Of a stretch of DNA of 64,000 nt, positions 1 to 64,000 are shown piece after piece. The stretch's first letter is position 1. Every line of letters starts with the position of its first letter. The stretch is from contig CM102290.1 of assembly GCA_046563655.1 (NCBI GenBank), forward strand, positions 8,990,001-9,054,000. Reading direction: 5' to 3'. The notes beneath the pieces are model-generated. The model saw only the letters and a program-made list of their open reading frames with translations, had not been told where the DNA came from and made no database searches. A program made the translations under genes and the position numbers. The DNA is from Yuukianura sp. NJ FZ-2021 (lineage: Eukaryota).

Positions 1-51
1 TTAACGTCAACCACTTACAAAATCTTATAATGCCCTCCTCCACAAACTTAC

Positions 52-204
52 CTGAAATTCCTGATCGTAGAGGTCGATGTCTCCATTGTGTCGATTTTCG
101 TAATTGTCAACCAACTTGAGGAAATTCCGGAGAATGGTGCGCAAGGGGACGATGTTCTTCGGAAACGCAGAATTTTCATCCAAATCAGTTTGTTCCATAC
201 TCAT
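52..204 (-). CDS. First coding exon of a probable non-receptor protein tyrosine phosphatase, PTP-PEST (PTPN12/18/22)-like; gene continues off the left edge
   Basis: ATG at 204 reads MSMEQTDLDENSAFPKNIVPLRTILRNFLKLVDNYENRHNGDIDLYDQEFQ and ends at a consensus CAG|GTAAGT donor (intron starts at 51). ILRNFL...HNG...EF resembles the PTPN12 N-terminus (ILRKFI...HNGEDNFARDF) as I recall it. The catalytic domain is not in the window. Confidence 0.55.
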
Positions 205-2540
205 GTAGCGATGGCTTGTTATAGATTACTTTACCGTATGAAGATATGTCAAACGACGATTGCTTCGATTGAACAGCGCTTAGTTAGTTTAAAAAAATAA
301 AGTGCTTTAGCAGAAGACACCGTTTACTCAGGAACAACTTGATTTTAGTCCTGTTGATCAATTCAATTCCAGAAAAGGAAATCCAAAGTGTATTTCCAGG
401 CACAAGGAAGGCACGCGTTGAACGAAAGACTGACGATTGAATTGTTCACAAGGAATGGGAAGTTCTGTTGAGCCGTTGGCTGGAATCGATTAAGTTTGAG
501 CCTTGACAATGACTTGCTGGGGTGATGTGAAAATGCCTATTTTTACGAATGGTGAGGGTGACGGTTTACTCTGGAAGAAGAGGCGTTGATCGTAGAGTCG
601 TAGGTGTAGTGATATCTGGAAGATCAATGTCAGTTCTATTAACCGACACTGACAGGAGGCGGCCGCGTGTCCATTGAACATGGAATGTCTCTGTAACTGA
701 TTGTCTCCTATTAGTTCAAATTGCCAGGTTTATTTTCCATTTGACCTTGAGTGTAACCTTGTAAAGGTCTCTTTTTCAGCAGAGTGCCTATGTCAAATAA
801 AAAATATACATGTAACGTTATTTCCAAGATGAAATATAAAAAATAAGGAAATAATGAAGTCAAATGTTAGGAATACTTTGAATTACCTTATAAATTGTTG
901 CACTTGACTTGACACTTGGCCTAGAAGGTTAAGAATATGGAATATAACACTTTTAACTGAATACTGTATGAAATTTCATTGTGACAGATTACGTCATATC
1001 GCTGTAATCACCCAAAACGACGTGACATTCCGGTGAGACAGGAAGCCCTTCCCAAAGCCTATAAGCGAATGTAATGTCAATATAACCAGGGAAATCCTTG
1101 TGACTTTGTTCTAAAAAGATGTTTTTAAGTTGACTGTGTCTCCTCGACTCCCTACGTCTTCTTGATTACTATCAGCAGGAGAAAGAGGCGTATATGATGA
1201 ATGGAGAGTTTGAGAATCCTTTGTTAGTTGGACTAATTGCGGTTGATAATTGGTGTAGTTGGTGCTTAAGTGTTGGTGTGGTGTTGGTGTTTCCTATAAG
1301 AACTAGTAGATGAGTCCCTAGCCCCAAGGCATGAAATGATAGTAAGTAGAGAGTAGAAGTGTTTTACTTGTACATACTTTGTTGTAACCTGTTGCATTTT
1401 CATCTCAATCTGCATCCAATGTAGGAGCATCATGTCCTTCTTCCTAACTTTCACTTTGACCTTACCATCTTAAGCGCATCTTTTAACACTCCCACGAATA
1501 AGATCAGATTCTCACCATTCGTTTTGGTCAGTACTCATCCATAAAGTATGAGCCATCAAGCAACTCCGCCTTAACGTGATTTGCGTACCTGAACCAGCGA
1601 GACTTTCAATAACTAATTGTAAATTAGGTTAGGTTATGAAAACAATAAAATAAACGATTTAGATCAAATCTGGGCTACTTAGGATACTAAACACGGCGTC
1701 TTTCGGATCTTTGGCCTTGAATGAAATGAAATGAATTTTGAATGCATTTTGAAATGAAGAAACGCGACCATTGTAATCATTTAGGTAGGTTTGGCGAACT
1801 TACCAATTTGACTAAAAGTTGTAAGAAAAATGAAATGGGAAATAATAATTAGGATGCGTTAACTGCAGAAGTTCAAATTAAGGTTGATGGGAATCCGTGA
1901 AATTGGCATAAATGCTGTTGCATAGCATTTGTTTGGACGGGATAAATCTGAACCTGTCACAAGATCATTTTGAGAAATGCTGGGTATTACCCACCCAGTG
2001 GGTAGTCCATTTTTATAGCCGTATTATAGACCTGTCAATTTTGTTTTCTAACTTCATTCATTCAAAGCTCTCACTCGGGGAGCAACAACAACAACAGGCA
2101 ATAGCCGTGACGGTGACAGCTGTTCCTGGCTATTTGGATTTGATACCGACATCGGCAAGGAAATTAGTCGGTAAATTAGATTTTGTATAATCAAAGAAAA
2201 CTTTTGGAAATGTATGGACCAAATTAAGCTTCGGTAGTTTAACTTAAAATAGGAGCTGGTCTTAGAACCGGATGCGCCCGACCTTTCTCAATTCGTCATT
2301 CATTGATACTTGAGGCATTGATATTGTGGAACGTCTGTCTGCTCCGTTTAACCTTCGTTCGTGGCTTCAACCGTTCCGGAACCAGGGTAAATTAGTTATT
2401 CGTTTATTAACCATTTTAATCATCAAAAATCTCATGTAGTTAGTAATGGTTTGTTTGGATTCGAGGCAAGGTCAAACCACTTTCATCGTCGCCATTTAAG
2501 ACTATCCTGTCTTCCTGTCTTCGTGTCAGAAGTTTTAAAG

Positions 2541-5261
2541 ATGAGTAGCATCAGGTATTTCGGAGCGGCAGACAGACGTAGAGTCTTTGCCGGAGGACTT
2601 GCTTATCATCATCGGTGCCGATTTTATGCTACGGCGACAAAAGTTTACGAAGAAGGCAAGGTGGACTGGAAGACAGATTCAGCTCAAATGCTGCCATACC
2701 GTAAACTGAAGACATACCACTTTCAAAAATCACTTCCCCGGTTACCAGTGCCTACTCTGCAAAATTCGCTGCAGCGTTATTTGGACTCAGTCCAGTGTAT
2801 TCTGTCTGCGGAAGAATTCCAGAAGACATCTGCAATATGCAAGGACTTCGGCGGAAAACTCGGCCAAGGTAGTAACCAATATTACAATCAATCGGTAGTT
2901 TCTTAATTCATTTGTTTGTATCCCATCAGAACTGCAAGCGGAACTAATACAGCTAGACAAATCTTTGAAAGGAACAAATTATATATCGGGCCCATGGTTC
3001 GACATGTATCTCAGAGATCGTCAACCATTGCCGATAAACTACAATCCCACATTGGTGTTTGTCGAAGATCCTGTCATCGACAGTTTGCCAAAACAAGTCC
3101 GTCAATTAACACGAACCACAAATCTTCTCGTTTCCGCTCTGAGGTGATTTAAAAACGCAATGAAATGTTGGGAATGTCGTTTAATGAAACCCGTTTCAAC
3201 AGGTTCTTGAAGGCTTTGGACAATGAAACTCTGGAGCCGGAAGTGTATCACATGGATCCAAAGAAATCGGATACCGACAACTATCGAACTGTGATGAAGC
3301 TAATGCCCAAGTCATATGCGACATATATCTCGTATCTGTTCAAGGTACTACTTACTAACGTAAGAATATAATTTGATGCTTTATATAAACCCGGCCGTTA
3401 TGTCATAGGCGTTCCCACTCGACATGTCACAGTACAAAAATCTATTTCGTTCTACTCGCATTCCGAAACAAGGAAAGGATGTAATCAAACGAGACGATAA
3501 AGATGTTCGTCATATAATAGTCATGCACCGTGGTCATTTCTACTCCTGCCCTGTTCTAGATTCTGACGGTATGTCGATGTTTAGCAAACCTGACTTTTTG
3601 TTACCCGCACTATGAAATGTTAACTTAACTTGTTTTCTCAGGGTACATTTTACCAATCAGTCAGCTCATGGGCAACATCGAGTCAATCCTTACCAGCGAC
3701 ATGCCACCCAGTGAGTACCCTTTAGGCATCATGACAACACAAGAACGCAATAAATGGGCTGAAGTACGCGAACGCTTGGCTAGCACAAGCGAAAGAAATT
3801 CAAAACAATTAGAAGAAATAGATCGTGCTCTCTTTGTACTTTGCCTGGATGATGCTGAATTTGGGCTAGAACCGATCCCTGTTACAAGACATTATCTTCA
3901 TTCGGATGGACGTAACCGGTAGTGTTATCGCTAACTTTTTTCTTTAGTTTTTCGTTTAGAAGTATCGCTAAATTCCTATTTTTATTTCAGCTGGTTTGAC
4001 AAGTCCTTCCAAATGATTCTGAGCAAGGATGCTTGGGCTGGCGTAACTTTTGAGCATGCGTGGGGAGACGGGGTCGCCGTGATGCGGTTCTTCAATGATA
4101 TTCATCGTGATGCCACCCAGCATCAATGGTCCAATTCTCTACATGCTAAACGCCCGCCCCTGGCTCCCGTACGACTTGGTAAATATGTCCATGAGCTCTT
4201 ATCTCTTCTGTATGATAATATTATGCATTTATTATACACTATACATAATTATACATTGTTATATTGATTTTATTGTTCCATAGTATTTGACATGGACAGC
4301 AGCGTGAAAGAATCGATCAAGGAAGCCGAGAAAAGATACAAGTCCCATACAGAAAGTCTAGAAATTGAGCCATTCATGTTTGAAAAATATGGAAGAAGTG
4401 AATGCAAGAAGTGGAAAATCAGTCCAGACTCACTCATGCAGCTTGGCTTTCAGGTACACCAAATTTCAGTACAACATTACAAAACACTTTTAAAGTTATT
4501 AGTGACTTAATGTACTGGAAATTGAAATTGTTTTAATCGCGAAGGTTGTGACATGATACAGGTTGCATACAATCGGCTATACCAACATACGCCTGCAACC
4601 TATGAATCATGCAGTACATCAGCATTCAAACATGGGAGAACAGAGGCGATTCGTCCAGCAACGACCTTTACTAAGGTAAATAATAACAAATCTGTGTAGT
4701 TTCTTTCTCCTCATGTAATCACCGAGGTGTTACAATTATTCTTGTTATAATTTTAGAGCGTAAGTGAAATAATGGCAAAGGAAAGCTGGGTAAATCAAAA
4801 GAGTGAACTAAAAGGGCTGCTCAAGAAGTGTTCTGACAAACACAATCAGCTCACGAAAGACGCTGCAATGGGTAACGATTACAGTTGCATTATTAGTTTG
4901 AATGGGAGTTCTGAATGCTAATTGGTTTTTGGAAATCTTAGGTCAAGGATTCGATAGACATCTATTTGGACTGAGACTTTTGGCAGAAAAGAAGGGTAAT
5001 TTGCCGGATATCTTCAGAGATGAAGCTTATGCTAAATTGAACAGAAACATCCTGTCCACTTCTACCCTATCGAGTCCAGCAGTACGGATTGGTGGATTTG
5101 GGCCAGTTGAACTGAATGGATTCGGCATTGGATATCAAATTTGGGAAGGTGGACTTGGATGTATCACAACTTCTTATAAGGGGCAACGTGATGCAAAAGC
5201 ATTTGTTGATACTTGTCAACAAGCGTTTAGTGATTTTGAAACCATTTTGACCTCGTCATAA
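2541..5261 (+). CDS. CPT2: Carnitine O-palmitoyltransferase 2, mitochondrial (10 exons, ~675 aa)
   Basis: Exons 2541-2868, 2930-3143, 3203-3344, 3409-3568, 3642-3918, 3991-4178, 4284-4453, 4562-4675, 4757-4871, 4942-5261, all GT-AG and in frame. Motifs: [34 protein letters not shown], catalytic [45 protein letters not shown]. Arg-rich N-terminal presequence. Confidence 0.96.
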
Positions 5262-5423
5262 AGTCAAAGTTTGGTGTACAGAGAAAAGTATTCTTGAGAC
5301 AAATCACTTACTAGGTAAAGAAACTTAATTAGTTGATATTTAATTTGAAAATGAACTGCTGGCGTTATAATACGGTTAATAACGTAGGTATCCTACTAAT
5401 AAAATAAAAAACGAGCTTACAAA

Positions 5424-7279
5424 TTACGTTTGACTCGGGGGTGGGTCCATATGCCTCTTTCTTGCCGATGGTCTTTCAAATACTTGTCTTGTTCCAGCAG
5501 CCTGAGTTGCATAGAACTTCAAATTCTGAGCAGAGTCTACAGTCCAAGCAGACTCGTAGGTGGTAGTATCTTGGTCCACAAGGTGAGTGTACTTTGTACG
5601 CCCACTTCGTCCGAAGTTCTTGACCTGCATGACCTTAGGCAATATTGTCTTGTCGAAGTGATCCTCCAGAGTAGGCAGTGAATTATCTCGCTTCAGAACA
5701 TCTTCTTCCTTGTCCTATAAGTACAAACGGTATCCACGAATGAGACTGCACGTTTTAGACAGGGGTAATGTGAGACACAGGACATAAATGTAACAAAATG
5801 GGGTAATTACCAAGTAGAAAGCTCCTCGGTGGTAATATTTCTGCAAGAACTTGTACTTTCCCTTTGAAGCCTTGTTGATGATCACCTTCGGTCGTTGTTT
5901 TAGCTCAGCCCTTCGCTCCTCCTCTGTTAAATTGTGGATTCGTTGAATTTCCAACTTCTCCTTCTCGATTCTAAGAAAATAACAAAAATATCGTTAATCA
6001 CTTCTGTTCGTTCACTCTTTGTTGTGAAATCTTACGCTTCTCTTTCATCTCTGTCCCTCTTCGTTCGTTTCAATTCGCGCAACTTCCAGGCTTCATACTC
6101 AGCATTTTCATTCTCATCATCTGTGTTTACATCTGTTAGTTGTGGAAGTGTAGCCATGGATTCTTCGTCGTCCTTGCCCGTTTTATCTCGACGAATTTCC
6201 GATTCAATTAGCTTCAGCGTTTCCATGCGCTTCTCATCCTTTTTCTTGTTACTGTTTTTGTTGCTGGAGGGAACTTCTTCCACGGCATCATTTTTAATCG
6301 TTACTCTTTGGGACTTTCTCACAAAAACGGGCTTGAGGCGCGGTGCAGCTTCGTCCTCAGAATCTGGAATGATTGAATGAAACATTATCATTTAAATTAT
6401 AGCTTGAACTGGTTAATTAACAAATGTAATTAACCTTACCTGTGTACTCTTCGTACTCCGATTCACTTTCGTCTTCGCTAGCCCCACTTTCCTTTTCTTC
6501 TTCCTTTGCCAGGATTTCATCTTCCTCCAGCTTCTCTAAGGCTCTTTGTCGAAGAATAGTACGTCTTCGCTCAATTGCTCTATCGTCTTCTTCTTCCGCT
6601 TCTGATTCGGATGAGGAATCCATTTGTCTCCCTGGACGTTCTTCATCACTAGCACTATCTTCTAGAATTTCCGGCTCTTCAATCCTTGGGATAGAATCAA
6701 AACATTATTTTAATAATTCTTAAGTTGTTATTACTTAAAATCCGCCCTGTTAAAATGTATTATTAAACCTTCTTGGTCGGCTCCGGGTATTTTCCTGAAG
6801 GCGGCGAAGCCGTGGGTCTGTCCTTTCCGCCTCTGACAAGTCGACTTTTATATCCTGTCAAATAAAACGTTAAACAATTTATACAATAAACCCAACCACA
6901 ACAGCACAATCATTGGATTTCTCTTGTGCGTGTGGCAGGGTCCCTGCCGCAGGGACGATACGGATACGTACAAAAGTTCAATCGTTGGCTTACTTCTGGA
7001 ATGTCCTCCTCTTCTAACTTTTTCATTCGATTGGGAACAATGAAATCGTCATCTTCGCTGCTTTCGTCAGTTGATATGCTTTGAGCATAGTCTGGTCGCT
7101 TTCCAGATATGTAGCGATTGACCTTCACCTTTTGCATCGATACCTGACCTGTTAAACATAATCCACATTAAAACTGGGCATTTGCCGTTGAGTTAATTGA
7201 ACATACCTTTTTCATTTTTGACAGGAACAGCCCCAGCAGTGGACTGAATCGGTATTATCGGGTTCTGCTTGCGTGACAT
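5424..7279 (-). CDS. MFAP1: Microfibrillar-associated protein 1 (spliceosomal B-complex protein; 7 exons, ~445 aa)
   Basis: Exons 7207-7279, 6994-7148, 6769-6854, 6440-6684, 6036-6363, 5811-5970, 5424-5714. Motifs: [95 protein letters not shown]. Confidence 0.96.
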
Positions 7280-8295
7280 TTTTGAGCTACCGATAAAGTA
7301 ATGTGAAATATTTCGAACGAAACTTTGATGTCCACGAAGCTAATGAGAAGGAAAACGCATCGATGATCAATTTTTTTTAACTTTTGATTTTGAATCGAAA
7401 GCAACACGGACGGGCCAAAAAAAATAGGGAAGCTGAAAACTTAAGGTAAAAACAAAAAAAAACTAAAATTGAAAAATAATATTACTAATTTGAACTCGGA
7501 TTCCCGCTATTCTGTTTCAAACTCTAATGCTCACTAGTCTCAAGTTGATACACTCATAACCACATGGAAATTCTGCTACTACCTTGTCAAATCAATTTTC
7601 GTTAAATTGTGAGAATGAAGTTTATAGAGTTCATAAATAACTACTAACTTTAAAGTAAGTTGTGATTATAATGTGATGAAAATTAAAGTTGGTGTAGGAC
7701 TTGACTTACAACTCACACGGTAAAATTAATGATCTTACGAATTATATGGTGTGGGACGTAAAAGTAAACGCTGAAAAAATCACTTGGTTGCTGATTTACA
7801 GAATTATAAAAGGGAAACTATAACAAAAATTGTAAAAACCGAAAAAGTTACTTTGCAAAATTCTGAAATAAAAATTTTATAATGTCAGTAACTCTAACTC
7901 CCTGGACTTCTGAAATTTGTTTTGGTCAAATTTACGTTCGGATCCATTTTTTCATCAAATCCGGGCAAAACCTTATTACACGAGAAAAAAAGTTAATATG
8001 ATTGCTTGGGTTACTTTGTGAAATGAATTCAAGCATCACAGTTAACCATAACATTTGTAGAATTTGGAATGGCATCTTTGCATCCGCATCATCACATACT
8101 TTTTGGTGTAATCTTTCACCATCCCATGACAATTCAACCGGGGATGAGAATCTATGCTAATCTGGTTACCCTATAAATTCACCAACAATTTTTCCAATTC
8201 CTTTCCATTATTCTTCAAACTTGTCGAAGTGAATTGTTTCGTTATTGATTCAACGATTGAAATTTTATTTAACACAATTATTTCTTAAGTTTACA

Positions 8296-9350
8296 ATGAA
8301 CTTCGGCAGTACCCGTCATTGCTGTACGCAATTTCAGCATCGTTGGGCCCTATCACTTTCAAGATGGATCTGGACAATTAGCTTGACCTTTGTAATTGCT
8401 GATCTTGTCCAGGCAACGCCGGTACCAGAACCATCGAAAGAAAGTAAGGAGAAAGTAGCTCGATTTCAATTTCCCGCAATTTTGAACTTTGAGCCGTTGG
8501 CTGTAGAGGCTTTCGATTTAGAGACGCAAGAACAGACAAACAATATGGAAGTGGTTGCCACTGGCAGAGCCTACGAGTACCTCGGTGGCCATCCCGGCAG
8601 CCATGAAAGCACTGACTATTACTATCCAATGCACTTTGCCTCACATTCACATTATCCATATGACTATCATGGAGAACGCTTGAATCCCTTGGCAGTAGTA
8701 GCTGTTGTACTCTTTGGTGCCATTGCATTCCTTCTTCTCTTACGGCTTCTTGGAGTTCCAAGTACCCAAATTATTTGAAGGCTCATTCGGAGGTAGCCCT
8801 CCACTTAACAAGCATTTTGCACTATTTAAATGTAGTTGCCCGATCGCTTCCTTCGGGTCCGACATCGCTGCCTTTAGAATTCTGGAACACGAGCGGAGAG
8901 ATTATACCGGAACTGATGGTTCGAGCAGCGGAGTGGCTGGAACAATCTAAGTGGACACTGGGAAATGGCACTGAAACGGTAAGGATTAGGAGATCGGTGG
9001 ACAATTCTAAGGAGACGAAACTGCGTGACTGGATACGCGCATACCGTAAGGATCCAAATAACTATTCGTGCATTCGGAAGCTGGCTTGTGAAATACTTGC
9101 CAACTCTACTCTGGCAGAGCGTTCTGTCAAATCACCACTCGGTGGAACGATCATGTGAGATTGATTTTGACAGTGATTTGTACTGAAAATTTTACCAATT
9201 TTCCTACTTTTTCCTTTGAATTCTTGTTTTAACAGGTCAATGCTTGGCCGAGCAATTCAGCATGGTCCGGAAGTAGTCGATTTGGTAACAGAAGTAGTTG
9301 GAGATCCAGAGAAGTGCATGTATTTTGCTCCAGATGACGCCTGTGACTAG
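8296..9350 (+). CDS. Uncharacterised secretory-pathway protein, family member 1 (~299 aa): signal peptide, Tyr/His-rich tract, LNP + hydrophobic segment, RIRR site, Cys pairs
   Basis: Exons 8296-8761, 8836-9154, 9236-9350 join two ORFs from the track in frame (..LLGVP-I-ARSLP..; ..GGTIM-SMLG..). The donor at 8762 (A|GTACCC) is weak but is the phase-compatible one I found. Contains CIRKLACE and a terminal CMYFAPDDAC. Confidence 0.72.
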
Positions 9351-11612
9351 TGATGGCGGTTCCGGGACAGCCAATTATCCAACATAAACTGCCAGCAATT
9401 CATTATAAACCGTTAAATTCAGATTTTAGTACTTTGTCATTATTATTAAAAGCCATTAGTACTTTGCTATTTTGGAAATTAACGTCTATCCTTCCTTAAA
9501 AAAAATAAAGTAGCTAGGTTATTGATATTTAAATTTTCGAAATTTCAGATTTCAATAAAATTTCCAACGCCTTTAATGTGAATTTGATTCATTCAGCGGG
9601 TCCCTGCTTCTTCAACAAAAACCTACGAAGCTGAAAAGCCTATAGCGTTTTAGCGTAGCTCATTTTTTTTGTCATGAGAAACCGATAGGCAAGACAACAG
9701 CCAGTCTTGCGGTAAATCTCTTTGTGAAGATGAATTTTAAGAAAAACTGGAAGCTTAATTGGCTACACAGCTACCTCAAACCAAAAGGAATCAATGGAGT
9801 TGTGGATCCGTAAAAATTGCGTAATTCAAATCTTCAGAATGAATCAAGATTCTGCTTAAGTTTTCAGAATAAAATTTGACTCAGGTCTCAGTGGACAACT
9901 AAGCAGTATTTTCGTACTAATAACCAAAAAGTAGCCATGAAGACTATCATCCAGAAAATTGTTCTAGCACTGCTAATTTGGGGTCTCCCGTTGCTACAGT
10001 ATGCTGAAAGGCTATTAGAACGACTCGAGAGGAGTTCACTGTTCCAGTTGGCTACGATTTCAAAGACATTCTTAGCAGATTCAACGAATTGTGCAATCAG
10101 TTGAGAAATTCGCAAAATAAAAGTGACTCAGATACAAAACTTTATAAAAGCGACGAAGCCCCGAACTGTCCACAACAATACTGGTTCCATGGCAGCACCA
10201 CTTCCCAGTCATCCTGAACTATTGAATGGAAGTAGCTTTTTATTCAACATCTTGAAAAATGAAACTGTCTAATAGAGTTCAACAGAAACAAGCTTTAACT
10301 TGGATTGGCCAATTATTTGAGCAGTTCCGTCAGCAAATTGGATAAAGGTTTTTCTTTGCTTCGGGCACATGAAAACCCACTACAATCAAATTTTTTTTTT
10401 CAATTTTTGGTTTTTGAAGTCCCTATTTTTAGAGACTATGGTTGGTGAAAGTCGTTTTAATTCGCAAAAAATGGATTTCGTAGATGAACGAAGGAAATTC
10501 GTGTTTGATTTGGAAGTAGTAAGGAGGCCCTGGTCAGTGGTTCTTCAACTCAATCTGGAATCTCATCTCCTCGCCTTTTGGCGTTAGTGGAGAATTTTTC
10601 ATTTGCCAACATACATATGACAATTTTGCCACCCTGATCACATTATTGGTAAAATCCGATTTGATACTTGAGTACTTAAGTACTTATTGGTTATTTGGAA
10701 TGTGTTGTGCCAGTTGTGAAGGGGAGCGTGGTAGGTCACTCATTCTTTCACTTTACATTCCGATCATGAAAACAAGGAAACTCAAAAACCAGAGGCCTCA
10801 ATTGAACCAACGCCAGCGACGTTATGGTGACCACAAAGCAACCATGTCACACATGTTGTCAGGATATGAAGCTGAAATTTTGAAATATACCCGGATGGAT
10901 CCGTTAGCAGAAACCATCAAAGAATCAAATGAACCACAAATTCGAGGACAAGATCAACCAGACCTCAATTCTTAATTCAAGTGAAAATGTGACGGCCATT
11001 AATTTTTTGAAAAAAAAATACACAAAAAATCCTGAAGATTTCATACTAACTCTCAATGGATTCGTATTGATAATCGACACAGGGCCCAAACCCTACCAAT
11101 CACAAATAGACAAAAATCCTCTTCGGCCTGTTTTTTCTTGAGAAGACGTCTGAAACGCTTCGTTGGACAAAAGAGGAAATCAGCCAGTACATACGAACAA
11201 AACTATTCACAACGTTGACCAAAAAATCAGTTAGCGTAAATAAAGAGCATTCGAATGATCACGTAATGCTCAAAAACATAACACAAGGATAAAGTCCCCT
11301 CCTCCCTTATTTAGAATTCAAATGCTATAAAGTTCACCAGAACATTTCTTTTCTTTTTTTCTTACTAAATTCGGAATAGAAGTTTATATGGCACATGAAC
11401 AGTTTTCCTGGGATGAATTTCTAAAGCAGAACCACATAAAAGAAGATCTCAACCTACAATTGTCAACAATCAAATTAGATTGCTGCTCAAACACTAACTT
11501 CTCTCGTGTGTCAGCAGGACTTTACAAACAATAAAAGACAAGTGCACAAAGTTGACTAGGAGAAATATCGGAAAGTGGTTGTCCATCCAGACATTTCAAA
11601 ACTTTGCATAAG

Positions 11613-13853
11613 ATGGACAACAGGCGCAAAATGCCTCAAACGTCAGTTTTCGTTGTACTGTTCTACCTTGCTCTGCCGGGGCATTCGAATTCGGTTGAAG
11701 TGGATACGGCCGGAGGAGCTGTGAGCCAATTGGGAACGTTATATTCCTTACGAGACAAACTCGCCAGCTTTGTGGCCATTCCAGAACAGCCAAGCGCTTC
11801 AACAGCGCGAAAAGAACGCAAACCCGCGTTTTCAAAACTTTCAGTCCCAGAAAACCAAATGTTTCAAGCGCATCCGACAGCAGAGGTCCCGCAGTATATG
11901 CCTTCGCAGTTTCAAAACCGAGTGGCAAGAATTAACAATGAACCACCACTTTCTGGATTAATTCGAAAAACGATGGTATCTGCTATTAAATGGAAAAAAG
12001 GAAAGAAGAAAGACGCTAGAATACAAAGAGGTTACAATAGCCAATCAGAAGCAGCTCCAGCATGGCCAGTTAACGTTCCCGAAAACCCAGTCAAAGAAAA
12101 GGATGCCGATGATCATGCTCCGGCGTCTCCTGGCAACGTTTTGCCAGTGTCAATTTCGACGCCACCTACAACGACCCCTCCTACAGCGCTCAGCCAAATG
12201 CAAGCCATTGGTCAAGGAGTCAGCCATGCAATTGCGGCAGTTTTGACGCGGAAGTTAATCAGAATGCTAGACCGAGATACTCCGCCTGGAATATTTGTGC
12301 CGATGAAACATTTGGTGGCTTCAGGAGACGAAATGGTGGAGTACTGGGACAAGCGAGTAAATGCACGAGATGGAAAAGATCCTGGAATTGTAGAAATGCT
12401 GGGCTACGGATTAGAACAATTGAAAAGCTTTAGAGAAGGACACGAAATCAAAGCGTCCAATCCAGTAGCCAATATGACGTCGCCTGCTAACACATATATT
12501 CATGGCTTAGTTACCGTAAAGCGATTGACCAATAGAGTCCTCGGGAGGGACACGAGTAATGAAATTGTTGGACGAGGAGGCGGGTATGGACATGACTCGT
12601 ACGGATATGGACACGGAGGATACGGGCATGGACATGGGCACATGAGTTACGGGTAAGGTCCGATAACCGGGATTATGGATAGAATTTTGCTTTTCAATTT
12701 CAAAATGAAAATGTCTTGTGAGTCCAAACTAATCCAATTTTAGGCATTATTTGGATCCGTACGCCATATTGGCAACGTTAGGATTTGGCGTCTTTCTGTT
12801 TAACGTTATTTTCCATCTACTTCAAAATCCGGAGGCAAAAGCCAGGTTCTTCGATGTCATTGACCTCGATGTTCCTATGCGTTTCTCAGATGTCCAGAGT
12901 AGTTCAAATTCAAAGGAAGTAAGTTTTCCAGAATTTAGACGAAAAAGTGAGGAAGGACTACCTTTCGGACGAGAACTATCATAAAAACAGAGTACAGTTT
13001 AGCACTTTTTAACGACGTACTTAGCTTAAAAGGCAGACTCCCTTCCATATTCAACATTTTTGTAACTTCTACTTCCACTTGGGAAAGTTTGGAATGCGCA
13101 TGACAAATGCATTAAGGACTGAATGAGTACTTGATTTAGGCATGGACATGGCGGCGGACTCTACGGTGGACTCGACCCATTCTCACTCCTTGCTGCCCTT
13201 GCATTTGGAGCCTTTCTATTACAATTACTTTTGACATTACTAACTAACACTACTGGAAGGTCAATGAACGAAGTGACTCTAAACAATCCACTTATGATGT
13301 CTGACTATCATCTGTCGAACCTCCTCAATTCCAGTACAGTAAGTTCAAGGACAGACCGGACAATGACGCTTGAAGTCAAATTCAAAATTGTGGTTATTTT
13401 TCAATGTTTTTCTATTTGGATAACGCCAGAGCGTCTTTGGTACTCCGACTGTTCGGACCAAACGAAGTGTGTTGTATGAAGGAGGACAATTATTCGACGC
13501 CATCTTGGACAAAGTAGACGGAGTGTACAAAACATACTCACAAATCAACCGGTCACCCAAATGTGTTAGGCTCCACATGTGCCGATTGGCAGCAGAAGAT
13601 TTTGCTAACGAGGAGAAGAATATAATGTCACCGCTTTTCATGTATGTTGCTTCTTCTAGCTAAAATCGCAAGTATGTCATTCTAAACCTCATCTTCAACT
13701 AATTTTTTTTTCAAAAATTGATCCAGGTTCGGGCTTCAGCAGCTAGGGAAAGAGAGGGACGCTGGACAATTTATTCGAGAAATCAAGGATCGCTTAGCCC
13801 GTGGAGAAAGTGTTGACTGTGACAAGATTGTTCCCGGATGCGAAAAAAATTGA
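11613..13853 (+). CDS. Uncharacterised secretory-pathway protein, family member 2, with two alternative hydrophobic-segment exons (~517 or ~525 aa)
   Basis: Exon 1 11613-12652 (signal peptide VFVVLFYLALPGHS, ends in GGGGYGHDSYGYGHGGYGHGHGHMSYG; start could be ATG 11631). Exon 2a 12744-12918 or exon 2b 13140-13338. Exon 3 13430-13641 (RTKR-SV, CVRLHMCR). Exon 4 13727-13853 (CDKIVPGC, stop). All junctions GT-AG. Confidence 0.8.
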
Positions 13854-14944
13854 GCTGGGGATGGACAAAATAAACAAGAAAATCAAAATTTTGGAAGGCG
13901 ACAGGTCAACAGAGGTCACTCCACTCATTGAATTCTGAAGTCCTCAGATAAGCAAACCGCCGAACGTCAAAAGTATTCCGCGTACAACACGTTGTGCTAA
14001 AATGTTTCAATTGTTCTAAATTTATTTGGTCTAATAATTTTTGAAATGAGTTGCTGGTTAAACGTGCATCCACGTAAATGTCAAGGTAGAAAAAGTAATT
14101 TATCAAATAAAAAATAGTTTCAAATTGTTGATACGCTTTGACCAATGAAGTGTCTCACATTTATTTTCGCAAGTGAAACGGAACGGATACGTCTCAGCTA
14201 TTGGCATTGGAATTGAAGGCGAAGCCATTATTATGATTGGTTGAAAAAAAAATTGCGGTTGTAATAAGTCGAGAGCCGGAATTTAGAACATCCTCCTCAC
14301 CACAGTTTTCTCGAGTTACTATTGGAAATCATGAAACTGTCCGCAAAAATTATTCGGGCATTTGGGTTAGTAGAATGAAAACCCAGATTACTATCACGAG
14401 AACGAAAACAATCGCTGAAATTATTAAAAACCATCTTAAGTAAATAAACGCAGTTTATGACACCTACTGATGGCCATGTTATACACCCATAAATACAACT
14501 TATTTTTAGATACAATTTCGGAGAAGTCTCAATCGTATTTTTAAATTTTTTTAAGTAACCTTCGAGATTTAGCACCAGCGGTTGTAATAGACAAACTGAA
14601 TAACAATATGGGGAAATCAAGCCCGTATAAAAAAAAATCGTCGTTCATGTAATAATAATAGAAAGTTAGTACTGCTAATAATTGCAAAAAAAAATCGTTT
14701 TAAAAAAAGGGAGAACGATTAAAATCGGCAACCTTCATAATGACATTCCGTAAGGAGAAAGTTTTCACTATGGTAACGAAGTTCTTGCAAAAAACAGCAA
14801 TGAATGAACAGTATAAACCTCCGGCATGCAGCAGTTTAGTGTTAGAAGCCTATGAACATTCCTTATTATTAGGAAGCATGCAAGAATTGGACTACAAGAA
14901 AGCACCAAATCGTTCATGATTGAATTTGAGCAGCGCCATCCAGG

Positions 14945-16482
14945 ATGCAACCAAAACGAAACAAAGTTCGTGAGGCAATTGTGAAAGAAATTTTGATTAG
15001 AAAGGAACTGGACAATGGTCCTCATCCAGAGAAACACAGCAGCAGGTACTTCCGGAAGCGATCGAGACGCTTTCGAAATGAGCGCCTGCGTCCATCCAAA
15101 CCGAGAAGCGTCAGTGCATTTGTGGAGGCCAACGTCCGACAACCCAGAAACAATCGAAGTATTTGGCGGAAGGAGTCAGTTACACCAATGGAACGACTGG
15201 CGGACGAACAGCTCTTCGACGCCATTAGTCAAATCTTCCAGCACAACCGCATGTTGGAAGAAATGGAACAAAAGGCACCTACGACGATAGAGTTCATGCG
15301 TCAGGGCTGGAAGTTACCATTTGCACCCAGCGGCATGCGCATTCCAGTCACACCCAAATGCATTATTGTTCCTCTGGGCTATTTTACGCGTAAGGAAAAT
15401 AGAATCCGTGCCAAGAAAAAGGCCAGGGCAAAACCGAAACCTAAGATTCCCATATTCAGCACGGAAATGAGACGAAAAATTCGGAACTTCTTAACATACT
15501 GGTTCAAGCATTACGCCCGTTACAATCAGCGACAGTATCCTATCCATTTCGCTCGTCTCTCCGATTTGGATGAAACTGGTGCGGTTATATTCAAATTCAA
15601 AATCTAGCAGAAAAATCTAAACGCCGAATAAGCTAAAAATCATTTTGTTTTCCAGAACGAATTGACTTAACGAAAAAGAATTACCAGTACTTTCCAAATC
15701 GCGGTTCGGCACAACTAACCAAACGCAAGGTTCCAATTCTTTACGATGGCTGTATGCAATGCATATTCGGAAAATACACCAACCTCAGAAAGTACAACAA
15801 GCATTTCATTACAAAGTATCGCTACAAACCTACCTACGAGTTGGACGTCAGAGATTTCAAGCTTTGGGAATCACCTAAAGACATTGAAGCAATTCGAAAA
15901 GTCTTTCTCAAATACGACAGGCAGCTCACGGGATTTGTTTCTTTTCAGGACATGTAAAAATGGATTTCTTTAAAGAGTGAATTTCGTAAAGCTCTTTCAA
16001 GTAATTTTCAAAATGATTTTTACTACAATTTAGGTGCACAATATTGGATACACTTGGGAATAAAACATCGGTTGGCCTAAGACAACAAGAGTTTGATTGG
16101 TTTACAAACTTGGGTTTAAAATCGAAACTGACGCCTCCTGGTGAAAGTATTGAGTTTGAAGAGTTTCTGCGGGTAGGATAGAAAAAAAATTACAAATCCA
16201 AAGATGAAAATTTTGATGTAATTGAAAAACGGAATTTTTGTAAATTTTATACAGGCATACTACATCTTGGAATTTAAACAAGTGGGGCCGAACCGAGGAT
16301 ATCCGAAAGAACGGCGTCTGACTCCACCTAAACCCACTAAATGGATGCCGGCAGCAGAGCGTAACAAATTTAAGCCATCGGTGCTGCATGACTTTCCGAA
16401 TTCTTTCCGCAATGGAAACCAATGTCCATCAATTATATCCACACATTCCGTCTACTGGAAGCTGTCAACGGGATTATTCTGA
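14945..16482 (+). CDS. Uncharacterised highly basic protein with a degenerate C-terminal EF-hand pair (~432 aa)
   Basis: Exons 14945-15578, 15656-15953, 16034-16172, 16255-16482 splice in frame via GT-AG. EF-hand-like segments: DIEAIRKVFLKYDRQLTGFVSFQDMCTIL and GESIEFEEFLRAY. The N-terminal half is very Arg/Lys-rich. The start codon is uncertain: a 59-codon ORF in another frame lies at 14740-14919. Confidence 0.65.
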
Positions 16483-17134
16483 AGACTTGGCAGCATTCCC
16501 TCAGCCTAACAATTATTGTACTTGACTCGATCCAAACTAAAAGCAGAACTTAATAGAAAAATAAACTGAAATTACCGGAAGTACATTCACTTGTTAACGA
16601 TTTCCGGGTGGAAATGTAATTGAAATGCAAGACGATAGATACACTTTTAAGTTGGAAGGTTAAGTATGTTGTCATAAAGTTGAATGAATCGCCACTTATT
16701 CGTTTCGGCATACTGAAAGACAAGCCCTGTTATTGAAATATTTAAAGTAATTGGACGCCATTAAACTTCTTGCTACGCTGCTAAGCCAAAACAGGAAAAA
16801 GACAAACGCAATTTTCGGGAAGGGTGCCCATTGTTATGTGCACCACGGAGGTGGTTACTGTTGTCGCTTCCTACCGCTTGGTCGTAAAAGTAAATCCCAT
16901 GAATGCATCCATCCGTCCCGCTGTCACTCATTCAAATCAAATCAAAGGAAGCGTCATAAAATGTCCGAGAAACCGTAAAAATTTAGAAATCTCACCGATG
17001 CCTGTTAACCATCATCCCGTTTTGTGTCCAAAAGAACAAATAACTGTTACACCCAAGTACATTCACAGGACCTCGCCGTGTCCAACATCATTCTTGTCTT
17101 AAACTAATTTTAACCGCCGTTGCGAAACTACGAA

Positions 17135-18048
17135 ATGAAGACATTACTAGTTCTTGCTATTGGACTTGCGTCTGCGTACCCGGGAGTCACTGGAAGTAAA
17201 ATTCACGATCCAAAGCCAGCACCAATTACAACTTCTACCAATGCGTTACATAATTCTGGACGCCTAGGACACAGTCCACGCGGAGGTGGGGCCATAACCC
17301 TTGACCCAGTTTCCATCATCAGCCTCTTAGCATTAGGTAAGACTAAGGTAGTTAGTGGAGAGAAGATTTTAATTAAACCTAACAAAAAGTTTTGAAACTA
17401 AACCGATTGATTTGAAGGGGCATTCCTTATTAACAACATTCTCCAACTTCTCCGGGCGAATCAAATGATGAATGAGACAGGGAAATCACTGGAACTTCCG
17501 GAATTAAACATTCCACTTTCAGTTCATCAATGGAAGCAACAACTATCCAGGTTTCTTAATTATAAAATACGATTCGGAAACAAGTCTCGTAAGAAATTAG
17601 GTTGTCGAAATAATGCAATTGTTAATTTAGAACTACCAACGCAGAAAACAAAGTGTCCGACATGTGGACTTTCCTGTCCAAGATGAGTTCCTTGTACTTT
17701 CTCGAAGGGAAGCGCGGTGAGTGTTTCAGGAAAGTACTATTTTGTTCAAACAATTCAGAATCGCAAAACAGCCGCTTCGTCAAAATTCTTCAATGGATTG
17801 TGTAAGTCTAAATATAAATTGTGAATGAAAAATAATGAACTATGTTAACCGTACATTTGATGAATAGAACCAGAGCTGAAAGGATTTTGAATCCAAAAGC
17901 ACGAGGTCAAAACTATATCCAAACCAACTGCAGGGACCTGGACATAACTTGCATCGACGAGATCTTGGAAAATGCAGAGTCAAATTCAGAGGCTAAGATT
18001 TACAGCATCCTGTCAACTTTTCCAATTCGACGGTCCACCCTTGGTTAA
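17135..18048 (+). CDS. Uncharacterised secretory-pathway protein, family member 3 (~228 aa)
   Basis: Exons 17135-17336, 17418-17550, 17631-17801, 17868-18048. Signal peptide MKTLLVLAIGLASA; LDPVSIISLLALGAFLINNILQLL then GKSL; CFRKVLFC; CRDLDITC. AATAAA at 18055-18060. Confidence 0.78.
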
Positions 18049-18144
18049 ATTGTCAATAAAATTAATATATGTATTTTATAGTCGGCAAATTGTTTGCTAA
18101 ATATTATTTTATAAAAGTTGAATGAGAAAAGAGCAAGCTAGAAC

Positions 18145-19574
18145 CTATGCCTTTGTCCTTTGAGGCAAGTTAAATAAGTTTCTCACTGTCTTCCCATAGT
18201 CTTCTACAGTTTCAACTGTTTCGCCTACATGAGTAATTGTCCAACAGTTAATAATAATCAGTTTCATTTTGGAGAAAACTTTAAAAATGCTTGATTACCT
18301 TCATTGTGCAGCCGAGTAGTGGTGTTGCGATATTGCTGAACAGGTTTGACAATTCCGATATTTTCAGCAGTGACAATGCTGCCTTGTAAAGGATCCAAGT
18401 ATGCTGGCTTGCTGCCGTCCGACGCTTGCACAATCTTCGCCAACATTTCTCCCAAATGTTTTTGAGAAGGACTTCCCTCCCATACATATTTCTCCATATC
18501 TGCTTCACACTTTTCAGCTTCCCATGTTTCAGTATTCTGAAGAAAATGAACCAAAGATAAAAGCGTAACAAGATCTGAAATTACCGGCAAACTGTTAGAA
18601 ACTGAGGAACTAATTTACCCTGGATTCGTGGTATAAGGCTGCCAATAAATACAATGCGTAGTCGAAATTTTGTTTTCTCATAGGGCAACAGTCAGTGACC
18701 AATGTGAAGAAATCCGACGGAATATCATAACGCTCACCCACGAGTCGAAGGAATTTATCTTTGGCATGTTCGTCAAGATTCAGTTCCGAGATCTTAATCT
18801 GAAATGGAACAGTGTAAATGTTAACAAAATAAACCAGCCTAAGTATTAATTAGTGTAGGATAAGGCACGCTTACACGGACGGTAACAATTCTTGAACGGA
18901 AATCCCTGATGGTGGGACTCGAATGTAGATAATCGGTGGTTAAAACCTCTAAAGGAAAATGTTCCTGGATTTCTTCTTCTGTTTGTAGTTCTTTAGGCCA
19001 AGGAGTACAGAATCCTAGAAGAATGAAAAATGGATAAACAAATTGTTTTAGAGTAAACCTTATGTAATAAAAGGCCTACTTTTCAACGCTTCACAGTGTC
19101 GATATATTGCAGGAGGTGTCAAATGCAAGAAATTGGTGATTTTCATCAACTCCAGGTTCGCAAACTTGCCAGGCGGTGTGTTATTTTTATTGGGCTTGAC
19201 ATGTCCTTGGTAAAGAGGAAGCGGGACACTGGCTGGATGAAAGGAACGCGCCACGGGCCAAACACTCGGCCAGTCTTGGTTCACGGCCATCTTCTTGTAC
19301 CTAGAAATACATCGTACGTAATGTATAGTAGTAACCCATGTAACCTATGTCAGTTGTCAACAAAATACCTAGGAGGTGGAACTTCCTTCTTTTCCCATCG
19401 TTTTCTTTGTTCACGTTTGACCTCTCTGGACTTGATAAGATCTAGCTTACGAAATTCTCCATCATCTAAGAAGTCTTCCTGTGGTTTCGTTGAAAAGTGT
19501 ATTGTACAAGTTCTGCCAGTGCTACTACTCACAGTCCTGTGTAACCATCGAAAATGCCTCCACTCCGTCAACAT
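18145..19574 (-). CDS. MRPS35: 28S mitochondrial ribosomal protein S35 (mS35; 6 exons, ~354 aa)
   Basis: Exons 19369-19574, 19080-19300, 18875-19014, 18619-18798, 18299-18536, 18145-18224. Motifs: [103 protein letters not shown]. Confidence 0.94.
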
Positions 19575-21658
19575 GTTCAATCGTTCCTGTAAAAATTATC
19601 ATTTCTTGATACACATTTGATACACATCACCCTCATACTAATACATATTACAATGGATGTAAATTTTCGATTCGGTAATGGTTTCAATGGTGAACGTGAA
19701 ATGATGAACACCAATTCTATTCTAACGTACCTCTTATAGCACATGCGATGTAAATGGAAAAACAAGTTCCCAATCCCAAGGCATCAAGTAATAAATGTTT
19801 AATTGACAATAATATCAAGTATCTAACACCTCAAATCATTAACTTATTAATAATTCACGTCAATTAATCAATCTACTCAATGGTTGGATCAAATAAACAC
19901 CAAGCAATTTCGAGGACTGAGTGAGCGTGGAAAAAAAAGGGAGCAGAAATTTGCAGATGATATTAGAGCCTAAAATTTCGAAAATTAGAGAGTTGTTCTC
20001 TTCGAAAAGTGTATGAATAACCTCGAACTAATAAGTTCGCACAATAATTATGAACTTACTAAATGTTTAATTTAAAAGTTTTTTTTTTACCTCAAAATTA
20101 AATATTATTAAAAATCACTACTGTTCTAATTCCTTCATACCTCACATTTATCGTCTTTTTTTTTAAATTACGCGATACGCGAAATTATGTTCTGCAAAAT
20201 GGGGCCACATAAATTGCTATTAAAAAGAAGTCGCAAGTCGCAACTTCAGCATAGTGCAAAATCGGGAATATAATATTTCTCGAACGGAATGCGATAGAGA
20301 GCTAATTTGCGCTTAACAACTATGTTTTCATGTCATATAACGTTTAAAGCGAACAAGTTTTCACCAATTTGGGAAATAATAGAAACGGTTTTAAAAATGG
20401 AGCCACACGAACACTTTTGTCATTGTAGAATAGCGAAAAGTTGACCATAAATGAAAGATGGAAGAATTACAAATGAACAGTTTATTTTTCTTTTCGCTCA
20501 ATTTCGTATCGCTCAACAGAAATTAGTTAATGATCATAACTCTCCTAAAAGACTTTGGAGTCCGAAGTTTTACATCCAGGGGAAAATCATTAAAATTAAA
20601 TAAATAAACCAGGAGCACCAGTAAACTAAAGTCAAATTCCCCATGAGAGGTTTTTAGTTAACACTGGGAACTGTTCCTAAGACATTAAATTCGTTAAAAG
20701 TTATCCATGACTTCTAATTTGTCACCTCAAATTACTTGTCAACCTGAGAACATGTTGTGTAATGACTAAAAATGCCTTCAAAACTCTCCTCTAGCCATTT
20801 TAGCCGGTCACTTGTATATATGAGCTATTTGTACCTTCAAATCAACACATCAATAAAATAAAACTTAAATCTACTCAGCTTCCTTAAGTGAACACTTAAC
20901 CTACATCTTATTCTAGTCATCATAAATTAACTTACAGGAATTAGTTTCTATAAATATTTAGAATAATAATTATCTATTAGTATATTCGTAAAATTTCCTC
21001 AGTGAGCTTGCTACAGCCAGATTTGTCTTTAACGCCTACACCACGCGAACTTCATGCTGTGGAAACGAAAGAATACCACAAAAATAAGTTACCATTGTAC
21101 ACTCCCAATTCTCAATTTGAAACTAATTAGAAGAACAGTAGTCGTAAACTTGGAAACTAATTTTCGTAGTATTTTTCATTTCAGACAACCAGCTAGTGTG
21201 GGGTTGGCAATACATTACCTCTCTTTCCTTCTGATTTAAGTCCTACCTTGACCTTAACAACATGTACATACAACGTATTAACCTTAAGGAAATGCGTGGA
21301 AGATGGCAGGTCATGAATTTGTAAAGAAACACAAGGACATGAAAAGCGATTAGTATTGGCCTATGGGTTCAATCTTTGGTCAAATTGAAAACATTTCGAC
21401 GCTTCTTGACGGTAGTAGTAGTCATACCAAGGCATCTTCGAACTTAAATTAGTAATTCTTTGGATGAATATTGTATCTGCCAAAGCTATGAGGTGATAGG
21501 ATGAGTAATACTACGTTACATTTAAATGCATTCGGTACGAAAGTGTCGAGTATACTCGTCACTTGTGGGTTTAACAAATAGTAAAAAATAAATTAGCAAT
21601 CCCCGATCAGTTTTAAAAAGCACACGCAAAAAAGACTCTTAGCAAAAACCAGAAAACC

Positions 21659-24600
21659 TCATTGAACGGCGATTGAGAAGGAGCTGGAGGCTAGAGTAGA
21701 TGAGCTGCTGTGACTGGAGTCTTCCTTTTTGTCTTGAACATTTCGCAAACTGGAAAACAAGTCGTCGTAGTCAATGTTTCCACTAGAAAACCGATTCTTC
21801 AAGCATGAGCTACTCGGGATAGGATGATGGAAGGAATCTTCAAACTCCCTTCGATTACTGCAACTTCGAATTTTTAATAGAACAGAGTCTGAAGTTGGTT
21901 CCAACGGTTCGTGTGGATTATTTTCAGGTACGTGGTTTTGTAATTCGAACCAGTCTTTGTATCCAAGCATTCCAGGACAACTGTGTACCCGGTACAATCC
22001 AATATTTCGGTCGCACCAATTCATCTCTCTGTCCGACAGCAAATTGAACCATTGAGTTCCAAAATGTAAATGACTTCCACTGTTATTCGATGAAATATTA
22101 GAAACATCTTCAGTCTCGCAATCATTTTTTCCCATATCACACCAGTCCTCATCATCTGCAGTTTTCTTCTTCGATTTTCCCTTAGAACTAAACTGTCTTC
22201 CTGTGGAGAATTAAAAAAAAATTGGTTATCATTCTACAATCTAGACTTAAGCATTTGAGAGCAAGCATAGGAATAAGACAAGGACATTGTTATTTATAAG
22301 GTTACCTGGACTAAGAATCCTTGTAGGAATTTGTACGCATTTAAATAAGTACATCACATATTAGGATATTATTCAACTACCAGTGTAGTTAAATCCGGAT
22401 TGTCATTGGAACTCGGGAAAAGTTATACTAAAGGGAATGTCCAGTTGGAGTTCGTACGTCTCAATTTTTAAAAGTACTCGGATATGTGGATTGACGGACC
22501 TGATTCAGGAGATACTGCTGCCTTTTCGGAAACTGTTTCGGCTAAACTCCACCTTTTTGGCCTGGACTCACAGCGATTCCATTCACCAGCAGCAGCCTCA
22601 GCATAACTCCGCCGCTTTTCAAAATTCAAAGGATTGAGTCGAGATCGGGGACTCAGCTTCTCAATATGTTTCCGTTTCTCCGGAGACTTAACGTCCTGCA
22701 CTTTGGTAGACGAAGAGGTCGGAGAAGTGAGTGCTCCAATAGCTACGGAGCAGTTCGTGACAGTAGCAGCAGCAGCCGCTCCTTCCTCCAATGAGGACCA
22801 GTGTCCACTGTCAGTAGACCATAGCTGAAAAAATACATGAGAGATTAGTATTACCATACCAGATAATGTCAACAACAAAAGGCTACAAGAAAATACCTGG
22901 AGTTGACGAGCACTTTTTGGAGACTTGAGATATAGGCCATAAGCATCAGAAAATACTCCATCATCGGGACCAGTGGATTCGTTCATTTCCCAAGAACCTG
23001 ATAGGTTCGTAAGGAGGTCATGATCAGAAATTTCAGAGCCGATCCCACTTGTACTAACCGAGTCAGAACGGGCAAAGTCCCGTTTCAATTGTTCCAAAGG
23101 GCTCGGTAGGAGGTCAGAAGCACAACTCTCCTCCAAACTACTAAAACTCGCTGTTGACGTAGCAATTGAAGACCGAGAAGTGGAGGACTCAATTCCGGTA
23201 GCAACTCTGTCCTCGCCTAGTACTGGACTTTCACCTTCTACGACTATTTTATGGATGCGGCACTTTTTCTTCATGGCATAATTATTGTCATCGTCGCTAT
23301 TACAGGAAGTCGCTGACGGTTCGAATTGCTGCTGATACTGGTCCAGGGTGGACTTCCTGTTTTTGAACCCCTTAGAGAAAGAAATGGACATGGACTGCTT
23401 CATAACAGCCTTCGTCATTGATTCCCATGTGTTTCCACCCTCCTCTTGAATTGAATTAACATTTTGATCTTTCACAAGTCGTGCAGGTCTGCTTAAACTG
23501 AACCCAATTCCTGGACTGGGCGGGTGAGTCGATGTCGGTGATGTAGCGGAACTTCCGGTTCGATTCTCTTTTCCTGGCGGCTTTTCAAACTGAAGTCTTG
23601 CCATAGCGCTGGTGGGTGAAACGTCCTTTGGACTTGTTAGACTCGTGGACGAAAATGGACACAGTCGAAGAGATAGGTTGAATCGCTTGTTTCCGGACGA
23701 ACTCGCAGGCGGTGAAATGATAGGTTGCGATGCGAAAAGAAATTCCGATGCTGAAATGGACGAAGATGCTGATGGTTGAGCCTGTGGAACCTTCTGAATT
23801 ACTTTTTCTCCAATGAGAAGCCTCTCATATTCCAGCAATTGTCCAAGAAAATTGAAATTGGGCGAAATCGTTGCTCGTTTGCCTTTCACATAGCGATACG
23901 CCTCCTCACATGTCATCTGCAAATGGCGCATGACATAAGCGATAGCAACAGTGGGCGATCTTGAAATTCCAGCCAGGCAGTGAACTAAGACGCAATCATT
24001 GGATCCCCGAACTTTTTCTGAAGAGAAAACAACATGAACAAAGTGAGACAATTGACAAATGTGATGTTAGCCAATCATGTGGTATCGTCTTTACCAATAA
24101 ATTGGAACGTTTGATTGAAAAAATTTGACAATTTCTCATTATGACTGTCGTTCACTGGGATCCTCATAAAGTGGCCGTCAGAGATGAAGTCAGGCTTTGG
24201 ACATTTATTGCTGACGTTAAGTTCATAGGTGATGTTGTGACTCTGCATTTAGTGATGACAAAATTTTAATATTCATAAGGGATGAAAATGAGCCAATGCC
24301 GGTTCAATACACTACTAACCTGCAGTAGGTCTCTATTGTTTGCATCTTCCTCAGATCCCAAATAGAGAAACGGAAGAATACGTGTAGGCCCTGCAGAAGA
24401 TGTCGGGAGACAAGGTTGAGAGAGAGCTGACAATCCCGGAAACTTCCAAACTTTGTTCTCACACAAGTCAGGATATATGGAATGGAAACTCGCGAATCCA
24501 CCTACACAATAATCACAAGTTAAGCAGCAGACATTTCTCTAAGAGAAGTATCTCCAATCAATAGTTTAAGTAGTAACGTTGACATACCCGAGAGAATGTA

Positions 24601-25294
24601 AACCTTTTCGAACACGAGTATCAATTTTTTCAACAAGACGTAGATGAAGCTGTCAAAGGGAGCATCTTCTGCTGTCGTAGAACGTTGGTCGTACACAATC
24701 ACATCAGAAGTTTCTTCGGGCTCAATTCGGCAGTGAAAAAGTAAATCCTTGAGTGCAATCTGGAAAAGGCGTAAACAAAAAAGATTTTTTTAGGTCATGA
24801 ACAAATAGTTAATGCAGCTCGGAGGCTTTCGGTTCTGGGGGCATTAATGTCATCATCCCAGAACTCAAATTCCTCGTTCCTACACACTCTGTATTATGTC
24901 ATCCACACCTACATCCAAAAAAAATGAGCATTGAACACATGCATGTTACCCACGTCAGTTACAATACTGACGACAGGAGCGCTTCGAATACTGCAAACAC
25001 GAACAGTCTTGTAGCAATTTACCTTTTCCTGTTGTAAGCGGCGTTTGATAAGCTTGGAACAGCAAATATTAACAGCACCAATTATGTGATTGTCATTGTA
25101 TTCCAAAAATGTTCGACAGTCAATCATCCGAGCCTGCGAAGACGAAATAAATATTGAATTGTCAATCTTATGAAGATCCGAGAAGCGATCGGAATTATTG
25201 AATTGTCTTTCCTTACCTTTCTAGATTTGTCATGAATAATGTTCGTCAGTTGAAGAGGGCTGATAGTACAGATCTGTGTATGCCTCAAAGCCAT
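21659..25294 (-). CDS. Dual-specificity MAP kinase phosphatase with N-terminal rhodanese domain and long Ser-rich tail (DUSP8/DUSP16/vhp-1-like; ~863 aa in the preferred model)
   Basis: Exons 25217-25294, 25023-25133, 24588-24759, 24320-24501, 24095-24242, 22897-24017, 22587-22824 (this donor uncertain), 21659-22200. Rhodanese/KIM region: IDCRTFLEYNDNHIIGAVNICCSKLIKRRLQQ. Also SQPCLP..GPTRILPFLYLGS, RIPVNDS, active site VHCLAGISRS, ISPNFNFLGQLLEYE. The join to the last exon is inferred. Confidence 0.9.
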
Positions 25295-25313
25295 TGATGA
25301 ATTTAAAGTGGAA

Positions 25314-25349
25314 CTAGTTTCCAGGGAAGAAAGTGGAATCCTTAGCCAT
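25314..25349 (-). promoter_or_regulatory. Short upstream ORF (MAKDSTFFPGN*) ending 19 nt before the DUSP start codon
   Basis: ATG at 25349 and TAG at 25314-25316 on the minus strand. Whether it lies in the mature 5' UTR is inferred. Confidence 0.3.
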
Positions 25350-26137
25350 TGACTAAGGACTAATTAGTAAAGTAAGAACTACAGATTACATACTTAATCA
25401 AACACTTTCACTAAAATATATCCCCTAAAGTCCGCTTAAGATTTCCGTCGGAGATTTTTCGCCATCCTGCAGGTTAGGTTCTCTATCGATGAACCTAAAC
25501 TAATCATAACTTAGAAAACTGCCTAATAACTGGATAAAGCGGACAGTCGGAGAGACGGACTAGATCGGGTTACTTGAACTCTAACACATAGTTGTTAAAC
25601 CAATCTAATGAATATTAATAATCGGTTTAAATGAAAAACGAATCCCGTTTCTGGTTGACCCTGTCTCGGAGTATCCGCTTTTAAGGATGGTAGAGAAACT
25701 GTTGTTAGTACAGATAAAGTGCCCCGTAAAAGTAAGATGAGCAAAACTAGCCACCACCAGCCATTAAATCTAATATTATTAATTGTAATTATCAGAATAA
25801 AGTAGTAACAGTGATTAAAACTAACTAATCAGAAGACAGGACACAAGGAGGGGTTGTATTGAATGTCTTCTTTTCTTCTGTTCAGAATGTACACAAAATG
25901 AGGTTGCGGAACTCACTCCTGCGGCTTACTATACATGTAGTTTCTGTGTGGAGGAGGGAGGAGGCCGACGTCAGAATCGTTCGTCATTTTCCGGATTGAT
26001 CATTGGCCACTGGGATCCGTCCATTGACTACTAAAGGAGAAGGCAGAAGAGGAGGTCATAAAAAGCAACGATGACATTAACATCAGAAGACAAGAGGTAA
26101 GAGCAAGCAAAGCAGTATGAAATGCGATAGTTTTAGC

Positions 26138-27022
26138 TTAGCGGTATGGATCATAAACCTTAATTCGACTTGGTTTGACACAGGGCTCGATGACAGCTTC
26201 GTCCCATGGTCCATAAATGTTGTTCTTGTATCTAAGTCCAACGACCATCAGGACTGGAATAACCCCACCGACAACTGCAACAGACGTTATAAAGAGCTGA
26301 AGCGTCAAAGGGGAAATAGTGGCAGTGACTAAACACCCAATGACAAGGGAACCAATTAAGCTCATCACAGAGTCCCAGAATAGCCTAGCAAATATTGGGA
26401 AGAGGATATAGATTTGAAACGTGAGGACAAGCGTCGTGAAGCAGTGAAAGTCTGATGCCAATCTCGAGGTGAGGCAGATGGAGCCGATGATTGCTGAATT
26501 AACGGAGATGGCATTTGACGTCATGAATGACTCAATTCCATAGAAGGATGTGCAGAGGTGGACGAGGGAACTGATTCCAGCAATGTACTGAATTGTGTTC
26601 GAACTGATTTCAACCGTGAGAGATCGCAGAACGGGGGCCATTTGGTAGGAGAACAGGAGGAAGGCCACGTAGAGTCGGAGATGTTCTTTTCGCCAGTGAG
26701 TCGGCGGGGTCAAGCGTCGTCCAGCGTAGACGTCAGCCACTGTGTTCCCAAAGAGGTAGCCAAGGACGGAGAACGCTATGCATGGATACAGAATCCTGTC
26801 TGGCTCAATATTTCCATTGGTAAAGTGAAAGTAGACGACATGGAAGACGCAGACGGCTGTGAACTGCACAATGCACCGACTGGACTTGAGCATGGTTTCA
26901 CGGATTGTCCAAGTACAAGGGTATGGATTCGTTTTGAGCCCTTGGAAAAGCCCTTCGTGTTCATAGTTGTCTGGGCCCTCGACGGGGTCATAGAGCGTCC
27001 CTGCCGTGCCCCCTCTCGTCAT
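26138..27022 (-). CDS. PIGC: Phosphatidylinositol N-acetylglucosaminyltransferase subunit C (PIG-C/GPI2), intronless CDS, divergent (294 aa)
   Basis: Single ORF with multiple hydrophobic segments and GPI2-type motifs: LY....PDNY, PVLRSLT..ISSNTI, SVNSAIIGSICLTSRL, KNNIYGPWDEA. A possible 5' UTR splice acceptor (TTTTAG) lies at 27040-27041. Confidence 0.88.
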   Translation of the reverse strand: MTRGGTAGTLYDPVEGPDNYEHEGLFQGLKTNPYPCTWTIRETMLKSSRCIVQFTAVCVFHVVYFHFTNGNIEPDRILYPCIAFSVLGYLFGNTVADVYAGRRLTPPTHWRKEHLRLYVAFLLFSYQMAPVLRSLTVEISSNTIQYIAGISSLVHLCTSFYGIESFMTSNAISVNSAIIGSICLTSRLASDFHCFTTLVLTFQIYILFPIFARLFWDSVMSLIGSLVIGCLVTATISPLTLQLFITSVAVVGGVIPVLMVVGLRYKNNIYGPWDEAVIEPCVKPSRIKVYDPYR

Positions 27023-30000
27023 GCTTTTGTCGTATTCTTCTAAAAACTGGCAAACTTAAAAAGATCTTCTGCTCCCGTGATTTCTGAAATAGAATGAAAA
27101 GAGAAAATGAGCTCAAGCCTTTTTGATTGAACTTCCGGAGGTGGAAGGAAACTCTTGAATAGAAACGAGTCACTGCTTCCAGTCACTCTCAAATAAATTG
27201 AAACCTTTGTTATACTTTTCCATAATAGTTGACATACTCTGAGAGTTTAGTATATGCTTACGCAGTCAAGTAAGAGGACTTGAAAGACGGAGGAAGTAAA
27301 TGGGGGCCTATCTCATTGTTAAGTATTTAGATTATTTAGTCGTCAGGGAGAAAGTTGAAGGTGTAGTTTGAGTCAAGTGAACCAAATCCAATAATAATCC
27401 AGTTCCTTTCAAGTTCTCTTTCAGTATTTGGAATTAGATTGAGAGTGATTGACGCAAGGGTGTAATAAAAGGGAAATTTAGGCATACTTTCTCCACTTTC
27501 ACTCTCACATGACAGCAAACCTTTAGTTGACGAAAACAACTTTTTTTTTCTTTTTGCAAAGGAGAAAGGATGAGTTAAATTGGAGATTCTTGTTCGTCGG
27601 TGTCTGGAAATGTCCTGGATGGATCCACCATCGCTTCGTCGTCAGCCCTTTTCTTCTTTCTAATGCTCAGATATTGATATTGATGTGTTCAGAAATAAGG
27701 AAGCAGAGGAAAAGAGTGACAGGAGCAGAGTCAGCGACGGAGAAAGCGCGACAGAAAGTTCGAATTCTAAATCCTTTGCGATTGATGGGATCAGTGTTGC
27801 ACTTATGATGAAAAAAAAAATCCGCCGATTCCCATTCTGGAATCTCCTTCTCCTATTTCATATTCCTATTCCAAAAGTGCTCTCGTTTCAAAATTATTGG
27901 AATTGGAATGCGATGCAGGGAGGAAGCAGAGAAAGGATTCACTTTGCACGATACAGCTAGGAAAGGAATTCAAGAGCACTTTCAATCAAAAAGAGTTAGA
28001 GATTTCATGGGAGATGAATTGAAAGTAATCTCTTCATCTTTCATGTTAAGACCTTGATCAGTCTAGCCCTAGATGCAATTTCAATCTCAAGGGACATGCT
28101 GGACAGCAAAACTCCATCTCATCATGGACAGATGACGGATATTGAAAGTCCAAAATCTAATAGTTTCATGATTCTCAATCTTTCCTCCTTCTTGCCCTAA
28201 CGTCTACACGATTTTCCCTAGGGAAAAGTCCAGAGAAAGTCGGAAGCATTCCCAAACATTGGGAAAGCTGCTGCTGTCCGCTCCTCTTGAGACTCACAAT
28301 TTTTAGCATCATCCCTAATAATCATAGCGTACAGTTGACGGCAGGGTCCGTCCTCCACGACTATTTTTCATGATCCCACAAGCTGCTCTAAACATTACTC
28401 TTAAATGCTGAGTTCCAAGTCGCCACGACATCCTTTCATCTCTTTCTCCACTGCCTTCGTCGTAGAATTAAAAGACAAATTCAATATTTTGTCCACTTCT
28501 GTAATAAGGGCGTTCATTTCAATAAAAGCTTTTCTCTGTCCACTTTCACCACTACTTACTCCAACTGCTCTCTCTAACCAAAGTTCCAACAATCTTTAGA
28601 AACATTTGTTTCCAGTTCAACTTTTCTTCCAAAGCTAGCCATTACAAACTTTGTTTCGAATACTAGTCGAATAGAATAGAAATTTGGAATAGAAGCCCAT
28701 GAGGTTAGTTGTTTGTTACATTTTAAAGATTGGAGTCCCGAGGAGTGCAGAGAGAGCAGACAATGATTATTTTTAGGAAAGAAGATTCAAGTTGCCTCTC
28801 AATCTCCAACCTCAGTGACATTTTGAGATTTCCTACGAGAGAAAGAGCTGGAAGTGAAGGGAGACGTTTTTTTCAAACCAAGTTCAGCAGATCTGGAATC
28901 AAGAAAGGTAAGAGATGCTCAGAGTGGGTTCAAAATGGAGAAATGACAATGGGATCCCAGTCGAGCTGGGATTGGGAAATAGGCACTGGAGATTTATAGG
29001 ATGAAGAACTGGAGAGAGGTTTGTTTGGCAGAAATGTGTGAAGGGGGTATTGGGGAGGAGAGGCCTTAGTGCAACGCAGTCAAATATTCGTTGAGAGCGT
29101 TCTAAAAGTTGGCATTGGGTACTTCTGGTGACGGGTGACATGAAGGGCTGTGTCATGGCCGTGGTGAGTTGTGCGGTTAGTTATGGTGGCTCAGGTTTTA
29201 ATGATTGATGGTCGGAAGATGGCCTTGTGCCACAACAGTCTGTCTCCTTGTTTACTCCTGCCAGTGTCATACGTTCTCATCCACGTCCTTCGACGCAACA
29301 TACAATACGAAGACGCCTGAACTGGTCTTCCACAGGAACTTAGGCAGAATGACAATGACTTTGGTGTGGAGGGGAGGAGGAGGAGGGGGAGGTGGTGAAG
29401 AGGTTCGGAGAAAGTGCTGAAATCAAGATGAAAGGAACCCAAGAATTCCACTCTACAAAGATAAACTTTTGGATCTGGAGAACCAATAAAGGGATTCCAG
29501 TGAGAAAAAGGAAACTTTCTTTGAGCCAATTCTCATTCACTTAAATCATCACCTTCCCTCTACCACCTTCCCAAATTTCCAAAATTCCAAATACCAAAAT
29601 CCAAATCCAATTTCTTGCGCAAATGTGTCTATTCTCTGCATGAAACCATTCTGGCCGTTCCAAGTCAGCAAATTCGAGTCTAAAATTACTCCTGTTTGCC
29701 TCTCCAGTTTGCTTCCGTAATGAGCCGGATGCATTCGTTAAGCTTAATTGTTGATGAGGAAAAAGAAAAATTGCTGAGAAGATATTTTTTTTAGTTGGAA
29801 TTCAATAATTCAAAAACTTCGTTCGTTAAAAGATAGGATCCTGATTAGAAATTCCTTGCTTCTGTAAAAGCTCCTTGCAAGGCTAAAAATAAAAACAAAT
29901 TTTCGTTTGCTTTCAGTTCAAAATCAATAATCAATCTTCATTTCCATTCAAAGGATATATCGGTCTCTCCGTATTACGTGAAGAAAGTCTCCAGACATCT

Positions 30001-33000
30001 CCCCCATTAAAATTTTATGGAATTCCTGTAACGCTCTATTCCCCATACATGAGAGAATTGGATTGAAAAGTTGTAAAAAGTTTCCCAAGAGTTCAAATGA
30101 AAGTTGAAATTTAGATTGGACTTTCTTTAGAAATTGATCAACTTTTCACACTACCCCGTTTAAGTTACTTTGTACCAGTACAAATTGATGTGTCCATCAA
30201 GATGAGACCATAAGAGTTGAGACGAGATTAACTTTCCCATTGTTATGCTTGACATTTTCCAATCAGGAGTTCCGGTTCAGTGACTATTTCTCTATATAAA
30301 AATATATTGCTTTTGAAGGAAAGGGAGAAAAAATGATGGGAGGGAGGCTGGGAAATGGCTGGAGAGGACGGAAGTGATTTTGTTTGGCGGGAGAGCTAAA
30401 GAGCTAACAGAAGAAGAAGGCATTAGGAAATCCAAGTAGTTTGGAATCTTGTGGAAATGGAAACGGGCACTGATACTTTCTTCAGCTTCTAATAATCCCC
30501 CTTCCTATATCTCCAGATCCACTTACCCCTGCTTCTGCCCGCCTCAAAACAAGGCTTCTCCAAAACGTTTTATTTCATCAATAAAAAATCCCATTAAAGA
30601 GAGAATAATGTCAATTTCGGAGCGGTTACTTTTGTCTTTGTGTCCTTTTATTGTGGCCGTTGTGCCCATCCACCCCTTTCCAACTCAAATACTTGTCAAA
30701 GGTTTCTTTGATGGCCCACTTAAGTTGATAGAAAAGTATTTGAAGGGAGCCAAAGAGGAGGAGGGCACTTGGGCGGAGACCTTAGTCCTGGACTTCCAGT
30801 GCTCAACTGCCCGTGTCAGTCTCATTATGACACTTTTTCCATTCTCCAGCCAAAGTTCACTCTAGCCTCTTAAAGTCCTAAGAGCCTCCATTACGAAACC
30901 TCCAAGGCAACTAAATAAACTAATCTGGATGTTGGCTTCATACAACTGGCCACAGACGACCATTCCGGCTCACCAGAGATTACTCCACTCCTTCTATCTA
31001 CTACACACACAAACCAGCCCCACAAGAACAGATTGAAAGGAACCCTCACACTCTCTCCGTAGAGACTCACATTATTTCATGGACTTTCACTTATCACAGA
31101 TACTCAACTTTCAACCCAGTCACAAATCCAAGTCTCCATCCATATCCCTTTCTCCTCACACTTTTATACAGTACGGTTCATAATTCTTCAAAACACTTTC
31201 CTCCTTTCGTTTTCAAAAGAGACGGAGATTTGTGGAGCAGTCGAAATCCCTTTTAGCTAAACTCCATTACACTTTACAACCAATTGGCCTCAACACATTC
31301 TCACTTTTAATTCCCTGTCTACCTTTAAAGCTCAAAACTGTTCATATTGAATAACCACTACTGTATAAGACGCCATGGTATAATGACCTGTCTACAGGGC
31401 ACCATTTTGGTCAAATAAAATTCAAATTCAAATTCACTCCACATTCTTACGACAAGGGCACCAGAGGAGTTGCAGTCAAAAGCGTCGTTTTAGTCGTCAG
31501 AGAAAGTGTACCGACAATCTGTTGAGTGAACCTGTACACTCGTACTGTGGTTTCATTTTTGGGATCATTTCTTGTAAGACGTTCTCCTATGAAGAGAAAG
31601 TCCGGGAGAAAGGAGGCTTTAGGAAGGCTTGAGATTATAAGAAGTGTGAAAGTGGAGTATCCATCTCTGGATTTCAAGCGACTATCTCCTCCTTCCGTTT
31701 GTTGGGACACCACAAGGAACGGACCAAAAGGAATAAGATTCAATTCCCATGAGACTTTGCTTCTTCCTGCTCTCCTCTCTCCAAATGCTGAGAAATGCCT
31801 TTAATAGGCATATACATCAAAATACAATCTCCCCATATCTCACACACCCTCACTTTCTCCTCCAACCAACAAAAATCCTTTCCTCCACAAACTTCCTAAA
31901 TTCTAATACCCCACGTCTTTGTCTTCTTAATCCAAATTATGATTGATCTGACCATTCAACTCTCACTACACTTTCTCCTTCCACCCTTAACGAAACCATA
32001 CTATGATCCAGCCACCACATCCAAATGGACCACCACTAACTTACCACTATTCTTAAGACACAAGAGAAAGAAACAGGAGGACTTTTGTTGCTCAAAAGGA
32101 AAAAGGAGATAAACTTGTACGGTCCACTTCCTTCTGCTGCCTCCCGTATACGTTTAGTGTACGAGGAGAAAAGTAAGTAGTAAGTCAAGTTACAGTAAAG
32201 GCTATCTGCCCTTCCCCCGACTCCAGCCCATCCCAATTCAGAAACACTTTGGGACTTTTTCCTCTTTTCGAACGGCTTTCTTCTAAGTGTTGGACCCTAG
32301 TCTTCAATCTCATAAAATATTTAGCTCTCCCATTTACAACGGAATTGTTTCATTCCCATGAAATAAATTATTTTTAACTTTCCCCGCTCTCTCCCTCTTA
32401 CTACACCAAAGTGCACAGTAGGATTCAAGACCTCTTTTTAAATTCCTACCAAAATTCCAATAGCAGTTCAATCGGCCACTGGATTTCGAGGCAGATCCTA
32501 TGGGGTAGAAATGACTTTTTTAGTTTTAGCCACATGATTGAGACGGCTAAAGTGAATTATAAGTCGAGACAGCAAAGGTCAACGAGGTCGAAGGCAGTGG
32601 GAAGGAGCTTTTACAAGGCAATCGAGTGGCCTTATTCCTTCTGTCTTTCAAACTACTTTAACCTTTACGTCTAAAATACTAAAGCTTTCTCTAGCTTCAG
32701 TTGTTCGCCTGAGATGCAACAGTTAAACAAATTATTTCTTCTTTTCCTCTACTCTGCTCAAACCATTCCATGACTACGACCCTTCTGTCTTTCTGGCGTC
32801 TAACAGTTGAATTCCTAATTGAAAAATAAAAACTTGGTAAAGTTTAAAAAAAGAGGCAGGAAATGGGTGGAAATAAAAGTTTACGTTACAAAAGTTTTCC
32901 TTTCTCTTTCCCTTGTTCTCAAATAAAAGTTGGTTTTAAAACGTCGACTATTAGGCGGACCACGATATTGTGTACCCAAAGGCATTTAAGTTGGTCGTAA

Positions 33001-36000
33001 CGGTGAAAGTGGAACTTTGTGTTTCCACTTTCCCAGTAGTTTCCCCTCGGACTTAAAAAAAAAACAATTTCTCTGTGTCAATTGGAGATTTGGGCTTGGC
33101 TCTAATATTTTAAGCACCTCCAACTGCCTTCCAAATCCCCAACCACCTGGAACCCCCGGGGAATTTAATTCCCATTCCCCCGAAAATCCTCCCGCCTTTT
33201 CTACTCTCCCGCACTTTTTTGAAAATAAAAAAAAATAATTCATGGTCCGCTTTTCCTATTTGCCTTCTTTTTATTTGGATCTTGTGAATGGGCGAACGAG
33301 ACTCGATAACAACATCATTTATGCATTAGGAATGAGGGAAGGGACGGGGAGGCCTTTTACCGAGGGCAAGCGGAACCAAGCCTAAGCTCCCTGTCACGTT
33401 CAACTACGAAAGTAGGCACAAAAATTCAGAGAAAGTGAGAGGCAAGGGACACGGACAGAGCAAATTGCATTGTTAGGAGCCCCTAATGTCACTTCGGCAA
33501 TGGACTCTGACACTCCAGAAACAAATTGCTCAGTCGTCGCCCTGGCCCTGCACCCTTCCGTTTCAACAAACTGAAACTGGCAGCCAAATCTGCCCTTACG
33601 ATTCTCGTTTCCTAGGAAACCCAGCGTTTTGAAAATCTCTCAGCAGCCCTTATACTCTCCCTTCAAGGGAATTTTTAATCTCATTGAAGGCTCAAATCTG
33701 CCCGAATTTAGGGAGCTCTCCTTCCTCTTTTTCTAATTATACTTCATATATAACCTCTGATGACACATTGCTTTTGTCGACGTGCCATACGACGCCTCGT
33801 TCGCCCTTAGCTTCCTCCGCTTTCAGTTCTTTCTTAAGACCTCTTTTGCCGTCTCTACCAAAAACCAAAAACCGGGAAACGGCCTACGTTTTCCTCCTCT
33901 CTTCCCTAATTCCGGATTCCGGGAAGGAGACTCCACGAGGCGTGTTACGGAGGGAGGCTATCAAAAATAATGAGAATATAATAGGGTTTCTAATTATGAT
34001 ACAGCGAGCGGAAGATGCCCAAGTATGGAGAGACATAAAATATTGCTCCTATCTGATTACCAACTCGGACGATGGAGTTGGAGCGGTTGTGCTGTGCGGA
34101 CATTGTACGCCTTCACTTCCAAGTCAACCGCCACCACCACAACTTCCCTCCATATTGCAATAATACACAAAACCAGCGGCAGACTTCAAAACCTCTTCAT
34201 TTCTCTAATGACGGTCATTGGCCCAAGACCTTGAGTCGGAGCCATGCTATTTGGCAGTATCTGCTCAAACCACTTCACTCTCCGGCAGCACGTCCACCAA
34301 ACAGGCTCATCCCACTTCTGTGACTCTACTCATCTCTGCCGCTGCCAAAACATTGGACAGAGACGCTTGATGGTTGGAGAGAGAAAGTAGAAACTGTGGA
34401 TTGTGGTATTGAGACTATGGTTGGAGAGCACTGTGGTGCCTTAAGACCTGGCACCTTTACTTCGTTCGAATGCCAGTCCACTAGATCTCCTGCAGAGATC
34501 AGAGCTGGTGGGGGATTGTAAATCTGAGGGAAAGTGTTCAGAGAGTTCGTGCTTTCACCGCCGATGAGATTCGGTGAAGGATGATTGGTTTGTAAATGAA
34601 GTTGTCAGAACAAGAAGTTCTTCCAAGTATTGGCATAGACTACTACTACAAGTGCTAAGCAAAAACTTAGTTGAAGGGCTTTCTGTCCCCACCCAAGCAG
34701 TCCCACCCCCTCCCGTCGGTTCCTCTCCTGTCATAAGCAGCTGGGCCTCTCTGATTTATTAGGTGCCAGAGGAATGAAGCTCTTACTTTGAAGCTAATTG
34801 AAATCGGCCCACCCACTACGTTTAGACTTTCTCCCAAAATAAAAACACAAAAACTTTTAGTCCCCAGAAAAAAGTCTAAAAAAGACCTTCAAAAGGCTCA
34901 TGAAAGCATGGCCATTGAAAAAGTTAGGAAAGGAAGAAAAGAAACGAAGACTTTACTTTCTCTAAGCTGAAACATTTTCCTAAAGAACTAAAACATTAAA
35001 AGGAACTTATAAAAAGAGAGGACAAAAAAGTAAAATCAAGAAAAATACACCTCCGCTTACCTAACGAAGTATGAAAACCATACTCGCAAAAATAGAAATC
35101 GAGTTGTACAGCACAGTAGAAGTTGGATAAGTTCTTTCTACGGAATTGCACAGAGTGAAGTGGTTCGTATTAAAAAGCAAAAAAAAAGTAACTTCGACCT
35201 TTCACCCAAAGTAAGTCCACAAGACGTATAAAATATTTCGTTTGTCTCCATTGAAAAGGTTTTTGGGAAACAACAAAGTCACAAAAAACAGCACTTTTTT
35301 CGAGTCTCTAAAATTTTAGGTCCAGTATGACGCTGCAACAGCAGATACACAATTGGTGAAATAGTTGCTTAAAAAATTTCGCTACACATTTATTGACAAA
35401 CCTTTCTAATAGACGGTTTCCCGTCTAATAAAACATATATTATTAAAAGATGTTATTTCTTGAGGGGTACTTCAGTGGACTTATTTTCAAAAAGAAAATG
35501 AAAAAAAACTTCCCTTTCGCCAGTCTGTTTGTTTTGAAGGAAGAAAGTGAAAGAGTGAAATTTAGGTAGACCTCATTGTGGCTTAATGTCTAAAACAGTT
35601 CCTGCATGCCTTGATGGCCAAAACCCAAAGTAAACCACCATGATATGCCCCCCAAGGCATCCAACATCATCAAAAAACTTTCTCCCTCAGCGCCAAAGTC
35701 AATCTCTATTGATGAGATGTTGGGGAAAGTTGAAGAGTAAAAATAAATCAAAAAGTCCCAACTTTTCATTACGCACATTTATATTGAGAAACAGGCGAGT
35801 TTTAGGACTTTGGTAGAGCTAACTCTGCATATTCTGCATAAAAACCCCATCTCGTTTCAACTTCCGACTGGCATGTTAGCCTAAAAAAGTGAAAGTTGGA
35901 AAAGGCTTCGTCTTCTTAGTCAACCAAAAGTTAAATCCTAAAGGTAATAATGTGGAAAATGAAAAATAATTTTTCAACTGACATGCTTCCTATTATGTGT

Positions 36001-39000
36001 CCCAAGGAAAGCAATCCATAAGGATGTCTTCTAAAGTTAAATTGCATCCTCCAGTCCCACTGCCCCTGTAAACCCCCTGCTCCTTTCATGTCTCCCCACC
36101 CACCGCCCTGTACAATTCTCAAAACGGATTCCAACGACGACTTACAGCACTGGAATAAAATTCCATTCTGTTTTGAAGTTAAGTTCCCAACCTAATTTCT
36201 CTCCTTTCTCTTGTTCCTCTTTTATTCCAATAATAATTATTCTTCCCCTTCCAGGGATTAACTTTCCAATTCAGGACGTCAGCAACAGTCACTTAACTTT
36301 AAATCTTCTACTCCAATCCCACCACGCTCCTAGTCCTAATTTAACAGAACCAGAGACACAATTTACATGGCACTCAATCCTTCTTCCACCAGCACTCACG
36401 CTCTAACAGCCTCCTCTCCCACAAGAACAACACGCAGGCACATTCTTCCAAAAATGTTAAACCTAATTTTAAAAAAACGGTTACAAAAAAAACCGAAGAA
36501 GCGAAGCGAAAGATTTTGGCTTTTCTCCTGAACAGAATTTCATTCATTTAGCAAGCGAATAATCGTCTTATAAGAGAAAGGATTAAGTGAAAACTTTTTT
36601 CCTATAACTTTCAAACTCTTTTCCAAAAGCAGAGGGGGAAAACGAGGGTTGAGGAGACGGCGGGAAAGAACGTTTTGGTGCCAAGACTCCAACGAACTAT
36701 AGTTGATGTAGGGAAAGGCTTTGGTTCCAAAAAGTTTTTAAGACGAAGGGTACCAGGAAATAGTAGCTACTCTCCGACATTGGAGTATTAGTAAAAAGGA
36801 AGTGTTGGGATTTGAGGATGTAGTAGGAAGTAACCTCCATGCTTAGAACATAACCCAAGTCAGTGTAGTGAACTAGTCGACATAATCATAAAACGGAAGG
36901 GAAACTATTATAACTCCTTGTACTTACACTCATCATCAACCCCAGTTACTAACTTTCCGATTACAGAAGACATTGTAAAATACAAACTAAAAACCTCAGC
37001 CTTTTCTCCACTCCCTCCAATGAGGCCTCCTTTAAGTTTTGTGTGAGGACCCATGAGAGGGAGTGGAGAAAAGAATGAGGTTTTTAGTTTGTATTTTACA
37101 ATGTCTACTGTATCGTAAACATGGAGAAGAGAAAGGAGATTTAATGAGTCACCACCCACAGAAAAACAAGGGGAAAGGACTTAACCGTGGAAAAAAGTGT
37201 AGGGAGACGCAGAGAGCTTGATAATGATGAAAATGGAAACACTTTCACCCAAACTGTCCCGTTTTCCGTCTCTTTTTCCCCCGCCAAATGGAGTTTTCCC
37301 TCTAACACTGTTGGTAAAGCCTTAAGACACCCTTAGGACTTGGGCCTCTGAAACACTTGAGAAGTGAGAATGGACCTACCACTTTCTTATCCAATAACAA
37401 TTCAAAATTCAATTGGGAAGAAGAGCAGTGGGAGAGGGAGAGGGCGAGGTTATCATATCACTTCTTTCTCACTAACTCAAACGCACTTTCTTTTTTCACA
37501 GAACAAAAAAAAGTTACTTTCCCCTATCACTTTCCCACTCTTAATCAAAGTCTTCTCACAGCTTCTCTTTTGAAATCAACTTTGTTCTCACCATAACCAA
37601 GGTAATAATAATTGACATCATTATCAGATCCTCACAGATTCCAATTTCAACTTCTTCCCTTCATTCCAGATTGTTCACACATTGTTCTAATTGTATCCTG
37701 GGAACTCCTCAACCTCTGGGAACCTGTCCGTGCTCACTCCCAATTACTGAACTGACACTCTTCGACTACAGGAGCGAGAAAATGATGTTCCGATTGGATT
37801 AGTCTCTCCCGTCATTTCTCTTCTTTTCACGCAACGACTGCTGATCATTACAGAAAAAATTAAATCTCAAAAGTTAGTTTCATAGAAAAAAGAAAGAAAG
37901 CCAGTAGAGGCACTACTATATGTCCTAGTACAGACAGTATTCGTGTTAAACTGTCTAGTTCTTTGCTCGCCTCTGCTTTTAAAGTGATACTTTTTTAAGT
38001 TCCCAGCATATACCCGTGAGTCCTTGATAGAATTTGGTTTTGTTTTCTAAAAAAAGTGTTTTGTTGGGCACTCAGACTTTCTCTTCACGTTTCCCTCCAG
38101 AGAAAAGAGATTGGAAGGAGTTTCTGCGTTAAGGAAATAAAAGAATAGAAGTGAATGGGTTGAGCAGATGCATTTACCCAGCCTTAACCTTAGGCCCGGA
38201 ATAATTTAAGTAGGGAAGTAGTCAGAGAATTATAACCGTTCAAACTACCTGTACACAAGTCCTTTTAAGAACCCAGCACAACTTCTACTGTACCCGGGTA
38301 AAAAAACGAGGAAGAAAGAGAACATTAGCCACCGTCTGTAGGGAAAGTTATTACGAGCACATGTGGGGAAGAAGGTAAGCGTGAAATTTTAAGGAGAGAA
38401 ATCCACTAAGGCACTTATCTCCCTATGCAATAAAAATAATGGAGAATGGAACGGAATAGAAAAAAACTATAGGAAGCGCTCACGAAGAAAAGAAGAGCGG
38501 GAAAAACATGAAATCCAACCTTGTGCAATGGACTCTCAATTCAGGACGAAACACTTTCCCTTTTTATTCTTTTTAGCCCTCGATCCCTTGAAAGCAAAAC
38601 GTATCTTGCATTTTCCATTCTTCCTTTCATGATTCCCACTCCGCTTTCCGTTCCTTTTACCTTGATACAAGACAAAGAGATAGAAATAAACGACCTCCTA
38701 AAATCAAAACTAGTAAGTGTATCAGTGAGAGTCAGACAGAAATAACAAATGGAACTTCTGAACTCTTCCTAAACCCCGTCTTTCAATTCCCAATGGAACA
38801 GAATAAACAAGTTCCAAAACGCCACAAAAGTGTCGAATTATTACCAAATCTTCCCTATTTCACTTATTAATGACCATGTCAAGTTTCACCGGTTCCCGAG
38901 AGACTTTAAAACACAAAGGTTTACTTGTACTAGAGACTTTAATTGAACTCTTGCCAGTTTCCTCTCATGTTACTTTAAAAACTAACAATAATTCTGATTC

Positions 39001-41601
39001 GAAATTTTTATGACTAAAAGAAAAGAAAAGTGAAAGCTCAGAACTGTGCTATTTTTCCTGCCTGGACAAAATGACTTGTTGTCAAAGTATAAGTGTAGGA
39101 GGCAGAAAAAGCGGGGAAAAGGACGATAGACCTTTAAGTGAAGTGTTCTCAAGAACTTGAAGGATCAATTGAGATTTAACAAGTTGACTGACTCCATTAC
39201 CTGGAACTACTATGATACTTTCTTTTTTAAACTAAATATATATTTATAGCAAAAAGAAAGTTGAGCCGATAAAAAACTTTCATCCTGCTTTCTCCTTGAG
39301 CAGCAGCTACGCCAAGAGGAAAACGTGCCTAAGCATTCATGCTCAAACTTTCAGTGGATTTCCAGCAGTTTTTTCTCTTGGAAGACTGAAACCTGTGAAA
39401 CTCATTGGCCCAATATCAGGCAGCATCCCTTCGTTATGCTTTACACCTTGTCCAAAAAAATCCTTTTTCCTCCATATTCGGCACAAATGCCTACGGAGAA
39501 AGGTAGGTCGAAAGTGTGCTGAATCAATACCTTCACTTTCCACTTACCACGACTTTCCCCAAAATTCGCTCTTGGTCCTAAACAGTTTTCCCCCCAAAAT
39601 ATGAAAAGTTCCCACTTGTAACAATGGACCACCTTGTTATCCTTTCACAAAATGACAGCAACAAAAGGACTTCTCATAGAAAAGAGAGTCTCTCTCAAGC
39701 GGTGGCAGTGCTCGACATAGGAAAATCAGACCGTTCTCCAACAAGAAACTGCACACAAGAAAACCTTTTCTTGATTTTGATTAGAACTGACAAAATGACA
39801 ATAGTAAGAAAGAACCGCCAGCATTCGCTACCTTATCTCCACTTCTCATTCAAGTTCTCCACCTCCACTTTCACCAGCATAGGCTCCCCTACCCCTCTGG
39901 CTCTTTTGTTACTCCACTCGCCAACTCTCATTCCCCGCCACACACAAGAAAGGAACAACTTTTCATTCACTGCTTTCCCTCATAATTGTTTCAAATGATT
40001 TACAACGGCTGGAACTTCCACCATGTAATTCAATTCAATTAACGAAAGAGACAAATTAGAAAGGAGCTCCCAAGGTACCAAGATAAGAACACACTTTCCA
40101 CAATGGCACATCATAACAAGAAACTCATTCAAAGGAACAGCTTTCAAATTCAAACGAATCACACACCTTCATGTTTTTGTAATTAGAGTAAAAAATTCAA
40201 CATCAAAGTGTTCAACATAGTAGTACTCAGTACTTGGCGTCTTTCGAACTGAAACCTGAAATATGCAATTTCGCTTTATGAATTTCTTGATTTTGAAAAT
40301 CTCTAACTCTTATTCTCCATATTCATCCAAAAATAACGCTTCTAAAATCATTCACTCACCTTCCTATTTTTATGTGTAAGTTACTTTCACTTCTTAAGAA
40401 TGAGTCAAGGTTCAATAAAGCACCGTTTTCTCTTAAGAAAACACTTGAATAACTTCATAAAAAAAACTTCATAAAATAGCAAAACGCCTGCCTTAAGTAC
40501 TTGTGTTATATGTTTTGGATTGTTGGTTCATTTGTGCAGTGTAGGATTTGTTCGTTGATAGTATTGACTGATAGTTATGGACTATGGGCAGCGGCTGACT
40601 CGTCCCCTGTCAACAAGGAACAACTCACGTCCAGTTTTGCCCTCCATTCTGTGCTGTCCTTGGAGAAAGTTCTCCATGGCTCAGTTGGTTTCTTTTCATC
40701 GAAACCGTTAGTGGAATGTAGAGAGGAAGACATGGAGGCTTGGGCCACGCTCTTAACTCACGACCCAATGGAACTTCCTCCCCTTTACTATCCATGTCCA
40801 AAAAATACTTTTACTTCCATCCGCTCCCAATAATTGCACCACATCCCACTAATGCCACCGACGTACAACCCATCGATAAAAGATGAAGGGAAAGCAGACG
40901 GAGGTTTGATTTGGGAAAGCGAGTGGAGATTAAAGAGAAAGAGTTTAACGTCTCTGGACACCACTCGGATCCGACTCGTTGAGGCCACTTAATGTAGGGA
41001 ATAAATAATTTGGAAGGCTTTGAATTCCAAATGGACAGATTCTACAGGAGCAGAGGGAGGAGAGCAGACTCTCTACTGTCACTCCAATGCTCCCGTCGAA
41101 TCACTAGACCAAAGGGAAGCAGTGAATGCGATTACTGGAGATAAAGCTAACCGCGGTGGGTCATCTGGCCTCTCCTTTTAATCTTGTACCGCTGTTCCAA
41201 AGCCTCCTGGAGGATGAGTAGAGAAATGGCATGATTATAATGACTATTTCCCTTTCCCCGTAGAACTTTCACCCCAGCGCAAGCGTTTCCCTCCAACCAC
41301 TTCCCTCGCCAGAACATCCGAACAAAGAGGAAAGGAAAGCGACGAGACCTCTCAGTTTGCCACTGGCATTCTTCCCGAAACCATTCCAGCTCCACTTACA
41401 CCCACCGATTTACCTGCACGCATTTACCAAACGCTTCCTTCGGGCCACAGCACAAGTGATTACACAAAATCCCACAACTGACACCTTAGGCTTGAAATGA
41501 AGACCTTGTTGTCTGGAAACTTGGTGAAGTGTTTGAACAAGTTGTTCCTGGAGTCCAGTGACTGTTGGACTAATGAGGTGGACCAAGTCGACAAGGACGA
41601 A

Positions 41602-44600
41602 ATGAAGAGTCGTGGTGGTTGTCTCGTCAATGGAAAAAACCACGGGAGGCATGGAACATGGTCCACTCGTCCCAAACGTCGTCACCCGTCGTTTCGGCGG
41701 GAAGTGAAAGTGGATCCAAAGGAGACGAAACGGAAAGATAGTGACTCTGGTGGAAAACAATGGAAAGTGGCTGGGATCTATGGGCTAGTTGCTCTCCTCA
41801 GTTCCGTCTGCTACCTCAACTCTCTCCACGGAGATTTTGTGCATGATGATTTAAGTGCTATTAAGGGTAATGAGGATGTCAGTGGACAGACGGCCATCGG
41901 AGAGATCTTCCTCAACGACTTCTGGGGCAAACCCATGGCAGATCCCACGAGCCATAAATCTTATCGGCCACTCACGATCCTCACATTTAGGTAAGTACAG
42001 CTCTATCTCCTACTACTTGCCTAACCATTACTTTACCCGAGAAAGTTACATCAACCCTTCCCAAACAACTAGTCTATACACACAACAACAAGAACCCACT
42101 GCTCGTGGACATAATTCTGTTGGTCCAAATACACCCAAGGGACAGCCCAACCATTGTCTTTTTCCAGCACATCCACAATTCAAAAATACTTTTAATTCAA
42201 GTCCGCCTCCCGTTTTTCTCTTTTCTCTGGCCAGTCCATTCTCCTTCTGACACATTCTCCTACCTCCTTTCTCCTATGTGTACCCGCCTCCTGCTCCCGC
42301 CAATATAACAATAGTTCCAAAAATCCAAAAAACGAACTTCGGACCAAACTCATACTGGAATCCGAATTCTCATTTCGTGTCAAACCACACCAACTTTCAC
42401 CTAAAACAGACATATTTCCTCTCCCATTTTGAGAAAAAGAGAGAAATCGACAGTTTTGGTCTCATGGGAATCCTTCCACCTGTCCCTCATACAGCCATGC
42501 AATCTCTCCCACTGGAAACTCCTGGACTAAGGCATCCAAATCCAAACATGCCCTTAGACTAGCCGTTCATCTCTTTCCCCTCTCTCTTTCACTCATAATT
42601 ATTTCTCTGTCTCTGGAAATTCGAGGGGAGGGGCGGCCTCAAGTTGAAAGTGAAATAGAAAGTCCCTGGAAGGCAAACATTTACATTGGATTGAGGAGTT
42701 GATGAGTTATGGCTCGATGGATCCAGAGACCCACAATATGATCGCCACAAAGCAGAACTTCCTTCCTCAGCATTGTCTACCTGTAGAATTAGGACAGAGG
42801 CCCTTCTCCCGCAAGCTATTAATTAAAACATGTCATCCACTCTCCGCTCTCTCGGATAGACAAACATCGTGATGAAAGCTTCAATTCACACTTCCACTGC
42901 CGCTGGCTAGTCCGCACTTTAGGGATAACCACTTCCTTCCACTTCCAACAGCCCCTCGTTAAGGACTCATTTGCCCAAGAATAACAACCGCACTGTTTAT
43001 ACTCCAACTTGTTAGGGACTGAGAGCCCTGAATTAAAATGATAAGTTAATGATGGGAGCACGGACTTAAGTCTCCTCCTCCTCTTTCAACAACAAAGTTT
43101 CCACAACTTTGGAGGAGCCAACATTCAAAAGAAAATTCAAAAGAGGGATCCGCCGTTCAAATTTAAATTTCAGCCCGTGGCTTTTCCCTCAGCTCAGCCA
43201 CTCGTCATGTTTCAGTTGAAAAGGCGCTTCCCGCCAACAGACTTGTTTAGATTTCCAAGTTGAATACAAATGTTAAGTTTGAAATTGGAAACTAATTACA
43301 TCTCTCAATCTCTTCGCATACCCTTTTCTCCATTATGTAGCTAGCAGAGGAACAATGGGCAGCACCCTCCATTATCCCACTTGGGAATCCTCCTCCCCTC
43401 CATGTACTTGGCTCAATTCGTCTTTCACAGTAGGGATTCAGTGACAGTTGAAAGAACTGACTACAATTAGGAAGGGACCATAGGACACTACCTGAATTCC
43501 AAATGGAGAAAGCTGACATGGAGGCTGAATCCACTCTCCAGAGACAGCTTTCCCTCTAGATTCTACAAGTTTTCTTCTAATGAAAGCATACACAGGCTCA
43601 AATGGAGAAACAATAATTATAGACAACTAGAGTTCATTAAGGCCGCTCGTCGATCCATGTCGTAGTCGCCTTCCACTTTCTCCATTCACTTTCTCTCTCT
43701 TCAACAAGAAGAGCTCTTATGCCTGCGAACGACGAAGCAAACCGTCGGAACGAGGAGTTTAGTTCCAACAACTAGGACCCGATGACTGAATCCAACCGTA
43801 GTGACTAATGCCTGTGGTGAGGACTTCTCCGTCACGCTTCCACGGTTCTAAGTTGAAGCAGCAGCAGAACTCCCGCCACTCAACTATAGCTATCCCCACC
43901 AGTACAACCAACGCTCATCAGAAAAGGAAATCCACGCCATTTCAAAGCGACCTAAAATCCGGTTCTCATTTCCTCATCTGCAAACTTGGGAGAAAGTTCG
44001 ATTGACTCTGTGCCATCTGAGGCCGAAGCCACGGAGCTTTCCACTTATTACGGCAAATGAAGATTTCGGAAGTAACAAGTCTAGCCACCACACCGTCTCC
44101 TTAATTAGACCACTTTGAATCCTTCCGCCGTAATCCACAAATAATGACAAAGGAAATGAGGGGAAAACAAAAAAAAAGTTACAACTTAGGAGGAGAATTG
44201 CAGAAAAAGTAGCCGGATTTCCTACAGGGTTATTAAAATTTTGATGAGGGAGACGGAAATTGAAAAGGCGGGAGTATTTGCAGGAGTTGGTTCTAGAGTG
44301 ACAAGTATTAGGGGAGGAGGGGGAGCTAGTAGTCGTCGTTCTAGGCATCTGGATCCTTGAGTCATATGTGTGAGTCCTTCCAGGCAACTGTCACCCTGTC
44401 AAATGATTTTCAGTGTCAACTGACGACGAGAGTACTCTCGGCAGCAGCTTCGGAGTTTCTCTTTTGGACTGGGATGAGCCTCACCACAAATCAAAATCTC
44501 TGAATCCCAATTCCATCTCAAGTTGGAAGATGTTTTCGAGGAAGAGTGTGAATTGTTAGCTCAAGTTCGGCAATTACGGATGAAAGGAGAGAGAATGTTT

Positions 44601-47600
44601 GGAGGCTGTTTGGAAGTTATCAACCATCAATAACCAAGGGGGATTCCAGGACAAGTCAAATAAGAATACTTTTGACTTTCTCCCAAACTTTCCTCCTTAT
44701 TCCTTAGGAAAGAGGGTGAGTAACAAAGTTTTTAGAGGCTACGGCCAGCCCAACGTCTTTTCTCTCTCTCTGCCGCCGTCGACTGACTATCCAAGGAATT
44801 AGCATAAAATGAAAGTTCCCAACTGGGAAAGTTCCATCAGAGCAAGAGAGTCACAATTTACAAGACTAAATTATGTCCTCAGAAATTGCCCATTAACCAA
44901 TCTGTCATCTTCCCCCGACAATTTAAAATACATTCCTTTGCCCAACTTTCTCTTCTTCCAAGTGTCACTCTCAACTCACTTTAACTTCACTTTACTCCAG
45001 AGTTCAATAGAATAAAACTTGTAAGAGTCTTAAACTAAAAAGTTAATTCCGCAAGTGTCGCACAGATCAAATCTAAATCTCTCTTGGAACTTTAAAATTT
45101 TAAGAAAATGTGAAGAATGTCAAAGTCTCAATAAGGTTACGCCTCTCACAAGCTATTAAACAGACAGTTCTAAAGGTGAGTATAACATAAAGGCATAAGA
45201 TTGAAAGCCAAAATAATTAAAAACCTTGGTGGATATTTCATAAAATTTATACCAACTGAAGTCGCATTACTGTCAATTTAGTCCGTTTTTATTAAAGATT
45301 ATGATCATCCACACCAAGCAATTTTAATCAATTAGAATCCTAGTACAGATTTATAATCAGTATAATCATAATCCAAGGACCCAGGAGACTCATCAAGTAA
45401 GTGGATCCTCTTCTAAAATGCGTTGGGGAAATGAGGCTTGTGTATTCCAGATGTCATGGAATAGGCCACTTAATAGGACAATTACCTAAATAATCCCTCT
45501 CCCTAAATCTAATTAACCTCCAAGAGACCAGGAGAGGCACAGACATCGCAAATCGTCAGGGAGTGCTTAGGGAGACAAAAAACAGAGTCTGACCAAGCCG
45601 GAACTATGGACCGAGTAGAGGGGGAAATGGACTCAAGTTGGCCTACACTACCCATGAATCACTCTTCCTTCCTTCCAACAACATCACAACATACGAAATT
45701 GTAGCAGTAAACAGTAGAGGAAGTAAATAGAGGCTGGGCATGAAGGCGGGAAGTACGGAACCAGCACTACAAAAAAAAACACTCCAAAAAATAAAAGTAC
45801 TACAAAGTTTCCTTTCTCTGGAAGAGAAAGCAGAGAGATAGAAGATTCGTAGTGCATTCCTCTGTCTCCCCATGCATACAAGTCACCTTTTGAAGAAGGA
45901 CAGCAGGGAAAGTCGAGTCCAGCGTCCATCCTTCTCTCGTTTACCTAAACTCCTGCTTACTTCTTTCTGTCCCTGTCCAAGGGAAAGTTGTGTGCTGTGA
46001 TCGATGAGGCCGGGCAAAGGCCTTTTCCAATCTCCTCGACATGACCATCTCCGTTCCGATGCTCCTGCTGTGCCTATACTCCTAGGTTACACCAACCCCA
46101 TATGGACACCATCACTTTTCTCTCTTATTATTAGCCAATCTCCAATATTCCGAACCACCAACAATTCTTCGACCAACTCCATCTTCACAAATTGGAATCT
46201 TGAGACTCTGGATACGAAAGTTGGGGAGTCCTATGACCCATTGTCTCGCCAAAACCTTCTGGACAGACACATGCTGACCACAACTGCTCCTCTGACTTCC
46301 TGCCTCTCCCTGTTCAAATCTTAAAGAGCACTTCCGCTGCGGTCAAAGTTTCACTTACGGACTTGGGGCAAGAGTGATAAGGAACATGAATGCCTCCGGA
46401 GAAAGTCGCTCGGGAATGAACTGAAGACAGCTTTTGACAAGAGAGCAAGATTATGTCGTAATGTGTCAGAGGCCTTATGAAAAATTGCAGCCCTGTTTTA
46501 ACTGGGCTTCCACTCCTGCCACGGCCCCCGGTAGGCTTCTCGTAAAGCAAAATATAAAGGATTGTATCCTGTGTAGTAACTGAAATGGTTAAGAATACAT
46601 GGACTAGGGTCTACCATCATAAAAGGCACAAGCACCACCCGTAGTAAGCAGACGGAAGGAAGGGGGAAAGAAGAGAAAGGCGTGGAGGAGAAAGCGGCAG
46701 AATGGTTTTCCTGTTTCGACCTTCTTTTCTAACAACGGACTCTTCGTAAAACTAAAAAAAATAGAAAAGAAAGCACACTTTTTTCCCCACTACTTTTTTC
46801 TTGGCTCCAAACTTTTAGTGTACTAACTCGTTTCTCTCATCTTCTCCCAATATCAAAATCCAGGCACACTTTCCTAACACTTCTCTTTAAAAATGTAAAA
46901 TTCATATAATAAATGTGTCCTACCTCGGAATTGAGCAGAGGAAAGAATCCGGAATTATTTAAATGAATAGATCTTGAGGCAAAAGCGGGAAGCACTCCTC
47001 TGTTCTGATTTGAACTAAGCTCAGCCAGGATTCAATACAAACTAAACCGTATGCATACTTTCGTTGGCCAAAACTTTCTTCCAAAACTTTTTTTCAGCCA
47101 AACAGTTGAAGAGAAAATTTTAAGGTTTTACTAGTAGGCTACACATGCCTGCCAGGGCTTCGCCCAGGCCAGTTCAATCGTCCTAATTGTTTCTACAAGT
47201 CTAGTCCCAGTTTTTTCAAAACTCAAGTAAGAAGCTCCATAGTACGAATTTCAAAATGGCCACTATTTCTAGAATTCCTATGAAGTTGAGTTGTCAGTTT
47301 ATCGAACGCCTCTTCCTAACTCTATTGGGACTCTAATCTAATGAGTATGTAATGTCTTTTCACAAAATAACGTCATCTTTCATGAAAAAATTTCCATTAC
47401 ATATTAAGCAGTTAAGTGTCAAATTAGCTCACTAGCTTCAAGAACCAAACTTGATCAACAATTTCCTTTCCTCTACACCTTGCCCCGAAAACACGATTTA
47501 AAAAAAATTTCCTTTGCCACACACTATTGACACCAGAAAATTCGATTCGTTCCAAAAGTTGGGTTTCAGCTCAATTTTTAAAAATTCAAATACCCTTGAA

Positions 47601-50600
47601 ATACAGACGGACGGAAAAAGACAGACGGACAGACAAAACCGGGCGAAGACACAAAGTATCGCATAAATTAGCTAGTTAAGTTTAACTAAAAGTAATGTTC
47701 TTGAATTACCCTTGACAATAACTTGTATTCACAAGAAAACGACATAAGGATGTTGATGAAGAGACTGCGATATTCTAAGCATTTGTTATCTTTCAGTTTT
47801 AAAACCTTGCACTAAAGATAAGTTTAACTAAAATTAATGTTCTTAAATTACCCTTGAAGTTCAATAACTTGTTTTCACAAGAGAACTACACATAAAGGAT
47901 GTTGAAGAGACTGCGAGATTCTAAGAATTTGTTATCTGTCAGTTTTAAAATCCTGCACTATTGCAAAATCTCTGCAGTTCAATTTCTTTAGAGTAATTTT
48001 CATCTTATGCTTTAGCTACTTTCAAAATGTACGTTTATTCTGCACAACTACTATTTTTAGTTTCAAGTTTATTTCAAATTTCCATCTCATACGTCCTTGT
48101 TCAAAATCGGGTAGAATCTATACTCATTCGCGGAGCTATTGGTACTTCTAACACTTGCGGAGAGTACAAATCAACTTGGCCGAAAGACTATGTGGTAAAC
48201 ATGCGGTTTACACTTAATTAAAAATACACAATAAATTCTTATTTCTGTTTAACAAGGTGACTCCCTGTGTGTCACATGCCAATTCAACTTGCCCCATTCA
48301 AATAGTACAAGCAAATGATCCAAATCCAATGTACACGACCACTATTTTCTACGGACCCACGGTTACTTTTGACTTTTGGTATCAACGATGGGCATTATGG
48401 CTTGTGACCAACGACACTACAAATACGGCAACAATTAGTCTACACTTGGAGTCCAAAAATTCCGAATGGACAGACTGGTGTACTGGAAAACCAAAATTCT
48501 GCTACTGGAAAAACTATACAATCACATCCTGTGCAAAACGAGGTTCTGATCGTGAGTTGTCTCCGATTGCATCTTTCAAGGTTTCTCCAGATACGTTAAA
48601 TACGTTTCCCACAGTGGATACATTTGATGTTTTTCTTCAACCCAACTGTCCTATTCGATGTGGAACTGCTAACCTTGGATGTTGCGAAACGTCAGCCACC
48701 ACATATAATTTTTGACTTTCAAATTAATTTCATTTAAAAAATAAAATCATCTGAGAAAAGGAGACTCACACTTAAACCAGATTGCTTCGCATTCTTGCTG
48801 GGGCAAGAATTTTTATAGTGTGAAAATAAGTATTAAGTGGGTTTGGGACAAAAGTGAAACAATTATTTTGTGATTCATTTCTGATTTTCATCTCATCTTT
48901 TCATTTTCAAAAAGTTCAAAAATGGCAAAGTCCAAAAATACGCAAAGGTGACTCTTCCCACAAGAATTTTTCTGTGTGGAAAACAATTGGCAATGACATG
49001 AAACGTCGTAAACAGTAAACTACAGACGGAAAAAAATTTTTTTCTTAAAATAATTTGAAAAAAAAAACAAGTTAATTTTGGTCCGAGAAATCTTCCGTCC
49101 ACTTTGAAAAAAATTTGCGGCTTACTAGGTAATTTTAAGTACTAAGATAAGTATGCATTCGCGGAATTATTTTCTTTAAAAATTATTATCAGTATTTCAT
49201 TAGTAGTTACAAAAGAATAGGTTCATCCTCTGTATAACACGAGCGTCCTGCTACAACTTCCGATTTCAAAATCCGTAGCTTTAGTACATAATTTTCAAAT
49301 TCCTTCAACCCACCAACAGTTAGGGCGGAATATTCTTACAATCTCTTCCAACTGAATCTCTGATGAGACAAACAGCGGCGTTTTCTTTGCTCAACTTTGC
49401 ATTTGAAAATAGTTTTGTTGGGGATTCTAAAACGTATTTTGAACCAAATTCTAAAATCAAATGAGCCAATAAGTAAAGTCGAGTCGGAGAAAACTTTCTC
49501 GTCCTCTGTTTCAGTTCGATGAAGATTCTAAAACTTTGTTCTGTGGTTGAAGAAACAAAGGAAATGGGAAAATAGGTCGACAATCTACTTCAACTATAGA
49601 CTTGGGGTACACCAGAAACGGCGTTCTGCTCTGAATTTGGAATTTGAACGAGTTGTGAAATATCACCATTAAACTTTCATAGATCAAAGGATGTGGATAG
49701 TCAGAAGTAGAGTGAAAAGAGAGTTTAGTTGCTGTAGCGTCTTTCCATGCCAATGTAGTCCAAGCGGAAGACAAAAAGAAAGTAAATTCAACTCCTTTGA
49801 CTAGAACAGACAACTCTTTTCTTTTCCATTTTCTTTCTTCTTTCTGCCGGTGGCGCCCATAAATGTATTGTTCTGAATTCGAAGCGAGGCTTTTGCATAT
49901 GGAGAGCCAGAAGGAGTTTTTAAAAAAGACGGGAGAGAAAACAATTCGTGTACTGAATCCTCTTTTGCTACTTTCCCCCTAATTCTGCCGATTCTGATCA
50001 GGAAGGAGTCTGAACTGAAACCTCGAAACAAATTCCCTTCTACTCTTTCCATGTTGTGCCTACTTGTGCATGGACAAGTTGTTTGGACTGGAGAAGGTAA
50101 CAATAGGAAAGGAGAGTGGGCCTGTAATCGCTTCGGAGATAAGTAGACAGAACAGACACAACAAGATGGTTCGCCAAGCCTCTCCTCAGCATCAGCTCAG
50201 AGACCAACAGAGAGAAAGTTGCCCAACTTTTCCTCATCCAAATTCAATTTCAAAACTATGTAAAATGGTTCTTTGGGTTTTGGGTTGAAAGGACTGGTGG
50301 AAGACGAGGCTCCCAATAACATTTTCCTTGGACTTTTTCTGCTCCGTGCTGTTGGTTCCCATTACAGTGCCAAGGCACACATGAGCAACCAACTTTCTAA
50401 TCTCCTTCCCTTCTGTCCTACCCAAATCGTTTCCTTTCACTTTATAAAGTTTCGAATATTTCCAAACCAGCCATGCATCAAACCCTCCCAGAACTCGTAC
50501 ACTTTCTTCGTAGCCCCCTGATGCACACAAACTTTGTCTGCCTTGCCCACCCATCCATACAAAATCAACAAGAGCACTCCTCTCCAATAAATTATCAACT

Positions 50601-53600
50601 TCTTCCTCTTCCCTTCCAAAGTCCAAAGACCAAAAGACTTTCTCAATTTTTTATTCCTTTGATTTTAGGCTCAACTCCTGGATTCATGATTTGGAGCCGA
50701 TGGGCTTTCACCTCGTCAACATTGGACTACATGCAGTGGTCTCCCTCCTCTTCGTCAGACTCTGTCTCAACGTCGTCCGAATGAAGGGTTCCAGTACTCT
50801 CGTCGCTGGGCTTCACTTTGCTACGCATCCTATCCACACTGAAGCCGTAAGACAAACTTACTTTATCAAAAAGAGTTCAAAAGAACGAAATAAACAAATA
50901 GTCTTGCATTGCTGGCGAAATTTTAACTTAATACGACGGTTTAATGAAAATGAAACTGAATTCAGTGTAAATGAAAGTTTTGAAAAATAGCGAAGGTGGA
51001 CTAAGGGCATTAAAATAACAAATCGGGTGGCAAGTGAAAGGAGAGCCCTGTTAAAGTCCTACCTCCTGACTTTTCTTGTCTGATTTGTGGGAATTTGGAC
51101 TAAAAAGTGACAAATGTGTAGTAAAAAGCGAGAGTTGTCAAGGGTTAAATCAATAGGCCATAACTTGTATTGGAGAGACAAGTAAGAGGAAGTAAAAGAG
51201 GAACCTGACGTTGATTTATATTCTGGAGGAAAACTACTTTCTCTACTTTCTCCGCCCTTCCAGGTATCCGGAATTGTGGGCAGAGCCGACGTCTTGGCAG
51301 CTTTCTTTGTCTTAACTTCCTTCCTCTGCTATCACAGGTAAGGTTACAAGTCTCTACCTTCATTCATCATTTCCAACCCACCAAAGTAAGGATGAGAACC
51401 ACTGACAAATTTCCAACTCAAAGTCTCCCACTTTCTCCATTCACAACGACCACCTCTCAAAGACAGGCGAGAGACATGCAGTGGAGAAATGGCCCAAAAA
51501 CAATCCTTCCCTCCCACCAACAAATTTAGCCAAAGTGTTACAACCTCCAAAACGAAGTCCAATTCCTGGAAGTCTCTGCCAAAGTTTCTTTCTTTGGATG
51601 GAAGTTGCCCTCTGTTCGCCTGAGCCTACCCCCAGGGAACCTTCCAATCAAATCTACTTTCTCTCGCTCCTTTCAGCCCCGACTGCTTTCTTTTTTAGAA
51701 ACTGGAGCACAAAGAGCCTTCTTAGCCCCAACTCCTTAATAACAGGAGAAAAGAGACAGAAGTTGTGCAGTGGGACCTCACTTTTCTCTGCCCATCATCT
51801 CCCACGCGTCACAAGTCCCTGTCTCCACACCAACTCAAACCTCCATTCCATTACTTGGTTCTCATGACAAAAAGAATACTTTCAAACTCCCACTAAACTT
51901 TCTCCCAAAGCCCAGCCACGACCACAGAAGGCATCCAACCTCATCATCACAACGGCCCAGCCCATTTCTTATGCATGAGCTCCCGCAGTTCCCAACCTAC
52001 TGGATCACAATATGTGCCCACAAATAATCATTTTCTCCACTGCCCACATACACTCCTCTCTATCAACCCAATAATGAGGAACAGGGAAAGCCCAACACAA
52101 AGGCAATGCAACCAGAAAATGAGATCATTACACCGTTGGAGTCTACGGCTGTCGAGCCGTGACCGCTCCCCTCAAATCCCCCTGCCACTCACCCTAACAT
52201 GCTTTTCAAAAACAAAAGGAAAAGTGACACGCCGGAAGTGAAAACATTGTCTGGAAATGTCACTTGTATTTTTGACAAGAACGACAACAAAATCCAGTCT
52301 AAGCTTCAAAAGGTCCAGTTGACCATTTTCACGGAAATCCAGGGTTGGATTGGTTCCAATTCCTCCCAGTACTAAAAGATATCCTTAAAAACTTTCGAGT
52401 GTTTCCCACTCCTTTACTTATTTAGACACATTTAGCGGAAAAGGTTTCAAAGTTTGGCTTAGCAATAGCTATTTCCTTTGAGCTCTACCAGACCCACGTC
52501 AGCCCCACCCGTCGTGGCCATTACGACTCACGGTGGCATCACTTCCTCGTAGCAGGGTGATTCGAGGGCATCTAGGTTTTGAAGGGGATTAAGTAGGAAG
52601 CTGGAACCATGTCAGGAGTAACAAGTTCCAAATCCATTGGAAGGAGATTCTCTTCCCGTGCCAAGTACTTCGGAGGGGAACGATGGTGCAGGGGAGAGAT
52701 AAGCTCTGATCCCTATGCAGCCAAAATCATCATGTATGTTTGGCAGACTTTCAGAGAATGACAGAGTGAAAGCAATTTTCCGGATTGCAAATTTTTTTTA
52801 TTTCACAAACACTGGGTCTCTCTTTGGGGAGAGACGTTTTTGAGGAGGTAGGGAATGTTTGTTTAATCCACTGAGCTGGAACCTTCCCACTTTTTCCAAA
52901 TGGAAAGTTCCCTTCCTCAAGATTTGGAGGCAATGAATCATTCTGTCCTCTCACAATAGTGATCAAAAGGAAATGATTTGTCAAAGGGAGGGGAGCCTTG
53001 GGACGGGCCCTTTATTCACTCACCCATCTTCAGACAACAACTCCCTTATCCACCATTTTCCCATTTCAATTTACCTAACCAATTTCACCTCCCAAACACG
53101 TTACTCAACTCCAGTCAACTGAAACGCCTTACACATTCCCCCCAATTCCATCAGTTCAAGAGGGCAACAGACCAGGATTCCACTAACCGGACGGACCCAA
53201 GTCCCGTGTGCTCGTCACGAACTTCCTAAAATAACCAATAACCTCTACTCTTTTGACAAAGGAAAGTTCAAATACAAAGGAAAGAAAGCCCTTTCAAAAT
53301 CCAAAACAAAAGTTTGAATTTTTAAAATCCTGCCATCCATTGAGTCAGGAGTAAACAACAGTCTCGTCCTCTTTTGTTCCGTGACGTTCGCTCTACTCTG
53401 TAAGTTACGAACCCCTATCATCAAAGAATTAAAAGTGATTGGCAGGTTGAGAGCCATAGAATCCTTACTTGAATTTCCTTTTCAACTTGTCAACTCCAGT
53501 TTAAGTAAAAGGAGGGAGGAGGAGACACTGAAAATTACAGTTGATGAAAGCAAATATACTAGTACTATACGACGCAATGGGAAATGTGCCTTTCTCCATT

Positions 53601-56600
53601 TATTTTGAGAAAAAACAGATACAGAAAAACCCTATTCTCTCCATCGATTTCCTTTCTGTCCTCATCAGAAAAAGAACGATGAGTCCCATATGCCAGTAGT
53701 ACTTAAAAGGACGCACGCCAAAAAAAAAAAGAAAAGTCGTATGCATTTTTTATTTGTAGGGAGTACCCGCCGAGACTACTAAAACTAATGCCAATTTCAT
53801 AGACACTTGAGTGTTTTCAACTACTGACAAACACACCTCCCTCTTCTAGAACTTTACTTTTATGTTAGCCCAAGCCAAGGCACACAAGACTCTCATCATT
53901 TCCCAATCAATAGACCACGCCTACGGAATGATCAACGCCAAAAATCCACCCTAGAGTCTTGGCCCCGCATTCTATTCATTATGTACTCGCTCCAAATAAA
54001 AAAAAAATTACGTTCCGGAGTTACAGTGGGTTTTTGCAGTCCATAAAACCAAGTGAGCCTAAATCTAAATATTCAGTTTTCTCCCAATTCCCCCTTTCTG
54101 CCGCCAGTTCTAACGAGCATTTTAGACTTTCCTCAACTTTATAGTTTGAGAAAAAAAATTAATTTATGAAGGGTATGGCGCTTGACTGAGCGGCGAGAAA
54201 GAAAGCGAGAGAAAAGTTAAAGGTTTAAGCTCAACTCCTTAATTTTTTGGAAGCTCCAAAGACTAAACTGATGAGGAGGTTGAGGATGGATTTTAAGCGG
54301 AAAAACTGCAGTGTAAAACCGGAGAAAACAGCGGAAGGAAAAGGATAGGGAGTGAATGAGGGAGTTCGTACTATGTACTAAGGTTGTGAAAGTGAAAGGA
54401 ACGGAAAGTTGTAAAGTAATTAGAGAAACTAAACTTCCACCTGAGCTTTCACTTTTTTCTTCCTCTTTTCTTGGATAAATTGAGAAAGTTGGCGGGAGTC
54501 AATGTTGTTAATTATAAAGGGAGTTCTGGAGGCCATCAACGAAAACCCAGCACACAACCAAAGGCCCTAAATGATGACGGAAGGTCTACGGAACTTTGTC
54601 CAGGATTTCAAGATTTTTTGGCAATCGTTCCTCTCCTCGCCTTTCACCATCACAGCAACTAGTTTCCCCCTCTCCTTCTCCCATGAATAAATAATAGGAA
54701 ACGTCAGATGCAAGGTTTTGGCAAGGGAATTTATAGGCCCTTAAGAAAGATCCAATAGAATCTCCCTTAAGGAAATTCCCTCAAATGGGAATTCTCTCCA
54801 TAGCGCTATTCCAAGGGCTTCTCTCCCAAGGTCTTATTACGAACTGCACTGGCATAACCAAATCCACATTCAAAAAGTCTTGGATCCAAAACAATACTCT
54901 TTGTAGCCATGGCCTACAGTTTCCAAATATCGATTGCCAGGTTCAGAAGCACTTCCCGCCAACGGATACTTTGTTGGAGAAAGTACGAAATTGACGAAGG
55001 TGTCGCAATGACACTCATGGAGCCCTTGATCCCAACGCCCTTTTCATGCATTTTCACCTTCCGCCAGATTTCCCTCAAGCTCTTCCAAGAATTCCTCAAA
55101 TTTCCAAACCCATTTGTAAACCTATCCTCAAGATGTCGCAAACACAATGACGAAATTCACATGACATCGCGATACCACAACCACGACGGTGTAAATGTCA
55201 ACAAGACAATAAGTTACAAGTTCACCGCTAGGAAACCCATAAAGTTTAGCAGAAATTCAGCCCACGCATAACGTAATTTCGAAAACAAAACTTTCAACAT
55301 AACCAGCAGTTAACAATTTTTTGCGAAATTGGAGCCTCCTACAGTAAAACCACTGATTTGGACACTTCCTATGATTGGTTGGTTGAAAAATTTTTCACGC
55401 GTACCGTAGCCTTTCTATGAATTGTCCATTGGAGATATTGAACCAACCAAAGTGTCGATACTTCCCTTGTGTAAAGTTCAGATCTCTTTAAAAAGTTAAC
55501 TTTTTTTTTACCGTGTTTAATGTGCTTAAACCAGCAAAAAAAAGTTTCCAAAACAGAAGTTTCACTGTAGTTACCTCATTTTCCCAGTTTTATTATAATA
55601 CCTTTTGAAAATATTTCTCAGTTGAGAAAATGACAAGGGTTTGTCGCTACGACAAAGCTTATAATAGGCAAAAAATGGTTTTAAAATGTGATTTGGTAGC
55701 AAGAGTTGTTGCAAGAGCTTTTCTCGTGGGAAGATTGGAGGAAGTAGGGAAGATAAGGCGATTATGTGGTAAGATATTCGGAATTGCAAGAAGTGAACTA
55801 TCCTACCTCACCCACATGTATCACTCCACTAGTCTCCTTCTGGAGGGGGAGACTGATCCTGAAAAAGAAAAAACGAATACTGAAATTGGTTGAAGGAAGG
55901 GGCTTGGAAATCCGTTTTGGTTGGCGCGCGTTTTCTCTCAATCTGATATCTCTCCCTCCAAATCCATACTAATACATTTCCCCCACTTTCTCTCAACACT
56001 TTCCCCTCCCTCTCCCTCCCCCCACATCAAATTTCACCTATTCAAATTCCGTCTCTGTCATTCACACTCACGCATTTTCCTCCGCTCTCAGCCTCTTTTC
56101 TATCCAAAAAGTCACCCAGAAAATAATACAATCCTATCAAAGTGTTCTTCCCCTCGCTTTCTCCGCTTCCGCATCTCTCCGTTTTATTCCAAAGCATTTT
56201 GGACTTCCAACAATCAAATTCTAAACAACTTCCAACCTAAAAACGAATTCCAATCAAACAATCAAACATCACAAAGACACATTCTCTTCGGTAGAAAGTA
56301 AAATATAAAACTGTTTACAAAACCAAAGAAGGAATTTGGACAAAAATATTGATAAGCGTAAGGAATACAAAATACGCAAAAGTGACAAGAGTGGAATTTC
56401 CATTTTAGCATGATTCGAGGCCGGTCTAGCTCCACCCCCTGTTCTGTCCTTGGTCTTTCTTAATAACTTATGAAAACTCAAATTCGACTTGACATGCAGT
56501 AATTATTAATAGTCTCTCAACTCAAAAGTTACTCCTAGTCTGGGAGTGTCTAAGGGCACTAGGGACACTACTACCAAGGAAAGCAATCGAACAGGAGAGA

Positions 56601-59600
56601 GGGAAAGTGCACGGGGAAATTGGGATTCAACTTTAACTTTCTGCTCCGCTCTCTAAAGACACATAATTTCATAAGTCTCATAAAATTTACGTCAGGGAAG
56701 CGGGAGTTTGGTAAAAGAAAGTTTATTTCTAGTAATTCCTCTTCTCTTGGTCGCCGCTTCTTCCCCCAACTACCACCGGAATAAGCATCTTCTTCTTCCC
56801 AAAATCTTTCTTCAACAAGTTTTTCCATAAAATTCTCTCAGTCCCTGTCCTTCTGGTTATATTTTTTACGACAATTTCCTCTTTTCTCCTTTCTTTGGGA
56901 GCTAGAGTTATGACTCTCCTCAAATGGGTGCCCCTGCCCATAAAATCTCAAAAGGATTCAAGGAAATGGCCCTGCCCAGATCATCTCCACCACTCACACA
57001 ATATCCTAACCTAACATCTTCCCCAACGTCTCACACTCCCTAACAAAAGACTACCTTTTCAATACGCCTTTCCTAAGCCTAATCTCCAATTTACTCAAGG
57101 AGAAAGCAAGAGACTCATAACTAATCACTCACGATCCTCAGCCTTTGCTGAACCGCAGGAGCAGCCAAACAGGTTTCAAAATGAACGGAGAGAAAACAAG
57201 GCTGGTTTCCTTAGGTTTTCAAAAGGAAGCGGGACAAGGGAGCAACCAAAACAAGAAGGCGGAGTAGACAGAAAGCGTGTAGGACTTTCTCCCTCTCTCA
57301 ACTTTTGTTGTTCCTACGGAGAACGAGCAGAGTCCTGGAGGAGAAAGCTATGATTAAAGAGGGAAATCAGTTACTATGAACACACCTAAACCTAATTACT
57401 TGGAAAAAGAAAGAAATTGCGTGTGGGCATGCCATATTTATCGTCTTCTACATTTGTCCACTAACACCCAATTACGCTTTATCGTTCCACTCCCTCCCCA
57501 CAACACACACCACCCGCACCAAAAACTTCCACTAACAAACTTTTACTTTCTACTTTTCACCCGCTGACTCTGCACCAACTCCCGACTTCCGCCTCCAGCC
57601 GCCAAACACTTCCCCTCAAATCCTTTTTAATTACATATGTCGCTCGGCTTATTAATCACCTTCCGCCAGGTACAACAAACGCCACTGCCACAAATACGAA
57701 TTACAAATCATCACTCACCTTGTAAACAAGACATCACACCCTTAACCTCTAATGAACCACAACAGCACACACCGCCTTATCGCTTCTCTATTCGGTTTTC
57801 ATCACTGTTCCTGCATGTCCAATCTTTTGACATTTCATCTACACATGGATATCCAGTGGATGAAACTGGCAAATTAGAAGAAAATTGGCGGAGCTTTCGG
57901 ATTTTGGAGGAAACTTTAAAAATGAATTTGTTTGAACTTCGCGCTAAATTATTTTCTTTCATTCACCAAACGTTTCGTCAAGTAGGGACCAATTTCTTCT
58001 GTGGATATCCAGTTCAAGGGAGAAGCAATGCCTTGCTGTACATTTGAGCATCCAGTAATACTGATTTTTACTAACCAAATAATGTCAACTGCACGAAGGT
58101 TCTTTCCACACTGATTCCTTTCACAGGACTTTCTCCCTGATTGCTCTCCCATCCTAACTCTAACTTCCTCTCTTCGGATTTAATAGAAAAGGCATGCAAA
58201 CATGGACGAAGATTGGATACCAAAACCGTTGTTTCTATCGAACGACAACAGCAGGAAAGACTAGCAGAGGAATTTCACTGGAGGCTTCTAGCCATGTTAT
58301 TAAATTCTAGAAAACCAAACACAGCTGTGTTTCCAGCACATTTTTCCATCAAAAACTGCACCAGATTTTAACTCACTTTCCACCCTCCCAACCGATTATT
58401 ACTTATTCAACGATTATTATCCAGTTTTACACACAACCAAAAGTTTCTTCGCAGGACTTTCCTCGACAAGTAAAACTTTCTGCAAAGTTTTTCTCGAATC
58501 AAGGCTTACAGTCTTTTGTAAACGGGGAATAACACTTGATAAAATCGTCAGTGATTTAAATCATTTACTACACAAACCATGCCTAACACTGAGAAGTTTA
58601 GATCCAGAGAGGACCAAGTATGAGAATATTGGTTAATATCACAGATACCTTACTTGCAATTTCCTCACCTCAGGGCCTCCATATTAGAACTGAAAACCTT
58701 TGAAACTAATTTTCTTTTGGTGCAAAAAATTGTTTATGAGAACAAAAACCTTTACCGGGTTCTGCAGAATATTGTTTGCCTGAAGCCCTTAATGCTTTTC
58801 CAAGTATTTTCAAAAAGTTATGACTTTCATAGTTACGCTGGTTCACAGCAGGGACTTTAGCCCTTATTCTTCTCTCATTTTCAGGTGCCAAAAGGACCCC
58901 AACGTGCAAGCAAAATTTGTTTATGTGTCCGTAGTCTTAGCATTCTGTGCAATGCTGTCAAAGGAGCATGGAGTTACAGTGCTCGGAATCAACGTCGTAT
59001 GGGATCTCTACTTGAACAGAACTCTACTGTCGGAGTAAGCCTCTCTCAAAAAATTAAAATTGGCTCAAAAGTTGTGAGGAGAAAGAAGAAAGTAGAAGAA
59101 TATCCGCGTTGGGTGGAATAAAAAGAGGAAGAAAGTGAAAACTAACAAAAACCAAGTCAAATAAAAGTTCTTCACAGGCAACGAGCCAGCACAACTAACT
59201 TTTCCTATAAATTAATATTTCATGAATTTTTTCCTTCTCTTTTTTATAGGTACGTAACGATGGGAAAGAAGAGCTCCGAGGTCCGCAATTTGTTCAAGAG
59301 ACTATTTATTGTAGGATTTGGGGTAGGAATCACTTCTCTTCCCATTATTTTTCCAAGCTTTTTTTTTTGAAAATTAATCCTCCCTTTTCAGAAGCAAAAG
59401 AGAGAGGTCTCTAGCCTTTACATTTTTTCATTTTGAATCCATTATTATCCGCTAGAATCTCTCCCTCGGTTTCTAATAATCATAAAATCATTCATTCCCC
59501 TTTCTCCACTTCTGGAGCAAAGGAGACTTCCTCAAATTCTTCTTGCAAGTACGAAAGGAAAAGGAAGATGCGCCTATGAATCAAAAGTTCTAATTATGCC

Positions 59601-62600
59601 ACATTCCTAACCTGCTCTTTCTTCATACGCAACATTTTTGCAGAGCTTTGCCTTCATTTGCTTCCGGATTTTGATGCTCCAAGGATGTCTGCCCCAGTTT
59701 TCAGATCAAGACAATCCTGCCTCATTTGCCAAATCCAAGCTAACAAGGTCAGACCACAAACTGATCTTTCACTTTTCAAAACAGTCAAATAAGAGGATTT
59801 GGATCGAAAAACAAATGTTACCAAAACGTTCCAAATTTCACCGTTCCCATTTTTTAAACTTTGATTTGGTAAAAGTTTAGCATAGAGAAACGTAATACAC
59901 CTTTTTTTTAGCTGTAAAATCTAAAAAACAAATAGAAAGTATCAAAGTAGCAATACAACAAATCTGTTCAAATGCTAAATTTTGTCTACCGAGTCAAACT
60001 TTCAATCTCAAAGACAAACTGGAACATCACACAAATAACCTTTTAAAATGATTTGTGGTATTTTGATGAACAGATTTCGTACCTTCGCTTATTTACCAGC
60101 ATTCAACTTCTGGCTCCTCCTTGCCCCAATTTCGCTGAACTATGACTGGCAAATGGGGTCAATTCCGCTTATTCAGAAGTGGTCTGACTCCCGCAACATC
60201 ATCTCCTTCATCTTCTACGCTTTCATGTTCTTCACAATCTTTCACCTCCTCTCTAAGGTAAAACTATACATTGACATTGGTTAGGTTAAGGAAATGGAAC
60301 ATTCCGGTTGGTCAGGGATACATGGGAAAGTCAAGTCTAATCCAATGAGTCACAAATCCGAAAAATGTAAACGTGTCCAGCCAAACGGATCAGACGTGAC
60401 TCTAGGTGTGGATTTAAAAAGTTTGTCCAAGGAGAAAGACAATGTCCATTCACATCAAGAGAAAGTCTAGCGTCAAGATAATAACAAGTTCGAGACAGAA
60501 ACCCAAAACTTTTGTCACTACTTTTTCCTATCATCATTTCAGGGAAGGACACGACGGGATTTGGTCGTCGGCTTGACATTTCTCATCATTCCCTTCATAC
60601 CCGCCTCCAATCTTCTCTTCCGTGTTGGATTCGTTGTTGCCGAGAGAGTTCTGTACATCCCCAGGTAAATTCAAAAAAATAACATTGTCATTCCACGTAG
60701 GGACATTCAATGCTACACGAAAACAAGACAGGAATCGTTCAAATATGCAGTAAACCCTTCCCAATAAATGTTGGGCGACCATAGGGGAGTGTATAGTTTG
60801 CATTGAAAAGAGAAAAGAGACAAAGGGGGAGAAAAGAAAGTCGACATTTCCATGGGAAATGCATAAAAGTGAGTTCTGAAAGAGACCACAGCCTTCCCAA
60901 GGGACTTGTTCAGGTTGGATTGGTCAAGTCCCTGCGTGGATATAATCCTGGAGCTTCCAGCAATTGGAAAGTCGACTTTCACCTTCCATGTTACAAAAAC
61001 GAGGGAGAATCATATGAGGCAGCCCTTATTACTTGGTGCAGAAATACGCAGATTGATTTCCTTTTCACCTCAAAACTTTCTCCATTGAGCTCAACCGCAA
61101 GGCAAAGGCTCTTCATCCACAATTCATGACTCCCCCCTCCCGCAACCAATTTCATTCCGTTCTATCAATTCCTTAACCTTTCACCTCACACCACCCACAC
61201 ATAATACGGTCCAGTCAACACGCATTCCCTGGTTTTATCAAAACATTCGCTCCACAGCACAACACTTTCCAATTCTAAGACCTCCGCCAGATAATCCGCC
61301 CTCCTACTACACAAAACAAGAAACACGTTCATCACTTTCACTCCCTCCTCATCCCATTCCCAAACACAAAGAAAGCAACAAACCTCTCAAGCATCGTCCC
61401 CTTCCTTTGGCCTCAAAAAAAAATTGGAGAGCTGCCTGACATCATAAATAAAAGAGAGAACAGCACAGAGTCTCAAACCACACCAGCCAAAGGTTGCTCA
61501 GCTTTTCTGTGGTTAGCCCAAAAATTGAATGTTCCAAAAATCCTAGAGACACGAAAGTGATTTATGGCATTTCTGTTATTGGACTTAACTCGTGTTCAAA
61601 AGTCCATTCTGTTCCCATTCACAAACAAAAAGACATAATAGACAGCACAAGGGAAAATATGTCCAAAACTTACACCTCATACCGTGTGTAGTCGTCGTCA
61701 TGAATTATGTCGCCAATCCTTCCGCCACATGCCTCCTCGCATGTTTTTCCCAAACGAAAAACAAAAAAAAATCTATTTTCAAAAGAACGACCTCAATACA
61801 ACCAAAATACTGTCTCACAGCATTGATTTGCTATAAATTTTCTTTTAGAAATTTGTCAAATAATAAGAATACAGGGAGAAAAGTTTCATATCCTTTCACT
61901 AAACGAAAACTTGTCAACAGCAAATTAAAATTAACCGTCTCCTTCATAATATTTTGAATTCCGCTGCATGTTTCTGTCAAAGAACCCCAAAATTGTAGAC
62001 TGACACGCAGGAAATGGAACAAAAGTGAGATTGAATGCGAGTTAATGCTAAGGAAAAAATGGTGAGAGAAAGTGTAATTCAATATCGTTTCTCTTTTTAC
62101 AGCTTGGGATTCAGCCTGTTGTTGGGTGTTGGAGCTGGTAGACTCTTGTCTAATCAAAAGTCAGGAACGAGGGTTAACTTGGTCAAAGGTTTCCTGGTCC
62201 TTGGCCTCTGTGCCTTTGCTTCCAAAACTTGGCTACGAAATGAAGACTGGCGAAGTCGAGAATCACTTTTCACGTAAAAACGTTTCAACAATCAATATCC
62301 ACAGAGACTATAAGTTCATATTTAGTCGTCAGACAAAAAGACTATAGCCTAACTTAATTTTTGAGACACTTTGGACCACTTTCTGCTCCCTCTGAACCCA
62401 TTAGTCAAATTCTCACTTTTCAAGAACACAAAACAGAGGGGAAAGGGCAGCCTCAACGCCTTTTCTCCGTTTTTAACGAAGAGAAAGCGGAAAAGCCTTC
62501 CTATAATGATCCTCTGTCTTAATTTGATTTTAAGTCCTTGTGGTTTAAACGTGTCAAAATCTTTTCCCATTTATCATTCCCATTTTTCCCTTCCGAACGT

Positions 62601-62791
62601 CGGTGCGAACAAGGCATAAACCATAAAAATACCTTCACTCCTCTGGAAAAAAATAAATAAAGTAGCTTTGATTTCAGGTCTGGCTTAAATCTTCTACCCC
62701 AAAATGCAAAGATGCATTATAACTACGCTAATCTTCAGAAGGATTTAGGGAATACAGTCAAAGCCATCCATCACTACAAGGAAGCTCTGCG
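41602..62791 (+). CDS. TMTC1: Protein O-mannosyltransferase TMTC1-like (transmembrane + DUF1736 + TPR); 10 exons seen, 3' part lies outside the window
   Basis: Exons 41602 (or 41497)-41990, 50669-50846, 51264-51337, 58885-59034, 59250-59322, 59644-59747, 60074-60257, 60543-60664, 62103-62273, 62678-62791, all phase-compatible. Motifs: NSLHGDFVHDD, NDFWG..SHKSYRPLTILTFR, HPIHTEAVSGIVGRADVLA, AMLSKEHG, DNPASF, YDWQMGSIP, PASNLLFRVGFVVAERVLYIPS, RNEDW.SRESLF.SG, NAKMHYNYAN. The last three favour the TMTC1 paralogue. Confidence 0.92.
47131..47680 (-). mobile_element. Putative non-autonomous Helitron/Helentron-type element in TMTC1 intron 1
   Basis: On the minus strand it ends in CTAG|T (47134-47131), 12 nt after a GC-rich hairpin (+ strand GCCTGCCAGGGCTTCGCCCAGGC, 47147-47169). 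A CAGA/CGGA microsatellite (CAGACGGACGG...GACAGACGGACAGAC) lies at ~47604-47634. GGGCGAAG (47641-47648) is the inverted copy of CTTCGCCC (47158-47165). The 5' boundary is uncertain. Confidence 0.55.
47677..47960 (+). repeat. Tandem duplication of two diverged ~140 bp copies (47677-47814 and 47819-47960)
   Basis: Both copies read TAAGTTTAACTAAAA.TAATGTTCTT.AATTACCCTTGA...CAATAACTTGT.TTCACAAGA...GAAGAGACTGCGA.ATTCTAAG.ATTTGTTATCT.TCAGTTTTAAAA..TGCACTA, with small indels. Confidence 0.92.
48027..48715 (+). CDS. Nested gene in TMTC1 intron 1: predicted secreted Cys-rich protein (208 aa, 2 exons)
   Basis: Exons 48027-48194 and 48257-48715 are joined by a 62-nt phase-0 GT-AG intron. Hydrophobic N-terminus (LLFLVSSLFQISIS), 10 Cys, N-glycosylation sequons (NST, NDT, NYT), AATAAA ~25 nt after the stop. 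Confidence 0.75.
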
Positions 62792-64000
62792 GTAAGTTTT
62801 TACCAACTTCTTCAAAACTTACGAACGTTATTAATTTCTCAACCACCAACTTAAAATTATGATGCACAAAACAAAAAGCTTCCCAAGCCTAGAACGTCTT
62901 TCAGCCGCCATAATTTAAAATTCCCCAAGTATCGATTTCCCCGCACTCACTACTGTACACAAGAAGGAAGTTGATGGCCCTAAGTCTTGGCTTGTTGCTC
63001 CATTGCTCGTCGTCCTCTTTAGAAGTTCCTAAGGCCCTTGCTGTACTTGACACGGCTCTCGTCGTCTACCACGAATTCTTAACTCCGCATATAGCCAGGA
63101 GGAACAAAGTTTCTTTCACTTTTTAGTAAATTAGAAAAGATGAGAGGGAAGAAAGCGGGAGGAGGAGGAGGAAAAATTGGCAAAAGTTCTGACAAGGTAG
63201 TTAGAACAGAGCACACAGTTCCTGTTCCAGTATGTGGCCATATGTGTGGCCACGGAGAAAAGAGAAAGCAGAGGAACCAAAGTGTCAGTTGACTCTGGGA
63301 AGATGATGGAGAAAAAGGCTACCTCACTCCATTGTGAATCACTGCACGCAGAGGTTTTGGATTCCATGGATTCTTAGCACACCTCTTCTCCGTCCTTAGC
63401 CAACTCCACTGTCATTTGTATTCCATAAATGTACTTTTTGCATTTGCACACCTCCACCGTCTGCCAACGGAAGCAGATCCGTATCATCCTTCCTCACATC
63501 TTTCTCCGCAAAATCATCTTCATAAATAGAACACAGGGAACAGGACCCATAGCATCTCTAGCTAAAGTGGAGTTGCAGTGACGATTCAGAACAAGTCGCC
63601 AACTCAAACCAAACACACAAATATAAATTGCTTTCTCCACACTTTTTTCCAAAACCAAACAAAAGCCGGTTCATTTTGTAAATAAATTTACGGTTATCGC
63701 TAAACTAAACTTGCCAGGACTTGCCCAAATTTTGCAGAATTTGGAAAAATTTGGCACAATTTGGGTTGGGTTCACGGCGCCGGTATAGCTTCAAAAATTT
63801 GCCAACAAAAAATCGCAAGCTTCGCAAAACAATTATATTTTTCCATAACACATATAATTTCCATTTTAGAAAAAAAAATCAACACAGAGCAACTAACTTC
63901 TCTCCAACCTTTATACACAAAAGTTGCTAAAAACCGAAAACTAATACAAAAAAATTGAGTACTTTTGATGTTACCGAAATGATACACAGAAAACGAACTT

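Follow-up and report, generated by a model that had tools for sequence, protein, structure and literature searches.

We find that a four-exon, springtail-like hexapod gene of Yuukianura sp. NJ FZ-2021, located in the 64,000-nucleotide stretch of contig CM102290.1 analysed here (hereafter, the window), very probably contains a pair of tandem-duplicated, mutually exclusive exons, 2a and 2b, which are guarded by the reading frame and swap a membrane-helix module in the encoded protein. Judged by homology, phase, length and the frame of each single-exon form, this is a predicted non-3n homologous mutually exclusive exon pair, that is, a pair of exons whose lengths are not multiples of three. In the proposed scheme, the gene would encode a protein with a signal peptide and one membrane helix, and the exon for the end of the Gly/Tyr-rich stalk, the helix and ~30 juxtamembrane residues would have been duplicated in tandem, with both copies presumably spliced in this species. 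No new mechanism is revealed, and the kind of alternative splicing is sound but ordinary; the pair is nevertheless a clean, deeply conserved, frame-guarded one in a basal hexapod lineage in which splicing has hardly been studied.

Gene structure and splice sites

All features lie on the forward strand and are given in window coordinates; those of exons 2a and 2b, as well as their sequences, were re-read from the window and agree exactly with the sequence-only reading from which this analysis started. The coding part of exon 1 (11631–12652) runs from the ATG at 11631 to the first two nucleotides of a Gly codon and is followed by the donor GTAAGG; a further in-frame ATG is located upstream, at 11613, and the open frame begins at 11556. 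The product of exon 1 has an N-terminus resembling a signal peptide, a conserved domain and a stretch rich in Gly, Tyr and His; it is 36–49% identical, in the best BLASTP local alignments, to proteins P0001–P0004, among them the product of the Folsomia candida gene LOC110858010. Intron 1 (12653–12743; 91 nt, phase 2) ends with the acceptor TTTAG.

Exon 2a (12744–12918) is 175 nt long (1 mod 3), starts with GCAT directly after TTTAG and is followed by the donor GTAAGTT; it encodes the 2a-type membrane helix DPYAILATLGFGVFLFNVIF and a juxtamembrane acidic motif. The middle intron (12919–13139; 221 nt), with the donor GTAAGTT and the acceptor TTTAG, separates it from exon 2b (13140–13338; 199 nt, likewise 1 mod 3), which has the same TTTAG/GCAT acceptor and GTAAGTT donor as 2a and encodes the 2b-type membrane helix DPFSLLAALAFGAFLLQLLLTLL and a juxtamembrane motif. 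At both acceptors, the same 9-nt word, TTTAGGCAT, recurs without mismatch as a direct repeat (repeat family D11). Both exons are preceded by a phase 2 junction, the Gly codon being cut after two nucleotides, and followed by a phase 0 junction. Downstream of 2b, there is a 91-nt intron (13339–13429), then exon 3 (13430–13641; donor GTATGT at 13642), which encodes FGTPTVRTKRS and the first cysteine pair (C-x5-C), and the coding part of exon 4 (13727–13853), with the second cysteine pair (C-x6-C) and the stop codon TGA at 13851–13853.

A tblastn search with the Allacma fusca model P0010 as the query covers exon 1 (11646–12590), exon 3 (13433–13645, at 52% identity) and exon 4 (13728–13841). Scanning all six frames of the window for the motif gave three matches to the module, namely, 2a, 2b and a neighbouring gene at about 17303, so that there is no third copy within the gene. 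No bacterial-type promoter or terminator was found in the middle intron, by a type of scan that is unsuited to a eukaryote.

The reading frame permits only single inclusion

In-silico splicing bears out the claim that either exon alone joins exon 1 to exon 3 in frame: both single forms reach the TGA at 13851–13853, and exclusive use of 2a and 2b would yield proteins of 511 and 519 aa, respectively, that differ in the helix module alone. Because the lengths of 2a and 2b are both 1 mod 3, an mRNA with both exons or with neither is frameshifted and ends early. As had been proposed, double inclusion leads to a TAA within 2b (13245–13247), and skipping of both exons likewise shifts the frame, into a TAG in exon 3 (13515–13517). 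Retention of the middle intron runs into a TAA at 12982–12984, and retention of the intron after 2b into a TGA at 13477–13479. A separate transcript start for 2b, which would undermine the pairing of the two exons, is not supported: there is an in-frame stop just upstream of 2b (13132–13134), and the sole in-frame Met comes after the helix.

The frameshifted double and null mRNAs would be unproductive and presumably are removed by mRNA surveillance. It could be argued that splicing is not strictly exclusive and that such mRNAs are instead abundant, a regulated unproductive output that tunes the protein level; both aberrant forms contain the early stops that splicing-coupled decay needs. Nothing in the data favours dosage regulation, however, and the F. 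candida cluster includes only two models, both with single inclusion. Furthermore, both peptides are conserved, and therefore the coding output is what selection sees. We consider this alternative to strict exclusivity very unlikely.

The same exon pair in other springtails

The F. candida gene LOC110858010 is an orthologue with one 2a-type and one 2b-type isoform model, both products of the NCBI annotation pipeline: isoform X1 (XP_021962327.1, 541 aa) and isoform X2 (XP_035714453.1, 540 aa), each annotated as 'uncharacterized protein'. The two differ only between residue 366 and about residue 424, where X1 is of the 2b type and X2 is of the 2a type; given that they differ in length by one residue, the F. 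candida exons are equal in length modulo 3. The public annotation of F. candida already contains the same isoform pair, without comment. We found no mention of LOC110858010 in the literature and, by their titles and the openings of their abstracts, none of the papers that pair F. candida with mutually exclusive splicing is on this gene. The orthologue differs from the window gene in that exon 1 is only 36% identical in the best BLASTP local alignment and 41% identical over alignment A1.

A Folsomia-like metagenome locus, L003, contains a 2a exon followed by a 2b exon, of 178 and 181 nt (compared to 175 and 199 nt in the window), both 1 mod 3 and with the same phases as in the window. The 2a exon of another locus, L001, is 178 nt long. 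Among the four loci compared (the window, L001, L002 and L003), the two-exon layout is present in both that reach far enough, because L001 and L002 end before any possible 2b exon. The A. fusca model P0010 joins exon 1 to a 2b-type exon and exon 3, and the Orchesella dallaii model P0011 is of the 2a type, each species being represented by one model with one exon type; the O. dallaii annotation drew on RNA-seq, according to a passage of PMC12693562.

Conservation and age of the two exons

The peptides encoded by 2a and 2b had been described as homologous, and the comparison of the peptides as quoted confirms this: 16 of 46 residues are identical (35%; E = 2e-5 in a single BLASTP comparison). 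Orthologues of 2a are found in F. candida X2, in O. dallaii P0011 and in the 2a exons of L001, L002 and L003, and orthologues of 2b in F. candida X1, in A. fusca P0010, in the 2b exon of L003 and in P0035. The 20-residue core of 2a is identical in 11 of the 12 2a-type rows of the alignment, and the 23-residue core of 2b has four variable positions across five 2b-type rows (A or S at position 4 and Allacma substitutions at positions 12, 20 and 21).

Conservation in relatives, which the sequence-only reading had named as a check, is strong for both exons. Between the window and L003, 22 of 24 core residues are kept in 2a and 22 of 24 in 2b, with synonymous differences (pS) of 0.85 and 1.03, respectively, such that synonymous sites are saturated; over the same comparison, 139 of 322 residues are kept in exon 1 and 31 of 70 in exon 3. 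The DNA alignments show codon-wise conservation with third-position wobble (for 2a, alignment A4). These patterns show strong purifying selection on both exon types across several springtail lineages.

We built a tree from 30 rows and 53 columns, with malacostracans as the outgroup. The 2b clade received support of 100/100, and a recent species-specific duplication, in which the 2a and 2b of the window would be sisters, was rejected (p-AU = 0.0002). In the tree, the 2b clade arises from within a 2a grade, and the Daphnia rows fall just outside 2a and 2b; a single 2a clade was not rejected (p = 0.26). With 53 columns and this nested placement of 2b, the tree resolves the order of events only weakly; it puts the duplication before the divergence of the springtails sampled.

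The end branches of the window copies are the longest of their types (0.5 for 2a and 0.33 for 2b), that is, these copies are the most diverged, as might be expected if one exon alone were functional in Yuukianura sp. NJ FZ-2021 and the other were an exon-like, decaying relic of the duplication. Nevertheless, such decay appears extremely improbable. In both copies, the frame is open, the splice sites are canonical (AG and GTAAGT) and the length is still 1 mod 3; both keep their cores, as shown above, despite the saturated synonymous sites; and window 2b is 79% identical to P0035, with window 2a 74% identical to the 2a exon of L001.

An unnamed family of predicted membrane proteins

The protein has a hydrophobic, signal peptide-like N-terminus, a single hydrophobic helix and a helical tail with four cysteines. 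The Kyte-Doolittle profile, averaged over 19 residues, has a single peak in the exchanged segment, at 2.17 with 2a and 2.43 with 2b, values that are membrane-helix-like. The claim that the gene encodes two productive isoforms with alternative hydrophobic segments is thus supported by the frame arithmetic together with the models and exon layout in relatives, purifying selection and hydrophobicity.

In six of six proteins, there is no Lys or Arg among the 15 residues before the helix and there are one or two among the 15 after it; the malacostracan relatives have RRRR or RKR runs shortly after the helix. The positive-inside rule, on its own, predicts an external N-terminus and an internal C-terminus as the most likely topology. 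A lumenal position of the C-terminal part would be equally in keeping with its four conserved cysteines and its RTKR/RTRR motif. A further possibility is that the protein is secreted and cleaved at RTKR, its hydrophobic segment being buried or inserted into the membrane rather than spanning it. In favour of this, springtail versions of exon 3 share an R-x-K/R-R motif (RTKR in both window isoforms, RTRR in F. candida), the C-terminal domain has four conserved cysteines, and the invariance of the hydrophobic core is unusual for a simple anchor. Conversely, the hydrophobicity is that of a membrane helix, basic residues cluster directly after the segment in the crustacean relatives, the dibasic motif is missing in Daphnia and Portunus, and AlphaFold2 predicts a helix at residues 372–398, albeit with low confidence. 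On balance, a secreted product is unlikely; were it real, the exons would swap a secreted hydrophobic peptide module.

Taking the segment as a membrane helix, the two versions share a small-residue face (A-x-x-G/A-x-G) and differ in the inner-leaflet half, FNVIFxLL in 2a vs LQLLLTLL in 2b, with a mid-membrane Asn vs Gln. The swap would alter this half of the helix as well as the distance from the helix to the conserved acidic motif; the expected effect is on membrane sorting or on the partners in helix-helix contacts, not on the ectodomain. The helices have been near-frozen since before the sampled springtail orders split, during which time the ectodomain drifted to about 40% identity; both helices being near-invariant while the rest of the protein diverged, the helices themselves appear to carry function. 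Tentatively, and as a possibility that we rate well short of even, the two helices could be sequence-specific intramembrane interaction modules, not interchangeable anchors, such that exon choice switches membrane partners, oligomeric states or membrane domains, and the module might define an undescribed pancrustacean membrane-protein family. Given the near-invariance of both helices, the gene offers a natural experiment well suited to asking what a single-pass helix is able to specify.

The host protein had been called uncharacterised, and the searches agree: it has no Pfam match and belongs to an unnamed springtail and crustacean family. The family module comprises the DP-helix, RSLDVxDLxxPLxLSD and the four-cysteine helical tail. 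Members of the family are seen in springtails, Daphnia and malacostracans, with genes in tandem clusters, and were not found in insects. Pfam hmmscan produced no match for five exon peptides (E up to 1) or for the full-length proteins P0004, P0007, P0010 and P0011 (E up to 10) and, among 22 further family members, nothing but a sub-threshold glycine-rich match on P0029. A sequence-profile search of the PDB yielded chance-level rows only (best E = 0.061). The AlphaFold2 model is poor (mean pLDDT 39.9, pTM 0.24), with only residues 450–541, which form four helices, predicted confidently. A VIA structure search against 48,161 chains gave generic helical matches, none at Z of 8 or more; the best one has Z = 6.6 and an rmsd of 4.6 over 76 residues, and such helical-bundle scores may reflect a common arrangement only.

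How the choice between the exons might be made

Incompatibility between U2- and U12-type splice sites was dismissed by comparing the donors with the generally known U12 donor consensus: the sequence is GTAAG(G/T) at each of the three donors, and every acceptor has a terminal AG. Steric hindrance by a middle intron too short to be spliced was rejected as well, this intron being 221 nt long in the window and 225 nt in L003. The neighbouring 91-nt introns are used in the gene model, and the short-intron limit for Caenorhabditis elegans given in a passage of PMC4165533 is about 40 nt.

An explanation that would make the frame rule incidental is that competing base-pairing between introns, with a docking site and selectors as in Dscam, 14-3-3 zeta and Mhc, selects the exon. 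A passage of PMC6071210 presents competing pairing as the major mechanism for mutually exclusive exons of arthropods, and the sequence-only reading had proposed folding the flanking introns. Imperfect inverted repeats are indeed present, between intron 1 and the middle intron (27 nt at 70% and 15 nt at 80% complementarity) and between intron 1 and the last intron (18 nt at 72% and 17 nt at 76%). The pairing energies, however, do not go beyond those of shuffled sequences in either locus: the intron-intron duplexes fall within the range of dinucleotide shuffles (z of −0.16, −1.6 and +0.26 in the window and −1.06, −1.33 and +1.0 in L003), and the whole pre-mRNA stretch has a fold z of +0.83, with 16 of 20 shuffles folding at least as well. 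Only two loci include all three introns, and these introns do not align between the two. A perfect 10-nt inverted repeat links 2a (12857–12866) with 2b (13258–13267); by a rough estimate, such a repeat is at about chance level in 881 nt, and on visual inspection it is not conserved in L003. Selection by competing pairing is rated as rather unlikely. Under the preferred reading of a frame-guarded pair, splicing regulators would make the choice between 2a and 2b, and the frame would act as a fail-safe, not as a selector.

Comparison with known systems

The Osiris (DUF1676) and DM4_12 families of insects resemble the window family in being arthropod-only, with a signal peptide, one membrane helix, a cysteine pair and tandem gene clusters. 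They are the nearest named neighbours in a language-model search (0.81–0.86 for the whole protein and 0.80–0.82 for the C-terminal part), where 17–89% of the members of the neighbour clusters carry the named family, so that these are leads only. They differ in the cysteine pair, which follows the membrane helix in the window family and precedes it in Osiris and DM4_12. Osiris was rejected: there was no Pfam match to PF07898 at E up to 10 in four springtail proteins, and a pattern check showed the AQxLAY motif to be absent in 11 of 11 family proteins, whereas the feature list for Osiris in a passage of PMC3284338 includes an AQXLAY motif after the membrane helix. DM4_12 (PF07841) was rejected as well, with no Pfam match at E up to 10 and the language-model neighbours as its sole support.

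Isoforms of Dscam are sorted to dendrites or axons. The comparison with the transmembrane exons of Dscam1 made in the sequence-only reading is fair as an analogy of logic only. According to a passage of PMC3364881, exon 17 of Dscam1 in pancrustaceans consists of two mutually exclusive exons for the transmembrane domain; there, as predicted for the window gene, a mutually exclusive pair swaps the membrane-spanning segment of a single-pass protein. The window protein is unrelated to Dscam1, with neither Ig nor FN3 domains and no Pfam match. A reference title in PMC6071210 links the choice of Dscam exon 17 to steric hindrance together with RNA structure, whereas the window gene has a middle intron of 221 nt and no structure signal was found in the folding analysis.

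The known non-3n pairs are close parallels in exon architecture. In such homologous tandem exons, double inclusion or skipping shifts the frame, as described in a passage of PMC4165533, which also reports that 19 of 29 mutually exclusive clusters in C. elegans are non-3n and that 14 of these 19 depend on NMD. A further non-3n pair, IIIb/IIIc of FGFR2, is named in a reference title in PMC6071210. These pairs differ from that in the window in organism and gene family, and decay of the aberrant mRNAs is only presumed for the window gene; the likeness is that in all of them the tandem exons are homologous and similar in length, with lengths not divisible by three.

Gene organization and predicted splicing outcomes

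The gene lies on the forward strand of the window and, as modelled, consists of exon 1 (from the ATG at 11631, with an upstream in-frame ATG at 11613, to 12652, followed by GTAAGG), the tandem exons 2a (12744-12918, 175 nt) and 2b (13140-13338, 199 nt), exon 3 (from 13430, with its donor at 13642), and exon 4 (13727 to the stop codon at 13851-13853). Each of the two alternative exons is preceded by TTTAG, starts with GCAT and is followed by GTAAGTT, so the sequence matches the exon boundaries, acceptors and donors described in the sequence-only reading; the homology of the two peptides, also claimed there, holds as well (identity at 16 of 46 residues, E 2e-5). The observation is thus real. The donors of the gene are of the common type, and a motif scan showed no further copy of the module inside the gene. 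The orthologous Allacma fusca protein, P0010, aligns at the positions of exon 1, exon 2b, exon 3 and exon 4 of this model. An exact 13-nt repeat, GGCATGGACATGG, occurs at 12625-12637, within the terminal, His/Gly-coding part of exon 1, and at 13139-13151, across the 2b acceptor, so that 2b of the window starts with a copy of the exon 1 HGHG repeat; 2b of Folsomia candida and of the Folsomia-like metagenome locus L003 has no such extension.

In-silico splicing bore out the frame logic proposed from the sequence. Inclusion of 2a only yields 511 aa and inclusion of 2b only 519 aa, both terminating at the TGA at 13851-13853; inclusion of both exons leads to a TAA at 13245-13247, inside 2b, and skipping of both shifts the frame into a TAG at 13515-13517, in exon 3. 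This frame rule would render both wrong products, with two alternative exons or with none, unproductive. Steric hindrance as the cause of the predicted exclusivity is ruled out by the length of the middle intron (221 nt), and competing pairing between introns gave no signal in tests on two loci, which are few for exclusion.

The same exon pair in other springtails

A protein search with exon 1 retrieved six relatives, including the F. candida ‘uncharacterized protein LOC110858010 isoform X2’; isoform X1 belongs to the same protein cluster. The X1 and X2 models differ only at residues 366 to ~424, where X2 contains HYLDPYAILATLGFGVFLFNVIF..., of the 2a type, and X1 contains GLDPFALLAALAFGAFLLQLLLTLL..., of the 2b type. 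Because the two models are one codon apart in length (541 and 540 aa for X1 and X2), both Folsomia exons are equal modulo 3. A scan of metagenome contigs yielded three loci of the same gene. L003, with an exon 1 ~70% identical to that of Folsomia, encompasses the gene in full: exon 1 ends at 10449, 2a is at 10572-10749 (178 nt), 2b is at 10975-11155 (181 nt), and exon 3 starts at 11273, with the order and phases of 2a and 2b as in the window and both lengths 1 modulo 3. The other two loci, L001 with a 178-nt 2a exon and L002 with a partial 2a exon, are on contigs that stop short of where 2b would come. The public models include the 2b type in Allacma fusca (Symphypleona) and the 2a type in Orchesella dallaii (like Folsomia, Entomobryomorpha). 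The Folsomia isoforms, together with the identical layout of L003, support the proposal that choice between 2a and 2b generates two predicted isoforms with alternative membrane helices.

Conservation and age of the duplication

Comparison with relatives, suggested along with the sequence-only reading, shows that both helix cores are conserved despite saturation of synonymous sites. Between the window and L003, the synonymous difference pS is 0.74-0.85 for 2a and 0.78-1.03 for 2b, and 22 of 24 core residues are kept in 2a and 2b alike; elsewhere, 139 of 322 residues are kept in exon 1 and 31 of 70 in exon 3. The DNA alignments display the three-base periodicity of conserved coding sequence. Among 1.84 billion representatives, a profile search produced 56 matches at E up to 0.001, many of them short genomic reading frames with one exon type followed by an intron. 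The 20-residue 2a core, DPYAILATLGFGVFLFNVIF, is identical in 11 of the 12 2a-type rows, and the 23-residue 2b core has 4 variable positions among five 2b-type rows (position 4, which is A or S, and three that are substituted in Allacma).

A maximum-likelihood tree was built from 30 rows and 53 columns, with malacostracans as the outgroup. It unites the five 2b rows in one clade (support 100/100) and places the single-copy Daphnia sequences just outside 2a and 2b combined. The tree test rejected a sister relationship of 2a and 2b of the window (p-AU 0.0002) and is compatible with a single 2a clade (p 0.26). These placements suggest, within the little reach of 53 columns, that the duplication predates the split of the sampled springtails and postdates their split from branchiopods.

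Protein architecture and predicted consequences of the exon swap

The protein has a hydrophobic N-terminus, an exon 1 region with a conserved domain of ~130 residues and a Gly/Tyr/His-rich stretch, a single strongly hydrophobic segment (19-residue Kyte-Doolittle means of 2.17 in 2a and 2.43 in 2b), and a C-terminal region in which four cysteines are conserved; in the window their spacing is C-x5-C and C-x6-C. The 15-residue stretch that precedes the helix contains no Lys or Arg; such residues follow the helix, in malacostracan relatives in runs of three or four, and this distribution points to a single-pass, N-out, C-in topology. In the springtail proteins examined, those of the window and of F. 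candida, FGTPT is followed by a dibasic R-T-K/R-R motif (RTKR at 13451-13462 of the window, in exon 3), which the Daphnia and Portunus proteins lack; if lumenal, this may be a convertase site, which would contradict that topology. No solved structure was matched by sequence. The AlphaFold2 model, based on a 15-row alignment, was poor and confident only at residues 450-541 (four helices), and a fold search with it returned generic helical matches only.

Besides the helix, each alternative exon covers ~30 juxtamembrane residues. The outer helix half, DP-Y/F-x-x-L-A-x-L-G/A-F-G-x-F-L, is common to both types; the inner half switches between F-N-V-I-F-x-L-L and L-Q-L-L-L-T-L-L, with the amide at position 17 retained as Asn or Gln. 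Most relatives have a longer linker to a conserved acidic motif in 2a than in 2b. The swap would be expected to alter contacts within or next to the membrane, or membrane sorting, with the ectodomain and tail unaltered.

Family range, paralogues and neighboring genes

The named relatives are the springtails F. candida, A. fusca and O. dallaii, Daphnia pulex, D. magna and D. carinata, and eight malacostracan species in nine named clusters. The 13 named clusters that name look-ups and a Daphnia search identified are all of springtail, Daphnia or malacostracan origin, with no insect among them. The Daphnia proteins (223-229 aa) begin just before the helix and thus lack the exon 1 domain. Pfam gave no family match in any member searched. 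Language-model neighbors weakly indicated DM4_12 and Osiris/DUF1676, with scores of 0.81-0.86 when the whole protein was used and 0.80-0.82 with its C-terminal part; the Pfam models do not match, and the AQxLAY motif given for Osiris in PMC3284338 is missing in 11 of 11 proteins of the family that were checked.

A neighboring paralogue at 17291-17557 (forward strand) contains the same module, GAITLDPVSIISLLALG, then an intron, located within the helix, and GAFL... It is the orthologue of Allacma P0037, which shares a contig with the Allacma orthologue of the studied gene, and its L003 counterpart is at 15979-16803; given this linkage in all three, the family forms a conserved tandem cluster. 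L003 also carries flanking paralogues at 3884-4090, 6057-6860 (matching O. dallaii P0048) and 14303-14476, with a Gly/Tyr-rich stretch followed by a DP-hydrophobic segment; for the 14303 gene, the window yielded no counterpart. In the public model of the O. dallaii orthologue, P0011 (710 aa), the normal C-terminus is followed by another signal-like stretch and another DP-helix, LLDPYSVLGVLSFGVYIF, which suggests a fusion with the next paralogue. Neighboring exons belong to genes for a choline/carnitine O-acyltransferase (2391-5261, forward strand), a dual-specificity phosphatase (22468-24066, reverse) and the phosphatidylinositol N-acetylglucosaminyltransferase subunit GPI2 (26138-27055, reverse).

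Comparison with known systems

The nearest known case is the F. candida orthologue, annotated and undescribed: the name LOC110858010 was not found in the literature searched, and publications on Folsomia and splicing, judged by title and abstract opening, included none on this gene. The finding would be more notable if the two near-invariant helices turned out to act as specific interaction modules of an undescribed pancrustacean membrane-protein family. The best-known alternative membrane-helix exons are those of Dscam1 exon 17 (PMC3364881), and the comparison with Dscam1 made in the sequence-only reading holds as analogy only. The exon pair itself belongs to a well-known class: in Caenorhabditis elegans, as reported in PMC4165533, 19 of 29 mutually exclusive clusters are non-3n and 14 of these 19 are decay-dependent, and the frame arrangement of 2a and 2b is of the same kind.
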